Source of the DNA: a bacterium
GTDB lineage: Bacteria > Vulcanimicrobiota > Xenobia > Xenobiales > JADMJV01
Assembly (NCBI GenBank): GCA_018266105.1
Contig: JAFEBA010000001.1
Coordinates: 71,594-135,593, forward strand
DNA: 64,000 nt
Reading direction: 5' to 3'
Below, piece after piece: positions 1 through 64,000 of the stretch. Positions within the stretch are counted from its first letter, which is position 1. Every line of letters starts with the position of its first letter. Both the position numbers and the translations under genes were made by a program. The notes beneath the pieces were generated by a model that saw only the letters and a list, made by a program, of their open reading frames with translations, had not been told where the DNA came from and ran no database searches.

Positions 1-225
1 TTCCGCGGCCAGCGCTTGAAAGTCACCATCAGTCTTGGAGTGGCCAGTTTTCCCGAGGACAGCGATGACCCCGACGAGCTGTTGGGGTTGGCCGACAAAG
101 CCCTGTATGAGGCCAAACGGCGCGGCCGCAATCAGGTCTGTCTCTTTGAGGGGGCCCGACTCAGCAGACGAAAAGAGGACGGCGGGTCGCGCCGTCCTCT
201 CAAGGATCGTCGCGAAAACTATTGA
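1..225 (+). CDS. Diguanylate cyclase (GGDEF domain), C-terminal fragment; the 5' end lies upstream of the window
   Basis: In-frame translation from nt 1 gives FRGQRLKVTISLGVASFPEDS...ADKALYEAKRRGRNQV, the conserved C-terminal end of GGDEF domains. Confidence 0.7.
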   Translation, partial: FRGQRLKVTISLGVASFPEDSDDPDELLGLADKALYEAKRRGRNQVCLFEGARLSRRKEDGGSRRPLKDRRENY

Positions 226-271
226 GCTTCGACGGATAAGTCGAACAGCCGCGACCCGGCCAATCCTTTGA

Positions 272-829
272 TTATCGGTTGATCGAGTTCAGGGCTAGAG
301 GTTCTACCTCGAACGTGCGGACTCGAGGGCCGCGACCTCCCTCGGTGGCGTAAACCTCGATGGCGGCCTGATCGCTGGTGGGGGTGAAGCGGGTCTCGAT
401 GGGTCGGGTCTCTTTGCGAGTGACCGTCTCACTTTTATTGACCCCAGGAGTGACAATGTTGACCGACTGGCGTTCATCGCCCTGTGGGTTGCCTTCCAAT
501 ACGAATCGGAAAATATAGGTCCGCCCAGCCTGAACGTGAATGGTCTGGCTGACGCCGCCTCCGTCACAAAGCTCCAGCCAACGGCGATTGGTCCCCTTGC
601 TCCAGACCAACTTGATGGGCTCGCGGGTGACTTTGAAACCCGGAACGTCCGCGCCGACCTCCAGAGGGGCTTTCCAGACATACTGGTCTTCTTCGGCGCC
701 GGCCATGGTGGACGGGTTGGGCGAGTCCAGCAGGCCGCCGTTCACAATGCGGTTGTTGGTCCAACCCAGGCACCATCCGGTGGCTGCCAATCCTAAGGCT
801 AAGAGACCCGAGAGCGCTTGTTTCTTCAT
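272..829 (-). CDS. Secreted hypothetical protein with a signal peptide
   Basis: 185-aa ORF whose N-terminus MKKQALSGLLALGLAATGWC is signal-peptide-like. High-GC coding character. No recognisable catalytic motif. Confidence 0.5.
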   Translation of the reverse strand: MKKQALSGLLALGLAATGWCLGWTNNRIVNGGLLDSPNPSTMAGAEEDQYVWKAPLEVGADVPGFKVTREPIKLVWSKGTNRRWLELCDGGGVSQTIHVQAGRTYIFRFVLEGNPQGDERQSVNIVTPGVNKSETVTRKETRPIETRFTPTSDQAAIEVYATEGGRGPRVRTFEVEPLALNSINR

Positions 830-943
830 CTTCCTACATCCCCTTGCATGATTTTTGTCACGCCCATCCTATCAGTCCAGGCGGGGTGGATCGGAGGACA
901 AACGTTAGCCAGGGGACGGTACCGGGATCACAAATCATAGGGG

Positions 944-2641
944 ATGCTTTTCTGGCTGTTGTTGCTCGGCATTTTGCCTTTCGAGAAGTCCCCGCTGGCC
1001 CCGATCCCGGCTGAACGCGGCAGCCTGATTGACGTAGATGGCGATGGCTGGCTGGACTACAGTTCTCAGTCCGAGGTCTTCCTGAACTCGCACGGTCGAG
1101 TCTTCTTGGCCGGAGGGCCGAAGTTTCCGACCGGCACCAGCTTCGTAGTCTGGGCCGATTTTGACCAGGACGGACGTCTGGATGGACTGGCGGTCAAACG
1201 CCAGACGCATGCCGAATTCGCGCAAGAGCCTCGCTTTCATCAGTTGCTCGGGCAAGAGAATCCCGAGTTCGAGAGCGCCGTCCAATGGAACACGCTGGGG
1301 GTGACCATCGCCGATCTGGATCGAGATGGTCGACTGGACCTGGCTTTCGGGCAGGCCTATGCCGACGAATCCAAAGGCTATGAGGCGCAGCAGATGCGCG
1401 TTTACTCGGGGTCAGGTCGGGGCCGCTTCGAGGACAAGACCCAGGAATGGGGCTTCTTGACGCCTGGCCCACCCGGGGCCAGCAACGGTGGACGCCCGCT
1501 TTATGGATTGAGCGCCGCTGATCTGGACAATGATGGCTACCCGGAGCTGTTGGGGGCAGCCTACGGACGCCAGTGGAACACGCTTTGGAAGCGTGGGTCC
1601 GAGGCCTTTTACAGCGATTGCGCGGCCAAATACGGGCTGGATGGAGATGCCGTTCGCCATGGGAAATATAGTGAGGCCACGCGCGAGAAATTTCGCAAAC
1701 GAAACGAGCCCCGACCGGATGAATTGCCCTTCCGCTCCAACGGCAACACCTTCTGCCTGGCTCCGGCCGATTTCGACAACGACGGTGACCTGGATGTATT
1801 TTCAGCCGAGATTACTCACAGTTGGGCGGGCGACTCCAGCGATTTGAGCGCATTGCTGATCAACCGCCTGGAAGTCTTTCAAGAGCCCTTTTTGGAACGC
1901 TGCATCGAGGTCTTGCCGGAGCCTGACCCGGAAACGGGCTTCCGGGCCAGGCCATCGCGCGGTTTGGCCCGAGACCACGCTCCTCAAACTCCAACCAATT
2001 GGAACCAGGGCGATTTGCAGGCTCATTGGGTCGATCTGGACTGCGACGGGCTGCTGGACTTGATTGTCTGCGAGTCAGACTACCCCGGCAATCATCTGCG
2101 TGTTTTTCGGCAGCGACCGGAACATACGTTTCAGGAAGCTGAGAGAGAGTTCGGGCTCGATTTTAACAACTGCCCGGGGGTGGCCATCGGGGATGTGGAT
2201 CGGGATGGCGACCCCGATCTGGTGGCGGTCGGTACGCGCACGCGCTGGCCCGAGGCCAGGCCCGCGCCCGAGCTGGTCCTGTGGCGCAACTCGACCTCCA
2301 ACACCAGCTTGAATGTGCGACTGGTGGGAGACGGAGTGAGCGCGAATCGTAATGCAATCGGAGCGCGTGTCTATCTGGATACGGATCAGGGCACGCAAAT
2401 GCGCGAAGTGCAGGGTTCCTATGGGCATTGGGGCCAGCAAACTCAGCCCGGGGAGGTCCACTTCGGGCTGGGCACGTCCCGGCCGCGTCGGTTACGGGTG
2501 ATCTGGCCCAACCGGGAATCCACCCAAACGGTGATTGACCAGCCCACGGCGGGCTGGCTGGTGGTGGACCAACTCCGTGGCGAACGAATTCGAATGCGTC
2601 AGTGGGACGGGATTCAGTGGGCGCGGGAGTCCGTCACTTAG
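944..2641 (+). CDS. CRTAC1/ASPIC-UnbV family protein with FG-GAP/VCBS-type repeats
   Basis: Repeated Dx[DN]xDGxxD motifs (VDGDGWLD, FDQDGRLD, LDRDGRLD, FDNDGDLDV, LDCDGLLDL, VDRDGDPDLV). C-terminal UnbV/ASPIC-like segment NAIGARVYLDTD...GSYGHWGQ. Confidence 0.75.
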   Translation: MLFWLLLLGILPFEKSPLAPIPAERGSLIDVDGDGWLDYSSQSEVFLNSHGRVFLAGGPKFPTGTSFVVWADFDQDGRLDGLAVKRQTHAEFAQEPRFHQLLGQENPEFESAVQWNTLGVTIADLDRDGRLDLAFGQAYADESKGYEAQQMRVYSGSGRGRFEDKTQEWGFLTPGPPGASNGGRPLYGLSAADLDNDGYPELLGAAYGRQWNTLWKRGSEAFYSDCAAKYGLDGDAVRHGKYSEATREKFRKRNEPRPDELPFRSNGNTFCLAPADFDNDGDLDVFSAEITHSWAGDSSDLSALLINRLEVFQEPFLERCIEVLPEPDPETGFRARPSRGLARDHAPQTPTNWNQGDLQAHWVDLDCDGLLDLIVCESDYPGNHLRVFRQRPEHTFQEAEREFGLDFNNCPGVAIGDVDRDGDPDLVAVGTRTRWPEARPAPELVLWRNSTSNTSLNVRLVGDGVSANRNAIGARVYLDTDQGTQMREVQGSYGHWGQQTQPGEVHFGLGTSRPRRLRVIWPNRESTQTVIDQPTAGWLVVDQLRGERIRMRQWDGIQWARESVT

Positions 2642-2769
2642 CGCGACAGCCCAAGTTTGAGCCAGACGGCAAAGTCTGAGCAGACCGAATCCGGTCCATC
2701 GGAGAGTGCCGAACCCGGGTTCTGCCAGGAGTAGACCAGGCTTTCTAAAGTCATAATTGCTTCTCCAAT

Positions 2770-2985
2770 TTACGGCCAGCCGACCAGTCCGCGAGTGTCA
2801 TTGAGCCAGCTGGTGAGCATTTCCACTCCACTGCTGCCCGTGATGGCAGCCAGCTTAAAGCCGATCAAAGCGACCACAACTAAGAGGTGACGCTTCCAGC
2901 CACTGCGGGCGGGCTGAGTCTTGCCCTCACGGTGTTGGTACCAAAGTCGATCTCGACCGGTCAGTTCTACAGTTTTCGATCCCAT
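2770..2985 (-). CDS. Possible small membrane protein (about 71 aa) downstream of anmK
   Basis: ORF with an internal start MGSKTVELTG... and a C-terminal hydrophobic helix HLLVVVALIGFKLAAITG. A G-rich stretch lies about 10 nt upstream. Weak support. Confidence 0.25.
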   Translation of the reverse strand: MGSKTVELTGRDRLWYQHREGKTQPARSGWKRHLLVVVALIGFKLAAITGSSGVEMLTSWLNDTRGLVGWP

Positions 2986-3109
2986 GGCTGAGCTGCCCCC
3001 AAATTTCTGAATTTCTTTGACTATAGTGGGAGCAGGTAACGAAAAGGTCGTGCGCGGCTGGTGCATGTTAACGGTTTGTTGCAGATTTGTGACCGTTTTG
3101 ACGGGTCTT

Positions 3110-4222
3110 TCAGGCGGGAAAGCTGATTTTCCCCAAGATAGCCGGTCTGCGGGCGCCCGTGACTGTAGCCAGCGAACTGGGGCGGCCGTGCACTGTTTCG
3201 TGGGCCATCAGGGCGAAGGCGCAGGCTTCGCGAGCGTCGGCGGTGATGCCGAATTCTTCGAAACCCACCAGCCGCCGGAGGGGGAGCGCGGCGGCCCGTT
3301 GCCTGAGCTCTTGCATTAACACCGGATTGTGGTAGCCGCCACCGCCAACCACCATCTCAAAGGGTCCCTGGATGAGGGGTTTCATCGAGTTCAGCAGGCT
3401 TTCGGCCGTCAAGGCCAGAGCCGTGCGCATCAGATCGGCCGGGCTGGCATGGTCCAGGAATGGCTGGATAAAGTCGCGTCCGAAATCCTCGCGTCCGGTA
3501 GATTTCGGTCCGGTGGCTGCAAAATATGGGTGGTTGAGCATTTGCTCAAGGATTTCTGGAATCACCCGTCCGCTGGCCGCGGTCGCCCCGCCGAAATCGG
3601 CCGGCTGGCTTAGAAAGCGCTCGGCCAGGGCGTCGGAAACCACGTTGCCCGGACCGCTGTCCCAGCCTTGAACTTCTCCCTGGTGCGGCACCCAGCTGAC
3701 ATTGGCCATTCCACCGATGTTGATGGCGGCCCGGTCTACCTCGGGCGAGCGCAGCAGCCAGTTGTCAAAGTAGGGGACCAGCGGTGCGGCCTGTCCGCCC
3801 AGGGCCATGTCGGCTGTGCGGAAGTCGCTGACGGTGAGGGTGGCGGTTCGTTCAGCGATGACGGCTGCTTCGCCGATTTGCAGGGTGGAGGGAGGCGTCT
3901 CGTAGGGCAGGTGAGCCACTGTCTGACCGTGAGAACCGATCAGGTCGGCCTTTTCGCCCTGTAAAACCTCCAGCGCCACCCGTGCGAATAAGTCGCCGAC
4001 CAGAAAGTGGGCTCGAGAAAGCTGGCGGACGCTGGCGCGATCCTCCATGAGGGCGAAAATCAAAGACCGAACTTCTTCTGGGTAGGGCTGGCTGACAAAA
4101 CGCAGCAGGCGCATGCGGCCGTTCTCGATCTGCACCAGCGCGGCGTCGATTGCGTCGGCCGATGTTCCCGAGATCATGCCCACCACTCGCGGAGCTGACA
4201 GGGCTCGATATTCCGCGATCAC
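3110..4222 (-). CDS. anmK: Anhydro-N-acetylmuramic acid kinase
   Basis: The N-terminal GMISGTSADAIDAAL motif and overall length (370 aa) match AnmK. The start overlaps the ubiE stop by 4 nt. Confidence 0.85.
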   Translation of the reverse strand: MIAEYRALSAPRVVGMISGTSADAIDAALVQIENGRMRLLRFVSQPYPEEVRSLIFALMEDRASVRQLSRAHFLVGDLFARVALEVLQGEKADLIGSHGQTVAHLPYETPPSTLQIGEAAVIAERTATLTVSDFRTADMALGGQAAPLVPYFDNWLLRSPEVDRAAINIGGMANVSWVPHQGEVQGWDSGPGNVVSDALAERFLSQPADFGGATAASGRVIPEILEQMLNHPYFAATGPKSTGREDFGRDFIQPFLDHASPADLMRTALALTAESLLNSMKPLIQGPFEMVVGGGGYHNPVLMQELRQRAAALPLRRLVGFEEFGITADAREACAFALMAHETVHGRPSSLATVTGARRPAILGKISFPA

Positions 4223-4899
4223 GGAACAGTCGCCAGGTGCACGGTCACAATGCCAAAGGTCAGGGGAATCGACCGCACGTTGAGCAGTCCGCCTTCGCGC
4301 ATGGACTGACTCAACTGCTCACGGTCCATAAAGCTGGCGATGGTATTGCACAGGTAGTGATAGGCCGAACTGTCTCCCGAGATGATTGATCCGAGTCGGG
4401 GTAAGATATGGCGCAGGTAGAGACCGTGCAGCCATCCCAGCAGACCGGTGGGTCGGGTCAGTTCTAGAGACATAATGCGGCCGCCGGGGCGCACCAGCCG
4501 ACGCAATTCCCGCCACAAGGCCTGCAAGTCGTGGATGTTGCGCGGTCCGAAGGCCAAAGCAGCGGCATCAAAGGGGCCATCCAGGGGAACCTGGGTGGCG
4601 TCTCCTTCGAGGAAGACCAGGTGCGGATATTTCTTGCGCGCCTGGCTCAGCATGCCGACCGCAAAATCCACTCCAGTCACCTGCCCCCCGGCTTTGGACA
4701 TTTCTTGGGAAAGGTCACCGGTGCCGCAGCACAGGTCCAGCACTCGGTCGCCGGGTTTGATGCCCAGCTCGCGCACGGCCCGGCGGCGCCAGACGAAGTC
4801 CAGCCCGCCACTCAGCACGTGGTTGAGCAGGTCGTAGCGAGCGTGGATGCGGTCGAACATCTCGGCAATGCGCGAGGGGGGCAGGGGCGGTGTACTCAA
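4219..4899 (-). CDS. ubiE: Demethylmenaquinone/ubiquinone C-methyltransferase (UbiE/MenG family)
   Basis: Start MFDRIHARYDLLNHVLSGGLDFVWRR... followed by the SAM motif VLDLCCGTGDL. Sits in the menaquinone operon. Confidence 0.85.
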   Translation of the reverse strand: MSTPPLPPSRIAEMFDRIHARYDLLNHVLSGGLDFVWRRRAVRELGIKPGDRVLDLCCGTGDLSQEMSKAGGQVTGVDFAVGMLSQARKKYPHLVFLEGDATQVPLDGPFDAAALAFGPRNIHDLQALWRELRRLVRPGGRIMSLELTRPTGLLGWLHGLYLRHILPRLGSIISGDSSAYHYLCNTIASFMDREQLSQSMREGGLLNVRSIPLTFGIVTVHLATVP

Positions 4900-5936
4900 G
4901 CGGCTTCCAATACCTCGAGCACGTTATAACAGCTGTCGCGCACCGCCGGAACGCGGCCCACGTTGCGGATCATCTGTGCGATCTGCTCGGCGTTGTAGGA
5001 GTAGGCCACGCCCGTGGCCGAGTTGACCAGTTCCTCCATCAGCACGCTGCCCAGGTCATCGGCTCCGAAGCTCAGGGCCAGCTGAGCCAGCTTGGCCCCC
5101 TCGGTGACCCAGCCGGCGTGGATGTGGGCGAAATTGTCCAGGTACAGGCGGGCGATGGCCAGGATGCGTAGATACTCGTGGCCGGCCGGGGGCACGGTGC
5201 GGGCCAGTCCGGTATAGTCGGGGGTCAGGCTCCAATGGATGAAACTACGGAAGCCGCCGGTGCGGTCCTGGAGGGCGCGCAACCGTTCCAGATGCTGGAT
5301 TCGCTGCTGATTGCTCTCGCCAAAGCCAAACACCATGGTAGCGGTGGACTCCATGCCTAGCTTGTGAGCGATTTCGTGAACTTCAAACCAGCGGTCGGCG
5401 CTGGTTTTCAGGGGAGAAACCTTGGTGCGAATCTCGTCGATCAGCATTTCCGCGCCTCCGCCCGGCAGCGAGTCCAGCCCGGCCTGTTTTAGTCTACGCA
5501 GGGTTTCTTCCAGCTCCAGTCCGCTGTGCAGCGCCATTTGGTCAACTTCCGTGGCCGTCAGGGAGTGCAGATAGACCTCCGGAAAACGAGCCTTGACGCT
5601 GGAAAACAGGTCTTCATAGTAGTCGATCTTGAGGTCGGGATTGTGCCCGCCCTGCAGCATCACGGTGGTGCCCTTGAACTTGAGCATCTCCTCGATCTTG
5701 CGAAAGATTTCGTCTTTGCTGCGTACGTAAGCCTCTTCGTGGCCGGGGGGACGATAGAATGCACAGAATTTGCAGTAGGTGATGCAAACATTGGTGTAAT
5801 TGATAATGCGGTCGCGCACAAAGGTAACTCGATTGTCGGGGAAGCGGCGACGCCGGTCCGCGTCCGCCCTTTCGCCCAGCTCCAGTAGATCCATGTCGAA
5901 CAGGGCCAGGCCCTGCTCCGGGGTTAGACGCTCCAT
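4896..5936 (-). CDS. Radical SAM enzyme of the futalosine pathway (MqnC/MqnE family)
   Basis: CxxxCxxC cluster motif NYTNVCITYCKFCAF. C-terminal LSFGADDLGSVLMEE is typical of MqnC/MqnE. Adjacent to an MqnA-like gene. Confidence 0.8.
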   Translation of the reverse strand: MERLTPEQGLALFDMDLLELGERADADRRRRFPDNRVTFVRDRIINYTNVCITYCKFCAFYRPPGHEEAYVRSKDEIFRKIEEMLKFKGTTVMLQGGHNPDLKIDYYEDLFSSVKARFPEVYLHSLTATEVDQMALHSGLELEETLRRLKQAGLDSLPGGGAEMLIDEIRTKVSPLKTSADRWFEVHEIAHKLGMESTATMVFGFGESNQQRIQHLERLRALQDRTGGFRSFIHWSLTPDYTGLARTVPPAGHEYLRILAIARLYLDNFAHIHAGWVTEGAKLAQLALSFGADDLGSVLMEELVNSATGVAYSYNAEQIAQMIRNVGRVPAVRDSCYNVLEVLEAA

Positions 5937-6703
5937 GCCTTCTCCTCGCTGAGTCGGGCTGGCAGTTGTACCAGACCCTGCTCGGCCGCCAGTTTGTAAA
6001 ATAGATTCAGAGACTTCAGTTCGGTCTCGCCGAGGTGATAGCGCATTCCGGCGAAGTAATTGTCCAGGCGCTCTGGAGAGAGTCCGGTGCGGCGAGCCGA
6101 TTCGGCCAAAATTTCATCCCAGTGCTGCAGGCCCCAGGCCCGGGAACGCTCAAGAATTTCTTCCGGGCCCTGGTCCAGTGTGCGTTTACACAGCCAGACG
6201 GCGAAGACCATGGGCAGACCGGTCTTTTCTTTCCAGGCCTGGCCAAGGTCCAGCTCATAGGGAGCGGCAGGCCAGGTCAGGGCCTGATCTCCAATCAGCA
6301 GTACGGCCGGCTGGTTCTCGCTCAGCACTGGGGGTTGCTCCAGATCCATGACTTTGATTCCCGGCACCACGATTTGCAGCAAGGCTCGCGAGGTGGCTGA
6401 GGCTTTGGTGACGGCTACGGTCCGACCCGGCAGCTGCTCGATGGGCAGCAGACTGAAGAGCTTTACGCTCTGCACGGCCGCTGGCGCCGACAGGCCAATT
6501 CCTTGCACCACTCGATAGAGCTGGTAACAGCTTAGATACTCGATGGAAGAAACGGCCGTGGCGTCCAGCTGGCCGGCTCGGGTCATGGCATTGAGGGCGC
6601 TGGGTTCAGCCCGGACCAGCTCGCCCTCAAAGCCAACCTGGTTGCGCTCCAGTCCTAAGGTGACGGGCAAAACGTTAATGTAGCTGATGCTGCCGAATTT
6701 CAA
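5924..6703 (-). CDS. MqnA/MqnD family protein (chorismate dehydratase-like, futalosine pathway)
   Basis: N-terminal KFGSISYINVLP signature of the MqnA/MqnD fold. 259 aa. Lies within the menaquinone operon. Confidence 0.75.
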   Translation of the reverse strand: MKFGSISYINVLPVTLGLERNQVGFEGELVRAEPSALNAMTRAGQLDATAVSSIEYLSCYQLYRVVQGIGLSAPAAVQSVKLFSLLPIEQLPGRTVAVTKASATSRALLQIVVPGIKVMDLEQPPVLSENQPAVLLIGDQALTWPAAPYELDLGQAWKEKTGLPMVFAVWLCKRTLDQGPEEILERSRAWGLQHWDEILAESARRTGLSPERLDNYFAGMRYHLGETELKSLNLFYKLAAEQGLVQLPARLSEEKAWSV

Positions 6704-7497
6704 AGCGGCTCCATCCCGGCTTCCACCGTGCCGGCCCGAGCTTCATTCCAGTCGATCAGGTCGGCCGGTCGCATTCGCCCGGAATAGGCCAGCTGTTCTT
6801 CCAGGCCCCATCCTCCCAGCGCGTCCGCTCCGAAGGCCAGCGAGCTTTGGGCCAGCTTGAAGCCTAAGGCTCCCCAGGAGGCGCGGATCCACTGAGCTGG
6901 CTCGGCCAGAGCTCGGCTGCGACTCAGAATCTCGATATCTCGGGGACCGTCGGTGGTGGCTCCGGGAATCACCACCAGGTCGCCTACCGCCCGGGGCAGA
7001 GGGATGATCTGTTCGGCATCGCGCAGCTGGTCCAGACGTTTTTCCAGGTCTTCGGCACTGTGCTCCGGTCCATAGACGAAGGCGGCCACCTTAGGCAACT
7101 TGAGAGCCGCGCAGTCCTGCCATCCCTGGGCTGGCGGAGAGCTGGGACCGGTCAGTTCGCCAGTAAACCAGCATAGACTATCCAGGCGGAGCTGATTGAG
7201 AATGTCCATCCCATATTTCTTCAGCCAGCCGGGGGAGAGTCCGTGCAGCCGGGCTGCGGGGAAGCGGGAACGTAGCTCCGCTACTTGGGCCAGAACCTGC
7301 TCAGGGGTCTCGTCCTTGCGAGGATGGAAGTGGACTTCTTTGACTTCGAGCGGGAGTTTGCCCCAATCCGGCGAGGTCGGCACCAGATGCACCGCCCCGT
7401 CGGCGCGTAACCAGACGCGCGGGTGGCGCTTGCGCCGGGCTTCGCGCCCCAATTCGAATAAATTCATCTCCGCCACTTTCACAGAACCAACTCCCAC
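6700..7497 (-). CDS. MqnC/MqnE-like paralog lacking the radical-SAM cysteine motif
   Basis: Aligns with the neighbouring MqnC/E at the N-terminus (NLFELGREARRKRHP vs DLLELGERADADRRRRFP), mid-region (ELRSRFPAARLHGLS vs SVKARFPEVYLHSLT) and C-terminus (KLAQSSLAFGADALGG vs KLAQLALSFGADDLGS). No CxxxCxxC is present. Confidence 0.6.
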   Translation of the reverse strand: MGVGSVKVAEMNLFELGREARRKRHPRVWLRADGAVHLVPTSPDWGKLPLEVKEVHFHPRKDETPEQVLAQVAELRSRFPAARLHGLSPGWLKKYGMDILNQLRLDSLCWFTGELTGPSSPPAQGWQDCAALKLPKVAAFVYGPEHSAEDLEKRLDQLRDAEQIIPLPRAVGDLVVIPGATTDGPRDIEILSRSRALAEPAQWIRASWGALGFKLAQSSLAFGADALGGWGLEEQLAYSGRMRPADLIDWNEARAGTVEAGMEPL

Positions 7498-8354
7498 AAC
7501 AAAGAAACCAATAGTGTCAGGCTGATTCCCACGTTAGCCTGAAAAAACGCCTTTTGCATCTGACTTAAGTCCCCTGGTTTCAGAAGCCTGTGTTCGTAAT
7601 AAAGCAAAGCCCCGATCAGCCAGCAGCCCAGAGCGTAAACCCAGCCGAGGCCGGCCGTGGACCCAACTCGCCAGAGGCCGGCCCAGGCCACCAGATGCAG
7701 GCCTTCTGAAACCCGAAAAGCCCTCTCGATGCCAAAGCGCGAAGGCACGGAATACAGGCCGACTTTGCGGTCGTGCTCGAAATCCTGACAGGCGTAAAGC
7801 ACGTCGAATCCGGCCACCCAGGTGAAAATGACCAGGCCCAACCAGAGCGGAGTTTCGCCCCAGTGACCGCAGACTGCCAGCCAGCCGCCGATGGGCGCGC
7901 ATGCCTGCACCAGGCCCAACCACAGATGGCATAGCCAGGTAAAACGCTTGGTGTAGCTGTATCCCAGCAGCAAGAGGGCGGCTAGAGGCCAGAGGCGATA
8001 GCAGAGTGGATTGAGCTGGTGGGCGGCCAGTGCAAGCAAGGCCAGGCTGGCCAGCATAAGCAATACTACGGGCAGGGCTCCGATCTGGCCGGCAGGCAGG
8101 TGGCGATTGGCCGTGCGCGGGTTGACCGCGTCGATTTTCCAATCAATCAGGCGATTGGCCGACATGCCGGCGGTGCGGGCTCCGAACATCGCCAGGGTGA
8201 CCCAGAAGCAGGTCGCCAAAGGAGGCAGCCCGCGCTGAGCCAGCAGCATCCCGGCATAGGCAAATGGCAGTGCGAACAAGGTCTGCTCGAAGCGAACCAG
8301 GTCGAAAAAGAGTTTTGTCCGCCCGACGCGGGGCGTATCTGCGGTGGCGACCAT
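7479..8354 (-). CDS. UbiA-family aromatic prenyltransferase (MqnP/MenA-like)
   Basis: NRLIDWKIDAVNPRT first Asp-rich motif and YACQDFEHDRKVG second motif. Multiple transmembrane helices. First gene of the menaquinone operon. Confidence 0.8.
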   Translation of the reverse strand: MVATADTPRVGRTKLFFDLVRFEQTLFALPFAYAGMLLAQRGLPPLATCFWVTLAMFGARTAGMSANRLIDWKIDAVNPRTANRHLPAGQIGALPVVLLMLASLALLALAAHQLNPLCYRLWPLAALLLLGYSYTKRFTWLCHLWLGLVQACAPIGGWLAVCGHWGETPLWLGLVIFTWVAGFDVLYACQDFEHDRKVGLYSVPSRFGIERAFRVSEGLHLVAWAGLWRVGSTAGLGWVYALGCWLIGALLYYEHRLLKPGDLSQMQKAFFQANVGISLTLLVSLLWELVL

Positions 8355-8387
8355 TGTGGTTTGTGAAGTTTTTCACAAGCCACATGG
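8354..8387. promoter_or_regulatory. Imperfect 13-bp inverted repeat (TGTGGTTTGTGAA-gttt-TTCACAAGCCACA) abutting the start codon of the menaquinone operon
   Basis: Read directly from the sequence. One mismatch in the 13-bp arms. Lies in the divergent intergenic region 8355-8453. Confidence 0.4.
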
Positions 8388-8453
8388 CTCCTGCTGGTTA
8401 CGTCAGTACCTCGAGTTCTGCTGGGTCGGGGCTTAGACTGAAGTCAAAGGGAG

Positions 8454-8777
8454 GTGTCTATGCAATTTTCCGTTCTGGATCCAGAGGGGAAGGTTCAGGC
8501 CTTGCTCGACGCCGATACGGTCCGGGATGCGTGCCGTCAGTGGGCACGTCAGACCAGCAACGAAGCCACAATCGAAGAGAAGGTGAGTGAAGCCAGGCTG
8601 TTTCAGATCGGACCGAATCTGTTGGCGGCTCGGCTTGAGCCTTATGTCGTGACCCCGGTCGGCGCTGAAAAGGAAGCGATGCGCCTGAATGCCGAGCTAC
8701 TGGACACTGATCTGCACTATCGTTCGGAGGCCAGTCTGCCCGACCCGCGTATGGTCGACACCGGTGGGCGAGGTTAA
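8454..8777 (+). CDS. Hypothetical protein (107 aa)
   Basis: ORF preceded by GGGAGG eight nt upstream of the ATG. No recognisable domain. Confidence 0.45.
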   Translation: MSMQFSVLDPEGKVQALLDADTVRDACRQWARQTSNEATIEEKVSEARLFQIGPNLLAARLEPYVVTPVGAEKEAMRLNAELLDTDLHYRSEASLPDPRMVDTGGRG

Positions 8778-9343
8778 ATAAAGACCAGCACGATCCAGCT
8801 GAGGAGTGCACTGCACAGATCCCACAACGAGATTTCTACTCCCCAGGAAAGGGAGAGGCGGGCAGGCAGGTAGGAGACGGTGAGGGCTGCGAGCCGCAGG
8901 CCAGCCCCCCACGGTCGGGCCAGGGTCATCAAGACGGCAAAGAAAAGGAAGGCCCAGATCGGCAGCTTGCGCCACCAGGCCACTTCTCCGAAGCGTTCTT
9001 CCTGGGCCATGCCCACCGCGAACATGCTTCCGAACAGTGCTACAGAGAGTGACCAGGCGTAACCGATCGGGTGTTTAGGTAAAAATAGATAGTCCCAGAG
9101 CAGCATTCCAATGGCCAGTACAAAGCCCATGCCGTAGACGACTTCGGCCAGCCTGTATAGAGAGCGCCTTTGCTGGGGCACCCATTTGGGGATGCGGGGG
9201 AATTCCAGAGCGACGGCCATGGCGAAAACGCACACGACCTGGGCGGGGGCCAGCAGCCAGAGCAGGACTTCAAAATGCTCGCGCAACCAGTCCAGCCAGC
9301 CCGGAAGCAATCCACGGCTGACCCCCAACAGCACCAGATCCAT
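8774..9343 (-). CDS. Hypothetical integral membrane protein
   Basis: At least five hydrophobic helices. The start was moved to an internal Met (MDLVLLGV...) to avoid overlap with the divergent gene. Confidence 0.45.
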   Translation of the reverse strand: MDLVLLGVSRGLLPGWLDWLREHFEVLLWLLAPAQVVCVFAMAVALEFPRIPKWVPQQRRSLYRLAEVVYGMGFVLAIGMLLWDYLFLPKHPIGYAWSLSVALFGSMFAVGMAQEERFGEVAWWRKLPIWAFLFFAVLMTLARPWGAGLRLAALTVSYLPARLSLSWGVEISLWDLCSALLSWIVLVFI

Positions 9344-9440
9344 CAGAATATTCCAACTGGACAAGCTCGCTTCTTCGCTGTTCAGCGCACTCAACCCGCT
9401 ACCAGGGAGGATGCCAAGGGGGGGTAGCCAAGGCTTGAGT

Positions 9441-10076
9441 ATGGCATTGAAAACCCTGGAAGAGTTGACCGCCCGCCGAACGGCTTGGGGCAAGGTGCGC
9501 ACCTGGATTCAGCAAGCCGGCAAGCGTGTCCAGGTTTTGCCGGCTGATAATCAGTCCAGCGCCGCCACTCTTCTAGCTCTGCAAATCAGCACGGCGACAC
9601 CACTCGGAGCTCTGGCTGATCAGACTGGTGGGTTGCTGGTGGATTCTGGCTGGCTACGAATTCTGGGCAGCGGACACGAACGGATGCCCTGGGGTCTGGC
9701 CGAGTGGAACGGCCTGCAGGCCGACCACCAGCCCGTGCCTGACAAGTTGATTCTGGCTCATGATGTGCTGGGCGGTTTTTTTGCTCGCGAACACAACAAG
9801 AAGATCAGCTACTTTTCGCCTGATTCGCTTCGCTGGGAGAATACTCAGCTAGGCTACAGTGACTGGTTGGCCTGGGCTCTGTCCGAGGACATGGGAGACT
9901 TTTACGAGCACTTCCGCTGGCGCGGTTGGGCCAAAGAGGTGTCCGCCCTGGAGCCGCAGCAAGGTCTGCTGGTCCAGCCTTATCTTTGGGAGAAGGGTCC
10001 GGTTCTGGCTCGCCGCAAACGAATCCCCATTCCGATTGTTGAGCTGTGGGGCCGCTATCAGGATTCCTCTGTTTAG
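9441..10076 (+). CDS. DUF2625-like protein
   Basis: MALKTLEEL...VQVLPAD...TGGLLVDSGWLRILGSGHERMP pattern recalled from the DUF2625 family. Start assigned to the internal ATG at 9441. Confidence 0.5.
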   Translation: MALKTLEELTARRTAWGKVRTWIQQAGKRVQVLPADNQSSAATLLALQISTATPLGALADQTGGLLVDSGWLRILGSGHERMPWGLAEWNGLQADHQPVPDKLILAHDVLGGFFAREHNKKISYFSPDSLRWENTQLGYSDWLAWALSEDMGDFYEHFRWRGWAKEVSALEPQQGLLVQPYLWEKGPVLARRKRIPIPIVELWGRYQDSSV

Positions 10077-10188
10077 TCAGCCTTGATGAGCTGCTGACGT
10101 GCAGCGCTGAACGGGCGTCGTTGCAGTGTCTGGTCCTTTGAAGCAAATGACGCGAAATCGAGCGTGTGAGGCTGATTGTCAAGAACTC

Positions 10189-11046
10189 CTAGGGTCCTGG
10201 CCGCTTCTTTTCTTCCATTTCTTCCAAGGTCTTGGGCCAGTCTGATTTCAGGAGTCTGGATAGGGAGCGGTCGGCCAGCAGCTTGCCTCCTGTCTGGCAT
10301 ATGGCGCAATAGTTCGTCTCGTTCTCAGCATACCGGATACGCTGAATAGGGTTTCCGCATTGGGGGCAGGGCTGCTGATATTTGCCGTGGGCTGCCATGT
10401 TGGCGTGAAAGGCTGTTACGGTGGTTGGGAACTTTTCGCCCCACTCAGCTTGCAGGGCGTCGCGCCAGCCGGACAACTGCTCGCGGATCGTTTCGAAGAG
10501 CCGCTGGCTCTCCTCGGGGGAGAGTTGAGTGGTCAGGCGCACCGGCGAGAGCCGCGCGCGCAGTAAGATTTCGTCACTGTAGGCATTGCCGATGCCGGAA
10601 AAGATGGTCGGGTCGGTCAGGGCCCGCTTGAGAGTGTGTCGCCTGGAGGCCAGCAGAGCCCGGAATTGCTCCAGTGAGGCCGAGAAGATTTCCACACCTC
10701 CCGGGTCGTGTTCGGCCAGAGCGGTCTCGCCGCGCACCAGGTGGATCTTGGCTCGGCGTTTGGTTCCGGCTTCACTCAGGCCCAACCAGCCGCTTTCAAA
10801 TTTCCAGCAAATCAGGCAGCCGCCCGGCATCTTGCTTTCGTTCCAGCGGAACCGTCCTGCGATCATCAGGTGGATGATAAGAAAGAGGTCCGGGGGGAAT
10901 CCGAGCACAATGCGCTTCCCGAGTCGGCGCAGTTCCGTGACTTCGCGGCCGACCAGTTCGGACAGGGGTGGCTCGACAGTGCGCAGTACGAAGGGATCTT
11001 TGCGCTGGACTTGGAGCAGCTTTCGACCCTGCAAGCGGGGTCGCAA
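10189..11046 (-). CDS. fpg: Formamidopyrimidine-DNA glycosylase (Fpg/Nei family); true start uncertain, probably near 11085
   Basis: C-terminal zinc finger CPQCGNPIQRIRYAENETNYCAICQ. The upstream in-frame sequence IPEYPDIELYLSAL resembles the Fpg N-terminus PELPEVE, but no ATG, GTG or TTG codon precedes it. Confidence 0.75.
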   Translation of the reverse strand: MRPRLQGRKLLQVQRKDPFVLRTVEPPLSELVGREVTELRRLGKRIVLGFPPDLFLIIHLMIAGRFRWNESKMPGGCLICWKFESGWLGLSEAGTKRRAKIHLVRGETALAEHDPGGVEIFSASLEQFRALLASRRHTLKRALTDPTIFSGIGNAYSDEILLRARLSPVRLTTQLSPEESQRLFETIREQLSGWRDALQAEWGEKFPTTVTAFHANMAAHGKYQQPCPQCGNPIQRIRYAENETNYCAICQTGGKLLADRSLSRLLKSDWPKTLEEMEEKKRPGP

Positions 11047-11077
11047 GGCGCTCAGGTAGAGTTCGATATCAGGATAT

Positions 11078-12010
11078 TCAGGGATTGGCGGCCTGCTGGT
11101 TCTGAGTCCATAGGCTCAGGCGGTGGGCCCCCAGGTAGCGGCTCTTAAAGTAGTGGTCGTCCAGGCTGGCCTTGATCACGCCCCGCGAGGAAGAGGCATG
11201 CAGGAAGTCCTGGCCGCCCAGTGAGATGCCGACGTGGGATGGTCCCGGCAAATAGGTGGTGAAAAAGACCAGATCCCCCGGTTGGGGCTGGTCGATGGGG
11301 CTGGTCTGTTGAAATTGCTCGTCGGCCAGGCGGGGTAGCGCGTGGCCTGAGAGGCGAAAGACCTCCTGAACGAAGCCCGAGCAATCCACGCCATTGGGCG
11401 ACATACCGCCCCAGACGTAAGGAGCGCCCACGAATTTTTGGGCCAGTTCGACCACCTGTCCGGGCGCCAGGGGCGTGGAGGAGGGGATGAGCATGGTGGC
11501 TCGTGGAGCCCAGCCTTTACGTCCGTCGGGCAAGGTTACTTGCTGCCAGTCACCGGAAGGGGTCGGATCGGGCTGAGGCTGAGCTTGAGGCTGAACCGTT
11601 GGGGTGGCTGTCTGGGCGGAGAGGTTTTGGGTCGTTGTGCAGCAGGCCAGCGGGACGTTCAGGCTCTGGCCGACCTCCAGGCGGTCCAGATCGACTCCCG
11701 GGTTGAGTGCGGCCAGCATCTCCAAGCTGTATCCACCCTTTTGCGCGATGCTACTGGCGCGATCGCCCGCTACGACCAGTTGCTGAGGCCAGCCACCGAG
11801 CGGGGCCGGAAGCGCGATCAGCGTGCCGACTTCCAGGTGGCGTACGTCCAGGCCCGGGTTTGCGGCCATGACATCTGCCAGGGGTAAACCATAGAGACGG
11901 GCCACGGCCGCCACGGTCTGGCCTCGCTGCAGGCGGTGGGAGCACATAGGCTGGTCAGCCGCGCGAGCCATCAGTTGCAGGCAGAGTACCAGGGGCAGTA
12001 GTTTTCGCAT
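11078..12010 (-). CDS. Secreted LysM-LysM-NlpC/P60 peptidoglycan hydrolase
   Basis: Signal peptide, then two LysM-like segments (GQTVAAVARLYGL, GDRASSIAQKGGYSLEML). C-terminal NlpC/P60 with catalytic Cys in GVDCSGFVQ and His in GPSHVGISLG. Confidence 0.8.
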   Translation of the reverse strand: MRKLLPLVLCLQLMARAADQPMCSHRLQRGQTVAAVARLYGLPLADVMAANPGLDVRHLEVGTLIALPAPLGGWPQQLVVAGDRASSIAQKGGYSLEMLAALNPGVDLDRLEVGQSLNVPLACCTTTQNLSAQTATPTVQPQAQPQPDPTPSGDWQQVTLPDGRKGWAPRATMLIPSSTPLAPGQVVELAQKFVGAPYVWGGMSPNGVDCSGFVQEVFRLSGHALPRLADEQFQQTSPIDQPQPGDLVFFTTYLPGPSHVGISLGGQDFLHASSSRGVIKASLDDHYFKSRYLGAHRLSLWTQNQQAANP

Positions 12011-12156
12011 CTCGGGTTTTCTACTCTCAGGCAGTCGGCATTCCTCGAAGCGGGGTAAAAAAATTCAACTCAAAACTGAAGTTTGAAGCAATTCTTGAAG
12101 GGTAGCAGCCCGGCTGTGCCAAACCAGGGTCACGGTGGGAGAAAGGATGTCCATGT

Positions 12157-13107
12157 ATGACTGAGGGTGGAGCCGTAGAAAGTAAAGAGTTTCGCGTCGG
12201 CGATAAGGTTGCGGAGCGCTTTGCCATCGAAGAGGTGATGCCACCCCTGGGGAAGTATCCGCATTACCGCGCCTCGGACCCCGAAGGGAACAAAGTTGTC
12301 CTCTCCCAGATCGGACGGCCAACCAAAGAGAGCGAGCCCGACAAGGTCAAACGCGGCCTGGAGCGCGCCACGCGAGCTCTTTCTTGGATTCGCCACCCTG
12401 GTTTCGTGATTCCCAAAGAGTTTGTCGTTCACGATGGTCTCCTTTTTTCGATTTTTCCTGAAGCCAAGGGCACTCCGCTGGATGTCTACATCAAAGAGCA
12501 GCAGCCGCCCATCCAAAAAATATTGCACTGGACCATCGATATCTCCGAGATGTTGGACCAGATCCACGAGGCCCGTCAGCCCCAGTTCGTAGGCAACCTG
12601 CCCGTTCGCAACGTGCTGGTCAGCGCCGACGGGGAGGTTCAGTTGCTGGGGTTCGACCTGAATCCCGACCTCAAGCTTGAGTTTATCCCTGTGGATGATA
12701 GTGCTCCCAAAGTTCCCGACCAGAAGTTCGACGCCCGAACTGACTGCTGGGTTCTAGGGAAGCTGATTCAGCAAATGGTCGAAGCCGGTGGCGAAGATAC
12801 TCGCAAGGCTTACCGCGAGGAGCAAAAAGTGCGTGCTCTGGTTCAGACCATGACCTCAGATGACCCAGAGAAGCGTATTGCCAACATGTCTACGCTCAAG
12901 AGTCGTTTGGAGTTGCTCACTCGCAAGGAAAAGAAAGTGGACGAGGCCAGCCTCCTGACCGCGCCCATCACGGTCTTGACCGTTGAGGAAGAAGACAAAT
13001 TCAAGGAAATCAAACAAAGAATCAAGTACCTGATCGGGGGCGTCGTTCTTTTGTTTCTCTTTATAGCCCTGGTCGGACAATCTATGAATCCGGATGGTGG
13101 CTGGTGA
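12157..13107 (+). CDS. Membrane-anchored pseudokinase (degenerate Ser/Thr kinase fold)
   Basis: Kinase subdomains are recognisable but catalytic positions are substituted. HRDLKPxN becomes VGNLPVRN, DFG becomes GFD, and no Gly-rich loop is present. DxWxxG is retained as TDCWVLG. A C-terminal transmembrane helix GGVVLLFLFIALVG follows. Confidence 0.55.
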   Translation: MTEGGAVESKEFRVGDKVAERFAIEEVMPPLGKYPHYRASDPEGNKVVLSQIGRPTKESEPDKVKRGLERATRALSWIRHPGFVIPKEFVVHDGLLFSIFPEAKGTPLDVYIKEQQPPIQKILHWTIDISEMLDQIHEARQPQFVGNLPVRNVLVSADGEVQLLGFDLNPDLKLEFIPVDDSAPKVPDQKFDARTDCWVLGKLIQQMVEAGGEDTRKAYREEQKVRALVQTMTSDDPEKRIANMSTLKSRLELLTRKEKKVDEASLLTAPITVLTVEEEDKFKEIKQRIKYLIGGVVLLFLFIALVGQSMNPDGGW

Positions 13108-13487
13108 AGCGCTTACTCTTTCTCTTGCTTTTACTTTGTTGTCCGTTGATGCTCTTTGCTCAGGAAGGCAACGAGTATGTCGAAGTCGAGATCAACGAAT
13201 CTCAGCCCAAAGGCGTGCTGGTGCGCCCGGGGGGTAAGAAGGACGTGATTCGGCTCTATGGTCGGGGTTTTGAATTGGTCAAGAAGGCCGAGATTTTCCA
13301 TGGGAACCAGCCCTATAAGCCGGTGAGTGCTAAGTTTCGCGTGGTTGCGCACGGGATGGCGGATCTGGAAGTGACTGCCGCTGCGGACGCTCAACCGGGT
13401 GAAGACTATCAGTTAGTCCTGTTTACGCCCAAGGCGTCTTACCCGGCCGAGTACCTTTCTGTGGAAGTACGCGATCCCAACGAATAG
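13104..13487 (+). CDS. Small secreted protein (127 aa) with a signal peptide
   Basis: MKRLLFLLLLLCCPLMLFAQEG. The ATG overlaps the pseudokinase stop (ATGA). Confidence 0.5.
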   Translation: MKRLLFLLLLLCCPLMLFAQEGNEYVEVEINESQPKGVLVRPGGKKDVIRLYGRGFELVKKAEIFHGNQPYKPVSAKFRVVAHGMADLEVTAAADAQPGEDYQLVLFTPKASYPAEYLSVEVRDPNE

Positions 13488-13524
13488 ATCAGAAAAGATT
13501 GATTTTTTGGGAACTGATAGGGGA

Positions 13525-13555
13525 TTGACAATGATTCCGAAAGGGTCATTGTCAA
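13525..13555. promoter_or_regulatory. Perfect 10-bp inverted repeat (TTGACAATGA-N11-TCATTGTCAA) upstream of moxR; includes a TTGACA -35-like hexamer
   Basis: Read directly from the sequence. It lies 22 nt upstream of the moxR GTG start (13577) and its AGGAG ribosome-binding site. Confidence 0.45.
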
Positions 13556-13576
13556 GTTCATTTCAGGAGCCAATCG

Positions 13577-14566
13577 GTGAGTCAGGATCTAGCCAGCCTT
13601 AAAGAAGAAATCGAGCAGCAAAGTGGTCTGCTGCGCAGACTGCAAAGCGAAATCGGACAGGTCATCGTCGGTCAGCAAGACGTGATCGAAAAGATCTTGG
13701 TGGGTCTGCTGGCCTCGGGACATATCCTCTTAGAAGGCCTCCCTGGACTGGCCAAGACTCTGACCTTCCGAACCCTGGCCAGTTCGATTCAGGCCAGCTT
13801 TCAGCGCATTCAGTTTACTCCGGACCTGCTCCCGGCCGACCTGATCGGCACTCATATTTTTAATCCACAGACGGCTGAGTTCAGCGTGAAGAAAGGTCCG
13901 CTGTTTGCGAATCTGATCCTGGCGGACGAGATTAACCGCGCCCCCGCCAAGGTTCAGTCGGCCTTGCTCGAAGCGATGCAGGAGCGCCAGGTCACGATCG
14001 GGGAGCAGTCGCACCCGTTGCCGAGTCCCTTTCTGGTACTGGCGACTCAGAATCCCATCGAGCAAGAGGGCACTTATCCGCTTCCTGAGGCTCAGGTCGA
14101 CCGCTTCATGTTGAAAGTTCGGGTGGACTATCCCAGTCGCGATGAAGAGTCCCAGATTATTGACCGTATGACTTCGGCTGTTGTGCCCGAGGCCAAACCT
14201 GTCCTGAACACCCAGCAACTGAGCGAGATGAGAGCCCTGTTGCCCAAGATCTACCTTGACCCTCGCGTGAAGAACTACATTCTGGACCTGGTCTTCTCGA
14301 CTCGAGAGCCGGAGAAGTTTCGCCTGCCCCATCTGCGCGGCATGATTGCCTGCGGGGCCTCTCCGCGCGCCAGTTTGTGCCTGGCCCAAGCGGCTCGAGC
14401 CTATGCTTTCTTGCGCGGACGGGCCCACGCCACCCCGGATGACGTCAAGTCGATTGGCTACGATGTGCTGCGTCACCGCGTCCAGCCCAGCTACGAAGCT
14501 GAGGCCGAGGATAAGACTTCTGAGAGCCTGCTCCGTGAAATTTTTGATCGGGTGGAAGTTCCCTGA
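13577..14566 (+). CDS. moxR: MoxR-family AAA+ ATPase
   Basis: VIVGQQDVIEKILVGLLASGHILLEGLPGLAKT Walker A context, length and operon partners (DUF58 and vWA genes) match MoxR. Confidence 0.9.
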   Translation: MSQDLASLKEEIEQQSGLLRRLQSEIGQVIVGQQDVIEKILVGLLASGHILLEGLPGLAKTLTFRTLASSIQASFQRIQFTPDLLPADLIGTHIFNPQTAEFSVKKGPLFANLILADEINRAPAKVQSALLEAMQERQVTIGEQSHPLPSPFLVLATQNPIEQEGTYPLPEAQVDRFMLKVRVDYPSRDEESQIIDRMTSAVVPEAKPVLNTQQLSEMRALLPKIYLDPRVKNYILDLVFSTREPEKFRLPHLRGMIACGASPRASLCLAQAARAYAFLRGRAHATPDDVKSIGYDVLRHRVQPSYEAEAEDKTSESLLREIFDRVEVP

Positions 14567-15498
14567 TGTTTTCCTGGCTGCGTCCCGCGCCGCCAGCGCC
14601 TCCTCCGGAACCACCACCACCAGGTAAACGGTTGCGCCGCCTGGAGGTGGTTGCCACTCGCATGGTTCAGGAAGTTTTCGCCGGGCAGTATGAGAGCCTG
14701 TTTAAGGGTCAGGGCGTTGAGTTTTCCGAGATTCGCGAATATCTTCCGGGCGACGATGTTCGTAGTTTGGACTGGAACGTCACCGCTCGCCTGGGTCGGC
14801 CTTTCATCAAACGCAACGACGAAGAGCGAGAGCTCTCGATGGTGGTGGTGATCGACTCCTCCGCCTCCATGGATTTCTCGAGTCAGGGCCGTAGCAAGCG
14901 CGAGGTGGCCGCCGAGCTGGCGGCCATGCTGGCTTTCTCGGCACTTCAGAATGGAGACAAAGTCGGCCTGGTGCGGTTTTGCAAGGACGTAGAGCACGTG
15001 TTGCCGCCCCGGAAGGGTCGGCGCCACCTGATGCGCATTCTCGGCGAGGTGCTGGCGGCTCCGGCTCAGCCGGACGATTCCCGCCTGGACAGGGTCCTGG
15101 ACGGCTTGAATCAGATGTTTAAGCGGCGGGCCCTGGTCTTTGTTATGTCCGATTTGATGTGCCCGGATTTCTCTAAGGCCCTGGCTCGCGCACAGAAACG
15201 CCACGATCTCTCGTTGTTCCGTATTGTGGACCCCTGGGAGAAGTCGCTGCCCGACCTGGGTCGGGTGCGCGTGCGCGACCTCGAGTCGGGCGAGACCGCT
15301 CGTATAGATACCTCTCGGGCCGACTTCCGCAAGGCGTATGTCGACCGCCAGCAGCACAACTGGCTCAAGATCAAGCAGCAACTGGATGCTCAGCAAATCG
15401 ACTGGGCCGAATTCTCTACGCACGAACCCGTGGATAAGCCGCTCACCCGCTTTTTCCAGCAAAAGAAACGCCGTCGAGTGCGCCGGGGGCGTTCGTGA
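14566..15498 (+). CDS. DUF58 protein (vWA-like MoxR partner)
   Basis: GQGVEFSEIREYLPGDDVRSLDWNVTAR and VVVIDSSASM motifs. The ATG overlaps the moxR stop. Confidence 0.85.
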   Translation: MFSWLRPAPPAPPPEPPPPGKRLRRLEVVATRMVQEVFAGQYESLFKGQGVEFSEIREYLPGDDVRSLDWNVTARLGRPFIKRNDEERELSMVVVIDSSASMDFSSQGRSKREVAAELAAMLAFSALQNGDKVGLVRFCKDVEHVLPPRKGRRHLMRILGEVLAAPAQPDDSRLDRVLDGLNQMFKRRALVFVMSDLMCPDFSKALARAQKRHDLSLFRIVDPWEKSLPDLGRVRVRDLESGETARIDTSRADFRKAYVDRQQHNWLKIKQQLDAQQIDWAEFSTHEPVDKPLTRFFQQKKRRRVRRGRS

Positions 15499-16466
15499 AA
15501 AAATGGCTGGTCATCGGTCTGTTGGTCTGGCCGGCCTGGGCTCAGACGCCCTCTCCCACGCCCAAAGGACCGCCCATCCCGGTTGAGGCCAGCCTGACTC
15601 AGGAGCCTTTCAAAATCACGGTCAAGGCCGACAAAGACCATTTTGAAATGGGTCAATCCGTGCATCTGGTCTACCAGATTCAAGGACCGGAAAATGCCCA
15701 GTTTGCTTTTCCGGAAGCTGAGAAGTTCGAGATCAAACCCTTTGAGGTGCGGGACGCCAACCCCGTCACACTGACCGGAATCCAGGGACAGCGCAACTGG
15801 GAATATCGGGTCAAGGCGACCTCCTATGAGACCGGGCATTTAAAACTGCCCGAGGCGACCTTGAGTGTTAAGCTTAAGAGTGATGGTGCATCGCAGGACC
15901 TCAAGTTGCCGGGTCTCTTTCTGGATGTGGATCGGGTGCCGTTGGCCAAGCAGGACAAGCCAGATGAGGTGCGCGACGCCCATAATCTGGCTCTAAACGG
16001 GATTCCTCTGGTGGTGGTCCTGGCGGTTTTGTTGGGGGCTATCCTGGTGGCCTTGATTTGTTGGTGGTTGGTTCGCTGGTGGCGGCGCCCCCGCCGGGTC
16101 CAGGCTCCCCCGGCCCTGCCCCCTTATCCGTGGGCGTTGAAGCAGCTAGCGGATCTGAACGCCCAGCGCCCCGATCAAAAAGGCCAGTGGGAAGCTTTCT
16201 ATGACCAGCTCTCTCACATACTGCGTTTCTATTTGGGCTGGCGCTTCAAGATGTCTTTATTGGAGCAGACCACCAGTGAAACCATGCGTCACCTGACCCT
16301 TCCCGACGCTTCCCACCGGCAGCTCAAGGAGTTACTGGAAACCGCCGACATGGTCAAGTTTGCTCGCTCTTACCCCAGCCTGGAGAAGTCGAGCGAGCAC
16401 CTGAGCTGGGCTCAGATGCTGGTGGAAGGCAACGCCCCTGCAGAAGTGGAGGTTGCTAAGGTATGA
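15495..16466 (+). CDS. DUF4381-like membrane protein of the Bat operon
   Basis: Signal peptide plus a central transmembrane helix. Its position between DUF58 and BatA matches the conserved DUF4381 slot. The GTG start overlaps the upstream stop (GTGA). Confidence 0.55.
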   Translation: MKKWLVIGLLVWPAWAQTPSPTPKGPPIPVEASLTQEPFKITVKADKDHFEMGQSVHLVYQIQGPENAQFAFPEAEKFEIKPFEVRDANPVTLTGIQGQRNWEYRVKATSYETGHLKLPEATLSVKLKSDGASQDLKLPGLFLDVDRVPLAKQDKPDEVRDAHNLALNGIPLVVVLAVLLGAILVALICWWLVRWWRRPRRVQAPPALPPYPWALKQLADLNAQRPDQKGQWEAFYDQLSHILRFYLGWRFKMSLLEQTTSETMRHLTLPDASHRQLKELLETADMVKFARSYPSLEKSSEHLSWAQMLVEGNAPAEVEVAKV

Positions 16467-17467
16467 CTCGGGAGTTCTTGCACTGGGCCTATCCTCAGGT
16501 CGGCATCCTTGCGGTTCTTTTGCTGCTGGCACTCTGGCCTAACTGGCTACGCGCTCGTCGTCGGCGTCCGAGCCTGGACTGGCCCAGTCTGGCGCTGGTG
16601 AAGGGTCTGCCCAGGGTGGCTGTGCATTCCGAGGGTCGCCGCCCCTGGACCTGGTTGCTCACTGCGGTTTTGCTGGGCCTGGTGGCCCTGGCCCGCCCCC
16701 AGATGGGGCTGGAGACTCGAGTTCAGACTTCCCAGGGCATCGACATCGTCTTGTGTCTGGACACCTCCACCAGCATGGAGGCCATGGATTTGCTCCCCAA
16801 TCGCCTGGCGGCGGCCGTGGCGGTGAGTAAGAAATTCGTGGAAGGCCGCAGCAATGACCGCATCGGTCTGGTCTGTTTTGGAGGCACGGCTCTGACCCAG
16901 TGCCCCCTGACCGGTGACCATCAGACTTTAATGACTTATCTGGACCAGATTGAACCGGGACAGACCGGGGTGGACGGTACGGCCATTGGAACCGGGATTG
17001 CGACTTCGGTCAACCGATTGAAGAAGGCCAATGGAAAGAGCAAAGTGATTATTCTGCTCACCGACGGTCGCAATAACGGCGGAGAAATCGACCCGCTGGC
17101 GGCGGCCGACCTGGCCAAGAAGCTGGGAGTGCGCATCTATACCATCGGCGCCGCCACGCTGGGCCAGGCCCCGGTTCGAGTTCACGATCCCCTTGGCTTT
17201 GACCGTCAGGTGATGATCCGCGTGGATCTGGACGAAGACAGCCTGCGCGAGATCGCCTTGCGCACCGGCGGACAGTTCTTTCGGGCCACCGACGCTGACA
17301 GTCTGGCCTCTATTTTCAATCAGATCGACCGCCTGGAAAAGAACGACGCTCCCGCCCGGGCTCAGGTGGAATACCGCGAGTTGTTCGACTGGCCCTTGCT
17401 GGTTGCCATCCTCTGTTTGATGCTGTTTCTCTGGGAAGAACACGGACCACGAAGGGAGAGACCTTAG
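16463..17467 (+). CDS. batA: vWA-domain protein BatA
   Basis: N-terminal transmembrane helices followed by a vWA MIDAS motif DIVLCLDTSTSM. Confidence 0.8.
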   Translation: MTREFLHWAYPQVGILAVLLLLALWPNWLRARRRRPSLDWPSLALVKGLPRVAVHSEGRRPWTWLLTAVLLGLVALARPQMGLETRVQTSQGIDIVLCLDTSTSMEAMDLLPNRLAAAVAVSKKFVEGRSNDRIGLVCFGGTALTQCPLTGDHQTLMTYLDQIEPGQTGVDGTAIGTGIATSVNRLKKANGKSKVIILLTDGRNNGGEIDPLAAADLAKKLGVRIYTIGAATLGQAPVRVHDPLGFDRQVMIRVDLDEDSLREIALRTGGQFFRATDADSLASIFNQIDRLEKNDAPARAQVEYRELFDWPLLVAILCLMLFLWEEHGPRRERP

Positions 17468-18438
17468 TGTTCCTCCATCCCTACCGCTTACTGTTGCTCC
17501 TCCCCGCGTTTTTGCTGGGAGTGTTCTGGCTTCGCCACTACGCGGTCCCGGCCGGAGTCTCGGCTGACGTCTGGAAACGTCTGGGACGCGAATCAAGGCC
17601 GGGCCGGGAACGCACTGTGGCCTTCCTGCGCTGGGCGGCCTTGCTGTGCTGGCTGATCGCCTGGGCCGGTCCGCGCTGGGGTATGGAACGCATTCGGGTG
17701 GAGCGCACCTCGTATGACATCGTCTTTGCGGTGGACTGCTCGCGAAGCATGCTGGCTGAAGACCTGCCTCCTTCCCGGAAACTGGCGGCGCGACAAGAAC
17801 TGGCCGACCTGATTCACCGTCTGGAAGGAAATCGCTTCGGTCTGGTTGGATTCGCCGAGGACGCTTTTGTTTTCTGTCCGCTCACCCGTGACAGTGGGGC
17901 CGCCACGCTCTTTTTGGACCAGCTGCAAGAGAACTCATTTCCCCGTCAAGGCACCAACTTGAGCAAGGCCCTCCAGGCCGCGGCCGGATTGTTCCCGGGC
18001 AAGTCCTCTCAGGGTGCGCGCCTGATCGTGTTGCTTTCGGACGGCGAGGATCGGCACACCAAACCGGTCGAGGTGGCCCGGCAACTGGCCAGCACGGGAA
18101 TCGTGGTTTATACGGTGGCTCTGGGCAGTCCACAGGGGGCCCCAATTCCCCTGGAGGACGGTGGCAATCTCAAGGACAGCAAGGGTGAGACTGTCATGAC
18201 CAGGGCTGACGACAAGACTTTGACTGAAATCGCCTTGACGACCCACGGTAAGGCCTTCCGTCTGGCCAGTGCCACCGACCACCTGGACGGCCTGGTGCAG
18301 TCCATCCAGGAGCAGGACCGCCGCCGGGTGGAGCAAGAGTTGAGCAGTCGCCAGCGCCACCAGTATGCCTGGTTCCTGGTGTTGGGGTTGATTTTTCTAG
18401 CCCTGGCCCAGTTGCTGCTGCCGAGGGTAAAAGGATGA
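17467..18438 (+). CDS. batB: vWA-domain protein BatB
   Basis: vWA MIDAS motif DIVFAVDCSRSM. C-terminal transmembrane helix. Confidence 0.8.
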   Translation: MFLHPYRLLLLLPAFLLGVFWLRHYAVPAGVSADVWKRLGRESRPGRERTVAFLRWAALLCWLIAWAGPRWGMERIRVERTSYDIVFAVDCSRSMLAEDLPPSRKLAARQELADLIHRLEGNRFGLVGFAEDAFVFCPLTRDSGAATLFLDQLQENSFPRQGTNLSKALQAAAGLFPGKSSQGARLIVLLSDGEDRHTKPVEVARQLASTGIVVYTVALGSPQGAPIPLEDGGNLKDSKGETVMTRADDKTLTEIALTTHGKAFRLASATDHLDGLVQSIQEQDRRRVEQELSSRQRHQYAWFLVLGLIFLALAQLLLPRVKG

Positions 18439-19220
18439 AGCGCCTGCTACTGTTGGTCCTGCTGCTTCTGGCCCAACCCGCCTGGGCTCACTTGCCATTG
18501 AAAATGTGGCAGGCAGAGCGTAAGGCGTCCGAGGGCAAGTGGGCCGAGGCGGCCGCGCTCTATAGGGAAGCTCTCAAAGAGCAACCCAAGAACGCCGAAG
18601 CAACCTACAACCTGGCTCTTTGTCTGTACCGTCAGGGCCAGTTCAGCAAAGCCGAAGAGCAGTTTAAGAAAGCCCTGGAATACGCCTCGCCGGGGGAGCT
18701 CAAGGGGAAAGCCGCCTATAATCTGGGCAATACGCAGTTTCGACAGAAGGATACAGGCCCCAAGCCGGAGGACCGAGAGAAGCGTCTCAAGGAGGCTTTG
18801 GACTCCTATAAGACCGCCTTGCGCTGGAATGAGTACGACGATGATGCGCGTTACAACATTCAGGTCGTGCTTGATCTCTTAAAGAAGCCGGACCCGCCGA
18901 AGAAGAATCAGGATAAAGATAAGGATAAGAAGAACCAGGACGACAAGAAGAAGGACAAAAAGCAGAAGCCAAAGCCGGACCGCAAGCCGGACCCCAAGCA
19001 AAAGCCGGATTCCAAGAAGGATCAGGGTAAGAGCAGTCCTACGCCGACTCCCGCTCCGCCCAAGCAGCAGCCTCAGCAGCCGCCGCCGCCCAAGCCGGCC
19101 GACCGGGACAAAGAGGACGCTGAGCGCATGCTGCAGTTCTTCCAGAACCGCGAAAAGGATGCGCAGAAGAAGCGCTTCCCGGCCCGACGTATGGCACCCA
19201 CCGGGGAGGACGATTGGTAA
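18435..19220 (+). CDS. batC: TPR protein BatC with a Lys/Asp-rich and Pro/Gln-rich C-terminal extension
   Basis: TPR repeats (AEATYNLALCLYRQGQFSKAEEQFKKAL), then KKNQDKDKDKKNQDDKKKDKKQKPKPD... low complexity. Confidence 0.7.
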   Translation: MKRLLLLVLLLLAQPAWAHLPLKMWQAERKASEGKWAEAAALYREALKEQPKNAEATYNLALCLYRQGQFSKAEEQFKKALEYASPGELKGKAAYNLGNTQFRQKDTGPKPEDREKRLKEALDSYKTALRWNEYDDDARYNIQVVLDLLKKPDPPKKNQDKDKDKKNQDDKKKDKKQKPKPDRKPDPKQKPDSKKDQGKSSPTPTPAPPKQQPQQPPPPKPADRDKEDAERMLQFFQNREKDAQKKRFPARRMAPTGEDDW

Positions 19221-20929
19221 GGCGTCTTTTCAGCATTCTGATCTTGTTGACGCTGGTCGCCTGGGCTCAGGGGGTGGAGTGGGTTGCCGCTTTGAGCACC
19301 ACTCGCTGCAATGTTGGTGAGCAGGTGATGTTGGAGTTGCGCTTGAGCGGAGCCAGTAGCGATCCTCTCGAGCCTCGCGTCCCGGACATCGCGGGCATCA
19401 GCATGGAGTTTGCTGGCGCCAGCAAGAATGTGTCGATGATCAATGGCGTCACCTCATCCCAGAGCACCTACACCTACGTGCTTACGCCCACCCAACAGGG
19501 GAGCCTGACCGTGCCCCCCATTTCTATCAGCGTGGATGGCCATACCTATACCTCCGAGCCGCTCAAGCTGCAGGTCGGAGTTAGCTCTGGACAAACTTCA
19601 CCGGGACCACCCCCACCAGGCTTTCCTCCCGGTCAATCCCCCTGGGGAGGGCCTCAGGATCAGCTCCCGGTGACGCCCGCGTCGCCCGAGGCGCAACCCG
19701 TTCTGGTTGAGTGTGAAGTATCCAACACCCACCCCTACGTGGGAGAACTGGTGGTCTATACTTTTCGTTTTCTTCATCGGGTTCAACTGGTGGGTGGGGT
19801 GAACTTCGAACCGCCCCCGCCCACCGGCCTTTTGCGCGAAGACCTGGGCCAGTCTCAAAGTCAGGTCACCCGCAACGGCGTGGCCTACGCTCAGAGCGAA
19901 GTTCGCACGGCCTTTTTTCCAACCTCGCCGGGACCCCTGACGATCGCTCCAACTCGCCTGAGCTGTCAGGTTGCACCGGATTTTTTGGACCGGAACTTCA
20001 CCATGGTGGGGGATGGAGTCCGAGAGATGGCCACTCAGCCGATTGAACTTCAGGTCTTGCCTCTGCCCACCGAAGGTCGGCCACCGTCTTTCAATGGCGC
20101 CGTGGGCCGGAACTTTGAGCTGAAAGCCTCGCTGAGCAAGACCGAGATCAAAGCCGGTGAGCCGGTCAAGTTGCAGGTGAGCATCAGCGGAGACGAGCAT
20201 CCCGACCTCCTCCTCGATCCTGCTCTTCCCGCCTGGCCCGGAGTTCGTAGTTACAGCTCCGACGCATCGGCGCTGCCCTACGAGAAGCCGAATTTTCGAG
20301 CCACCAAGACCTTCAAGATTCCTCTGGTTCCCCAGCAGGCCGGACAGTTTCAGTTGAGCGATCTGAGCTGGTCCTATTTTGACCCCAGTGCGCGGCGCTA
20401 TGTGACTCTGACCGCCAGCCCGATGGTTCTAAAGGTTGAAGGGGGTCCCCAGGCTACTGCCAGTCATTCTACCTCGCCTTCGGCTCCGGTGGATCCGCTT
20501 CGGGGTCCGCAACCTGGTGTGGATGCCTCTCAGGGCTGGGCCCTGGAGTCGGGAATTGCTCTGCTTTCCGTCCTGCCCTGGGGGCTGAGCCTGGCGCTCC
20601 TGGTATTGGGCCACGCTCATTATCAGTACGAGATGAGTTTGCAGACCGACCGGGCTCGCTTGCGTCGAATCGAGCGGCAAGTGGCTCGAGCCAAAACTTT
20701 GGAAGAACTTTCGCATCTGGCTTACCAGGGGTTGGAAATTCGCAAGGGGATGGCCTTGAAGGGCCTACCCTTGCTTCGCCTGCGCGAGATCCTTTCCGGG
20801 GAAATGGTCGACCAGTTGGAAGCCGCAGAGGCGGCCAGATATTCCCCGGAAGGGGACAGCGACCCGAAGAAAATGGATTCATTCCGCCAGTTGCTGCTGC
20901 GCGAATTGCGGGCAGGTGACCTCAAATGA
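19214..20929 (+). CDS. batD: BatD-like oxygen-tolerance protein
   Basis: N-terminal BatD fold signature (EWVAALSTTRCNVGEQVMLELRL...ISMEF...TYTYVLTPTQQGSLTVPPISISVDG). C-terminal transmembrane helix. TTG start overlapping the upstream stop. Confidence 0.75.
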   Translation: MVRRLFSILILLTLVAWAQGVEWVAALSTTRCNVGEQVMLELRLSGASSDPLEPRVPDIAGISMEFAGASKNVSMINGVTSSQSTYTYVLTPTQQGSLTVPPISISVDGHTYTSEPLKLQVGVSSGQTSPGPPPPGFPPGQSPWGGPQDQLPVTPASPEAQPVLVECEVSNTHPYVGELVVYTFRFLHRVQLVGGVNFEPPPPTGLLREDLGQSQSQVTRNGVAYAQSEVRTAFFPTSPGPLTIAPTRLSCQVAPDFLDRNFTMVGDGVREMATQPIELQVLPLPTEGRPPSFNGAVGRNFELKASLSKTEIKAGEPVKLQVSISGDEHPDLLLDPALPAWPGVRSYSSDASALPYEKPNFRATKTFKIPLVPQQAGQFQLSDLSWSYFDPSARRYVTLTASPMVLKVEGGPQATASHSTSPSAPVDPLRGPQPGVDASQGWALESGIALLSVLPWGLSLALLVLGHAHYQYEMSLQTDRARLRRIERQVARAKTLEELSHLAYQGLEIRKGMALKGLPLLRLREILSGEMVDQLEAAEAARYSPEGDSDPKKMDSFRQLLLRELRAGDLK

Positions 20930-21630
20930 GATGGCTGCTGCTGCTGTGGTTGCTACTGGTGGTCCCGGGCTGGAGCGAAAAGCCCAATCTGGATCAGTTG
21001 TTGCAGCAAAAGAGATGGTCTGAGGCGGTACCTCTCCTGGAAGCGCAAGACCGTCTCAACAACAACGATTCTGGAGCCCGTCTGTACTACAATTTAGGCC
21101 TGTGCTACCAGCACCTCAACAATCTGGGGCGAGCGCGAGTTTACTATCAGGCGGCTTTGCGACGAAACCCATGGAATTCCAGCCTGCAAAGCAATCTGGC
21201 TTTACTCAAGGCCGGACTGACCGAGCCCGAGCCGGACGAAAGCTGGACCCAGACGGCCACCCACTGCGCCCCACCGGCTGTGCTGGCAGCCAGCATGCTG
21301 ATTTTCAGTTGGTCCGCCTGCGGCCTGGCCTGGATGTATCGAATGCGCCCGCGCGAACGCTGGCTGTGGGGGGGATTGGGCTGTTTTATTTTGGCCGTGA
21401 TTTCCACATGTCTATGGTTTGCGGCCCGCCTGGCTCCACTCCAGGCAGTGGTGCAGCCTGAGACCGCTTTCCTGATGAACGGCCCGGGCGGCGAGTTTAC
21501 CCAGAGTCTTAATGTCCATGCCGGCAATCTGGTGGAAGTCGTTCGTGAGCAAGGAGACTGGGCCGAAGTGGAGGCGCTGGGCAAGTTGCGGGCCTGGATC
21601 CGCCGCGATGAACTGATGCTTGTGCCTTGA
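20926..21630 (+). CDS. batE: BatE-like TPR/SH3b protein
   Basis: TPR segment (LYYNLGLCYQHLNNLGRARVYYQAALRRNP), transmembrane helices and a C-terminal SH3b-like region. Confidence 0.65.
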   Translation: MRWLLLLWLLLVVPGWSEKPNLDQLLQQKRWSEAVPLLEAQDRLNNNDSGARLYYNLGLCYQHLNNLGRARVYYQAALRRNPWNSSLQSNLALLKAGLTEPEPDESWTQTATHCAPPAVLAASMLIFSWSACGLAWMYRMRPRERWLWGGLGCFILAVISTCLWFAARLAPLQAVVQPETAFLMNGPGGEFTQSLNVHAGNLVEVVREQGDWAEVEALGKLRAWIRRDELMLVP

Positions 21631-22661
21631 AAATCGGCTCCTATGAGGTCGAGCCGGCCACTTATTTGGCGCCCATGGCCGGCCACACCAATCGGGCTTT
21701 CCGTGAACTTTGCCGAGAACTCGGAGGCGTCGGCATGGTTTGCACCGAGCTGGTTAGCAGTCAGGCGTTGGAATACTCCCGCCAGCGGGCCATGCGCTTC
21801 TTTGACTTCGCCGCCAGTGAGGCGCCGATGGCGGTGCAACTCTTCGGTGCCGAGCCTCAGGTCATGGCTGAGGCGGCTCGATTGGTGGTGGACCTGGGAG
21901 CGCCTATGGTGGATATCAACATGGGCTGTTGGGTTCCCAAGGTTGTCAAGAAGGGCGGTGGAGCGGCCTTGCTCGGGGATCTGTGTCAGGCTCGGTCCGT
22001 AGTTGAAGCCGTTTGTCGGGCCGTGGAGGTGCCGGTTACGGTTAAGGTGCGCAGTGGACTGAGCTCGGCTCAGGAGACGGCCGTCCCATTTGCTCGAGCC
22101 GCCCAGGATTGCGGAGTTCAGGCCATCGCCGTGCACGCCCGAAGCGCCGAGCAGGGATTTTCAGGGTCACCGGACTGGTCAGTGATTGGCCGGGTTTGTC
22201 AGGCGGTGAAGATTCCGGTTTTCGGAAACGGCGACCTGACCACACGGGCCGAGGCTGAAACCATGGCAGCCGCAACCGGCTGCCAGGGCTGGATGGTAGG
22301 CCGGGCCGCGCTGGGCGCTCCCTGGATCTTCGCCCAATGGGCCGGGCTGTTGCCCGAGGGAGTCCCGCCAGTGGAATTTCGCGCGGCCGTGGCCCTGCGT
22401 CACCTGCATCTGACCGCTCTTCATTCGCCACTCTCAGAGCATCAGGCGGTGCGCGAGCTGCGCGGTCAGTTGTCTCGTTATGAATTGGGTATTCGGGAAC
22501 AGTTGGTGCGACTCGAGAGCTACGCTCAGGCTGAGAAATTGCTTATCAAAATTAGTGATGGGGCTGAGCTTGCGGATCTTCGTGGGAGCTGGCATCTTCC
22601 ACCCCCTCCAGCTCGGGGACCTTGCGATAGAGAGCGGCCGCAATCTCCTGTCCCACCGTAA
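21627..22661 (+). CDS. dusB: tRNA-dihydrouridine synthase
   Basis: LAPMAGHTNRAFRELCRELG...MVCTE FMN-binding N-terminus. TTG start overlapping the batE stop. The 3' end overlaps the convergent gene by about 110 nt, so the true stop may be less certain. Confidence 0.8.
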   Translation: MKIGSYEVEPATYLAPMAGHTNRAFRELCRELGGVGMVCTELVSSQALEYSRQRAMRFFDFAASEAPMAVQLFGAEPQVMAEAARLVVDLGAPMVDINMGCWVPKVVKKGGGAALLGDLCQARSVVEAVCRAVEVPVTVKVRSGLSSAQETAVPFARAAQDCGVQAIAVHARSAEQGFSGSPDWSVIGRVCQAVKIPVFGNGDLTTRAEAETMAAATGCQGWMVGRAALGAPWIFAQWAGLLPEGVPPVEFRAAVALRHLHLTALHSPLSEHQAVRELRGQLSRYELGIREQLVRLESYAQAEKLLIKISDGAELADLRGSWHLPPPPARGPCDRERPQSPVPP

Positions 22662-23541
22662 TGGCGGCCGAGCTACATCCCTGGCAACCGCCGCCGAGCT
22701 CGATGTAAGCGATGCCGTCGCGGTAGTCCTTCAGTTGCACGACTCCCTTGTGAGATTGAAGGTCGGGCTGGATCTCTTGTTCCAGGACCTGGCTCAGCCG
22801 AGAGCTGGGGTCGGGTCGCTGTTGAGGGCGCCAGGGATGGTTCTCGATTTCGGCCAGCCAGGCCCCGATCCGTCGCGCCTGCGCGGGCCAGTCCAGGCTG
22901 CTGTCCCGCAGCACGGCCAGGTAGCCCTGAGAGCGCCAGAGTCTGCGGCAGGCGAACGGAACCAGGTTCGGGTCGCCCTCCAACGGCTGGCTGACCGGCT
23001 GGCAGACAAAGCGAGCCTGGTTGCGGTCGGGCAGGATGCAGGCGCTTTTGCCGCCGACGACCGGAAAGAGCGGGTCGAGCTGGGCCGACCAGGCCACCAG
23101 GCCTCCGTCCAGGACGCGCGGACGGCAGTTCTTGCGTTGCGCCAGGTGAACCGCAGCCGCACCGGCCATGGGCCCGTTCTGATCGAAGAGCAGAACCTCG
23201 CCGCCACTGACCTGCTCAGCCACCTGAGCGTCCAGCAAGCGGGCTCCGGGAAGGGTTCCCAGGGCCAGGTCTTCAGGCGAGCGGCAGTCCACCAGCGGGA
23301 GCCCGGCTTCCAGAGCGGCTTGAAATTCGGCTGGTGGGATGCGAAACTGACGCTGTTCCAGTTCGGTCTCCTCCAGTCTTCGCAACACCGAGTTCACGTC
23401 GAAGACCAGATAACGGCTGAGTACCTGTCGCAGCCGTTGCTCGGGGCGAAAGCCAAGTTTCTCCCGGCCCCCCACGCCGTAGCGCGCGAAAAGGGTCAGG
23501 GCCGCGCTGGGCCATTCGGCCAGCAGTTCCCCCATGGTCAC
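22552..23541 (-). CDS. Rhodanese-domain / Nfu(NifU C-terminal)-domain fusion protein
   Basis: C-terminal Nfu motif GIAYIELGGGCQGCSSAAITV. Central rhodanese-like region with a candidate Cys loop (LPLVDCRSPEDLALG). Confidence 0.7.
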   Translation of the reverse strand: MTMGELLAEWPSAALTLFARYGVGGREKLGFRPEQRLRQVLSRYLVFDVNSVLRRLEETELEQRQFRIPPAEFQAALEAGLPLVDCRSPEDLALGTLPGARLLDAQVAEQVSGGEVLLFDQNGPMAGAAAVHLAQRKNCRPRVLDGGLVAWSAQLDPLFPVVGGKSACILPDRNQARFVCQPVSQPLEGDPNLVPFACRRLWRSQGYLAVLRDSSLDWPAQARRIGAWLAEIENHPWRPQQRPDPSSRLSQVLEQEIQPDLQSHKGVVQLKDYRDGIAYIELGGGCQGCSSAAITVGQEIAAALYRKVPELEGVEDASSHEDPQAQPHH

Positions 23542-23549
23542 CTCGGCGT

Positions 23550-24722
23550 TCAGATCAGCGGACGCCCCAGAACAGGTTCGCCCACCTCAAAGGCGGCGGC
23601 GACGGTGGCGCCCAGGTCGGCGAAGGTGGGCCGGATTTTGAAGTCCTGGCCACCCTCGACGGAGGGGCTGTAGAGAAGCAGTGGAGCGTATTCGCGACTG
23701 TGGTCGGTGCTGGGCGTGGTCGGGTCATTGCCGTGGTCGGCAGTGATGAGAAGGAGATCACCTGGTCGCATCACGGAAATCAGTTCGCCCACGTAGCCGT
23801 CGAATTGCTCAAGGCAGGCGGCGAAGCCGGCGGGGTCGTTGCGGTGCCCATAGAGCATGTCGAAATCCTCGAAGTTGACGAAGAAAAAGCCGCTCTGGTG
23901 CTCGCTGGCCAGGCGCATGGTCGCCTGATGATGCTCGGGGTTGCTCTGGGTGCGTTCCGAGTAAACGAATCCGCGACCGCCAAAGACTTCGGGGATGACC
24001 CCTACGCCAGCGGTGAAGACGCCCGCGGCGTAGAGCGAGTCGATCACATTAGCCGGCGGTGTGATCGGGAAGTCTTTGCGCCGCTCGGTGCGGCGGAAAT
24101 CAGCCGCGCAAGTGCCTTCGAATGGGCGGGCGATGACCCGCTGGACGCCGTGAGGCGGCTGCAGCAATTGGCGAGCTTTGCGGCAGATATCGTAGAGTTC
24201 CTCGATGGGCACGACGGCCTCGTTGCAGGCGATCTGAAAAACGCTGTCGGCACTGGTGTAAACAATGGGGGAGCCGGTGGCCAGGTGTGTTTCGCCCAGC
24301 TCTTTCAGAATGGTTGTGCCCGAAGAAGCCTTGTTGCCGATCACCTTACGACCGATGGCCGTCTCGAAATCGGCGATCAGATCGGTCGGAAAACCGTCCG
24401 GATAGGTAGGGAAGCGCTCGTCTACGCTGATTCCCATCATTTCCCAGTGGCCGGTGACCGTGTCTTTGCCGCCCTGACTGGTTTCTTGAAGGCGCCCGTA
24501 ACTGCCGATCGGTTTGGCCACCGGTTGGCCGCCGGCCAGGTCCAGGGCGTTACCCAGACCCAGTGAGCGCAGATGAGGGATTTTTAACCCGCCCACGGCC
24601 CTGGCAGTGTGAACCAGCGTGTCGCCAAGGTTGTCACCAAAATCACCGAACTCGGCCGCGTCCGGGGCCGTGCCCGCGCCGCAGCCGTCCATCACCAATA
24701 GAAAAACTCGTTGAAATCTCAT
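23550..24722 (-). CDS. deoB: Phosphopentomutase
   Basis: MRFQRVFLLVMDGCGAGTAPDAAEFGDFGDNLG N-terminus and HGNDPTTPSTDHSREYAPLL C-terminal region are typical of DeoB. Confidence 0.85.
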   Translation of the reverse strand: MRFQRVFLLVMDGCGAGTAPDAAEFGDFGDNLGDTLVHTARAVGGLKIPHLRSLGLGNALDLAGGQPVAKPIGSYGRLQETSQGGKDTVTGHWEMMGISVDERFPTYPDGFPTDLIADFETAIGRKVIGNKASSGTTILKELGETHLATGSPIVYTSADSVFQIACNEAVVPIEELYDICRKARQLLQPPHGVQRVIARPFEGTCAADFRRTERRKDFPITPPANVIDSLYAAGVFTAGVGVIPEVFGGRGFVYSERTQSNPEHHQATMRLASEHQSGFFFVNFEDFDMLYGHRNDPAGFAACLEQFDGYVGELISVMRPGDLLLITADHGNDPTTPSTDHSREYAPLLLYSPSVEGGQDFKIRPTFADLGATVAAAFEVGEPVLGRPLI

Positions 24723-24784
24723 GGGGCTGGGCTTTGGCGCCCAGGTTCAGGGACCCTCCCGGCGAAAGCGGGTCGGCTGTGGGA

Positions 24785-25654
24785 ATGCTCGCCGACCGAA
24801 TCTCGAAAAATGCCCGTCATCTTCGGAAATGGGGAAAACGTCAGGGTTTTTCTTGTTTGCGTCTCTACGACCACGACATTCCTGAGTATCCCCTGAGTGT
24901 GGATGACTACGAAGGGCACTTCCTGGTCACACTTTCGGCAGGCGCGGCGTTCGAACCAGAGATGCTCCAGGGTCTGGATTACGCCGAGCTGGTGGTCAAG
25001 GAACGAGGTGCCTCCAAGGAATCTGAATTGAGGCCAGAGCGCGCTTTTCTGGTGCAAGAAGGCGGCATGAAGTTCGAAGTGAACCTGCACGGCTACCAGG
25101 ATACCGGTCTTTTCCTGGACCACCGATTGGGTCGCCAGTGGGTGAAGGAGCAAAGCCGGAATGCGGAAGTGCTGAACTTGTTTTGCTACACCGGCAGTTT
25201 TTCGGTGGCTGCCGTACTGGGTGGGGCTCGCTGCGTCACCAGCGTGGACCTTTCCCATACCTACCTGGACTGGGCCGGGCGGAATTTCGCACACAACGGT
25301 TTGCCCATGCGTCCCCACCTTTTTGTCCAGGACGATATCCTGCAGTGGCTGCCCCTGGCTCTGGACGCCGAGCAGAGCTATGACCTGATCATTTGCGATC
25401 CCCCCACCTTCAGCAACTCCAAGCGGATGAAGCAAACTTTCGATCTGCAGCGTCTGCATCTGGCCATGCTGCGCGGTCTTCAAGGACTGGTGAGGCCCGG
25501 GGGGCGCTTGTTCTTTTCATGCAATGACCGGGGCTTTCGTCTGGACGAAGCTCTTCAGTTTGAAGAGATTACCGCGCGCACTCGTTCTGAGGACTTTCGT
25601 CGTCGCGGAGGCCATCGCAGCTGGCTGTGGAGCAACCCAGCGGGCACTCGATAG
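24785..25654 (+). CDS. Class I SAM-dependent rRNA methyltransferase (RlmK/RlmL C-terminal-domain-like)
   Basis: VLNLFCYTGSFSVAAVLGGA SAM motif and DLIICDPPTFSNSKRM motif. The start was moved to an internal ATG to avoid overlap with deoB. Confidence 0.7.
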   Translation: MLADRISKNARHLRKWGKRQGFSCLRLYDHDIPEYPLSVDDYEGHFLVTLSAGAAFEPEMLQGLDYAELVVKERGASKESELRPERAFLVQEGGMKFEVNLHGYQDTGLFLDHRLGRQWVKEQSRNAEVLNLFCYTGSFSVAAVLGGARCVTSVDLSHTYLDWAGRNFAHNGLPMRPHLFVQDDILQWLPLALDAEQSYDLIICDPPTFSNSKRMKQTFDLQRLHLAMLRGLQGLVRPGGRLFFSCNDRGFRLDEALQFEEITARTRSEDFRRRGGHRSWLWSNPAGTR

Positions 25655-26087
25655 GCCCGGGCCATTCCACGCTTTCCCAGGCGGCCACCTGCAGGTCCCA
25701 GCTCAGCGACCAGCCGCACTGATCGCAGATCCAACTGACCCGGCTGCGGCCGTTCTGTCGCGTGACATGCAGGCCGGCTGGCGGAGTGCTGGGAGGCGGC
25801 CAGGGAGTGTTGCTGCGCTGGCTGACCCACCACCAATGGTCCCATTGAGAACACAGGTCGCGCAACTCAGCCAGGCTTCTGTCCAGATCGGATAGTTGCC
25901 CCTGGCCCGCGAAACAGGCCAGACGTTCAAGGCAGGCTTCGCTCTGTCGTCTCAGTTCCTCGGGAATCAACGCCTGGCTGATGTCCAGACTGCAGCAACG
26001 CCATTGAGAGGCCCATTCCAGGACGCTCAGTTGCTGGCTTAAAAGGGCTTCACTGGCCTCCTGCAACAGGGCCAGAGCATGCGGCAA
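25569..26087 (-). CDS. Hypothetical Cys/Trp-rich protein downstream of the PilZ gene
   Basis: 172-aa ORF starting 2 nt after the PilZ stop. Contains WICDQCGW and CPLGCSTASC motifs. No family recognised. Confidence 0.4.
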   Translation of the reverse strand: MPHALALLQEASEALLSQQLSVLEWASQWRCCSLDISQALIPEELRRQSEACLERLACFAGQGQLSDLDRSLAELRDLCSQWDHWWWVSQRSNTPWPPPSTPPAGLHVTRQNGRSRVSWICDQCGWSLSWDLQVAAWESVEWPGPIECPLGCSTASCDGLRDDESPQNECAR

Positions 26088-26089
26088 AG

Positions 26090-26947
26090 TTAGGCGACGG
26101 GGCTGCCCTGCGCGGGCGGTGGTGGTGGGGGCGAGCCGGGAAAGTTGTTGACGGTTAAGGAGCGGGCCTCGGCGTCTCCCTGGTAAACCTCCGAGTCATT
26201 GAGGGGTACGGTCCCCATGGAGGTTTTCTGTTGAATGTCGCTCCGCTCTCGCGCCAGCAACAGCTTCTCGAAATCTTCCAGTTCTTGCTCGATTTGGGGC
26301 GGCAGATTGACGAATTCCACACCGATCATGTAGCGCTTACGCTCGACTTGCTGGCACCAGCAAACCTTGCCCTGGCAAAGCACACGCGGCATATTGCCGC
26401 CTTCCAGCTCAATGTTGAGAGCCAGGACTTTTCCAATCGGAATTTCACCTTCGGTTTGAATCTGTAATCCCAGTGCGTTGTAGTCCACCGAGAGGGCCTT
26501 GAATCCAGGCAGGTCTTTGCTCAGAAGCCGCAGACTCAACCGGTGCCGTGGGCGGCGACGGGCGCCCGCATCGGCTTTGGATGAAATGGCGGCTTTATCC
26601 ATCACCTGTCGGATCTGGGCCAGCTGATTGGAACCGGTCGGAACGTCGGAGACTGCGATCCGCATCTTTTCGCCAGGAATTGGCCGTTGCGAGGTTACGA
26701 CAACGGGCAATTGCAGGGTCTGTGGGCCATTTTCGGTGGGGACTTCCACGCGAACTCGAACGGTCTGGCCGCTCTTATAAGCCTTCTTGTATTTGAATGT
26801 GAGCCGGCGGTCCACCAAACTTACAAATTCAACTACTTCAGGCGGGAACAAGAAATCAAACAACAGCCTGTCTCCTCTTTGGGCTCTAAGGTTGTTCGAA
26901 TAGCTACCAATTCTTCCTCTTGCCGCAGTCGGAAATAAGTGCCACAC
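26090..26947 (-). CDS. PilZ-domain c-di-GMP receptor with an N-terminal PilZN-like domain (start uncertain)
   Basis: RRRPRHRLSL...DYNALG matches the PilZ RxxxR/DxSxxG motifs. No ATG lies upstream of the domain, so an in-frame GTG at 26947 is taken as the start. Confidence 0.6.
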   Translation of the reverse strand: MWHLFPTAARGRIGSYSNNLRAQRGDRLLFDFLFPPEVVEFVSLVDRRLTFKYKKAYKSGQTVRVRVEVPTENGPQTLQLPVVVTSQRPIPGEKMRIAVSDVPTGSNQLAQIRQVMDKAAISSKADAGARRRPRHRLSLRLLSKDLPGFKALSVDYNALGLQIQTEGEIPIGKVLALNIELEGGNMPRVLCQGKVCWCQQVERKRYMIGVEFVNLPPQIEQELEDFEKLLLARERSDIQQKTSMGTVPLNDSEVYQGDAEARSLTVNNFPGSPPPPPPAQGSPVA

Positions 26948-27060
26948 CGGGGCTTGCCATAAAACGCCGGAGTATCCGTGGCGGCGCGATTGAGGGCGAA
27001 TTGTGCGGTCCTCAACCGGGCTTGAGGGGGGAGGGGCGAGCGAGGAGAGAAGGATCAGGA

Positions 27061-36001: not shown

Positions 36002-36889
36002 ATGTCTACCGTTCTTCGTCTGGCGCGGCTGGCGGCCGTGGCTGGGTGCAGTTTTGCCCTGGGCTACGGCCTTTGTCTGCAGCGCAATAACCCTGCTCGC
36101 GAGGTTGCGGCACGGGTCAACGGCGAGGAGATTCCGGCGCTGGAGTTGCGGGCCGAACTGCTCAAGCGATTCGGACCGGATGTCTTGCGCGACCTTGTGC
36201 ACCAGCGGCTGATTTTGCAGGAAGCGCGCAAACGGGGAGTTCAGGTGGATGCGGCCGGCGTGGAAAAGCGTCTGCAGGCGATGAAATCTCAGCCTGAGGT
36301 TCAGGCGATGCTTAAAAGCGGTCAGGTGGATGAGTCTGACTTGCGTCGCAACCTGACCACGGTGGGTCCGCTGGACGCTCTGGTGAAAAGCGGGTTGACG
36401 GTCGAGGAAGAGAACGCCTTCTACAAGCAGCATCGGGCCGAGCTGGAGAGCCTGAAAGTGCAGCAGATTCTGCTGCTGGATAAGGCGGAGGCAGCCAGAG
36501 TTCAGGCTGAAGCCAGTAAGCCGGGTGCGGATTTTTCGGCCCTGGCCAAGAAATACAGTCTGGATAGTCGCAGCAAAGCCCAGGGTGGGTTGCTGGGCGA
36601 GGTTCATCGGGGCGAGCTCGAACCTGAACTGGCCGAGGCTCTATTCGCGCTGCAACCCGGCCAGGTCAGCCAGCCGGTCGAGAGCGCAGACGGGATTCAT
36701 ATCTTTCGGGTGGTTTCAAGTAAGACCGGTCTGGACGAGCTTCGTCCTCAGATCGAGGAGCGCCTGATTGCGGCGCGACGCGGAGACTTCGTTGAGGACC
36801 TGCGGGCCGGGGCCAAAATCGAAACGGTCGCTCCATACCGCTTGCCGGCTTCCATTTCGGTTTCTGAGCCCGGCCAGGACGAGCACTGA
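36002..36889 (+). CDS. Parvulin-type peptidyl-prolyl isomerase (SurA/PrsA-like) with an N-terminal membrane anchor
   Basis: N-terminal hydrophobic anchor. PpiC domain motifs GGLLGEVHRGELEPELAEALF and ESADGIHIFRVV. Confidence 0.7.
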   Translation: MSTVLRLARLAAVAGCSFALGYGLCLQRNNPAREVAARVNGEEIPALELRAELLKRFGPDVLRDLVHQRLILQEARKRGVQVDAAGVEKRLQAMKSQPEVQAMLKSGQVDESDLRRNLTTVGPLDALVKSGLTVEEENAFYKQHRAELESLKVQQILLLDKAEAARVQAEASKPGADFSALAKKYSLDSRSKAQGGLLGEVHRGELEPELAEALFALQPGQVSQPVESADGIHIFRVVSSKTGLDELRPQIEERLIAARRGDFVEDLRAGAKIETVAPYRLPASISVSEPGQDEH

Positions 36890-36904
36890 CCGGAATTCAT
36901 CCGC

Positions 36905-37702
36905 TCAGGACCCCTCGCGAGCGATTGTGTCCCAGGCGCTGACCAGCTCCTGGCTGCTCCTTTGTTTGAGTCCCTCCGGAAACTGTCGCTCCAGGCTCTG
37001 GTATCGGTGGCGAAACTTTCGATTGGTCGCGCGCAAGGCTGCTTCCGGATCGAGCCCGTGCTGATGGGCAACGCTGACCATGGCAAAGAGGACATCTCCG
37101 AGTTCCTCCAGGCTGGGCCGGGTCTGGAATTCTTCCAGCTCCTCCTGGAGTTTAACCCAGGCTGCCTGGGGGCTGGGATAGGCGAAGCCGCTGCGGGAGG
37201 CCCTCTCCTGAATTAGGGCGGCTTGAGGTAAGGCGGGAAGTCCCGGGCTGACTCCGTCCAGGGCCGAGCTTTCGCCGGCTTTTTCACGTTTCTTGATCTG
37301 ATCCCATTGCTGCAAGACCGCGGCCGGGGTTTCCAGGCCCGACTGGCTTTCGAAGACGTGAGGATGGCGGCGAACCATTTTGGCCACGATTCCCTGCAGT
37401 ACCTGCTCGACATCAAAAGCTCCCCGTTCCCGTGCGAGTTGGGCGTGGAGCACTACTTGAAAGGCTAGATCGCCCAGCTCCTCGCGCATCTTGTCGTCGT
37501 CGTTGAGTTCCAGGGCTTCGACACACTCATAGGCCTCTTCGATCATGAAGGGAGTCAGGCTCTGGTGAGTCTGCTTAAGGTCCCAGGGACAACCGCCCTC
37601 GGGGTTGCGAAGGGCGGCCACCACCTGGACCAGCTGTTGAAAGGGCGAAAGGCTTTGAAATTCAGGGCTACTCGGGTGCATAGCGGTCCGCCTTCGCTTC
37701 AC
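36905..37702 (-). CDS. mazG: Nucleoside triphosphate pyrophosphohydrolase
   Basis: IEEAYECVEAL...REELGDLAFQVVLHAQLA MazG EExxE/ExxD motifs. Confidence 0.8.
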   Translation of the reverse strand: MKRRRTAMHPSSPEFQSLSPFQQLVQVVAALRNPEGGCPWDLKQTHQSLTPFMIEEAYECVEALELNDDDKMREELGDLAFQVVLHAQLARERGAFDVEQVLQGIVAKMVRRHPHVFESQSGLETPAAVLQQWDQIKKREKAGESSALDGVSPGLPALPQAALIQERASRSGFAYPSPQAAWVKLQEELEEFQTRPSLEELGDVLFAMVSVAHQHGLDPEAALRATNRKFRHRYQSLERQFPEGLKQRSSQELVSAWDTIAREGS

Positions 37703-37739
37703 TGCTGCCAGCCCCTACCCGGCCCGGCTGCTCGCGTAG

Positions 37740-39098
<1,359 letters not shown>

Positions 39099-39122
39099 GC
39101 GATTCGCGCAGGCGGCCTCAAT

Positions 39123-39153
39123 AAAAAGGGAGGTGATAAACCTCCCTTTTTAT
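39123..39153. terminator. Bidirectional rho-independent terminator (AAAAAGGGAGG-tgataaa-CCTCCCTTTTT)
   Basis: 6-bp GC-rich stem plus a T-run, 25 nt after the eno stop. An A-run on the other side allows it to function for minus-strand transcripts. Confidence 0.75.
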
Positions 39154-39356
39154 TTGCTCTGGGCGTGGCGCCGGAAGAGTTCCCGGTGCTGGGTGACCAG
39201 CCTTTCGATGGCTCGTAGACTCGGGTCCAGACTTCGCGGGGCTTCCACCACGGGTTGGGGGGACGAATCCTGGCCAGAGCCAGAAAGCCACTGTTCTAGA
39301 AAATCCAGGGCCTGATTTTCAGCCTCTTGTTGTTCACTGGTGCTCACGCACGCCAC
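39150..39356 (-). CDS. Possible small protein (68 aa)
   Basis: ORF between the large acidic gene and the terminator. Weak support. Confidence 0.25.
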   Translation of the reverse strand: MACVSTSEQQEAENQALDFLEQWLSGSGQDSSPQPVVEAPRSLDPSLRAIERLVTQHRELFRRHAQSK

Positions 39357-39432
39357 CTTCTCGCCCCCAGCGGATTTGTTGTGACAACAGATTACTCGGC
39401 TTGACTGAAAAGAAGCTAAAGGTTCATAAATA

Positions 39433-42120
39433 CTAGTCTTCTAAGAGGAACTCGTTCCACATCCGCTGGATTCGCATGCGGGCGGAGGTGATGCCGGTGC
39501 CGTGCTCAAACAGGTCGTTGAGGCCTTCCTGTACTTCCTCCAGGAGTTCTGGCTGGAAAAGCAGTTCCTCTCGCAGGCAACCATAGGTGGCAGCGGTGAT
39601 GCCCACCAACCGGGCCGCCGCGTGGTCGGCCACCGGGTCCAGGCGCTTCAAGAACACTTCGTCGCGGAACGCGAATTCGCGGGTGTAGAGGAAGCCGACC
39701 CAGTTGGTGGCCTGGTACCAGTGTAACAGCAGATTGCGGCATTCGTTCTCGAACTCCGGAGCGGCCGGGTCCAGAGCTTGAAGTCGGTCCATTAAGCTGG
39801 GATTGGGAACGGAGCCCTCCTCCAGGTAGAGCTCCACGGCTGCCTGAGCCAGTTGGAGGCGCTGAGCATCGGTCAAGGCGCTGGACTGATGAGCCAGCTG
39901 GCTGTGGCCGCGATACATCCGAACCAGGTGTCGGAAGACCAGGAAGCAGAGCTCCTCCGGAGGCATGCCCTCAATGTCGCGATGGAAGATGAGTGTCAGT
40001 TCGGGCTCCGCGCTGGCATCCACCAGGAACATGTCGTCTCCGTCATAAGTGAGAACTTTCAGTTCGGGGAAGTCAAACAGTGTGTAGTCAACCGCTCGCA
40101 GCGCCTGGCGCAGGGTGCCGACGAAGGCAGCTGGACCGGTGTTCTCCAGCCGCTGTTCGAATTGCTCGGAGGGAACCGGTAGTTTCAGGCCGGCCTTGGG
40201 GAGCAAGTTGTCTCGCAGGAAACTGACGACTTCCTCTTCCTCCTCGTTGCCAAGGCTGGAAACAAAATCTCGATTGAGGCCCCTTTTGCCCATGCCGACT
40301 CCGAGTTCTTGTTTCTGGACCTCGGCCCGGGGGGAGGTGCCGAACTGATAGAACAAGGCCAGGCGGTCGCCATTGTTGCCCGTGGCGGTGGATTCGGCAG
40401 AGGACAGGATTTCGAAGAGGTAGACCATCTCGGCACCCGCCATGGCCTCGTTAAGGTAAGGCACGATGTCTTCCTGGCCGGCTTTGATTCGGGCCAGCGC
40501 CAGGTTGGCCTTGGCTTCATTCTCAACCCAGGTTTCCACTTCCAGGGCCTGTTCCAGCAGCTCGGCCGCGCCCTGGGGGTTGCTGCTCACCAGATTGAGG
40601 CCGTTGGCGATTTGCTCAAACTTTGCGCGCGCGGCAGCCGGCGCCCAGTCTTCTGTTTGCCCGGCTTCGGCGACAGGCTCTTCAGCCACGGAAGCTTGCT
40701 CTTCAGGAAGCTGCTCGGGTTCCTGCGCCACGGGCTCGGGCTCCTCAGCCACGGGCTCGGGCTCCTCAGCCACAGGCTCGGCCATTGCTTCTTCTGGCTC
40801 TGGAATGATGGACTCTTCGGTTTCGTCCAGGGCCAGGGCGTCTTCGAAATTCAGTTCCGGCGACTCGGCAGTCGGCTCCTCCGGCTCTGGTTCGGGCTGC
40901 TCGACAACCAGTTCTTCGGCGACTGTCTCCTCAGTGACCGGCTCCTCTACAACCGGCTCCTCGGCGATCGGCTCTTCCTCGGTCAGGATTTCCTCGGTCA
41001 GGATTTCTTCAGGGCTGGCCTCCTCTACGATGGCCTCTGTGACCACCTTCTCAGCGGGATCGGAGAGTTCCGCTTCCAGGCTCAGCGCAGTGGATGGCTC
41101 GTCGATGGGTTCGGGAGCTTGCTCCTCTGATTCAGCGTCGAGCAAGGCAGATAGATCGAGCTCTGGCTCCGGTTCGGGCTGCACCAGATCGATTTCGGGC
41201 TCGGGCTCTAGAGGTTCGGTTTCCTGGGCCTTCAGCTCCAGAGGTGCAGGGTCGGTTTGCCGGGCCGCCGGGGGCGTCGGCAGGGGTGACTCGTCTCCCG
41301 AGACTTGCTTCCACGCCTCGCCCAGGGCTGATTTGAGGGCGGCCTGATCGGCCGGCTCGCCGAACAGTTGGCTCCCTGTATCCTGGAGCGTGTCGAAGAG
41401 TTCCTCCAGTTTGGGCATTTCCGAGCAACTGTGGGGGAGTTCGAGCAGTTCGTAGACTTGATCGACCAGAGTCCGGCCCGGGATGCCCAGCACCAGATCC
41501 AGTTGGGACATCAGGATATCATAGGCGGTGCCGGACGAGTGGCTGGCGACGGCCTGGAAGTCATCGCCGCTCAAAAACTGCTCTTTGAAGTCGTGAACCA
41601 GTTGCTCCAGTTTGGCGATGCGGCCTTCGCGGGTGGTCAACTCTTCCTGGAGCTGGCTCATGTTTTGCTGGCGACGAGCCAGCTCTTCTTTCTGGCGGGC
41701 CAGCTCGGCCTCGTGGCTATGAACCTGTTCGCGGCTTTGAGTGAGTTCGCTCTGGAGCTCCTCCACCGAGTGGTCCAGCTTCTCACCCCGCGCTGTGGCG
41801 TCGGCCAGCTGGGCCTCCAGCCGGGCCTTCATCTCGGCCGCCTGGTTGCGGGCTTCGGCTAACTCTTGAGCAGCGCGTTCCTGAGTTTCGGCCAGCTCCT
41901 GTTGCAGTTTCTTGCTTTGCTGGTCCAGTTGCCGGTTCTTAAAGGCAAGCTGAACGCCTTCGCCCGTCAATCGCTTCACTTCTTCGGTGAGGCGCTTGTT
42001 GGTGGAGCGCAACTCTTTAATCTGTTCAAAAGCCTTCAGATCGGGCTCGCCCAGTTGACTTTTCAAGCTGGCGTTTTCTTCTTGAAGTTGAGCCAATTGT
42101 TGCGCTAAGTCGGCGGACAT
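39433..42120 (-). CDS. Large coiled-coil protein with a central acidic Pro/Glu-rich repeat region and a C-terminal globular domain
   Basis: 895 aa. The N-terminal roughly 190 aa is heptad-rich (LAQLQEENASLKSQL...). Residues about 290-480 are PEPE/EEPV repeats (AEEPEPVAEEPEPVAQEPE, EEILTEEILTEEE). The C-terminal roughly 400 aa is non-repetitive. Confidence 0.6.
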   Translation of the reverse strand: MSADLAQQLAQLQEENASLKSQLGEPDLKAFEQIKELRSTNKRLTEEVKRLTGEGVQLAFKNRQLDQQSKKLQQELAETQERAAQELAEARNQAAEMKARLEAQLADATARGEKLDHSVEELQSELTQSREQVHSHEAELARQKEELARRQQNMSQLQEELTTREGRIAKLEQLVHDFKEQFLSGDDFQAVASHSSGTAYDILMSQLDLVLGIPGRTLVDQVYELLELPHSCSEMPKLEELFDTLQDTGSQLFGEPADQAALKSALGEAWKQVSGDESPLPTPPAARQTDPAPLELKAQETEPLEPEPEIDLVQPEPEPELDLSALLDAESEEQAPEPIDEPSTALSLEAELSDPAEKVVTEAIVEEASPEEILTEEILTEEEPIAEEPVVEEPVTEETVAEELVVEQPEPEPEEPTAESPELNFEDALALDETEESIIPEPEEAMAEPVAEEPEPVAEEPEPVAQEPEQLPEEQASVAEEPVAEAGQTEDWAPAAARAKFEQIANGLNLVSSNPQGAAELLEQALEVETWVENEAKANLALARIKAGQEDIVPYLNEAMAGAEMVYLFEILSSAESTATGNNGDRLALFYQFGTSPRAEVQKQELGVGMGKRGLNRDFVSSLGNEEEEEVVSFLRDNLLPKAGLKLPVPSEQFEQRLENTGPAAFVGTLRQALRAVDYTLFDFPELKVLTYDGDDMFLVDASAEPELTLIFHRDIEGMPPEELCFLVFRHLVRMYRGHSQLAHQSSALTDAQRLQLAQAAVELYLEEGSVPNPSLMDRLQALDPAAPEFENECRNLLLHWYQATNWVGFLYTREFAFRDEVFLKRLDPVADHAAARLVGITAATYGCLREELLFQPELLEEVQEGLNDLFEHGTGITSARMRIQRMWNEFLLED
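40739..40793. repeat. 21-bp tandem repeat (CACGGGCTCGGGCTCCTCAGC, about 2.6 copies) encoding AEEPEPV units
   Basis: Seen directly in the sequence. A second 15-bp tandem (CGGTCAGGATTTCCT, two copies) at 40981-41010 encodes EEILT. Confidence 0.8.
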
Positions 42121-42194
42121 GGGAACGCTCCTCGTTAAGGTGCTCTCCTCTTTGCAGTCGCCCCAGGAAAACCCTGGTCCCGGCCAAGAACGCC

Positions 42195-44414
42195 TTGAAC
42201 ATGCGTAAGCGCACGGAAATGGGCGAGTTTGATGCCGTCAAACGAATTCAGACGGTCAAAGGCCGTGATTACATTCCTCGTCAGAATGCTCACCGACTGG
42301 CCGTGGTCGATGACAGATGGGCGGAGGCTCGCGCCGGGCGCATCGAGGCCCAGGCCAGGAGGGGGCCGTCCAACCCGGCCAATCGGAAACCCCTCAATGT
42401 TCAGCTGTATGTAACCCGCTACCGTTCGGCTCTGCGCAGTTGGCCTCAAATCGAGAGCTTGATCGAGCGTTTGAATGAATTCTTCGTTGGCCCCCAGCTG
42501 GTGTTTCAACTGGTGGAGCCGGCTGAGTGCAATCGCTCGGTTTCCTACGCCCAGCGCTGTCCTTTCGGGGCCGATCTGGATCATGAGTACGAGTGGCTGC
42601 ATCTGGCGGTCGTCCCCAGGCTGCCCGACGAGCTCCCGGTACTGACCTCCTGCGGGCGCTGCATGCTCATCTCGGACCGCAGCCAGGATCAGGATATCGC
42701 GCGCGCTCTGGCTCAGCTACTGGGCCTGGGGCCCAACTGCGAGCTGGACTTTAGCGAGCAGAGTATCCAATGGTTGCGCTGGCAGGCCTTTTTGCTGCAG
42801 GGCCAACCAGTGCCCCTGCCTTTGGTGAGTCTACCCGTTTGGGCCTACCCTGTGGTGACGCCGGACGATTATCACTCCCAGCGAAATCTGGAGCAGATCC
42901 AGCAACTTTTGGAGCGAGTGAATTTGATCTGGATGCAGGCCGGGGTTTCCTTTGAGCTGGCGGGCTGTTGTCCGTTGCATCATTCGGACATCGGTGAGCA
43001 AGCCTGGGAGCAGGCGGTCACGCCTTCTGTGGAGCCCCTTTTGAAGCTGACGGAATACGCTCCGAACTCTCTTCATCTGCCCATGATTCGGGCCGTTCCG
43101 GTTCCCTGGTCTTGTTTTGCGTATCCTGAGCATCGCCTGGCTATCGTGCGCGATGGGGTCACCCCCCTTTCGGTCGCTCAGGCCTTGGGCCGACTGTTGG
43201 GCCTGACCGAGGTCGAGGGCAGGGACCAATTGCTGAGCCTGGGGGCCGAGGGACAGCGTATCGGAAACGATGAAGCCCGTCGCGCCAGAGAGCGTGGCCT
43301 GCAGATGAGCGGACTGTCCCTGGATACCCCCGTTCCAGAGGTGGTTCGGGCCGCTCGCAGGGGTTGGTTGGCCCCGGCCCTTCCGGAGCAGCGCAGCCTC
43401 GAATTTCAGCTGATCTTGTTGCGTGGTCCAGATTCGGCCTGCAAACTGAGCCTGGAAGAGGCTCGCAGCTGGTTAGAGGAGGTGGGCCTGGTCTGGGCCC
43501 AGGCCGGAATTGCGCTGAGGCCCCATTTAAGCGAAGCTGATGTGGCTCAAGCGGCCGTGGAGGCCGCCTACCCCAATCCTGGGGGCGAGCGTAAGCCCAG
43601 TTGTGCGGGGCTGACCCGGTTGCCCGGTTACCGAGCCGGTAGCTACAATCTTTGCGTCCTGCAAAGGCTGCCGGTGCTCAACAAAATCGAGCAGTATCAG
43701 TCTTACCTGAATTGGCCCGGCCCTCGTCTGACGCTGCTGGCGGCGGACTTTCCCGCACACGGCAGGGTCAAGCAGTTGGCCCTGGCTCTGGCGGCGGCCT
43801 GGGGGGTCAAGCCAGGGGAAGGCGCCTTTCAGCGCCTGTTGACGCGCGGCTCTCAAGGCTTAAGGTTAGAGCCGGACGACTGCGCTGCCGTGCATGCCGC
43901 TCTGGCCGGGCCGGCTTTTCAGGCCCCCTCGCCCAGCTCCCGCTCCACTTTCGGTGAGTTGCTCTCGTTGCCCATCAAGTTGCGCCGTGTCACCGGTCAC
44001 AATCCATGTCTTTCGCAGGCCGAGGAAGTGGCTCGCCTGGTTTGTTCTCATCCGATCTGGGAGCAGACCAATATTCAACCGAAGATTGTGGATTCCGATC
44101 AAGTCGAGGTGGGGGAGGCGGCCTTGTTGGAGAGCTATCCCAGCGCGCCCGGTAGCGCCACTCCGCGCATCCCCTTCAATTTTGGACTGTTGCGTCTGCC
44201 CGGGCACCACCCTCAGGCCATCAACCTGCTGGTGGTGGGGCAGATGCCGACCGGCAACAGTTCCGCTTTCTCGCTTTCCAGAATGGTGCTGGCTGATCCC
44301 GACTGTGCCGCGGCCGGGTTGGCGCAGCTGATCGGACTGAACCTTTCGGCGCCGATATCGGCTGAAGCGATGAAGTCAGCCCGCTCCACTTTGCTCAGAA
44401 TGTTTCAGACCTGA
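42195..44414 (+). CDS. Protein built from four tandem degenerate metzincin (matrixin)-like repeats lacking the zinc ligands
   Basis: Four roughly 170-aa repeats. Each has a W-x-Q-A-G-[IV]-x-[FL] element (LERVNLIWMQAGVSFEL, LEEVGLVWAQAGIALRP) about 100 aa before a helix. That helix aligns with HExxHxxGxxH but carries substitutions: IARALAQLLGLGPN, VAQALGRLLGLTEV, LALALAAAWGVKPG, AAAGLAQLIGLNLS. Confidence 0.45.
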   Translation: MNMRKRTEMGEFDAVKRIQTVKGRDYIPRQNAHRLAVVDDRWAEARAGRIEAQARRGPSNPANRKPLNVQLYVTRYRSALRSWPQIESLIERLNEFFVGPQLVFQLVEPAECNRSVSYAQRCPFGADLDHEYEWLHLAVVPRLPDELPVLTSCGRCMLISDRSQDQDIARALAQLLGLGPNCELDFSEQSIQWLRWQAFLLQGQPVPLPLVSLPVWAYPVVTPDDYHSQRNLEQIQQLLERVNLIWMQAGVSFELAGCCPLHHSDIGEQAWEQAVTPSVEPLLKLTEYAPNSLHLPMIRAVPVPWSCFAYPEHRLAIVRDGVTPLSVAQALGRLLGLTEVEGRDQLLSLGAEGQRIGNDEARRARERGLQMSGLSLDTPVPEVVRAARRGWLAPALPEQRSLEFQLILLRGPDSACKLSLEEARSWLEEVGLVWAQAGIALRPHLSEADVAQAAVEAAYPNPGGERKPSCAGLTRLPGYRAGSYNLCVLQRLPVLNKIEQYQSYLNWPGPRLTLLAADFPAHGRVKQLALALAAAWGVKPGEGAFQRLLTRGSQGLRLEPDDCAAVHAALAGPAFQAPSPSSRSTFGELLSLPIKLRRVTGHNPCLSQAEEVARLVCSHPIWEQTNIQPKIVDSDQVEVGEAALLESYPSAPGSATPRIPFNFGLLRLPGHHPQAINLLVVGQMPTGNSSAFSLSRMVLADPDCAAAGLAQLIGLNLSAPISAEAMKSARSTLLRMFQT

Positions 44415-44457
44415 ATAAGATCAGGACATTTTGGTAATTTTCGGTTAAACTGACTGG

Positions 44458-45081
44458 GTGCGCAAATTACGCGGACATACGCTGCTGGAAGTCATGATGT
44501 GTGCCTCCCTGCTCACCTTGACGTTGGGATTGATGGCGCCCCTCTTTGGGCGCACCAGCCGGGTGGTGAATCGGGCCGATCGCGATGCCAGTTCACAGCA
44601 GCAGGCCCTGGTGGGAGTGCAGAAGCTCTTTGCTGAGGCGGCTTACTCCAGTTCCGCCAGCCTGCGGATTGACCCCACCGACCCCAGTGCCTGTGCTTTC
44701 CTCAGTCAGCAGGCAGTGCATGGAGCCAGTGTTCCGCCCATCGGGACAGGAGATTTCTTAAAGACGGGCTTTTTCACCCCCGAGATGCACTGGCAAAAGA
44801 TGCTGGTGATCTACTATCAGAGCGGCACCCAAAAGCTGAACTACAAAGAGTTTACCTACAACGACCCACAGCAAGAAATCGCGCTGGTCCATCGCGACCG
44901 ACTGCAAGCCCTGATTTACCGCACAGACACTCCCGAGCACGTGGTGGCCACGGGGGTGACTGGCTTTACTGTAGAATCTCCCCAGCAAGGGTTGATTTCG
45001 ACTTCCATCACCGCTGAGAAGAAATGGGATAAGACCTTTCGATGCAAACTCGATCTGCTTTTCGCAATGCGCAATCAGTAA
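44458..45081 (+). CDS. Pseudopilin/minor pilin-like protein (prepilin-type N-terminus, GspH/FimT-like size)
   Basis: MRKLRGHTLLEVMMCASLLTLTLGL matches a prepilin cleavage/methylation site with Glu at +5. GTG start. Confidence 0.6.
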   Translation: MRKLRGHTLLEVMMCASLLTLTLGLMAPLFGRTSRVVNRADRDASSQQQALVGVQKLFAEAAYSSSASLRIDPTDPSACAFLSQQAVHGASVPPIGTGDFLKTGFFTPEMHWQKMLVIYYQSGTQKLNYKEFTYNDPQQEIALVHRDRLQALIYRTDTPEHVVATGVTGFTVESPQQGLISTSITAEKKWDKTFRCKLDLLFAMRNQ

Positions 45082-46268
45082 GGGGAATCGCCGTAATCAC
45101 GGTGCTGCTGATCAGCGGCGTGATTCTGGCTTTCGTTCTGGGCGGCCTCAATCTGGCCGCTCAGCACCTTTTTCAGGTCTCCGCCCTGCACAGTCGGCAC
45201 CGTGCCCTATGCGCCGCTGAGGTGGGGGTAAGTAAGGCTCAGTATGAACTGGAGGAGAATCCAGCCTACGCCGGGCCGGCGAACGGGGCTTTGGAGGACG
45301 GTTCTCAGTATTCGGTCAGCATCGAGCACGTGGGGACAAAAGCCATTCTTCATTCGCTGGGGCAAGCGGGGGGGCAGTCGCAGAAGTTGAAGGTGGTGAT
45401 GTCCCTGGATGCCGATACCTATAGAGCTCTCAGCTCAAAGGGCTTGCTCGATTTTCCGACCGACTCGTTCATCAACGGGATCCGCTCACTCTCTGACACT
45501 CGCAGCGCCAAGGGAAACACTCATACCCAGGGTGATCTGCGCATTGCTGGTGCTGCCAAGCTCTCGGTGACCGGCCTGGCTTCGGCTTCGGGTAGTTTCG
45601 ATGACCCCAGCCGTGTCGTAGCGGGAGAGCACGCCACCGGCGGGACGGCCACCACTCCCAATTTCACCAGGGACTCGCTCCTGGCGGTGTCTTTTCCCGG
45701 CGCCTTCATTCCGGCTAGTGGAACGGTCACTCAGAATACGGAAGTCAACGGTCAGACCAATTTGAATCATCCGCTCAATATCCCGGCGGGCGTAACCGTA
45801 CATGTGAAGGGAGACCTGATCCTCAATCAGGGGATGCATGGTGACGGCACGCTGGTGGTGGACGGAAATCTGCTGTTGCGCGGTTCTGAGAACTTGAAGA
45901 GCGATACTCCCAAGGGCGTTCTCGTCTACGCTCAAAAAGACATCATCCTGGCTCACCCCTCGGCAGAGGTGGACCCGGACGCCACCAACGGATTTACGGC
46001 TCACATCAGCAGCGTGGGTTCCCTGTTCGCTGAGATGCCGGAGGGAGTGCCTTACTTATTGCGCCAGCGCCTGCCGCCCGGCGCGCCCGCCAACGTGAAT
46101 TTTTTCGCCTGGTATTCTGCCCAGCAGCAGTCCCCCACGCCCGCCTTCACAGAGTGGCAGCAGGGGGACAACACCACCCTCAATCCAGGGCTACCGCCTG
46201 ATGTGCTCAGTTGGCTGGGCAAGGCGGCTGCCATGCACACCCAGATCGAAGCGACGGTGAACCCATGA
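45042..46268 (+). CDS. GspK/PilX-like pseudopilin with a large beta-rich C-terminal domain
   Basis: SVRGIAVITVLLISGVILAFVLG is a pilin-like N-terminal helix without Glu+5, the GspK hallmark. The C-terminus has Gly/Asn/Thr-rich beta-strand repeats (GDLILNQGMHGDGTLVVDGNLLLRGSENL). Confidence 0.55.
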   Translation: MQTRSAFRNAQSVRGIAVITVLLISGVILAFVLGGLNLAAQHLFQVSALHSRHRALCAAEVGVSKAQYELEENPAYAGPANGALEDGSQYSVSIEHVGTKAILHSLGQAGGQSQKLKVVMSLDADTYRALSSKGLLDFPTDSFINGIRSLSDTRSAKGNTHTQGDLRIAGAAKLSVTGLASASGSFDDPSRVVAGEHATGGTATTPNFTRDSLLAVSFPGAFIPASGTVTQNTEVNGQTNLNHPLNIPAGVTVHVKGDLILNQGMHGDGTLVVDGNLLLRGSENLKSDTPKGVLVYAQKDIILAHPSAEVDPDATNGFTAHISSVGSLFAEMPEGVPYLLRQRLPPGAPANVNFFAWYSAQQQSPTPAFTEWQQGDNTTLNPGLPPDVLSWLGKAAAMHTQIEATVNP

Positions 46269-46696
46269 AGAAACTTTGGCCTTTGCTCTTCCTGGCCGCG
46301 CTGGTGGTCGGCTGTAACGATGCCGCCACCGTGGCCGCTCAACTTCATCTCACCGAGGAGTCCGTCACGCTGGCGGCGGACAAATTCAAAGATCCTGAAG
46401 GCGCCTCGCTCAGCCCCACCCACTCCGACTACGTCAACAACTTGTTCGGGAATGTCAATCCTGCAGGAGTGGATGTCAATCTGGGGCTGCCCAACTACGC
46501 CTATTTTCAGGGCCTTCTTTTCAGTGAACAGAACGTCTTTATGGCCGGCCAGGTTCGCGTGGTCGGGGGAGTGGTGGCTAACGGCAATGTGACGGTGGCG
46601 GGCCAGGGTATGGTCACCACCAATCCGGAGAGCCAGATCAACCGCATCAGCGTGACCAAGGCACGTTGGAAAGTGGAGTCCTGGGTTCAGGAGTAG
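46265..46696 (+). CDS. Lipoprotein with Gly/Val/Asn-rich beta repeats
   Basis: Lipobox LAALVVGC. GQVRVVGGVVANGNVTVAGQGMVTT repeats. The ATG overlaps the upstream stop. Confidence 0.5.
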   Translation: MKKLWPLLFLAALVVGCNDAATVAAQLHLTEESVTLAADKFKDPEGASLSPTHSDYVNNLFGNVNPAGVDVNLGLPNYAYFQGLLFSEQNVFMAGQVRVVGGVVANGNVTVAGQGMVTTNPESQINRISVTKARWKVESWVQE

Positions 46697-46697
46697 A

Positions 46698-47096
46698 TCA
46701 GGGCTTGGGATAGCAAGATTCCAGGGTCACCTGGCGATCGCGGCTGCTCTGGCGCCAGGTGACTCGAGAGATCAACTTCACATAGCGACTTCCCATGGCG
46801 GGCAGAACCTGGGCGGTTACCTGCTGATGGTAGACCACGGTGGTGTCGTCAACAGGCACAGTCTGGTCTTTGACTCCCAGGGCAGGATTGGTGATCAGTT
46901 TGTCCAGGGCATTGGAGTCAACGCGCAGGCGTTCCAGTTCGCTCTGGGCGATGGTGGAGGCAACCGCCTGGTATTTGCCTTCCTTGACGCTGCGGTAGAC
47001 GGTGGCGACAAAACTGGCAATACAGATGACCGCCACGACCAGGATGGCCAGAGCCAGAACTACTTCGCTCAGACTGAGGCCACGTTTCGTTCGCAT
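46698..47096 (-). CDS. Pseudopilin (GspI-like) with a prepilin-type N-terminus
   Basis: MRTKRGLSLSEVVLALAILVVAV. 132 aa. Confidence 0.65.
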   Translation of the reverse strand: MRTKRGLSLSEVVLALAILVVAVICIASFVATVYRSVKEGKYQAVASTIAQSELERLRVDSNALDKLITNPALGVKDQTVPVDDTTVVYHQQVTAQVLPAMGSRYVKLISRVTWRQSSRDRQVTLESCYPKP

Positions 47097-47116
47097 GCGG
47101 TGGTATTCGCCGCGAT

Positions 47117-48145
47117 TTAGAGCTGGTCCCGCGCAGCCGCGGCCTGATCGGGCATATTTGAGAAAACTCCATCCAGGCCGGCTTCGAAATAGACCCGCAC
47201 CTCATCTTTGAGGGACCCGTTGGCTTCCGGATCGCTGCCGATTCGAAGGGCTGGGGGCAGGAAGCTATTCTCGGCGCGGAACGTCCAGCTATGGACTTTC
47301 AGCCCAGCCTCATGAGCGGCCTGGATCAGGCCTGTGTCGGCCGCCAGCGAGCCATCCGGGTTGCGCCGAATGAGCATCAGTTTGTAGGGGGAAACGGCGC
47401 TTGCGTAGGAAGCGATTTCGGCCAATCCGGCAGGCTTGACCATGTCCGCGTAGGTTTCTTTGCGTCCCGACTCGACCCAGTCTTGAGGAGCGCCCGCGTC
47501 ATCCACAAGCTGGACCAGGGGAATTTCCGTCATCTGGTGCAGTCGCTTCAGGTTGCTCACTTCGAAGGATTGAATGTAGACCGGCGCGTTGGCCCCTTGG
47601 TAGCCGTAGCGGCTCAAGATCGCGAGCATCTTGTCTTCGATGGGCAGCCCGATGCGCCGAAAGTAGCTCGGGTGCTTGGTCTCCGGGTAGACTCCGATGG
47701 TGCGCCCGTAGCTTTTTTCCCAGCCTCGCACGGCCCTTAGAATCTCTTCGAAGGTGACGATGGAGAAGCGCCCGTCATAGGCATGACTGGCGCGATTGCG
47801 GCCGCGAGCCCGTAAGCTCTTGAGTTCGGCCAGCGTGAAATCTTCCGTAAACCAGCCGGTAATCTGGCGGCCGTCCACGCTTTTGCTCGTCTTACGACCG
47901 GCGAATTCGGGATGCTCGGCAACGTTGGTGGTGTCGCTGATATCATTTTCGTGACGCGCCACCAGATGACCATCTTTGGTCGGCACCAGATCGGGTTCGA
48001 CATAGTCAGCGCCCTGGCGCACGGCCAGTTCGTAGCCTTCCAAAGTATGCTCGGGCAGGTAGCCGCTGGCCCCTCGATGAGCAATAACGATCGGTTTGGA
48101 CCAGGCGTTCAGGCTCAGGACTACAAACAAAAGCAGGCGTTTCAT
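47117..48145 (-). CDS. glpQ: Glycerophosphodiester phosphodiesterase
   Basis: IAHRGASGYLPEHTLEGYELAVRQGADYVEPDLV catalytic N-terminus. The start is taken at the signal-peptide Met (MKRLLLFVVLSL); an alternative start lies at 48187. Confidence 0.85.
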   Translation of the reverse strand: MKRLLLFVVLSLNAWSKPIVIAHRGASGYLPEHTLEGYELAVRQGADYVEPDLVPTKDGHLVARHENDISDTTNVAEHPEFAGRKTSKSVDGRQITGWFTEDFTLAELKSLRARGRNRASHAYDGRFSIVTFEEILRAVRGWEKSYGRTIGVYPETKHPSYFRRIGLPIEDKMLAILSRYGYQGANAPVYIQSFEVSNLKRLHQMTEIPLVQLVDDAGAPQDWVESGRKETYADMVKPAGLAEIASYASAVSPYKLMLIRRNPDGSLAADTGLIQAAHEAGLKVHSWTFRAENSFLPPALRIGSDPEANGSLKDEVRVYFEAGLDGVFSNMPDQAAAARDQL

Positions 48146-48206
48146 CTGGCCGGGATTCGTCGGCCGAGGCCAGTTCCTGCCCGTCAAAGTATTTGCATAC
48201 TGTGAC

Positions 48207-48251
48207 GAAAGTCATTGAATACAGTACTCTATAAACAAGTTTTGTATCCCA
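48207..48251. promoter_or_regulatory. AT-rich divergent promoter region with clustered palindromes (AGTAT-ttgc-ATACT; TGAC-gaaa-GTCA; ATACAGTACTCTAT)
   Basis: Read directly from the sequence between glpQ and the 974-aa gene. The half-site ATAC/GTAT recurs. Confidence 0.4.
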
Positions 48252-48311
48252 GATCATAGCCATTGCTAAGACCAGCCTGCTAACTTCACCGTATTAACTT
48301 ACTCGAAGGAG

Positions 48312-51236
48312 GTGCCCACAATGATTCGTGGCACCGGCAAACGAGCCCGCGGTAGCGCCCTGGTGGCCGTCATGATGGTGATCGCAATGCTGATGGCCGT
48401 CGTTCTGGCGATCTCGCACTTCCAGGCGGTGGCCCGCCGAACATACATGACCGAAGAAGCCAATCTGCGCTTTCGGGAAGCGGCCCGATTCGAAACCCGC
48501 CGTCAAGTCCTGAATATCAATCCTCCCGGAGATCTCATTCTGTCGGTCAAGGTCAAAGACGAGACCCCCGCCGGCACCCCCAAGCTCAGCAAAGAGATGG
48601 CCAGCGACATTTTCAACCGCAGCTCTTCTCAGTTGCCCGATTTACGATCTGTGGATAAAAGCCCGGCCAACCAGGTTTTGCGCTTTACTCCTCAGAGCAA
48701 TGACCCAGGTCTGCTGGTTTTTGGGAGCAACACCTACACCCAACTTGTCACCAACGTGCCCGGTTACGCGGCCTACGCTCCCAACGGAAGCGTCAACATT
48801 ACCAACCTGGAGAGTTGGGCCAACCCGACTTTCCAGGACGCACGCAAAACCTTGCAGGCCTACTCGGGCGTGATGGCTGTGGTAGCAGCCAAGCAGGACG
48901 CGAATATTGCCAATGTGACCTACGGCGAAGCCCACGTCATGGAAGGGACTGCCAAGTTTGACCACGGCGATGGAGTGGGTTTTAAGAAGAAGAACTTCCC
49001 CTTACCCGCCTATGAGGCTCTGCTGGTTCAGCAAGCCAAGGACGCTCGCCAGGCGCTGATCAATCAGGCAGCCAGCGGAGATAAAACCCAACAGCTCTAT
49101 TCGGGCGACCTCAGCCCTCAGAGCGTGATTGATCTATTCTTCAACGGCCAGCAGGGCCTGGAAGCCATGCTCAGTTTGAATAAGTCCAATCATTTCTTCA
49201 TGCCGACCATCCCCTTCTTTAGTTCGGCTCCGCCTTACCTTTACAGCTTCGCCTTCCATATGCCTTACCCGGCTGATAACGCCAGTTACAGTCCGAATGA
49301 AAACTTGAACAAACAAGTGGAAGCTCTCAACAAGCAGATCAAACAGGCCGGTGAGGATCTCAAAAAGGCCTACGATGTTCAGCAGGCGGCCCAGCAGGCC
49401 TACGACCAGAACAAGAGCAGCGATAATCTCCAAAAGCTGATCGATGCCAATACTGCTTACAACCTGGCCAAGGCCAAGGTCGATGACCTCAACCAACAAA
49501 TGCAGGCTCTCTTCGGGCCTCAAAAGGCGGCCATGGATGCCCAGATCGGAAGCAGTCAGCCGCGCGGCGTGCCCCTGACCCGGGCACAGGACCCCAGTGG
49601 TAATGATGGGGTCACGGGCTGGAGCTACGCCAGCTCAGGCAGTCTGTTGGGCCAGCTGATCAAACTGATCTTCACCTTTGACGTTGAGGACCTGGCCAAG
49701 AGCTTCGGAAACACCGAGGTAAAACTGGTCCACTTCGGCACCAAGGAACGTGAGTTCAAATTTGTGCTGGATGGAAACAACCTGGGTATCGACGCCACCA
49801 TGACTGTGCCTCGGGGGCGAGTGCTCAAGTTGAGTGGCAAGAATATCACGATCTCAGGCGATCTCTGGCTGCAGCGCGGCTCAACTTTCTATGCTGACTG
49901 CGATAAGCTCACGGTGGTTCCTGGGCGCGGCAGCGATCCGAGCAAATACTTCAGCCCCTGCGGCCGAATCTTTATGGAAGAAGGCAGTACCCTGATCTGT
50001 CGAGGAGAGGTCGAGTGTCTGGGCTCATCCGACTGGGGTTCGGTGGTGGTGGGAGGAGTGCCGGGAAAAATTCATCCGATCACTGCCGCCATTTTTGCCA
50101 ATAAGGTGACGCTGGGGAACGGCATTTTCGCTGGCTGCGCCCTGGACGATCTGGCCGAAGGGCTGGGAGACCTCTTCAATAGCTCGGAGCTGAAGGACTT
50201 GAACTCCAAGCTGATGCGACCCCTCTTCACAGAGGTGGCACCCAACGCAGCCAAGGCTCTAGGCCCGTTCTGGCCCCGTAAGCCATACTTTGCGAAGTAC
50301 GCCACCACCTTTCAGGTGATCTGCCCGCCCTTACCTCCTTTCGGCGAACCAGGACCTCCGGTTCCAACCGCAATTCCGTTGCCCATCAAGAATGTGCTGG
50401 TTCCGATCGAACGCGCTCTGGGCTACGTTTACTCGGTCAGCCTGAACCTGGGCCTGGGCGAAAATTTCTACACCCACTCCGACTGGTGGATCTTCGGCGA
50501 AGGAGTTGTGCCTGTGGTCCCCCAGGTGGATCCGAATAAGATTCTGGACAAGCTGAACAATCTGACCGGCAGCATCGCCGGTTTGCACCCGGAGGACATT
50601 ATCAAAACCTTCATCGAGGCGGCCGTCAAAGACATGGTTTCCTATGTGGTGGCTGAGGTGGTGGAGAAGATCGTGGCAAAGGTGCTGGCGGCCGCGATTC
50701 CTTACGCCGGTCTGGCCGAGGTGGCCACCAGCTTATTGGATGAAGCCACCAGTAATCTAACCGGCCGCGATACCGCCCGGGACTCTGCCGGGCAGGCGCT
50801 GACTTCGGCTCTCACCGATTCTCTGGCCTCGGCGGGCAAAGCCACTTTGGACAAGCTGGCCAGTACCGTCAGCATGAATCTGCAGGACGACTTCTTGCGT
50901 GAGTACAACGGCTTGCTGGTCTACGCCGATGACACCATTACGGTCGGCGGCAAGAACGCCACCGGGATGTTCGTGGCCGGCGGCAATTTGCGAGTGACTT
51001 CAAACCAGTGCACCGGCACGCTGCTTTCAGTCAATGGCAATATCCAGTGCACCAGCCTGTTGTTCTATCCCTACTTCAATCGGGCTTCGCTCTACCTGCC
51101 CAAGGAGACCGCGTCGGGCTGGCTGGAGCGGGGGGCACAGTGCTTCTACGATAAAGACTGGGATAGTAAGAAGGCTGTGGATGTTGGACCGCCGGCCATT
51201 CCTCCGGTCGTTTCGGCTCAGGGTTGGGCCCAATGA
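48312..51236 (+). CDS. Giant (974 aa) GspK-like pseudopilin-N-terminus protein with a central coiled-coil and beta-solenoid-like segments
   Basis: N-terminal RGSALVAVMMVIAMLMAVVLA is a pilin-like helix without Glu+5. The middle has a Q/K/A-rich helical stretch (NKQVEALNKQIKQAGEDLKKAYDVQQAAQQAYDQN). Later segments are Gly/Asn/Thr-rich (TITVGGKNATGMFVAGGNLRVTSNQCTGTLLSVNGNIQCTS). Confidence 0.6.
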   Translation: MPTMIRGTGKRARGSALVAVMMVIAMLMAVVLAISHFQAVARRTYMTEEANLRFREAARFETRRQVLNINPPGDLILSVKVKDETPAGTPKLSKEMASDIFNRSSSQLPDLRSVDKSPANQVLRFTPQSNDPGLLVFGSNTYTQLVTNVPGYAAYAPNGSVNITNLESWANPTFQDARKTLQAYSGVMAVVAAKQDANIANVTYGEAHVMEGTAKFDHGDGVGFKKKNFPLPAYEALLVQQAKDARQALINQAASGDKTQQLYSGDLSPQSVIDLFFNGQQGLEAMLSLNKSNHFFMPTIPFFSSAPPYLYSFAFHMPYPADNASYSPNENLNKQVEALNKQIKQAGEDLKKAYDVQQAAQQAYDQNKSSDNLQKLIDANTAYNLAKAKVDDLNQQMQALFGPQKAAMDAQIGSSQPRGVPLTRAQDPSGNDGVTGWSYASSGSLLGQLIKLIFTFDVEDLAKSFGNTEVKLVHFGTKEREFKFVLDGNNLGIDATMTVPRGRVLKLSGKNITISGDLWLQRGSTFYADCDKLTVVPGRGSDPSKYFSPCGRIFMEEGSTLICRGEVECLGSSDWGSVVVGGVPGKIHPITAAIFANKVTLGNGIFAGCALDDLAEGLGDLFNSSELKDLNSKLMRPLFTEVAPNAAKALGPFWPRKPYFAKYATTFQVICPPLPPFGEPGPPVPTAIPLPIKNVLVPIERALGYVYSVSLNLGLGENFYTHSDWWIFGEGVVPVVPQVDPNKILDKLNNLTGSIAGLHPEDIIKTFIEAAVKDMVSYVVAEVVEKIVAKVLAAAIPYAGLAEVATSLLDEATSNLTGRDTARDSAGQALTSALTDSLASAGKATLDKLASTVSMNLQDDFLREYNGLLVYADDTITVGGKNATGMFVAGGNLRVTSNQCTGTLLSVNGNIQCTSLLFYPYFNRASLYLPKETASGWLERGAQCFYDKDWDSKKAVDVGPPAIPPVVSAQGWAQ

Positions 51237-51679
51237 ACAGGCGGGGTCTGAGTTTGCCCGAGTCCATTCTGGCCATCTGTATCTGCTTTATGGCCTTTGC
51301 CGTCTTTACCAGCGTCTTTTCCAATGCCAGGCGCGCTTCGGTGCAAAGTCGCGACCGCACGGCCGCGATCATGCTGGCCAACACCATGCTGGATGAACTC
51401 GAGGCTCACCCTTATGGTGAGCCCGCTCCTCAGTGGTGGAGCAGTCAGGTGGACCATCCGGTGCGCGCCTGGGTCGAGGGCAACGAGGTCGAGATGAGCT
51501 TTCATAAGCGAGTCGAGTTCGAGACCAAGGGGGCCATCGGTCTGTCGGCTGAGGACAAGGATGTGGCCACCGTGATCATCAGCTGGCACGAGAATATGGG
51601 GACTCCCCAGACTCCCGTTGTTCGACCTGAGGACAACAAGTCTCTGGTGGTGCGCTACCCGCTCTGGAGGGGTCAATGA
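51233..51679 (+). CDS. Pseudopilin (GspI-like) with a prepilin-type N-terminus
   Basis: MNRRGLSLPESILAICICFMAFAV. The ATG overlaps the stop of the 974-aa gene. Confidence 0.65.
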   Translation: MNRRGLSLPESILAICICFMAFAVFTSVFSNARRASVQSRDRTAAIMLANTMLDELEAHPYGEPAPQWWSSQVDHPVRAWVEGNEVEMSFHKRVEFETKGAIGLSAEDKDVATVIISWHENMGTPQTPVVRPEDNKSLVVRYPLWRGQ

Positions 51680-52434
51680 AACGTCGCGGTATGACCTTGC
51701 TGGAGGTCTTGATTTACGTGATCATGGCGGGAATGGCTTCCATGGCGGTGGGCGCCCTGTTTTCCTTGGGACGTAAGGCCCAGGGCACGATGCTGGCCGG
51801 CTACCTGGTTAGTGGTCAGACCGACACTGCTTTGCGCTGGATTCGGCAAGATTTGCAAGAAACGGCGCTGACCAGCATCACCACCTATCCCAACGCCAGC
51901 CAGGCTGCTCAGCCTCCGGGTTGCTCGTTCGTCAGCCCGCGTGAGCCCGGCGGAGCCTTCCAGACCAGCGTTTATGCCAGGCCGCGCTGGGTCAAATTTG
52001 TGCTTTACAGTTTGAGGGATCAGGGCGACGGACGACGGGGGGAGTTGATTCGCTGGGAACTGCCTTTCAGCGACGCTCAGAAGGACTTCGTTCCTCATAC
52101 TTGCGCCACTCTGCCCAACGCCTTCACTGAAAACAAGTATCGAAGAGTGCTTGTGAAAGACGTATTGCTTCCAAATCAGAAGGTTCCCAATCTCAAGCAG
52201 AATCCGGACTATCAGACAGGACCAAACGGAGGCTTCCGCGTGCTGTTTGTGCAGCGAGCCGGCAGCGAGGCCGGGGCGGAAACCCTGACCTCGGTCAATC
52301 CGGGCGACAATACGGTGGCTCAAAAGCCAGCCGATCATCACACTCTGGTTGATGTTCGTCTGGAAATCCTATCGGATGACAAGTTCTATCCTTCATTTTA
52401 TCAAATTGGATTCAAGGTCCATCCCAAGTACTAG
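51676..52434 (+). CDS. Pseudopilin (GspJ-like) with a prepilin-type N-terminus
   Basis: MKRRGMTLLEVLIYVIMAGMASMAV. 252 aa. The ATG overlaps the upstream stop (ATGA). Confidence 0.65.
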   Translation: MKRRGMTLLEVLIYVIMAGMASMAVGALFSLGRKAQGTMLAGYLVSGQTDTALRWIRQDLQETALTSITTYPNASQAAQPPGCSFVSPREPGGAFQTSVYARPRWVKFVLYSLRDQGDGRRGELIRWELPFSDAQKDFVPHTCATLPNAFTENKYRRVLVKDVLLPNQKVPNLKQNPDYQTGPNGGFRVLFVQRAGSEAGAETLTSVNPGDNTVAQKPADHHTLVDVRLEILSDDKFYPSFYQIGFKVHPKY

Positions 52435-52449
52435 CGGAATGACCCCGGG

Positions 52450-52896
52450 ATGGTTCTCTATCTACCTTTGGTCGTGGTTGCCCTGGCCCAACTGGCCACC
52501 CTGGCCAGCTGGGCGGCTCTGCGCAAGACTTATGACAGCGACTTTTACCTTCCGGGCGGAGTGGCTTTTGGGCCACAGGGCCAGAATCGCAAGTTGATCC
52601 TGGCCTGCTTTCTGCAATTGCTGGCCTGGACTGCCTACGGGTTGTGGCTGGGTCACCTGCTGCCGGCGTCCTTGAACCTGCATAAGCTGTTGGGAGTGGT
52701 GGCCATCCCGTACATGCTGGCCATGTGGCTCCTGATCAGCGTAGGGCGACATCTGGGCCGGTTTTCCGACCTGCGCATGACTCGGCCCGACGGCAGTCAG
52801 ATCTTGCCTCTTGATCTGATGAGGCCGCTAAGTCTGGCGGTGAATGCCTACGCAACCCTGGTGCTGTTGGTGCCGCTGCTTTTTTACCTGACCTAG
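52450..52896 (+). CDS. Hypothetical membrane protein (4 transmembrane helices)
   Basis: 148 aa, four hydrophobic helices, directly downstream of the pseudopilin genes. Confidence 0.4.
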   Translation: MVLYLPLVVVALAQLATLASWAALRKTYDSDFYLPGGVAFGPQGQNRKLILACFLQLLAWTAYGLWLGHLLPASLNLHKLLGVVAIPYMLAMWLLISVGRHLGRFSDLRMTRPDGSQILPLDLMRPLSLAVNAYATLVLLVPLLFYLT

Positions 52897-52903
52897 CCCG
52901 GCC

Positions 52904-53386
52904 CTAGAAGGGGCGTCGACCGGGTCCGGGCGGAACGTAGCCACCGCCGCCGCCTCCCCCCAGGCTTTTGGCCATTGGAATGCAGGCCAGGGCTGCCAGT
53001 CCGCCCACCATTCCGGCGCAAATAGCTGCGGTCAAGGCTTTGTGAATCAGCCCATACATCCAGACCGCGAACTTGGCTTCCTTCTTGTCGTACACCTGAG
53101 GAGCCAGCCAGCCTTTGCCTTTGGAGTCGCGTGGCTTCAGGTTGGTGGAAATAAATGAGTAGAGACCTTTGACTGGGGCCTGCTTGTACCACGGGGCGCC
53201 GCTGCCGGGGAGCAGCATCAGCACAGCCAGAGCAACAATGACCGTGGTATTGATGGCCGAGTTACGCAGACCGGCTTCCGCACCGGGGTCCCCTTTGTCC
53301 GCCAGCATTTTTCCGTAGATATAGCCCAGCATCAGGCCGAGAATCAGCGAGCCGCCACAGACACCCAGAAAGAACATGCTTCCCAC
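52904..53386 (-). CDS. Hypothetical membrane protein with a C-terminal Gly-run
   Basis: 160 aa with hydrophobic helices. Ends ...SLGGGGGGGYVPPGPGRRPF. Confidence 0.4.
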   Translation of the reverse strand: MGSMFFLGVCGGSLILGLMLGYIYGKMLADKGDPGAEAGLRNSAINTTVIVALAVLMLLPGSGAPWYKQAPVKGLYSFISTNLKPRDSKGKGWLAPQVYDKKEAKFAVWMYGLIHKALTAAICAGMVGGLAALACIPMAKSLGGGGGGGYVPPGPGRRPF

Positions 53387-53453
53387 TCCTTATCGAAATC
53401 GATTATTCCCAAAATGGTCCACTCTGGCCTGCCCTAGTTTTAGAAAGAGTTCA

Positions 53454-55889
53454 CTAAAGTTTGCGTCCACTCAGGGCGCGAAAGAAAGATTGTGCGGCGG
53501 GTAAAACGATCACCGCGATCAGCAGGTTGAACCCCATTCCCAACGACATGACCAGGCCCAGTCCGGCCAGACCCGGGTGAACCGACCAGATCATGGCCAG
53601 CGACACCGCCAGCGTACAAACAGCCGGGCCCAGGGCGCGGAGTGAGGCACGCGGACGGCGCAGCGTTCCCAGCGCGATGGATACACCCAACAGCAAGACT
53701 ACGGCGGGCGCCGGCCAGGTCAGGAAATTGAGCGGCACGTGATAAAAGGCCAGACTGGACTGAGTGAAAAGAACCGCCAGCGAGGGGCCGGCCACCACCA
53801 GGGCAGCCCGCCAGGGGCTGCGCAGGACCATGGTCAGGCCCACCAGCATTCCCATTGCCAGAGCCCAGGGGACCATTTTCAGGGACCGGCGCGTCAAAGA
53901 GGCCAGATCTGCGGCCAACACGGCTGGCCCACCCACTCGGGCGGCCGAGTGCCTGAGCTCGGCCACAAAACGTTCCAGATTTTGTCCTGCTCCTACTTTG
54001 GGAAAGACCAGTACAGCCACTCGCCCATCCCGTCCCAGCAAACGCTGGCGTAGCCCGCCTGGCAAATCGCTGAGTGGAAAGGCTTCTCCTCGCTGAGAGG
54101 CCATCAGCTGAAAAAGGTGCTTGAGGTCTTCCAGTAGATGACCTTGAAAAGAGCGCAGGGCATCCTGGATTCCGCCGGGTCCCAACTCCCGGGCCAGATC
54201 GGGTTCTCCTGGGCGGGGGGGAAAAGCTTGGGCCAGTCTACGCAAATCGTCGGCCGTTTCCACCGGGATGGCGGTGGGAAGGCGGGCGGCCCTGGCGATT
54301 GAGGCGATGATTTCAATGTCCCGACGTTTCTTTGGCCCAGGATCACGAGGAAGGAACTTGGCCAGGCAGAGCGTTTCGCCCACGTGGGGGAGGCTTTCCA
54401 GGGCTTCGCAGACGGCTGTGGCTCGAGTCTGGTCGGGTGCCACCACCAGGGCAAACAGGGAAGTTTTGCCGTTATTTTGCAACTCCCGTTCCGTGCGCAG
54501 GCTGGGCGCGTTGGGGTCGAGCGGAGCCAGCGGATCTGCCGAGAAGCGATGCTTGTTGACTCCGCCGAGGCAGATTAAGGCGAGTAGAGCGGTCACGGCC
54601 AGAATGGCACGAGTGGGTCGGCGGCCCGGCCAGGAGCGTTCCAGGAAAGGGGGGAGCCCGCGATCGGGCGGGACCCAGCCTAATTCGTCAGCCGCCGGGA
54701 TGGCTACCAGGAGGCAAAAAGTGCACAGAGCTGCGCCCAATGCACAGGCTCCCCCGAGTTCAGACGGGGGCGCCAGCGGAATCATCCACATGGCCAGGAA
54801 CCCGCAAACTGACACCAGTCCCAGCCGATAGACGTGGCGTAAGTCTCGGTCCACCGCGTAATGCAGGGCCTGGTAAGAAGCCAGAATGCCGATCAAAGCC
54901 TGAGCTGTAAGCCAGATGGGACCTTGTCCCAGCAGAATCGCGCCAGCCCCGCAGCTTACGGCAAACCCCGCGCTGACGGAACAAGTGGCCAGAAAGAGTC
55001 TGCGAAAAGGCACCACCCCAAGTAAGGAGGCCAGCATGAGCGTCACCCCCAGAGCTCCCGCAACCAGCCCCAGTTCGTGAGCGGCCGCTCTGCGCTGCTC
55101 ACCCACCACCGCCAGGCTGCCCGTCAACTCTACGTCAATTTCTGGATTGCGGCCCGCTACGTCGCGTAGGATCCGGCGGATTTCCGAAACGGCGGAATCG
55201 TCGGCCGGGCGGATCAGCATGAGGTGGGTCTCATCTTGCAAGGCCAGGTAGCGAATCGGCCGGTCCTCCCAAAAGGGACGGATGAGCTCGGCCTGCTCTT
55301 TGTTGAGGAGGTTGTCCAGGGGGTTGAGCCAGGCAGCTCGCCCACGACTTTTCAAGCTGGTTTGCAGCTGCTTAAAGTAGAAACCCTGAAGTCCCTGGGG
55401 CTTCTCTCCGGGCTTCAGGCTGGCCCAGCCCAGCAAGCTGCCGCCCTTTTGGAATTGAGGCTGCATGGTTTGCATCAAACCGGCCAGCCCACTGACCTGC
55501 TCTTCATTCAGGTAGAGCAGCAAATAGGGCCGAATGGGAGCCAGATCCAGTTTGTAGAGGCGGTCGGGGAAGTGCTGCGGTTGCCGCGCCAGCCGGCTCT
55601 CCAGCTCCTCGAGAAACTCTTCCCGGTCACGGGCAGATCCTCCGCGCACGAAGAGAAACAGGTCATCGGGGAAAGGAAGGTCCTGATGCAGTGCGCGCAG
55701 GTCGGCCTGAGTGTCCGGTGGCAGGAGTTCTTCCAGCTGGCCGGCCGGCGCCTGGCGCAGCAAAACCAGCGCCAGCAGCAACAGCAGCAGGTGGGCAAGC
55801 CAGACGATTCTCGGGCAACGGCGAGCCGGGCCACTCAGGAAGGAGGGACCAAGTGTGCGTGGATCAAGGGGTTGGATGGGCTCGGCCAT
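53454..55889 (-). CDS. MMPL/RND-superfamily membrane transporter
   Basis: Two blocks of about six transmembrane helices separated by soluble domains, typical of MMPL/HpnN-like exporters. The start is taken at the internal Met (MAEPIQ) to leave a promoter gap before divergent speD; an alternative start lies at 55982. Confidence 0.6.
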   Translation of the reverse strand: MAEPIQPLDPRTLGPSFLSGPARRCPRIVWLAHLLLLLLALVLLRQAPAGQLEELLPPDTQADLRALHQDLPFPDDLFLFVRGGSARDREEFLEELESRLARQPQHFPDRLYKLDLAPIRPYLLLYLNEEQVSGLAGLMQTMQPQFQKGGSLLGWASLKPGEKPQGLQGFYFKQLQTSLKSRGRAAWLNPLDNLLNKEQAELIRPFWEDRPIRYLALQDETHLMLIRPADDSAVSEIRRILRDVAGRNPEIDVELTGSLAVVGEQRRAAAHELGLVAGALGVTLMLASLLGVVPFRRLFLATCSVSAGFAVSCGAGAILLGQGPIWLTAQALIGILASYQALHYAVDRDLRHVYRLGLVSVCGFLAMWMIPLAPPSELGGACALGAALCTFCLLVAIPAADELGWVPPDRGLPPFLERSWPGRRPTRAILAVTALLALICLGGVNKHRFSADPLAPLDPNAPSLRTERELQNNGKTSLFALVVAPDQTRATAVCEALESLPHVGETLCLAKFLPRDPGPKKRRDIEIIASIARAARLPTAIPVETADDLRRLAQAFPPRPGEPDLARELGPGGIQDALRSFQGHLLEDLKHLFQLMASQRGEAFPLSDLPGGLRQRLLGRDGRVAVLVFPKVGAGQNLERFVAELRHSAARVGGPAVLAADLASLTRRSLKMVPWALAMGMLVGLTMVLRSPWRAALVVAGPSLAVLFTQSSLAFYHVPLNFLTWPAPAVVLLLGVSIALGTLRRPRASLRALGPAVCTLAVSLAMIWSVHPGLAGLGLVMSLGMGFNLLIAVIVLPAAQSFFRALSGRKL

Positions 55890-55968
55890 GGGGCGGGCGT
55901 TGGGTTCGGCGGTTGGATCGCAGATCCTGGAGGACCAAGGGGGGTGGGCTTGAAGCGCTGCAAAGCTT

Positions 55969-56757
55969 ATGAGTTCGTCCAATAGTCTTTCTAAACTGAA
56001 GCTTCAGGGCTTCAATAACCTCACAAAAGCTCTCAGCTTCAATATCTATGACGTCTGCTATGCGGTCACTCCCGAGCAGCGCACCGCCTACATAGAGTAC
56101 ATTAACCAGTGCTACAACGCTGACCGCTTGACCACGATTTTGACGGATGTGGCGCGCATTGTGGGCGCAAACATCTTAAACATCGCTCGCCAGGACTACG
56201 ATCCGCAGGGGGCGTCGGTGACCATGCTGATTTCCGAACAGCCGGTGACTCACGTCAACGGGCTGGCCTCGGAAGCGGTGGTGGGCCACCTGGATAAGAG
56301 TCACATCACGGTGCATACCTATCCGGAAACCCATCCCCACAATGGTATCGCCACCTTTCGAGCGGACATCGATGTGGCCACATGTGGTGTGATCTCGCCG
56401 CTCAAGGCCTTGAACTACCTGATCGAGAGCTTCGAATCGGATATCGTGGTCACCGACTACCGCGTGCGCGGCTTTACGCGCGACGTGAAAGGGAAGAAGC
56501 ATTACATCGATCACAAGATCAATTCGATCCAGGAGTATCTTTCCAAGACCATCCGCCAACGCTACGAGATGATCGACGTGAACGTCTATCAGGAAAACCT
56601 CTTCCACACCAAGATGCAACTGAGCGAGTTCGACCTGGATAACTACTTATTTGGCGAGAAAGCGGCCAACCTGCCGGGCAAGCAAAGGGTGCGCATAGAG
56701 AACCAGCTGAAGCGGGAGCTACAGGAACTGTTTCACGGTCGCAACCTGGTGGATTGA
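55969..56757 (+). CDS. speD: S-adenosylmethionine decarboxylase proenzyme (class 1B, E. coli SpeD-type)
   Basis: [24 protein letters not shown]...[24 protein letters not shown] closely parallels the E. coli SpeD N-terminus, including the processing region. Confidence 0.85.
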
Positions 56758-56760
56758 GAA

Positions 56761-57402
56761 TTGCTGCGCGCGGGGGAAGCGTCAGCCTTCTATCGTCTGG
56801 CTCAGTCTGTATTGCGCGTCTCTTTCTCCCTGCTCCAGGGTCTACAGGTGCAGGGGTTGGAGAATGTGCCTCGGCAGGGCGGATTCATCCTGGTCTGCAA
56901 TCACCTTTCCTGGCTTGACCCTCCCGTTCTGGGCTGCAGTCTGCGCCACCGCCAGCTGCACTTCATGGCCAAGAAAGAACTCTTTGAGCGTCCCTACCTG
57001 GGTCCACTGATACGGGCTTTGGGGGCCTTCCCGGTGGAGCGTGGCCAGGCTGATCGGAAATCCTTGCGGTTAGCTCTCGAGCTTTTGGGTCGGGGCCGAA
57101 TTGTCTGTCTTTTCCCTGAAGGCACCCGCGGGGATGGCGGACCGATGGGCCCCTGGCACGTAGGGCTGGCCATGCTGGCTCACCACGCTCAGGTGCCGAT
57201 TTTGCCGGCCGCCGTGAGTGGCACTCGAACCCTCCTGGAGGATCGGAAATTGCCTCAGCCGCGCCGCCCGATTCGGGTGGCTTTTGGGCCGGCGATTCGA
57301 ACCGACCTCACCGAGGGACACAGCCGGGCCCGACTTCAAGAGATTCAGGAGCGGAGTCTGGCGGGAGTCCAGGCCCTATTGAGAGGTTTCTCGGACCGCT
57401 GA
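56761..57402 (+). CDS. plsC: 1-acyl-sn-glycerol-3-phosphate acyltransferase
   Basis: HxxxxD motif LVCNHLSWLDPPVL and FPEGTRG motif. TTG start. Confidence 0.8.
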   Translation: MLRAGEASAFYRLAQSVLRVSFSLLQGLQVQGLENVPRQGGFILVCNHLSWLDPPVLGCSLRHRQLHFMAKKELFERPYLGPLIRALGAFPVERGQADRKSLRLALELLGRGRIVCLFPEGTRGDGGPMGPWHVGLAMLAHHAQVPILPAAVSGTRTLLEDRKLPQPRRPIRVAFGPAIRTDLTEGHSRARLQEIQERSLAGVQALLRGFSDR

Positions 57403-58602
57403 GCGACTGATTGCCTGGAGTTGCTCACACCACTTTCTGAGACGGTCGTCCGCAACCAGTTGCAGGCCGGTTTCGTCGCTGTTCAGGCTAGGAGGACAGG
57501 CGGCCACCACCAGAGTGCCCTTAGGGACTCCGTTCAGCCGCAGCGGCGAAAGGCAGACCCCGTGCCGCACCGGCAGGAGATAGCCTTCTCCAGGCTCTGC
57601 ATCGCTTGGAACGCAAACCAATTGAGCGGCTCGATAGGGACGAATTGAGTAACGCACCATCCAGGCCGGTCCGACCCGACGCATCGGCAGGAGATAGGGC
57701 CCACTTCCCTTGAGTGCAATTCGGTCGAAGTTGTTGGGAGCGTGACGCATATCGTAGGCGACAAGCAGCTCGGGATGCTCAAGATTGAGCCGCGTCAGAT
57801 TGAACTGTGCGCAGTCGTAGCGGGCCACTTCCAGTGTTCTGTGAGAGTGAAGTCGATAGCTAGGCACTCGAGAGCGTCCGCGCAGGCCTTCGCTAACGCC
57901 AGCGCTTGAGTAAATCTGCTGACCGTTCAGTTCCACTTCGTAGGGGTTGAAAATGATCGGCGGAGCACAGGCGATGGCATCTTCTCCGGGCTCCGCCAGA
58001 ACGCCAGTCACCACATGACTACGACTCTGGACCAGGCTCAGGTCCAGGTCACTTGATTGCAGGCGACCCTGCATCAGGATGGGGCGGCTGGCGAAATGGG
58101 TCCTGCGCTGATATTCATTGACCAGCTGGATATGGCGACGCTCCAGATTACGCCAGGCCGAGACGGCCGCCGGCTTCCAGCTGACGTGGACCATGAGCGA
58201 ATCCACGCGACGTTGGGGAGCCTGAAAGCTCTGCCTCTGCGCGCCCGCGCGCAGCACCCAGGCCCCGTGGGCTCCCTGGCATTGCCAGGATACACTTAAG
58301 GCGGTGGGTTTGTAGTGCAAAAGTAGCTTCAGGGCGCGTCCCAAGGCGCTGTCTTCCCAATTGCCTGGGAAGTTTTGCAGGACCTGCAGGTCCACATCCT
58401 TGGGATGCCAGTTCTCCAGGTCGAAGCGCACATGACGAAAAGAGCTCTGCATGCTGACCCGGGTGGAGCCAATAGCAAACCCGTATTGCGTCAGTTGAAG
58501 CCAAGGAAGGCTCGGATGCTGCTTGAGCAGCTTGAGGGGTGCGTCCAGACTCACATCCCCCCGGCGAGCAAATTCGGAAATCCACTGCTCTAAGTGACTC
58601 AC
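57376..58602 (-). CDS. Hypothetical protein (about 409 aa)
   Basis: Long ORF with a GTG start placed after an AGGAGGCGAAGGAA ribosome-binding site. No recognisable domain. Convergent with plsC, overlapping it by 27 nt. Confidence 0.45.
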   Translation of the reverse strand: MSHLEQWISEFARRGDVSLDAPLKLLKQHPSLPWLQLTQYGFAIGSTRVSMQSSFRHVRFDLENWHPKDVDLQVLQNFPGNWEDSALGRALKLLLHYKPTALSVSWQCQGAHGAWVLRAGAQRQSFQAPQRRVDSLMVHVSWKPAAVSAWRNLERRHIQLVNEYQRRTHFASRPILMQGRLQSSDLDLSLVQSRSHVVTGVLAEPGEDAIACAPPIIFNPYEVELNGQQIYSSAGVSEGLRGRSRVPSYRLHSHRTLEVARYDCAQFNLTRLNLEHPELLVAYDMRHAPNNFDRIALKGSGPYLLPMRRVGPAWMVRYSIRPYRAAQLVCVPSDAEPGEGYLLPVRHGVCLSPLRLNGVPKGTLVVAACPPSLNSDETGLQLVADDRLRKWCEQLQAISRSAVRETSQ

Positions 58603-58682
58603 GGTCGTATTCCTTCGCCTCCTACCCAATGGGACCTTTTGGGTCACACAGGCTTCGTGCCGGCAAGAGAGAATCATGCTGA

Positions 58683-58892
58683 ATGGAGAAAAAAGTTGTT
58701 TCGTTGCTTGTCCTGCTCAGTCTCTGCGGTTGCGGACTGAAAGTCAAAGATATGCAAGGTGCTCAGCAGAAGAATATGAAGAACTCAAACAGCAAGATTA
58801 AAGAGGGCACCGGCACCGATCTTGGCTTTGAGAAGCAGAAGCGCACCAAAGGCAAAATTCGACTGACCAATATGCCCGCCAGCGAACTGTAG
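58683..58892 (+). CDS. Small Lys-rich lipoprotein (69 aa)
   Basis: Lipobox LLSLCGC. Lower GC than the surrounding sequence. Confidence 0.45.
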   Translation: MEKKVVSLLVLLSLCGCGLKVKDMQGAQQKNMKNSNSKIKEGTGTDLGFEKQKRTKGKIRLTNMPASEL

Positions 58893-58901
58893 GCGGCTGC
58901 G

Positions 58902-60365
58902 CTAGGAGCTGCTCACGCTGGTTACAATGCGCTGCAGTTGACTGGAGAGCTTGTTGAGCTCGGAAGCGGTTTGCAGGGTTTGAGCCGAACTGGCCTCGGT
59001 TTCACGCGCCGACTGAGCCACCGCGGCGATGGCCACGTTGACCTGTTCTACGGCCGTCGCTTGCTGCTTGGTCGAGAGTTCGATCTCTCGAGAGGCGTCG
59101 GTCGTTCCCGCCACCGTATCGACGATCTGCTGGAAGGCGGAGGTGACGTCCACGAACTGCCGATTGCCCGCTTCCACAGCCTTGGCTCCGGATTCGGTGG
59201 CCATGACGGTGGTGCTGACCGCCCCTCGAACTTCTTCAATCAAAACCCGGATTTCCTTAGCGGACTGACCGACCCGATCGGCCAGTTTGCGAATTTCGTC
59301 GGCCACCACCCCGAAGCGTTTGCCGGCCTCACCCGCTCCGGCCGCCTCGATGGTGGCGTTAATGGCCAGAATGTTGGTTTGCTCGGAAAGTTCGCCCACG
59401 ATGTCAACCACCGAACCAATCTGCTGAGATTTCTTGCCTAACTCCAGCATATGGTTGACGACCTGGTCCATCTGGCGGCGGATTCCCGCCACCGACTGAC
59501 TGGCCAACTGAACGGTCTCCTCTCCTTGCCTGGCCGAGACGGCAGTCTCTTCAGCGACTTTAGAGACGTGTTGGGCGCTGTCCGCGATCTGTCGCGAAGT
59601 CACCAAAAGTTCGCTCATGGTGGTGGCGATCTCCGCCATGGAGGTGGCTGACTCACGCGAGCCCGAGACCTGCTGGTTGGCGGCCGTCTGCAGTTCGGCT
59701 GAAGAGTTGCGAACTCGCTGGATGGCCGTGCCGATTTGCTGGTTGAGCGAGCGCGTCAGCACCAGGGCCAGGATGAAAATGATTCCCAGGCCGCCACTGG
59801 TACCCAGGGTCAGGGCCCAGCGGGCTTCGCGCGCGGCCCGTTCGACCTCGTCGCCACGAGCTTTGAGTTGAGCTCGCTCATCCTTCTCCAGTCCCTCCAA
59901 TTGGAAGCGGATGTCGTCCATATACTTCTTGCCTTCATCGGTATTGACCAACTTTAAGGAGCCTTGACGATCCCCGCTCAGGCGCAGGTCGATGGTGCGT
60001 TGTAATTCGGTCAGCTTGGCGTTCACAACCGTGTCGAGCTGCTCCAGGCGCCTCTGCTGTTCAGGAAAATCGCGCGTGAGTTCGCGCAGGCTGGTCAAAA
60101 GTCGGGGAAGGGCGCTGGTCGCATTGCGGTAGGGTTCCAGGTAGCTCTCCTTGCCCGTCAGTAAATAGCCCCTCTGGCCCGTTTCAGCGTCTTTCAGGCA
60201 GCTATAGACGGCTGAGATTTCCTCCAACACCTTATGGGAGTGGCTGACGGAGTAGCTGGTGCGAGTTAGCGAATCGGTGGATTGATGGGCCACCCAGCCG
60301 AAGCCGAGCAACATCAAAAAACAAATTGCAAAGCTGGCTCCAATTTTTTTTCCGAAAGTCCACAT
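58902..60365 (-). CDS. Methyl-accepting chemotaxis protein with a CHASE3 periplasmic sensor and HAMP domain
   Basis: N-terminal transmembrane helix. CHASE3-like region ([16 protein letters not shown]), a second transmembrane helix, HAMP, then the MCP signalling domain ([32 protein letters not shown]). Confidence 0.85.
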
Positions 60366-60406
60366 GCCCTCATTTTCTTTTCGCAGTGTTCACAAGCCTG
60401 CCAGGT

Positions 60407-60428
60407 ATGAATTCAATGAATTGAGAAT
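60407..60428. promoter_or_regulatory. Three phased TGAATT/GAATTC direct repeats (GAATTCAATGAATTGAGAATTC) in the MCP/che divergent promoter
   Basis: Read directly from the sequence. Repeat spacing is about 9-10 bp. Confidence 0.35.
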
Positions 60429-60438
60429 TCTGTGGTAA

Positions 60439-60897
60439 ATGCAGATTCTTTCAGGCTCTCGGCTTTTTTTACTTTGTCGCTCCGGCCCGTGCTGGTGTGC
60501 CCTGGCCATGCAGGGATTGGGCGAAGTGATGCGGGCCCAGCCCGTAAAACCGGTTTCAGGCTTGCCCCCATTCGTGGAAGGCCTGTCTGTCATTCGGGGC
60601 CGGGCAATTCCAGTGGTTCATTTGTCATTGCTTCTCTGCGGTGCTTTTTCGCCTTTGACCGATCAGCAGCGTCTCGTCACGGTTGATTGTGACGGGCATC
60701 GAGTCGCTTTGCGGGTGGACGAGGTGGCCGGGCTCCAGCCGCTGGAGATGGCCAGCTGGCACAAGCTGCCCAATTTGGTGGAACAGGTTCACGCCAGCTA
60801 CCTCTCAGCCTTGGGTAGTCTGGGCGGTGAGTTGGTCTTGTTTCTTCGTTGTGCTCGCCTTTTGTCTCCGGAGGAATGGGAGGTTTTGGGTTCGTGA
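60439..60897 (+). CDS. cheW: Chemotaxis coupling protein CheW
   Basis: GLPPFVEGLSVIRGRAIPVVHLSLLL CheW core motif. 152 aa. Confidence 0.75.
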   Translation: MQILSGSRLFLLCRSGPCWCALAMQGLGEVMRAQPVKPVSGLPPFVEGLSVIRGRAIPVVHLSLLLCGAFSPLTDQQRLVTVDCDGHRVALRVDEVAGLQPLEMASWHKLPNLVEQVHASYLSALGSLGGELVLFLRCARLLSPEEWEVLGS

Positions 60898-62270
60898 TCG
60901 GGACTCTTGTGCAGCGTTTTCGCACCCAGTTGGAGGAGCGACTGGGGTTGGACTTTGCCGAACGACAGGACCGGTTTCTGGATGAGGTGCTGCATCGGCG
61001 GGCCGGCCGGCGAGGTCCCGAGCTCTATTTGCAGCAACTGGAGCAGAACTTTGACGAACAAGAAGTCAGTCGGCTGGCTACGGAACTGACCGTTGGAGAG
61101 ACGTCTTTTTTCAGGCACTCTCAGCAGTTACAGGTTTTTGTTCAGGTGGCTGTGCCGGCTCGCCTCAGGGCTCGCGATAAAACGCGTAAGCTCTCGATTC
61201 TTTCGGTTGGATGTGCTTCGAGGGAAGAGCCCTATTCCCTGGCCATGTTGCTCCATCAACACTTTTCGCTATCAGGTCGCTCCAACTGGAATGTGCAGAT
61301 TCTGGGGGTGGACGTCAATCCCGACGTTCTCAGGCTGGCCCGACGGGGAATTTATTCTGAATGGTCGTTACGTGAGACCCCCCCGACCATGCTTAACCGT
61401 TGGTTTATTCAGCGTGGGCAGCAATTTCATTTAGATCAGAAAATTCTTGATTTAGTGCAATTCGAAGAGCGCAATCTTAATCTGTCTAACCCCGATTTAT
61501 GGCTCCCATCGCGTTGGGACATCGTGCTCTGTCGTAATATGTTGATGTATTTCACGCCAGAGCGGGCCCGGGTGTTGCTCCAGCGTCTGACTGGAGGACT
61601 GGCTGAGGACGGATTTTTGTTCCTGGGCCCGGCTGAAAATCTGCGAGGACTCTCTCAGGATTTTGTGGTTCACCATCGGTCAGAGTGTTTTTACTATCAG
61701 CTGGCCGGTAGCCGCCAGGCTTCACCGCTCCGGACGGGTGCCGCGCTGCTGGCCCAATCTGCTCCCGTAGCGGAACGCTCGACGCCTCCTGAGGATCTGA
61801 GTGTCCTGTGTGTTTTGCTCGAACAGGAACGCTATGCTCAGGCTCTGGAACTTTTGAGGGGCTGGCGTGAAAGTCCCCGCAGCTGTCTGTGGAGAGTGTC
61901 CATTCTGGTCAACCGAGGAGAGTTTGCGGAGGCTGAGAGCCTCCTGGAAACCCTGCTGGAGCCAACCGAGACCGAGGCCGGAGCCCGCTTCTTTCTGGGA
62001 CTGTGCCGGCGCGAAGCGGGCGAACTCGGACAGGCGCGTGCCTGTTTCGAGCGCGCTCTCTGGCTCGACCCCAGTTTGGCTCTGGCCGCTCTCTATCTAG
62101 GAATGTTGTTGCGTCGCCTGGCGCTTCAGGCTCAGGCCCGGCCCTATCTGAGGCAAGCTCTAGTTCTTCTGCAACGCGAGAGCGACGAGCGTTTGTTGCT
62201 TTTCGGTGGGGGCTTTCGCCGCTCGGCCTGGCTGGCACTCTGTCAAAACGAACTGGACTCATACCTGTGA
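60894..62270 (+). CDS. cheR: Chemotaxis protein methyltransferase CheR with a C-terminal TPR domain
   Basis: SAM-binding region LSILSVGCASREEPYSLAMLL and DIVLCRNMLMYF. C-terminal TPR-like helices. The GTG start overlaps the cheW stop (GTGA) with GGGAGG ten nt upstream; an alternative ATG lies at 60876. Confidence 0.8.
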   Translation: MIGTLVQRFRTQLEERLGLDFAERQDRFLDEVLHRRAGRRGPELYLQQLEQNFDEQEVSRLATELTVGETSFFRHSQQLQVFVQVAVPARLRARDKTRKLSILSVGCASREEPYSLAMLLHQHFSLSGRSNWNVQILGVDVNPDVLRLARRGIYSEWSLRETPPTMLNRWFIQRGQQFHLDQKILDLVQFEERNLNLSNPDLWLPSRWDIVLCRNMLMYFTPERARVLLQRLTGGLAEDGFLFLGPAENLRGLSQDFVVHHRSECFYYQLAGSRQASPLRTGAALLAQSAPVAERSTPPEDLSVLCVLLEQERYAQALELLRGWRESPRSCLWRVSILVNRGEFAEAESLLETLLEPTETEAGARFFLGLCRREAGELGQARACFERALWLDPSLALAALYLGMLLRRLALQAQARPYLRQALVLLQRESDERLLLFGGGFRRSAWLALCQNELDSYL

Positions 62271-62704
62271 ACCGGTTGGAGGAGCTGCGCCGGCAGTTTG
62301 ATGAGGGCTTTCGTTACCCACCCCGGGACGGGGAACGAGAGATTCGCGATCGACTCTTGCTCCAGTCTGGCTCGCGCTGGCTCAGTCTGCCCCTGAATCA
62401 AGTGACTGAAGTGCTCCGCTGCCCGCTCATGACCCCGCTGCCGGGGGCTCCGCCCGGCTTGCTTGGCCTGGTCGGGTTGCGCGGGACTCTGCTGCCGGTC
62501 TACGCCTTGACCGACCTGTTGGGGCAGCCATCATCCCTGGCGGGAGGGGGGGCGATGTGGATTCTGGTCGTGCCTCAGCCTGAAATGGTAGGTTTGGCTC
62601 TGGAGGCCAGTTCAGTCTCCTTGACGGCACAGGCTGAGCAGTCTCAGGAGATCGATCTTTTTGCCCTGGTGGAAGAGCTTCAGAGGCGGTTTGTTCATGA
62701 GTAA
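62267..62704 (+). CDS. Second CheW-like protein
   Basis: LVGLRGTLLPVYALTDLLG CheW motif. The GTG start overlaps the cheR stop (GTGA). Confidence 0.7.
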   Translation: MNRLEELRRQFDEGFRYPPRDGEREIRDRLLLQSGSRWLSLPLNQVTEVLRCPLMTPLPGAPPGLLGLVGLRGTLLPVYALTDLLGQPSSLAGGGAMWILVVPQPEMVGLALEASSVSLTAQAEQSQEIDLFALVEELQRRFVHE

Positions 62705-64000
62705 GGACCCCCTGCGCTACTTTCGTCAGGAAGCGGTGGAGTTGTTGGAGCTGCTGAGCAACGGACTGTTGGATCTGGAGTGCGAGTATTCCCAGGCAAC
62801 TGCGGCTGCCTTGCTGCGTCACGCTCACACCTTGAAAGGGGCGGCCCGGGTCGTCAAGTTGAAAGATCTTGCCGATCACGTGCATTCGCTTGAGGACCTG
62901 CTGGAGAATTTTCGCCATCAGCTACCCGCTCAGCCCACAAGTCTGATCAATCAGGCCCTGCGTTGGCTGGACCGAATTCAGGCCAGTCTCAATCAACTCA
63001 GTCCGGACCACGCTCCCACGACCCGGGCGGTCCGCTCTGAGGACATGGCCGGGCAGCACGTCGACCCGGCTGAAATTCAAACCTTGCTCGGGGACGTGAG
63101 TCAAGCCTACACGCGCCTGGGCGAGATGCGGGTCGGTGCCTCGGCCTGGAATGAGGTGGCCTTCCTGTCCACTCAGCCCGAGACGGGCTCGGAGATCCTG
63201 GAAATCGCTCGGCGCCAGGGTCGCGAGCTGCAGGCCCAGATCGAGCACCTGCAGAGCGAGTTGAGAGCCATGCACCAGACGGTTGAACAGCTCCGATTGC
63301 AACCCTTGAGTTCGCTCTATACGAGTCTGCAGCGAAGTTTGCGCGATGCGGCTCAGGAGGCCGGAATTTCGGCTCAGTTCCTGGCCCAGGGGCCGGATGT
63401 GCGGCTTGAGGAAGGGACTCTTCGATTGGTTCGGGCTGCCCTGGTGCAGGCCGTACGGAACGCGGTGGCCCATGGCATTGAGCCAGCCGAACAGCGCCGC
63501 CAGTTAGGAAAGGAGCCGACCGGGCGGGTGGAGCTCAAGGTGGAGCGCAAGGGGAGCTGGCTCTGGCTCACCCTCAGCGACGACGGTCGCGGGGTGGAAG
63601 CAGCCGCGCTGGCTAGCGCAGGGTCACTCGAGGAGCTGCTGGAGGGCGGAGTTTCAACCTCGCGCTCGGTCAGCCAGTTGTCCGGTCGGGGCGTTGGAAT
63701 GGATGTCATCCGGGAATCAGCCCAACGTCTGGGCGGTGAGCTGAGGCTGGAAAGCCAGCCCGAACAGGGCTTCCATTTGCATCTGCGATTCCCCGTGCAG
63801 GCGGCCAGTTTGCCGGCCTTGCGGGTCCGCAGTCGCTCCCGCAGCCTGCTCTTGCCGCTCGATTGTGTTTTGAAGGTCACTCACCAGGAAAGCCCCGAGC
63901 TGAGTGAACTGCCCGGCATCGGACTGGCCGAACTGCTGGCCTGGTCCGGTCCCACTCAGGACGAAAAGATCCAGGTCCTGGTGTCCAGCGCTGTGGGCCA
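62700..64000 (+). CDS. cheA: Chemotaxis histidine kinase CheA (5' portion; continues beyond the window)
   Basis: Manual translation gives the Hpt motif HAHTLKGAARVV, HATPase_c motifs (VRNAVAHGIE, LSDDGRGV, GRGVGMDVI) and the beginning of the CheW-like domain. No stop before 64000. The ATG overlaps the second cheW stop. Confidence 0.85.

Follow-up and report, generated by a model that had tools for sequence, protein, structure and literature searches.

The window, by which we mean the whole stretch of 64,000 nucleotides analysed, encodes within a futalosine menaquinone operon a homologue of the radical-SAM enzymes MqnC and MqnE that lacks their cluster-binding cysteines. We favour, with moderate confidence, a joint explanation in which this gene, hereafter X, encodes a cluster-less, shortened protein that descends from MqnE rather than from MqnC, has been kept at the ancestral mqnE slot, and most likely serves as a non-radical protein binding a ligand or a partner. 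In the host group, Candidatus Xenobia (Vulcanimicrobiota/Eremiobacterota), the slot would be the bracketed position in mqnP-[mqnE]-mqnA-mqnC. X keeps the radical-SAM TIM-barrel fold together with the CofH_C half and the beta5/beta6 elements common to MqnE and MqnC, and has lost the cluster and SAM motifs.

The open reading frame reported in the earlier note, 6700..7497(-) with 265 aa, is indeed the longest form in the list of open reading frames and starts at the first GTG (7497). The NCBI annotation places the start at the ATG at 7467 (JST97_00370, 255 aa, a 100% match to P0001). The GTG at 7482 is more likely to be the start than either of them, because it shares GTGA with the stop of mqnP and because the homologue P0005 has Leu at the position of the internal ATG of the window. 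Gene X would then span 6700..7482(-), with the stop TGA at 6700-6702, and encode 260 aa. With this start the overlap with mqnP is probably 4 nt and not the 19 nt proposed initially. The proposed overlap of 4 nt with mqnA stands (the stop of X and the TTG start of mqnA share TTGA), giving 4-nt overlaps at both ends of the gene. The product had been described as about 80 aa shorter than MqnC, which is correct as an approximation: the measured difference is 86 aa (260 versus 346 aa).

The gene order in the window is mqnP-X-mqnA-mqnC-menG. The UbiA-type menaquinone prenyltransferase gene mqnP (7479..8354(-); PF01040, 3.2e-53) lies directly upstream of X, and its product scores above the cut-off of TIGR01475 (308 bits, cut-off 180.8) and below that of NF041586 MqnP_DT (358 bits, cut-off 430). 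Downstream, mqnA (5924..6703(-); PF02621, 2.8e-58) encodes a chorismate dehydratase. Its nearest solved structure is the chorismate dehydratase 7ahr (4e-20), closer than MqnD 2czl (3e-8), and an assignment of this gene as MqnD was thus rejected. The neighbour bearing CITYCKFC, described earlier as a bona fide MqnC/E, is a genuine MqnC: mqnC (4896..5936(-)), encoding the radical-SAM cyclic dehypoxanthinyl futalosine synthase, exceeds the cut-off of TIGR03699 (455.3 bits, cut-off 428.1) and remains below that of the MqnE model TIGR03700 (337.7 bits, cut-off 434.55). It is followed by menG/ubiE, encoding the demethylmenaquinone methyltransferase (4219..4899(-); PF01209, 9.8e-45; TIGR01934, 204.7 bits, cut-off 158.35). 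The co-directional block ends with anmK, the gene of an anhydro-N-acetylmuramic acid kinase (3110..4222(-); NF007148, 391.1 bits, cut-off 387), which overlaps menG by 4 nt. This gene comes after menG in most X-type loci and may be a mere passenger in the block.

The similarity of X to MqnC and MqnE is far beyond chance. All four stretches of similarity quoted previously between X and the neighbouring MqnC were reproduced with BLASTP and MAFFT; BLASTP aligns residues 73-234 of X with residues 112-302 of MqnC (26% identity over 191 aa, E=2e-8). Profile comparisons with hhalign are significant for MqnE (score 120.2, E=1.2e-16, 222 columns) and MqnC (score 99.2, E=1.3e-13), and more so for a group of uncharacterised proteins that we call Y (score 133.6, E=1.4e-18); all three alignments span the C-terminal core of X. 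Searches with the single sequence stay below threshold, be it for CofH_C (PF19288; 16.5 bits, E=0.0076, residues 188-239, GA 27), TIGR00423 (1.3e-5), the MqnE model TIGR03700 (19.1 bits) or the MqnC model TIGR03699 (24.0 bits), the last two against the cut-offs given above. Despite the sub-GA Pfam score, the profile alignments indicate clear homology in the CofH_C region. The AlphaFold2 model of X is a TIM barrel (pLDDT 85.8, pTM 0.86) containing the partial/full barrel core of radical-SAM proteins. Foldseek ranks MqnE first among PDB structures (6xig, E=1.7e-10, TM 0.73, together with 6xi9), followed by ThiH, HydG, PylB and BioB; NosL and generic TIM barrels are also among the matches. The central claim of the earlier note, a Cys-less homologue of the MqnC/MqnE family inside a futalosine operon, is thus confirmed by BLASTP, hhalign, Foldseek and the gene neighbours.

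The motifs of radical-SAM chemistry are gone from this barrel. In the MAFFT alignment with MqnE, MqnC and Y, residues 18-35 of X (255-aa numbering), VWLRADGAVHLVPTSPDW (7363..7416(-)), stand opposite ..NYTNVCITYCKFC, the site of the CxxxCxxC [4Fe-4S] loop in MqnE/MqnC, and the N-terminal helix lines up as well. The mapping of the remaining SAM-binding elements tells the same story: X has HFHPRK where HIVGG or LQGG is expected (the GGE-type motif of beta2) and SLCWFTGEL in place of SLPGGGAE (the PGGGAE ribose motif of beta4), and keeps only YG(P)E on beta5 and PLP on beta6. Here we take the roles of the GGE-type beta2, ribose beta4 and GxIxGxxE beta5 motifs to be those generally assigned in radical-SAM enzymes. 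PF04055 finds no match in X even at E<=1. Because X has neither CxxxCxxC, HIVGG, PGGGAE nor PF04055, it is presumably unable to carry out radical-SAM chemistry. Given the loss of the cluster, SAM-dependent radical addition to 3-enolpyruvyl-benzoate by X is very unlikely.

A short gene that has no catalytic motif and no Pfam match above threshold, and that evolves faster than its neighbours, could be a pseudogene in decay, an artefact of assembly or of a frameshift, or one half of a split radical-SAM gene. The data have already refuted this reading, which we consider extremely improbable. The cysteine motif is restored in no frame: CxxxCxxC is absent from all six frames of 6600-7600, and from the 26 close homologues and the 23 representatives of X, one of which (P0045) has no cysteine at all. 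Since these homologues come from independent assemblies, a frameshift or sequencing error is excluded. No separate fragment could supply the missing half either: among its open frames of 80 codons or more, the window has a single CxxxCxxC, that of MqnC, and a split gene was rejected on these grounds. The AlphaFold barrel is confident and complete. The frame is intact (215-298 aa) in the 23 clusters at 50% identity (E<1e-30), and the order UbiA-X-MqnA-MqnC-MenG is kept around the homologue in 20/20 loci of other assemblies (L001-L019 and L023), with X identities down to 31-40%.

The dN/dS of X is about 0.09 (0.088-0.092), against 0.07-0.15 for mqnP, mqnA, menG and anmK and 0.02-0.06 for mqnC; these ratios are approximate because dS, at 1.0-1.5, is near saturation. 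They point to purifying selection that is no weaker on X than on the neighbouring enzymes. Together with the conserved synteny and the consistent absence of the cysteines in relatives, they agree with the earlier proposal of a functional gene rather than a decaying one. Since selection still keeps X, it probably has a function other than radical chemistry. Sequence divergence is nonetheless faster in X than in its neighbours: in a deep comparison, X has 36% identity where MqnC has 75% and MqnA 44%.

The closest relatives of X place its origin on the MqnE side of the family. The earlier note had compared X with the adjacent MqnC; the homology holds, but MqnC is not the closest family, since profile scores rank X-Y above X-MqnE and X-MqnE above X-MqnC. 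The Y proteins (P0057, P0061, P0063, P0064, P0078, P0180 and others), some of which JGI labels aminodeoxyfutalosine synthase, occupy the same slot as X, in loci of the order UbiA-Y-MqnA-MqnC, and match only CofH_C in Pfam. They have derived motifs in common with X (EVH on beta2, VRxxW, ALG(L/F)K and FGADxLGW). They differ from it in their invariant C70, C74 and C77 and their full length of 328-434 aa. Just before the third Cys, Y has V, L or I, and MqnE and MqnC have an aromatic residue. Other lineages have a canonical MqnE in the slot: the order is UbiD-UbiA-UbiX-MqnE-MqnA in locus L026, and MqnE directly follows UbiA in L029.

An alternative is that X is a duplicate of the adjacent mqnC and does not derive from mqnE. 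X does lie near mqnC in the operon, its single-sequence score is marginally higher on the MqnC than on the MqnE model (24.0 versus 19.1 bits), and the neighbour-joining tree leaves the root unresolved. The profile comparisons favour MqnE, by 120 to 99 for X and clearly so for Y (465 to 362), and most of the canonical proteins nearest to Y carry the annotation MqnE. With canonical MqnE found in the same slot in other lineages, we regard a duplication of mqnC as improbable and retain descent from MqnE.

A second Cys-less MqnE-like family, Z (P0410, P0138 and P0130; about 300 aa), is found in a high-GC diderm lineage. Z resembles X in lacking the Cys triad, in lying directly upstream of mqnA-mqnC (L027) and in its CofH_C-type C-terminus. 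It differs in its N-terminal half and in its motifs (FAPLPR, IQVDW and YGPKLAQ). It is not detectably in Xenobia, and the MqnC encoded beside Z shares only 48% identity with that of the window. In the neighbour-joining tree, X, Y and Z cluster together with 99.5% bootstrap, a grouping that may reflect long-branch attraction. X is one member of a broader clade of eroded slot proteins, in which the Cys triad was kept in Y and lost in X, Z and P0058. The radical-SAM gene downstream always scores above the MqnC cut-off in the operons of X, Y and Z, and the possibility that it is MqnE was thus rejected for all three.

What remains conserved in X is mainly its C-terminal core (residues 126-235; 6763..7092(-)), equivalent to beta5-beta8 and the CofH_C region of MqnE/MqnC. 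Segment conservation among 19 representatives is 0.58-0.70 in this core versus 0.36-0.41 in the N-terminal half, and the homologue alignment places in the core the motifs VYGPE, LPLPRAVGDL, GATTDG, VRASW, GFKLAQ, AFGAD and GGWGLEE. The loop AVGDLVVIPGATTDG (residues 160-174; 6946..6990(-)) ranks with the best-conserved stretches of the narrow X clade, with invariant columns at G162, D163, L164, G169, A170, T171, T172 and G174, and G162, D163, T172 and G174 are at least 90% conserved family-wide. In the AlphaFold model, residues 161-171 have a pLDDT below 50; the loop is a candidate lid or binding loop. The family-wide conserved residues are concentrated in the C-terminal half of the protein. 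Several of them (G103, Y132, P158, S197 and W198) are located at predicted strand ends or beside them, and others in loops and helices. The fast divergence of X and its weakly conserved N-terminal half fit either a relaxed non-catalytic role or an enzyme that uses only its C-terminal face.

One alternative is a neofunctionalised, non-radical enzyme on the MqnE scaffold, which would process the product of MqnE in the retained adenosine/aryl-keto-acid pocket, as an aminofutalosine nucleosidase (the function of MqnB/MTAN), as a deaminase or by an MqnD-like cleavage. Many of the family-wide conserved residues are polar (D163, T172, D177, S197, K204, Q207, E224 and R233), with some of them at or next to predicted strand ends, and the loop AVGDLVVIPGATTDG is at once highly conserved and flexible. 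The dN/dS of X is as low as that of genuine enzymes, hydrolase and aldolase chemistry is frequent in TIM barrels such as the generic ones matched by X, and neither the window nor the operon contains mqnB, MTAN or mqnD. This local absence says little, because these genes often lie apart from mqn operons. Most of the conserved residues occupy positions that were invariant in MqnE and MqnC before them, and as an inheritance they do not have to make up a new catalytic set. In the narrow clade, the HxH motif (H46 and H48) resembles, with H75, the metal site of an amidohydrolase, but it was rejected as a family feature since divergent X proteins do not keep it. On balance we find a neofunctionalised enzyme fairly unlikely.

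Our preferred reading remains a non-radical binding protein derived from MqnE that would act early in the futalosine pathway. As its ligand we envisage a benzoate-type intermediate, either 3-enolpyruvyl-benzoate or a compound resembling aminofutalosine or DHFL, and its partner would probably be MqnA, to which X is translationally coupled as canonical MqnE is. Since X could presumably not form a 5'-deoxyadenosyl radical, it would not be the aminofutalosine synthase of the pathway; the radical step would be carried out by a canonical MqnE encoded elsewhere. X may be the scaffold, carrier or regulator proposed earlier, a role that the present data would fit as they would a new non-radical catalytic one.

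No canonical MqnE was found in the 64-kb window (by tblastn, and by Pfam on its open reading frames) or, by tblastn, in the 10 kb on either side of X in the other 20 loci. A protein search that started from the nearest canonical MqnE had no Xenobia-labelled match among its 120 best, which says little either way. Genomes with X might have no canonical MqnE at all, and X might directly help to make aminofutalosine or DHFL, whether by an unknown route or by acting in trans to present substrate to a different radical-SAM enzyme. X occupies the mqnE slot, the roughly 20 kb around it contain no further MqnE-like gene in any of the other 20 loci, and MqnA and MqnC are under strong constraint, which argues that the pathway is in use. 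However, the MqnE reaction requires addition of a 5'-deoxyadenosyl radical, and X lacks any cluster ligand, to the point that P0045 has no cysteine. Moreover, mqn genes are often scattered, and our view covered a small part of each genome. We thus hold a direct contribution of X to aminofutalosine or DHFL synthesis to be very improbable. The broader proposition that both Xenobia and the Z lineage lack a canonical aminofutalosine synthase, and that a re-wired futalosine pathway depends on the cluster-less slot protein as a catalyst or co-catalyst, seems to us quite unlikely; such a protein may be a non-radical enzyme on a radical-SAM barrel (e.g., an aminofutalosine nucleosidase) or a subunit that presents substrate to a different radical-SAM enzyme. 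MK-9 is produced by a cultured member of the phylum (PMC9758169). Beyond this fact, our searches of the literature on the futalosine pathway in Eremiobacterota/Xenobia, on Cys-less MqnE homologues and on the structure of MqnE returned nothing relevant.

The slot appears to record a stepwise erosion, from canonical MqnE to Y, which keeps only the cysteines, then to a form with only CxxC, and finally to the Cys-less X and Z. With selection maintained along it, such a series is a natural system in which to study the uses of a cluster-less radical-SAM barrel and the retention of dead paralogues. It also matters for annotation. The X family is described by no Pfam or NCBIfam model, and automatic annotation names some of the slot proteins "aminodeoxyfutalosine synthase" even when they lack a complete Cys triad, so that metabolic reconstructions of metagenome-assembled genomes from Eremiobacterota/Xenobia and related groups may wrongly score the futalosine pathway as complete. 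If canonical MqnE is truly missing from genomes with X, they would point to a hitherto unknown way of making menaquinone.

Among characterised proteins, MqnE (TIGR03700; 6XI9 and 6XIG, Pedobacter heparinus) is the best match of X both in structure and in sequence profile against the PDB. It has the same position between mqnP and mqnA, and several C-terminal residues in common with X (T.G..D...R, W, G.K.AQ, FGAD and G..E). Unlike X, it has CxxxCxxC, HIVGG (GGE-type) and PGGGAE, and X is about 110 aa shorter. MqnC (TIGR03699) belongs to the same CofH/MqnC/MqnE family and the same operon, but it is a complete radical-SAM enzyme scoring above its equivalog cut-off and is less similar to X than are MqnE or Y. 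In having lost the cofactor residues of its parent while remaining under purifying selection in a conserved synteny, X has two characteristics of a pseudoenzyme. A comparable case is Dph2, the degenerate subunit in the radical-SAM-type pair Dph1-Dph2 of eukaryotes: like X, such pseudoenzymes are homologues of radical enzymes that lack the catalytic determinants and are kept by selection close to active relatives. Dph proteins differ in their fold and in keeping a cluster, and Dph1-Dph2 is a heteromer, whereas X is described here from its sequence and model.

The window carries six co-directional genes on its minus strand: mqnP, encoding a UbiA-type prenyltransferase (7479-8354), X, the cysteine-less MqnE/MqnC-like ORF (6700-7497), a PF02621 gene (5924-6703), a radical-SAM gene (4896-5936), ubiE/menG (4219-4899), and anmK, assigned at the equivalog level to anhydro-N-acetylmuramic acid kinase (3110-4222). 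We rejected MqnD as the identity of the PF02621 protein and class it as MqnA because it is closer to chorismate dehydratase (7ahr, 4e-20) than to MqnD (2czl, 3e-8). The radical-SAM protein passes the cut-off of TIGR03699 (455 bits, cut-off 428) and scores 338 bits with the MqnE model, below the cut-off of 434.55; on these scores, it is MqnC. The stop codon of X overlaps the mqnA start as TTGA. Its most plausible start is the GTG at 7482, which gives 260 aa and overlaps the mqnP stop as GTGA. The N-termini of homologues begin five to seven residues before the LFELG motif; in one of these homologues (P0005), a leucine stands at the position of the internal ATG of X. The NCBI form has 255 aa (JST97_00370, from a MAG labelled "bacterium") and is annotated as hypothetical because the single-sequence library matches are below threshold (CofH_C, 16.5 bits; TIGR00423, 1.3e-5).

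The earlier note described X as a cysteine-less homologue of the MqnC/MqnE radical-SAM family, and this is confirmed by BLASTP, profiles, and fold. All the local similarities to the neighbouring MqnC that it quoted were reproduced by BLASTP (E=2e-8 across 191 residues) and alignment. The profile of 26 homologues matches MqnE with E=1.2e-16 and MqnC with E=1.3e-13. The AlphaFold model is a beta/alpha barrel (pLDDT 85.8, pTM 0.86), whose best PDB match is MqnE (6xig, E=1.7e-10, TM 0.73), followed by ThiH, HydG, PylB, and BioB. The stretch aligned opposite the CxxxCxxC loop reads VWLRADGAVHLVPTSPDW. We found no CxxxCxxC in any frame around X, and the CITYCKFC of MqnC is the only such motif in an open frame of at least 80 codons in the 64-kb window. 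Hence, the two objections named in the note, a similarity not significant by profile search and a frameshift or sequencing error hiding the motif, both fail, and the observation stands. X represents an uncharacterised branch of the MqnE radical-SAM family that lacks the cluster, and no Pfam or NCBIfam model covers its family.

The 26 homologues (40-100% identity, 220-281 aa) all lack the motif. An exhaustive profile search with X resulted in 23 clusters at 50% identity (E<1e-30, 108-298 aa, the shortest being fragments); the motif is absent from all 21 clusters inspected (215-298 aa), one of which has no cysteine at all. The order mqnP-X-mqnA-mqnC-menG is kept in 20 out of 20 homologue loci from other assemblies (L001-L019, among which L003 and L004 cover one place in two assemblies, plus the low-GC L023; the window's own contig, L028, is outside this count). 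Of the reference-genome loci with X, most bear a Vulcanimicrobiota, Candidatus Xenobia, or Eremiobacteraeota label, and four bear the label "uncultured Burkholderiales bacterium". Against its nearest relatives, X has a dN/dS of 0.088-0.092, compared with 0.07-0.15 for mqnP, mqnA, menG, and anmK and 0.02-0.06 for mqnC, all ratios being only approximate because dS is 1.0-1.5. This ratio and the conserved operon order bear out that X is not a decaying pseudogene; it is a real gene under selection. At greater depth, it evolves faster than any other gene of the block (identities of L012 to the window: X 36%, MqnA 44%, MqnP 63%, MqnC 75%).

Some neighbouring features deserve mention. The anmK gene, which overlaps menG by 4 nt in the window, follows menG in most X-type operons (L001-L005, L007-L010, L012, L014-L016, L023) and is absent from the L011/L013/L017/L018 subgroup and from operons of the Y type (those encoding MqnE-like proteins with three cysteines); it has no obvious connection with menaquinone. 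A Bat-like (aerotolerance-type) operon at 13577-20929 (+) encodes a MoxR AAA ATPase, a DUF58 protein, an ORF without assignment, two VWA proteins, a TPR protein, and BatD, and the same block lies near the mqn operon of a relative (L002 1-5512). No Pfam match at E<=1e-5 was obtained for four large, high-GC3 ORFs (739-974 aa): 39433-42120 (-), 42195-44414 (+), 48312-51236 (+), and 53454-55982 (-). As called, a metalloenzyme-superfamily ORF (23550-24722, -) and a SAM-methyltransferase ORF (24563-25654, +) overlap by ~160 nt, and one of them probably starts further in. The DUF2625 protein (9186-10076, +) has a long N-terminal extension overlapping a predicted membrane-protein ORF (8774-9502, -); because the DUF2625 match starts only at residue 93, the real start probably lies inside the called frame.

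Beyond its own family, the X profile best matches MqnE-MqnC fusion proteins and MqnE-like proteins, including Y (P0057, P0061, P0063, P0064, P0078, P0180, and others; 328-434 aa, three invariant cysteines). In these natural fusions (P0050-P0053, P0055; 731-1121 aa), MqnE forms the N-terminal part and MqnC the C-terminal part, each above its own equivalog cut-off. In Y, CofH_C is the only Pfam detection, and most of its nearest canonical relatives bear the annotation MqnE. Y occupies the same slot as X (UbiA-Y-MqnA-MqnC), a near-canonical MqnE (P0060) lies in the context UbiD-UbiA-UbiX-MqnE-MqnA (L026), and a second canonical MqnE directly follows UbiA in another locus. Profile-profile scores are higher for X-Y (133.6) than for X-MqnE (120.2) and X-MqnC (99.2), and Y scores 465 with MqnE and 362 with MqnC. 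The score order and the slot argue against a copy of the adjacent mqnC: by position X is the descendant of mqnE, and most likely it is so by evolution. The family assignment in the note thus holds and is refined to an MqnE-derived member of a wider eroded clade. In a bootstrapped NJ tree, X is monophyletic (100%) and groups with Y and Z, a second cysteine-less MqnE-like family (99.5%, with long-branch attraction as a caveat; root unresolved).

Motif alignments show a stepwise erosion from canonical MqnE/MqnC, with all radical-SAM motifs, to Y, to P0107, and to P0058, X, and Z. Y keeps the three cysteines (C70, C74, and C77 in the family alignment A3) and has lost the beta2 GG and the beta4 PGGGAE; before the third cysteine, every Y protein has V, L, or I where the MqnC set invariably, and the MqnE set by consensus, has an aromatic. 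Loss of radical-SAM function may have preceded that of the cysteines. P0107, located upstream of mqnA, has only CxxC, and the triad is absent from P0058 (a Xenobia MAG), as in X, and from Z (P0410, P0138, P0130; ~300 aa). The Z gene (L027 10001-10921) immediately precedes mqnA-mqnC in a diderm lineage of high GC (69%), and BamA, OmpH, and LpxI are among its neighbours. Among the proteins checked for JGI naming (P0057, P0078, P0077, P0182, P0107, P0130), the name "aminodeoxyfutalosine synthase" is given to Y proteins, to P0107 with only CxxC, and to the cysteine-less P0130, so automated calls of pathway completeness may be wrong there. The series and its consequence for annotation merit the attention of specialists.

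There is no MqnE, MqnB/MTAN, or MqnD within the 64-kb window, and up to 10 kb from X, the homologue loci contain no further MqnC/E-like or MqnA/D-like gene. A protein search seeded with canonical MqnE gave, among the matches listed, only close relatives of the seed. That X genomes lack any canonical MqnE is the least likely reading, and the most interesting: only if it is true would the finding be of high interest. The strong constraint on MqnA and MqnC shows that the pathway is in use and requires aminofutalosine. We found no literature on cysteine-less MqnE homologues or on the futalosine pathway in this phylum, of which the cultured Vulcanimicrobium alpinus makes MK-9 (PMC9758169).

The cluster loop is gone from X, and so are the SAM motifs of beta2 and beta4. 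The MqnE reaction requires a 5'-deoxyadenosyl radical, which X, without a [4Fe-4S] cluster, would not generate. X keeps the predicted barrel, the beta5 YG and beta6 PLP elements, and the C-terminal set common to MqnE and MqnC (T.G..D...R, W198, G.K.AQ, FGAD, G..E), whose substrates share a 3-carboxyphenyl moiety. Residues conserved across the family cluster in this half (mean column conservation 0.58-0.70 at residues 151-235 vs 0.36-0.41 in the N-terminal half), several at or beside predicted strand ends, which suggests that X has probably retained the binding of a pathway intermediate. The conserved loop AVGDLVVIPGATTDG, of very low AlphaFold confidence, would fit a lid ordered upon ligand or partner binding. 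In the main rival reading, X has become an enzyme of a new, non-radical kind that works on the product of MqnE, e.g., a nucleosidase. Our best estimate is that X serves as a subunit that binds a ligand or a partner without radical chemistry, and that a canonical MqnE elsewhere carries out the radical step. Like X, canonical mqnE is translationally coupled to mqnA (the two genes overlap in L026), which suggests that MqnE and MqnA are partners of long standing and that X may still have a part in this.

Follow-up and report, generated by a model that had tools for sequence, protein, structure and literature searches.

The stretch analysed here, called the window throughout, is 64 kb of DNA from an uncultured soil-type bacterium of the Eremiobacterota/Vulcanimicrobiota. 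On its forward strand, at 42195..44414, lies a gene for a four-repeat protein, listed among the open reading frames as 739 aa from a TTG codon at 42195 (the numbering kept here). The true start is probably the ATG at 42201, giving 737 aa, because the identical protein at NCBI has that length and all orthologs begin with MRKRTEMGE. The repeats are preceded by a basic region (aa 1-62, 42195..42380, pI 11.1) in which hydropathy detects neither a signal peptide nor a hydrophobic segment (N-terminal maximum -0.51; KD19 maximum of the protein 1.30). No Pfam family matches the protein at E<=1 and no NCBIfam model matches it, and it falls short of the gathering thresholds of Reprolysin_3 (PF13582) and Peptidase_M10 (PF00413). 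In PADLOC-DB, no defence-system model was matched at E<=0.01 by this protein or by P0021, P0023 or P0035. An EAD1 match in the paralog P0023 (E 0.009) lay below threshold and was not accepted. Promoter and terminator scans near the gene ends gave nothing above shuffled expectation.

The divergent neighbour (39433..42120, reverse strand) encodes a very acidic protein of 895 aa (net charge -121). It has a coiled coil at the N-terminus, a middle part rich in Glu and Pro, and a conserved C-terminal domain for which there is no Pfam match even at E<=10 and only 8 homolog clusters, all unannotated; in PADLOC, the protein matches only the coiled-coil regions of SMC-like models. The first-pass annotation gave the spacer between the two genes (42121..42194) as 74 bp, which is right for the TTG start and becomes 80 bp for the ATG; no consensus sigma-70 promoter was detected in it. 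The divergent pairing that it also described recurs in all close orthologs but is missing beside a 47%-identical homolog and beside the paralog, so that we read it as lineage synteny, and the acidic protein as a possible but unproven partner. The pilin-like genes downstream are missing at the corresponding position of the ortholog loci, and we therefore rejected an operon with them.

Four repeats with a metzincin fold

The gene had been described as four repeats of about 170 aa, a length that is roughly right for units of ~140-190 aa. A BLASTP self-comparison is too insensitive for such internal repeats and left them undetected, with no self-match at E<=10. With hhalign, run on slices of the family alignment, neighbouring repeat types match at 95-99.6%: 99.6% (5e-24) for R3-R4, 98.0% (1.6e-13) for R2-R3 and 95.1% (3.4e-8) for R1-R2, to which R2-R4 adds 97.3% (2.5e-11); R1-R3 and R1-R4, taken alone, have no significance. 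The repeats are therefore real. The six peptides quoted for them are all present, the helices at aa 168, 327, 528 and 705 and W-x-QAG at 239 and 427, but the W-x-Q-A-G-[IV] element attributed to every repeat is clear in two of them only, R2 and R3; R4 has part of it (IWEQTNI) and R1 lacks it (FFVGPQL).

The units differ in divergence and in conservation. Repeat 1 (aa 63-204, 42381..42806, forward strand, as are all the repeats) is the most diverged metzincin-like unit, matching active domains by hhalign at 88.7%, yet it is the most conserved across the family (20 of 142 positions at >=90%) and is always the first unit. Repeat 2 (aa 205-392, core 207-374; 42807..43370) is the nearest to active metzincins (hhalign 99.6%, E 2.3e-24; tblastn with the active relatives, E 9e-14 to 8e-9). 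After repeat 3 (aa 393-582, 43371..43940; 98.5% against active domains) comes a flexible linker (aa 573-585, pLDDT <50), the place of the extra repeats of longer homologs. Repeat 4 (aa 583-739, 43941..44411; 98.1%) is the least conserved, with 0 of its 157 positions conserved at >=90%. The first two units form a conserved core, and repeats 3 and 4, together with the extra copies in relatives, a variable tail. Full-length orthologs share 69-81% identity with strong conservation of the helix and Met-turn positions, which argues for selection on the protein.

The AlphaFold (AF2) models are confident, with a pLDDT of 80.7 at full length, residues 1-26 being of low confidence, and of 96.3 for repeat 2 alone (pTM 0.91). 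Compared with the PDB by Foldseek, the repeat-2 model gives 58 matches at E<=1e-3, and the top 50 are metzincin catalytic domains only, from ADAM-8 (the best, E 4.8e-6, TMq 0.66), adamalysin II, atrolysin, snake-venom reprolysins, fragilysin/BFT, ADAMTS-5 and archaemetzincin-type proteins; the full-length model retrieves the same families, with metzincins making up about 45 of its 50 top matches. This agrees with the zincin or metzincin fold that the first-pass annotation expected, and a non-protease fold was not seen. The parts of the metzincin catalytic domain are present, namely a five-stranded sheet with an antiparallel edge strand, a backing helix, an active-site helix and a C-terminal helix; judging by the models, the domains keep this scaffold with the Gly of the "active-site" helix, and repeats 2 and 3 keep the Met-turn region as well.

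Sequence homology to active metzincins was followed through relatives, using an exhaustive phmmer search of 1.84 billion (1.84e9) representatives that yielded only 33, all of them from a small number of Vulcanimicrobiota MAGs and metagenomic contigs; the arrays among them have 2-6 units. Four of the relatives, P0038, P0042, P0044 and P0046, are single-domain proteins of ~200 aa that have a hydrophobic segment at the N-terminus and a zinc motif that is intact or nearly so (AHEFGHLLGLRH..SLM, AHELGHHLGLHH, AHELGHILRLRH..RLM and AHEMAHMLGLHD; HExxHxxGxxH in two), and phmmer ties the four-repeat protein to them at E 6e-8 to 2.6e-4. Three of these four (P0042, P0046 and P0044) pass Pfam gathering thresholds, with Reprolysin_3 scores of 27.8 and 25.9 against 22.4 and a Peptidase_M10 score of 24.4 against 24, so that it is by way of these intermediates that the repeats join the metzincins. 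A profile of 161 degenerate repeats matches the four active relatives by hhalign at 99.9% (E 1.2e-32), and the profile-profile alignment bears out the reported correspondence with HExxHxxGxxH by placing A-x-A-L-x-x-L-L-G-L exactly on A-H-E-x-G-H-x-L-G-L. The paralogs retaining HExxH that had been proposed for comparison do exist, as these distant single-domain relatives, outside the window. As minimal exported bacterial metzincins (~170 aa, at the level of Pfam Reprolysin_3 / Peptidase_M10 only), they are homologous to the repeats across the whole domain and have in common with them the IW-x-QAGI strand, the LGL helix, the Met-turn spacing and the G-x-x-L-x-x-x-E-I-x-x-AR C-terminal helix; they differ in having one domain, an N-terminal signal, anchor or lipobox-like segment and a zinc motif with its catalytic Glu (AHEMAHMLGLHD in P0038).

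Direct comparison of the repeat profile with PDB sequences gave only 23 matches, each weak and all metzincins; they align over the same helix, over the Met-turn and over the C-terminal helix. The best, with E-values of only 0.02-1.9, are matrixins (M10) and snapalysin (M7), in which the aligned part takes in the active-site helix, a spacer of 7 residues leading to the Met-turn, and the next helix (20 residues of MMP-2 followed by ...RLSQDDIK; AHETGHVLGLPDH...ELMSGGGPG in snapalysin). The adamalysin type fits better structurally, and matrixins have structural Zn/Ca sites and a cysteine-switch prodomain and are secreted and catalytically active. A 94-repeat profile protein search returned 2 matches, its word prefilter being probably swamped. 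The full-length family profile without the active members reached no metzincin among PDB sequences, only triosephosphate isomerase at E>=0.65, insignificant matches that we treat as noise. This failure of the family profile, the lack of a Pfam or NCBIfam match and Foldseek identities of only 7-17% could suggest that the likeness is convergent or due to chance and that the repeats have an unrelated alpha/beta fold. Such a reading is effectively refuted by the full-domain match to HExxHxxGxxH-bearing proteins, by phmmer matches that are significant library-wide, by a structural top 50 made up exclusively of metzincins and by the agreement of all 23 weak PDB matches. On the alignments and models, metzincin homology runs through active intermediates and structure.

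Loss of the catalytic residues

The statement that zinc ligands and catalytic Glu are replaced in every repeat proved correct for all four in the profile-confirmed register, in which some of the replacing residues differ slightly from those first listed. In the repeat-1 helix (IARALAQLLGLGPN, 42696..42737, forward strand), the first His is R170, the Glu A171, the second His Q174 and the third P180; the same positions are Q329, A330, R333 and E339 in repeat 2 (VAQALGRLLGLTEV, 43173..43235 with the Met-turn equivalent, forward), L530, A531, A534 and P540 in repeat 3 (LALALAAAWGVKPG, 43776..43817, forward) and A707, G708, Q711 and L717 in repeat 4 (AAAGLAQLIGLNLS, 44307..44348, forward). Instead of HExxHxxGxxH/D, the four domains thus read R/Q/L/A, A/A/A/G, Q/R/A/Q and P/E/P/L, and only the Gly is left in each of them (G177, G336, G537 and G714). 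The Met-turn equivalent of repeat 2, G342-x-D344-Q345-L346-L347, has the spacing seen in the MMP-2 alignment; its Met is replaced by Leu347 in repeat 2, where most orthologs have Met (DQLM), and by Leu548/549 in repeat 3. R1 and R4 have lost the segment by deletion.

Across 167 repeat instances of the family, no repeat of a multi-repeat protein has a complete site, and the first His, Glu and second His are retained together only by the 4 single-domain proteins; 134 still have the motif Gly, and at the Met-turn position 64 have Met, 35 have Leu and 49 show a gap. Intermediate stages of decay are found in P0035 (AHEIGYVLGLE) and P0033 (SRVIGHLLGLHH), and several distant homologs keep the first His in repeat 2. 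Because the three zinc-binding His and the catalytic Glu are lost in all four domains, the protein is not a canonical metalloprotease, and from the ligand substitutions we predict that it has no zinc-dependent endopeptidase activity. That it is a tandem pseudo-metzincin array can be held with high confidence.

The closest known parallel is with the ADAM pseudopeptidases (ADAM2, 7, 11, 18, 22, 23, 29 and 32 and C. elegans unc-71; in MEROPS, M12B non-peptidase homologues), which have the same fold with substituted HExxHxxGxxH ligands and Glu. The style of substitution is similar (QSLAQNLGIQWE in ADAM23, QALGRLLGLTE in the four-repeat protein), the motif Gly and Met-turn region are retained in both, and the best structural matches of repeat 2 are ADAM-8 and the adamalysins; like them, the bacterial protein has dead metzincin domains with a retained fold. 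ADAM pseudopeptidases keep the Met-turn and act via protein-protein interaction (PMC11266112). ADAMs, by contrast, are extracellular proteins of eukaryotes that cross the membrane once and have a single protease-like domain, to which they add prodomain, disintegrin, Cys-rich and EGF modules, whereas the bacterial protein has a tandem array of four dead domains (relatives have 2-6) and no signal peptide, and neither Pfam domains of those kinds nor any hydrophobic segment that could stand for a signal peptide or TM helix was found in it. For tandem metallopeptidase domains with an inactive copy there is a precedent in carboxypeptidase D (M14), the third domain of which is dead (PMC11266112); it differs in its funnelin fold and clan, in having one dead domain out of three and in being eukaryotic and membrane-anchored.

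Candidate roles of the array

Repeat 1 carries a candidate Cys3His metal site, C122-P-F...D129-H130...H136...C153-G-R-C156 (42558..42662, forward strand), the columns of which are invariant in a 19-member alignment; all proteins whose first domain is of the R1 type have it, the active relatives lack it, and it may be a new metal site. If Cys122, His130, Cys153, Cys156 and perhaps His136 bound zinc or iron, the protein could still be a metal-dependent enzyme or a metal sensor that works through a relocated site, with a catalytic or redox-sensing role beyond a structural one, in keeping with the invariance of the cluster, with its place in the most conserved unit and with the suitability of Cys/His ligands for cytoplasmic metal sites. 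Clusters of CxxC plus Cys plus His are structural as a rule, however, no residue that could serve as general base or acid was identified near it, and the array persists in relatives without R1 (P0035, P0039-41); we regard this role as improbable.

In two relatives, P0039 and P0040, 2-3 degenerate repeats stand N-terminal to one or two AAA + AAA_lid_6 modules of the SpoVK/CbbX/EccA type (for P0040, 379 bits with the SpoVK model, 307 with CbbX and 303 with EccA). ATPases of this type carry N-terminal domains for substrate or partner recognition, which in EccA are TPR repeats; the degenerate repeats occupy this very position, which favours a role as binding modules. The four-repeat protein might then recognise substrates or partners as a subunit of an AAA+ machine for remodelling or secretion, the genes of which would lie elsewhere in the genome. 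It has no ATPase domain itself, though, no such AAA+ gene is found in the window or the ortholog loci, and the fusions are distant members (E ~2e-6) without R1; fusion in one branch is no proof of partnership in another, and we consider this specific role unlikely. It is a narrower form of the scaffold idea.

Pseudoenzymes often regulate their active cousins (PMC11266112), and this domain family does include active members, so that the array could also act on active metzincins, as a decoy or inhibitor (both suggested by the first-pass annotation) or as a chaperone, for example by preventing an exported protease from working inside the cytoplasm. Neither the window nor any fetched ortholog locus contains an active relative, those known come from short metagenomic contigs, and they have export signals that the four-repeat protein lacks; we find this role very unlikely.

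An N-terminal hydrophobic segment is found in all four active relatives and in no multi-repeat member. We infer a cytoplasmic location and partner binding for the array, and any link to the acidic neighbour would be of the same inferred kind. The four domains descend from a small exported zinc endopeptidase. Their mode of action is most likely non-catalytic: proteins or peptides would bind as partners to the clefts and surfaces that the domains have kept, the array therefore serving as a scaffold or recognition module as do the dead domains of ADAM22/23/11 in animals. A role as binding scaffold or adaptor is plausible, and we propose it tentatively; a cytoplasmic, non-catalytic, partner-binding pseudo-metzincin array, taken as a whole, is the explanation towards which we lean.

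Pseudo-metzincins in a bacterial lineage

Our literature search found no bacterial pseudo-protease array of this type, and a 2024 review of pseudopeptidases (PMC11266112) has no bacterial or tandem metzincin example. The only known pseudoenzymes derived from metzincins are animal ADAMs, in which the dead domain became a receptor or adhesion surface. The family may, more speculatively and with rather less likelihood than the scaffold role, be the first of metzincin pseudoenzymes in prokaryotes, in which a minimal exported protease would have moved into the cytoplasm, been duplicated into arrays of 2-6 units without catalysis and become a modular platform for protein recognition, fused in some lineages to AAA+ ATPases of the unfoldase type; its conserved R1-R2 core would have gained a new Cys3His metal site that has no relation to the zinc site of the ancestor. 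Active exported single-domain enzymes, part-decayed intermediates and fully dead, apparently cytoplasmic arrays coexist among those 33 representatives, which makes the evolutionary path unusually legible and would provide a clear example from nature, in a phylum still uncultured, of a protease turned into a scaffold. The metzincin scaffold of ~170 aa is compact and tolerates total loss of its metal site, and the AAA+ fusions and the new Cys/His cluster provide testable leads to the function of the family.

Gene start and repeat architecture

In its longest form, the pseudo-metzincin gene is a 739-codon ORF (42195..44414, + strand) with a TTG start at 42195. As the identical NCBI entry, hypothetical protein JST97_00555, is 737 aa long and every ortholog shares the N-terminus MRKRTEMGE, the sequences indicate that translation most likely starts at the ATG at 42201 and not at this TTG. 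No Shine-Dalgarno-like sequence was seen upstream of either codon, unlike the ATG of the divergent acidic neighbour, which is preceded about 8 nt upstream by GAGGAG. The peptides quoted in the first-pass annotation were all found, in the relative positions given there.

That annotation had proposed four tandem metzincin-like repeats, which we bound as R1 (aa 63-204), R2 (aa 205-392), R3 (aa 393-582) and R4 (aa 583-739). BLASTP self-comparison detects no internal repeats at E<=10, and the units are therefore too diverged for pairwise methods. We cut a 19-member family alignment (A1) into four units and compared these by hhalign, which bears the proposal out: R3-R4 match at 99.6% (E 5e-24), R2-R3 at 98.0% (E 1.6e-13), R2-R4 at 97.3% (E 2.5e-11) and R1-R2 at 95.1% (E 3.4e-8), with the register held from first strand to last helix, while R1-R3 and R1-R4 are not significant by this comparison of alignment slices. 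The four-repeat architecture is real.

Repeat number varies across the family. Its smallest proteins, P0028 and P0033, are made of R1 and R2 alone, R1 always comes first, and in more distant homologs (894-1167 aa) the count rises to five or six, the one or two additional units lying exactly at the R3-R4 linker (aa 573-585, window 43911-43949), which looks like a hotspot of repeat gain and loss. Positions conserved in at least 90% of the family number 20 in R1, 21 in R2, 3 in R3 and none in R4, a concentration in the first two units, although differences in repeat number make the tail less sharply aligned.

Metzincin fold and loss of the catalytic site

An AlphaFold2 model of the full-length protein, with the family alignment as input, is confident (pLDDT 80.7, pTM 0.66) and has the same order of secondary-structure elements in each unit; disorder is limited to residues 1-26 and the R3-R4 linker, the sole internal low-confidence stretch. 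R2 modelled alone, from an alignment of 94 non-redundant repeat instances, reached pLDDT 96.3 and pTM 0.91. Against the PDB, the best 50 Foldseek matches of this R2 model are all metzincin catalytic domains, as the first reading of the sequence had expected, including ADAM-8, adamalysin II, atrolysin C, many snake-venom reprolysins, fragilysin/BFT, ADAMTS-5 and an archaemetzincin-type peptidase (best match E 4.8e-6, TMq 0.66; 58 matches at E<=1e-3), and the full-length model finds the same families.

Pfam and NCBIfam give no match to the protein, and phmmer, run exhaustively over 1.84 billion representatives, returned just 33 relatives. Among the weakest matches, at E 6e-8 to 2.6e-4 and significant library-wide, are four single-domain proteins of about 200 aa (P0038, P0042, P0044 and P0046), which at the position of the degenerate helix read AHEFGHLLGLRHVEPVTSLM, AHELGHHLGLHHV, AHELGHILRLRHSPYPERLM and AHEMAHMLGLHD. 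Three of the four pass Pfam gathering thresholds, two for Reprolysin_3 (27.8 and 25.9 vs 22.4) and one for Peptidase_M10 (24.4 vs 24); no named NCBIfam metzincin family includes any of the four. Pairwise tblastn of these active proteins against the window matches R2 along its full domain length (E 9e-14 to 8e-9).

The 47 family proteins together yielded 167 repeat instances. The profile of the 161 fully degenerate repeats matches that of the four active domains at 99.9% (E 1.2e-32, 162 columns) and sets lA+aLa+lLGL on tAHEfGHlLgL, reproducing the HExxHxxGxxH register proposed at first pass; taken singly, R2 matches the active domains at 99.6%, R3 at 98.5%, R4 at 98.1% and R1 at 88.7%. Against PDB sequences, a repeat profile of 94 rows that includes the four active domains finds only metzincins, 23 in number (among them snapalysin, MMP-1/2/8/11, ADAMTS-5 and BFT), each weakly (E 0.02-1.9) and all aligned on the active-site helix, Met-turn and C-terminal helix. 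The control, a profile of the full-length family without active members, reaches no solved metzincin, so the sequence link depends on the active intermediates. With the profile and structural matches side by side, a chance resemblance to metzincins is very improbable.

In this register every zinc ligand and the catalytic Glu are replaced, as originally read: from R1 to R4, His1 is R170, Q329, L530 and A707, Glu is A171, A330, A531 and G708, His2 is Q174, R333, A534 and Q711, and His3 is P180, E339, P540 and L717, while the motif Gly is kept (G177, G336, G537, G714). R2 and R3 carry Leu at the Met-turn position, which R1 and R4 have lost by deletion; in R2, the majority of orthologs read DQLM. 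Of the 167 instances, those of the four single-domain proteins are alone in keeping His1, Glu and His2 together; 134 instances retain the Gly, and at the Met-turn position 64 have Met and 35 have Leu. Partly decayed intermediates occur in P0035 (AHEIGYVLGLE), in P0033 (SRVIGHLLGLHH) and in several distant homologs with His1 alone in repeat 2. The repeats keep their structural residues and have lost the chemistry, as in ADAM pseudopeptidases (PMC11266112).

R1 carries in addition an invariant cluster, C-P-F...D-H...H...C-G-R-C (aa 122-156, window 42558-42662). Its motif, C-P-[FYL]-x4-[DE]-H-x4-hydrophobic-[HQ]-x14-17-C-G-[RC]-C, is an insertion that all proteins with an R1-type domain carry and that the rest of the family, active relatives included, lacks. 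We regard it as a candidate Cys3His metal site with no relation to the ancestral zinc site; that metal-dependent activity has been relocated to this cluster we consider unlikely.

Genomic context and distribution

Scanning 185,579 species genomes located the family at only four loci, of which three carry the title Vulcanimicrobiota and the fourth is an unclassified bacterial MAG. The acidic neighbour (39433..42120, - strand; 895 aa, net charge -121) begins with a coiled coil and has a middle rich in Glu and Pro. It adjoins every close ortholog; it is absent beside a 47%-identical homolog and beside the six-repeat paralog P0023, and as a partner it is a candidate within this lineage alone. Its C-terminal domain of about 400 aa (aa 491-895, nt 39436-40650, - strand) is more conserved than the pseudo-metzincin (90% vs 69% identity in the ortholog locus L007), has no Pfam match, is lineage-restricted (only 8 homolog clusters) and contains FLVFRHLVRMYRGH, which may resemble a degenerate M48-type HExxH helix.

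P0023 (1167 aa; L005 2259-5762, GCA_046327835.1) shares its MAG with a four-repeat ortholog. CHAT-domain (caspase-like) genes on both sides, IS110/Y2 transposases and a sub-threshold EAD1 match (E 0.009) hint weakly at a conflict-system context; PADLOC gave no defence-system match for the pseudo-metzincin, P0021, P0023 or P0035.

Downstream, a type IV pilin/pseudopilin-like gene cluster (44458-47096 and 48312-51236) forms an insertion that separates the pseudo-metzincin gene from a putative GDPD gene (47117-48187, - strand). A weak N_methyl motif match, below the Pfam cutoff, lies at 44458, with similar N-termini at 46698 (- strand) and 48312. The pilin-like genes show no synteny in ortholog loci; in locus L001 the GDPD gene is immediately next, with the 954-aa gene after it.

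Localisation and proposed role

A hydrophobic N-terminal segment of signal, anchor or lipobox-like type is present in each of the four active relatives but in no multi-repeat protein, and the array is for this reason most likely cytoplasmic, judging by sequence; in the pseudo-metzincin itself the N-terminal maximum hydropathy is -0.51 and the first 62 residues are basic. The protein comprises four homologous metzincin-fold domains that lack catalytic residues and export signals and are under purifying selection. A role as decoy or inhibitor towards active metzincins seems highly unlikely.

We favour a non-catalytic cytoplasmic scaffold or recognition module, in which the retained clefts or surfaces of the repeats would bind protein partners, R1-R2 forming the core and the remaining repeats a variable extension. 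A recognition role is supported by two distant family members, P0040 (L004 8001-10889) and P0039, in which two or three degenerate repeats are joined to SpoVK/CbbX/EccA-type AAA+ modules (AAA plus AAA_lid_6), one or two per protein. Service as an adaptor for an unlinked AAA+ machine is a less probable reading, if the likeliest of the alternatives considered. The genes around these fusions are housekeeping or signalling genes.

Metzincin pseudoenzymes are already established among animal ADAMs, and in the literature searched we found no metzincin arrays described that are bacterial, cytoplasmic or tandem and all-dead. The initial observation is confirmed with minor corrections and its reading as a pseudo-metzincin array supported. 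The hosts are uncultured, and the evolutionary story is a clean one that would surprise a protease specialist.

What the first reader, a model, noticed from the sequence alone, without database searches (positions are those of the whole stretch)
44458..52434. Cluster of six prepilin-N-terminus genes including two oversized GspK-like proteins (408 and 974 aa), with no ATPase, platform or secretin in the window
Six genes begin with prepilin-type cleavage/methylation sequences. Four carry the conserved Glu+5: RGHTLLEVMM, RGLSLSEVVL, RGLSLPESIL and RGMTLLEVLI. Two lack it, which is the GspK/PilX hallmark: RGIAVITVLL and RGSALVAVMM.

Both Glu-less members are far larger than canonical GspK (about 330 aa). 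Downstream of the N-terminal helix they carry Gly/Asn/Thr-rich strand repeats (GDLILNQGMHGDGTLVVDGNLLLRG; TITVGGKNATGMFVAGGNLRVTSNQCTGTLLSVNGNIQCTS), suggestive of beta-helix/solenoid folds. The 974-aa protein also has a central Q/K-rich coiled-coil.

A small lipoprotein in the cluster carries the same V/G/N repeats. The cluster is interrupted by a minus-strand glpQ-pseudopilin pair. It looks like a minor-pseudopilin tip complex decorated with giant adhesin-like or filament-cap subunits, an architecture not matching standard T2SS or T4P minor-pilin operons.
Basis: partly seen in the sequence, partly recalled or inferred. Interest (0 to 1): 0.7.

Follow-up and report, generated by a model that had tools for sequence, protein, structure and literature searches.

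The report
Two pilus-tip gene sets, giant caps
This stretch of an uncultured Eremiobacterota (Vulcanimicrobiota) genome holds two separate sets of "minor pilin" genes that most likely build the tips of type IV pili, each with an oversized tip-cap protein carrying a beta-solenoid like the Thermus ComZ and cyanobacterial PilX caps, so it extends a known design to a new phylum rather than revealing a new machine.

Summary
Six genes at 44458-52434 start with prepilin-type leaders: four keep Glu+5 and two (408 aa and 971/974 aa) lack it. The window has no assembly ATPase or platform gene.

The reading needs correction. This is two independent modules, not one six-gene complex. They occur together or apart in related genomes. 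Each has a small PilV/GspI-like pilin, a 200-250 aa Glu5 pilin and a Glu5-less cap.
- Module 1: A, B, C and convergent D.
- Module 2: F, G, H, translationally coupled.

This architecture has precedents: ComZ/PilA2, and the cyanobacterial PilX-Com and PilX-EPS/HpsA sets.

Neither cap matches a curated family. The F family has 185 clusters; every labelled source is an Eremiobacterota MAG or a probably mislabelled one, and no member has Glu5.

In divergent relatives, F-like trios sit beside PilC and a Ser/Thr-kinase-PilB/GspE fusion.

One twist: lipoprotein C appears homologous to the C-terminal module of unsplit ~600-aa caps, so B plus C looks like a split cap (moderate evidence).

Verdict: new variant of a known kind; moderate interest.

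The parts
44458..45081 (+). A: module 1 Glu5 minor pilin (207 aa), leader MRKLRG|HTLLE; proposed PilW/GspJ-position subunit
   Evidence: ORF. Pfam N_methyl E 0.0064; NCBIfam XpsI/GspH weak, N-terminal only. Conserved next to B in L002, L004, L006, L025 and L026. The C-terminal ...FAMRN motif is shared with the ~207-aa pilins that follow unsplit caps in L023/L024. Weak paralogy to an H-like protein (E 6.6e-7). The GspJ-like role is inferred from size and position only.
45042..46268 (+). B: module 1 Glu5-less cap pilin (408 aa), leader ...SVRG|IAVIT; N-terminal helix, 4-stranded pilin sheet, beta-solenoid, C-terminal helices
46265..46696 (+). C: probable lipoprotein (143 aa), proposed detached C-terminal module of the module 1 cap; ATGA overlap with the B stop
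   Evidence: Junction read. Gly-Cys invariant. hhalign of the C family against the unsplit-cap profile: 74%, E 2.7e-5, C 38-141 onto cap 478-617, i.e. the C-terminal end; 52% with fewer sequences. HMM hits are reciprocal and specific among 1267-1479 sequences. The L025 homologue has a TM helix plus a PAPVQ linker instead of a lipobox.
46698..47096 (-). D: module 1 small Glu5 minor pilin (132 aa), leader MRTKRG|LSLSE; PilV/GspI class; convergent on A-B-C
   Evidence: NCBIfam PilV E 1.6e-7, XpsI 2.6e-5, GspI 1.1e-3, all below cutoffs. Convergent next to B-C in L002, L004, L006, L025 and L026. Same-strand ~140-aa counterpart follows unsplit caps in L009 and L020-L024.
47117..48187 (-). GDPD/GlpQ phosphodiesterase: neighbour, probably co-transcribed with D; not a core part
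   Evidence: Pfam GDPD E 1.5e-46. Found next to F only in close relatives (L001, L002, L006, L007), not in divergent loci.
48321..51236 (+). F: module 2 Glu5-less giant cap pilin (971 aa from ATG 48321; the ORF from GTG 48312 is 974 aa), leader MIRGTGKRARG|SALVA
51233..51679 (+). G: module 2 small Glu5 minor pilin (148 aa), leader MNRRG|LSLPE; PilV/GspI class; ATGA overlap with the F stop
   Evidence: Junction read. Follows F in every locus with downstream sequence. Homologues hit PilV (2.4e-6), GspI (3.2e-6), XpsI and Verru_Chthon cassette B, N-terminal ~60 aa, below cutoffs.
51676..52434 (+). H: module 2 Glu5 minor pilin (252 aa), leader MKRRG|MTLLE; proposed PilW/GspJ/HpsC-position subunit; ATGA overlap with the G stop
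   Evidence: Junction read. The family profile aligns in register with full-length pilin N-termini in the PDB (E 1.6e-4). The divergent homologue in L018 hits Verru_Chthon cassette C (3.5e-6) and HpsC (9.6e-5), N-terminal ~70 aa only. Always follows G.
52450..52896 (+). 148-aa multi-pass membrane protein downstream of H: possible lineage-specific accessory
   Evidence: Conserved after H only in close relatives (L001, L002, L006, L007). No Pfam hit. Membership in the system is not shown.

Best explanation
The region encodes two independent minor-pilin sets. These are tip or priming complexes of a type IV filament machine, most likely type IVa pili. The host is an Eremiobacterota (Vulcanimicrobiota) bacterium.

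Each set follows the GspI-GspJ-GspK / PilV-PilW-PilX logic:
- a small Glu5 pilin (D; G);
- a 200-250 aa Glu5 pilin (A; H);
- a Glu5-less cap (B with C; F).

Inferred mechanism:
1. A prepilin peptidase cleaves all the leaders after the conserved Gly.
2. The three subunits associate in the inner membrane through their N-terminal helices.
3. The complex primes polymerisation of the major pilin by a PilB/PilC motor encoded elsewhere.
4. The complex ends up at the distal tip. The cap lacks Glu5 and carries an ice-binding-protein-type beta-solenoid, as ComZ does. It closes the filament and presents the solenoid as the ligand-binding or adhesive surface.

By analogy with cyanobacteria, the two sets would prime two functionally different filaments. 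Which functions is not known.

Shown here: leaders and their register, absence of Glu5, folds, synteny, translational coupling, and linkage to PilC and PilB/GspE in relatives.

Inferred: processing, complex formation, tip location and adhesin role.
For: Sequence and profile evidence for the leaders:
- Leaders and Glu5 pattern read directly.
- H-family profile in register with PDB pilins.
- N_methyl hit in 23 of 33 homologues.
- PilV/GspI/XpsI-type hits for the D and G families.

Structural evidence for the caps:
- B is homologous to a PilX_N + DUF7305 protein.
- F family: 0 of 101 recognisable leaders with Glu5.

Gene organisation:
- F-G-H is invariant across loci down to 26% identity.
- ATGA overlaps at B/C, F/G and G/H.
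- The modules occur together or apart.

Link to the machinery:
- PilC (E 1e-61) lies directly upstream of F-like paralogues in L019 and L016, and upstream of the ATPase gene in L018.
- A PilB/GspE ATPase (E 1e-108 to 1e-115) lies beside F-like trios in L011 and L018.

Literature:
- The cultured phylum member makes type IV pili and has pilMDTC (PMC9758169).
- Precedents for solenoid caps and dual minor-pilin sets.
Against: - No curated family model reaches its cutoff on any of the six window proteins.
- Neither the F nor the B profile hits ComZ, GspK or any pilin in the PDB by sequence.
- B's model is only moderately confident (pTM 0.43), and Foldseek found nothing for it.
- A GspK-like head in F is not shown separately from the solenoid match.
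- The GspJ/PilW assignment of A and H rests on size, position and N-terminal hits only.
- No GspH/FimU-type adapter, major pilin, peptidase, secretin, ATPase or platform gene is in the window, and the rest of this genome could not be read.
- A membrane-tethered C is hard to fit with an extruded tip.
Confidence: 0.78

Rival explanations
1. The same proteins serve a non-extruded or secretion-type filament rather than surface type IV pili. Candidates are a T2SS-like pseudopilus, a competence pseudopilus, or an Hps-like polysaccharide-secretion apparatus. The caps would then work in the periplasm or at the outer membrane.
For: - The ATPases next to F-like trios score slightly better against GspE than against PilB (1e-108/1e-115 versus 1e-103/1e-106).
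- Small pilins hit XpsI/GspI as often as PilV.
- One H-like protein hits HpsC and one other small pilin hits HpsB.
- C is membrane-tethered (lipobox or TM helix), which fits a filament that stays in the envelope.
Against: - The structural matches are to ComZ, a T4P tip pilin.
- PilC matches the full-length T4aP PilC.
- The ATPase aligns to PilB over more of its length (residues 358-870) than to GspE.
- The cultured relative has visible type IV pili.
- No secretin or GspC/L/M genes appear in any locus.
- All the family hits are N-terminal helices, which do not separate T2SS from T4P.
Confidence: 0.2
2. All six pilin-like genes form one joint tip complex decorated with two giant subunits.
For: - The two modules are adjacent in the window, L002/L003 and L006.
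- A module-1-like set lies within a few kb of an F trio in the distant loci L009 and L014.
Against: - The modules are found apart: L001 has module 2 only at the same site; L004, L025 and L026 have module 1 in unrelated contexts.
- Each module already has one cap and two Glu5 partners. Two Glu5-less caps cannot both terminate one filament; this follows from the established role of Glu5.
- Several MAGs carry two or three cap sets at separate loci.
Confidence: 0.08
3. B and F are ordinary N-terminally anchored envelope or surface proteins with beta-helical domains (adhesins or enzymes). Their pilin-like leaders would be coincidental.
For: - There are no curated pilin-family hits for B or F.
- Beta-helical hits include autotransporter passengers, TPS adhesins and acyltransferases.
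Against: - The basic-Gly-hydrophobic leader is conserved across the family, with Glu5 absent in 101 of 101.
- Translational coupling to bona fide Glu5 pilins is invariant.
- GspK/GspI-like head in B and a ComZ match for F.
- PilC and PilB/GspE lie next to paralogues.
Confidence: 0.04

Closest known systems
ComZ with PilA2 of Thermus thermophilus (PDB 6qvi; PMC6561018)
   Same: - A cap-type minor pilin whose GspK-like pilin fold carries a large triangular beta-solenoid of the ice-binding-protein type.
- It is encoded next to a small partner pilin and is proposed to sit at the pilus tip.
   Different: - No sequence similarity.
- F is nearly twice as long, with a ~85-residue helical hairpin and a ~150-residue helical bundle inserted.
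- DNA binding and a competence role are untested here.
Cyanobacterial PilX-Com/PilV-Com and PilX-EPS (HpsA-like)/PilV-EPS minor-pilin sets (bioRxiv 10.64898/2026.02.12.705559)
   Same: - Two co-existing minor-pilin sets per genome.
- Each has a Glu5-less PilX with an ice-binding-type solenoid, one modest and one greatly expanded, paired with its own PilV-type partner.
- They are proposed to prime two different filaments.
- No PilY1 is needed.
- Both phyla belong to the kingdom Bacillati.
   Different: - F does not hit the NCBIfam HpsA model or any other.
- Only N-terminal sub-threshold HpsB/HpsC hits were seen in two homologues.
- Structural comparison with the cyanobacterial models was not possible because afdb50 was unavailable.
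- The split B+C cap has no described cyanobacterial counterpart as far as I know.
GspI-GspJ-GspK tip trimer of the type II secretion pseudopilus (PDB 3ci0, 5vtm)
   Same: - One small, one medium and one Glu5-less cap subunit.
   Different: - GspK carries an alpha-helical insertion, not a solenoid.
- gspH-K genes lie inside the gsp operon with E, F and D; here they do not.
- The Pfam and NCBIfam GspK models do not match B or F.
Verru_Chthon cassette proteins A-D (TIGR02600, TIGR02598, TIGR02599; uncharacterised; cassette description from memory)
   Same: A giant protein followed by prepilin-type proteins, in repeated cassettes. The G family hits cassette protein B (5 of 33, best E 2e-6) and an H-like protein hits cassette protein C (3.5e-6).
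   Different: - All hits are below cutoffs and cover only the N-terminal helix.
- F does not hit protein A.
- Different phyla.
Tapirins of Caldicellulosiruptor (PDB 4wa0, 6n2b)
   Different: - High rmsd, so only a partial match.
- F's tapirin HMM hit covers just the N-terminal helix (E 0.033).
- Tapirins are not known cap pilins.

Membership tests
Type IV pilin-like proteins (class III signal peptide; Pfam N_methyl PF07963 / TIGR02532) | Short basic leader ending in Gly (or Ala), hydrophobic N-terminal helix, Glu at +5 | tested here: met
   Read directly for A, D, G and H and their homologues. The H-family profile aligns in register with PDB pilins.
Type IV pilin-like proteins (class III signal peptide; Pfam N_methyl PF07963 / TIGR02532) | Score above the curated cutoff of the family model | tested here: inconclusive
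   Window A, D and H score 16.5-17.9 bits against a cutoff of 21.2; G has no hit. 23 of 33 homologues hit at E <= 0.01, best 4e-7.
Type IV pilin-like proteins (class III signal peptide; Pfam N_methyl PF07963 / TIGR02532) | Cleavage and N-methylation by a prepilin peptidase | not testable with these tools
   Needs experiment. No peptidase gene is in the window.
GspK / PilX-type cap minor pilins | Prepilin-type leader but no Glu at +5 | tested here: met
   B has Thr5 and F has Ala5. All B homologues lack Glu5. In the F family, 0 of 101 recognisable leaders has Glu5.
GspK / PilX-type cap minor pilins | Pilin head structurally like GspK | tested here: inconclusive
GspK / PilX-type cap minor pilins | Match to Pfam PilX_N / T2SSK or NCBIfam T2SS_GspK | tested here: not met
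   No hit for B or F at E <= 1. Only distant homologues of B hit: PilX_N (6e-4, below cutoff), DUF7305 (6e-7) and GspK (0.002-0.03).
GspK / PilX-type cap minor pilins | Encoded with GspI/PilV-like and GspJ/PilW-like partners | tested here: met
   F-G-H is invariant. B occurs with D and A in all loci. The PilV/GspI class of D and G is supported by sub-threshold hits. The J/W class of A and H is inferred only.
ComZ / cyanobacterial PilX solenoid cap pilins | Triangular beta-solenoid of the ice-binding-protein (DUF3494) type | tested here: met
ComZ / cyanobacterial PilX solenoid cap pilins | Overall structural match to ComZ | tested here: inconclusive
ComZ / cyanobacterial PilX solenoid cap pilins | [quoted passage not shown] | not testable with these tools
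Only the secondary-structure order is known: F ends in strands 955-958 and 966-973 after the solenoid.
ComZ / cyanobacterial PilX solenoid cap pilins | Sequence homology to ComZ or PilX/HpsA | tested here: not met
   The F and B profiles do not hit ComZ in the PDB at E <= 10. F has no NCBIfam hit to an HpsA model.
Verru_Chthon cassette (TIGR02598-02600) | Scores above model cutoffs for proteins A, B and C | tested here: not met
   F has no hit to protein A. The G family hits protein B at 16-18 bits against a cutoff of 51. L018 H-like hits protein C at 26.5 bits against 256.5.
Type IV filament machinery (functional linkage) | Genomic association with a PilB/GspE ATPase and PilC/GspF platform | tested here: met
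   Not in the window. Met in relatives: PilC at L019:8336-9574 (E 1e-61), L016 and L018; kinase-PilB/GspE fusions at L011:155-2776 and L018:4383-7001.

The most novel reading that the evidence does not exclude
In this lineage the module 1 cap pilin has been split into two genes. B keeps the pilin helix, head and most of the solenoid. The last solenoid rungs and the C-terminal strand are made as a separately exported, membrane-tethered protein (C). C carries a lipobox in most species and a TM helix plus Pro-rich linker in one.

B and C would reassemble in the periplasm into a two-piece tip. The tether would then control whether or when the tip leaves the membrane.

Together with this, the ~1000-aa F family would define a phylum-specific specialised filament. 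In some lineages its motor is a Ser/Thr-kinase-PilB fusion.
Probability: 0.3. Interest if true: 0.6.

Novelty: new variant of a known kind. Interest (0 to 1): 0.42.

Why it matters
Solenoid-bearing, Glu5-less cap pilins replacing PilY1-type tip adhesins have been described in Thermus and, very recently, in cyanobacteria. Finding the same design in Eremiobacterota points to an old and widespread Bacillati solution for building and specialising pilus tips. The points in common are the paired small and giant caps, each with its own partners.

The finding also gives names and testable roles to two families currently annotated only as "hypothetical protein". One of them has 185 sequence clusters.

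Two further results are leads for how tip complexes are assembled and regulated: the apparent split of a cap into a pilin plus a tethered piece, and the kinase-PilB fusions next to related loci.

It does not reveal a new kind of machine.

Tried and rejected
- **Curated family scans.** Pfam and NCBIfam scans of B and F gave no usable hit. F's only hits are coiled-coil noise and a tapirin match confined to the N-terminal helix. Scans of divergent F-like proteins also gave nothing.
- **PDB by sequence.** Profile searches with the F, B and G families found no pilin or ComZ hit. The H family hit only N-terminal helices.
- **Foldseek.** The B model against the PDB gave nothing at E < 0.3.
- **afdb50.** A fold search of F, to compare with cyanobacterial PilX/HpsA models, could not run because the library is unavailable.
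- **F versus B.** Only the N-terminal helix (54%) and one solenoid stretch (22-35%) align, so they are treated as separate families.
- **F C-terminus versus C or unsplit caps.** Not significant by hhalign. Only faint HMM hits appear near the C-termini of two F-family members.
- **Promoter/terminator scan of 44-53.6 kb.** At chance level.
- **PilY1-like reading.** Rejected: no propeller or vWA signal in the models or the hits.
- **glpQ as part of the system.** Rejected: it is syntenic only in close relatives.
- **Sequencing frameshift as the cause of the B/C split.** Rejected: the junction and a separate anchor are conserved in six species at 44-100% identity.
- **Literature search on kinase-PilB fusions.** Failed on term syntax and was not repeated.

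Full report
**1. Observation**

| Gene | Coordinates | Length | Leader and first residues |
|---|---|---|---|
| A | 44458-45081 (+) | 207 aa | MRKLRG\|HTLLE |
| B | 45042-46268 (+) | 408 aa | ...SVRG\|IAVIT |
| C | 46265-46696 (+) | 143 aa | MKKLWPLLFLAALVVGC... |
| D | 46698-47096 (-) | 132 aa | MRTKRG\|LSLSE |
| GDPD/GlpQ | 47117-48187 (-) | 356 aa | not a pilin |
| F | 48312/48321-51236 (+) | 974/971 aa | ...KRARG\|SALVA |
| G | 51233-51679 (+) | 148 aa | MNRRG\|LSLPE |
| H | 51676-52434 (+) | 252 aa | MKRRG\|MTLLE |

- Four proteins have Glu at +5. B has Thr and F has Ala.
- A simple motif screen over all 213 window ORFs of at least 80 aa returns these six and three unrelated hits without Glu5.
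- F's real start is ATG 48321, behind a GGAGG, which gives 971 aa.
- B/C, F/G and G/H overlap by ATGA. A and B overlap by 40 nt.
- No PilB/GspE or PilC homologue is among the window's ORFs.
- The Pfam-scanned neighbours are housekeeping, Bat/MoxR and chemotaxis genes.

**2. Are the N-termini really prepilin-type?**

- The window copies of A, D and H hit Pfam N_methyl only below the cutoff.
- Among 33 small-pilin homologues from related loci, 23 hit N_methyl (best E 4e-7).
- Many of them hit PilV, GspI, XpsI and ComGE models.
- The H-family profile aligns with full-length pilins in the PDB, with its conserved Gly at -1.

**3. Origin and distribution**

- The exact proteins are NCBI "hypothetical proteins" JST97_00565 and JST97_00585, on a 150,666-bp MAG contig.
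- All named relatives come from Candidatus Eremiobacteraeota / Vulcanimicrobiota MAGs or from MAGs labelled only "bacterium". Four genome-scan loci come from MAGs labelled Burkholderiales or Selenomonadaceae; these labels look wrong.
- An exhaustive profile search finds 185 clusters (50% identity) of the F family. Most members are 900-1350 aa, and the C-terminal 600 residues are the conserved core.
- Of 134 long members, 101 have a recognisable leader and none has Glu5. The other 33 look like truncated gene calls.
- The B family is small: 20 clusters at 90% identity. A profile search adds one distant 600-aa protein carrying PilX_N and DUF7305.

**4. Two modules, not one cluster**

- In L001 the same chromosomal site has GDPD-F-G-H but no A-B-C-D.
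- In L004, L025 and L026, A, B, C and D sit in unrelated contexts.
- In the window, L002/L003 and L006, both modules are adjacent.
- F-G-H is invariant in all loci down to 26% identity.
- GDPD, the 148-aa membrane protein after H, and the 739-aa and 895-aa upstream genes are syntenic only in close relatives.
- Each module has one Glu5-less cap, one ~130-150 aa PilV/GspI-like pilin (D; G) and one ~200-250 aa Glu5 pilin (A; H). This is the GspI-J-K / PilV-W-X composition.
- D and G are weak paralogues of each other. A is weakly similar to an H-like protein.

**5. Structures**

- *B model* (pLDDT 72.5, pTM 0.43). Its order is a 60-residue N-terminal helix, a four-stranded sheet, a run of short strands, then C-terminal helices.
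- *F model* (pLDDT 77.8, pTM 0.76). Its order is the N-terminal helix, a beta-rich head, a helical hairpin (330-414), a beta-solenoid (467-610) with a flanking long helix, a helical bundle (696-852), more solenoid rungs and terminal strands.
- ComZ is described as a GspK-like pilin with an inserted solenoid whose nearest relative is an ice-binding protein. It is argued to be a tip pilin that binds its neighbour PilA2 (PMC6561018).

**6. Precedent for two sets**

A 2026 preprint reports that cyanobacteria carry two minor-pilin sets. Each has a Glu5-less PilX with an ice-binding-type solenoid: a smaller Com type, and an expanded EPS type homologous to HpsA. Each pairs strictly with its own PilV subfamily and primes a different filament. 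The solenoid is proposed to replace PilY1 as the tip plug.

The window's pairing of a 408-aa and a 971-aa cap, each with its own partners, parallels this. Vulcanimicrobiota, like Cyanobacteria, belong to the kingdom Bacillati.

By sequence, neither cap belongs to any curated family such as HpsA, Verru_Chthon A, GspK or PilX_N. Only N-terminal sub-threshold hits link G to Verru_Chthon B and an H-like protein to Verru_Chthon C and HpsC.

**7. Link to the machinery**

- The window lacks motor genes, but relatives supply the link.
- PilC (M. xanthus PilC, E 1e-61) lies directly upstream of the more divergent F-like paralogues in L019 and L016. In L018 it lies upstream of the ATPase gene.
- In L011 and L018, an ~870-aa protein sits beside the F-G-H trio. 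It combines an N-terminal Ser/Thr kinase domain with a C-terminal GspE/PilB ATPase (E 1e-108 to 1e-115).
- The only cultured member of the phylum makes type IV pili and has pilMDTC (PMC9758169).
- Whether the filament is a surface pilus or a T2SS-like pseudopilus cannot be decided from these data.

**8. The lipoprotein C**

- B aligns to residues 2-391 of unsplit ~600-aa caps (L009 607 aa; P0056 600 aa) with 98.9% probability, E 1.4e-17.
- The C family aligns to the remaining C-terminal part, residues 478-617 of the cap profile, with 74% probability, E 2.7e-5. With fewer sequences the probability was 52%.
- An HMM of the caps' C-terminal 157 positions was searched against 1267 ORFs of the window and loci. 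Below E = 5 it picks only the L009 cap (itself part of the model), the four C proteins (E 1.2e-4 to 1.5e-2) and the L014 cap.
- The reverse search picks the six unsplit caps at the expected position.
- The alignment is anchored on YFQG(V/L)(I/L) and ends in a Trp-containing terminal strand.
- Unsplit caps are followed by a D-like and an A-like pilin, the latter ending in AFMRN like the window's A.
- The split, with its own anchor, is conserved in six species at 44-100% B identity. In L025 the anchor is a TM helix plus a PAPVQ-repeat linker instead of a lipobox.
- I therefore read B+C as a split cap. The evidence is moderate. How a tethered piece fits an extruded tip is unexplained.

**9. Mechanism proposed**

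Shown:
- leaders, register and the Glu5 pattern;
- pilin-like and solenoid folds;
- module composition and translational coupling;
- association with PilC and PilB/GspE in relatives.

Inferred from the established GspIJK / PilVWX model and from ComZ/PilX:
- prepilin-peptidase processing;
- assembly of each trio in the inner membrane;
- priming of major-pilin polymerisation;
- final location at the tip, with the Glu5-less cap terminating the filament and its solenoid acting as adhesin or receptor;
- the two modules priming two functionally distinct filaments.

The ligands and functions (DNA uptake, adhesion, motility) are unknown.

**10. Verdict**

- Novelty: a new variant of a known kind. These are uncurated, phylum-restricted cap families. 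F has large helical insertions, and B+C is probably a split cap.
- Interest is moderate.

Noticed in passing
L011:155-2776 (-) and L018:4383-7001 (+): An ~870-aa protein fuses an N-terminal Ser/Thr protein kinase domain (PknB-like, E about 1e-17 to 1e-21) to a C-terminal GspE/PilB assembly ATPase (E 1e-108 to 1e-115). It sits beside F-G-H-like trios. I know of no described kinase-PilB fusion; the literature was not searched successfully.
   Followed up: partly
L018:7793-9469, L014:10436-13036, L019:14288-16600: Stand-alone Ser/Thr kinase-domain proteins (558-866 aa) recur next to F-like trios in divergent lineages. This suggests kinase regulation of these filaments.
   Followed up: no
L019:8336-9574, L016:8309-9556, L018:2945-4348: PilC/GspF platform genes lie next to the more divergent F-like paralogues (26-30% identity to F): directly upstream in L019 and L016, and upstream of the ATPase gene in L018. 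The L019 copy hits M. xanthus PilC at E 1e-61. Single MAGs carry two or three cap sets (L009/L015, L011/L019, L014/L016).
   Followed up: partly
L025:9207-10043: The C homologue here is 278 aa. It has a Lys/Gly-rich N-terminus, one TM helix and about 130 aa of PAPVQ-type proline repeats before the conserved C-domain. The anchor type therefore varies, but the tether is kept.
   Followed up: yes
L019:13424-14308 (-) and L016:13381-14244 (-): G-like small pilins carry a ~150-aa coiled-coil C-terminal extension with SMC/PgrA-like hits. They lie convergent to the F-like gene.
   Followed up: no
window 58902-64000; L001:14604-22865: Chemosensory genes lie near module 2. In the window these are an MCP with CHASE3 (58902-60365, -), CheR-TPR (60849-62270, +) and a CheA-like fragment at the window end. 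In L001/L006 a full che cluster follows module 2 directly. It may control pilus-based motility; this was not tested.
   Followed up: no
window 39433-42120 (-) and 42195-44414 (+): An 895-aa protein with an N-terminal coiled coil and a very acidic Glu/Pro-rich middle, and a 739-aa protein. Neither has a significant Pfam hit. Both are syntenic upstream of the pilin modules only in close relatives.
   Followed up: partly
window 13577-21630: A complete Bat/MoxR-type operon: MoxR AAA ATPase, DUF58, a BatD/DUF4381-like protein, two VWA proteins, a TPR protein, BatD, and a TPR-SH3 protein.
   Followed up: no
window 4219-8354: A menaquinone biosynthesis cluster, apparently of the futalosine type: UbiE methyltransferase, an MqnC-like radical SAM enzyme, a VitK2_biosynth protein and a UbiA prenyltransferase.
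   Followed up: no
L008, L017 (labelled Burkholderiales); L014, L016 (labelled Selenomonadaceae): These MAG labels disagree with the Vulcanimicrobiota-type loci they carry. This points to mislabelled or contaminated bins.
   Followed up: no
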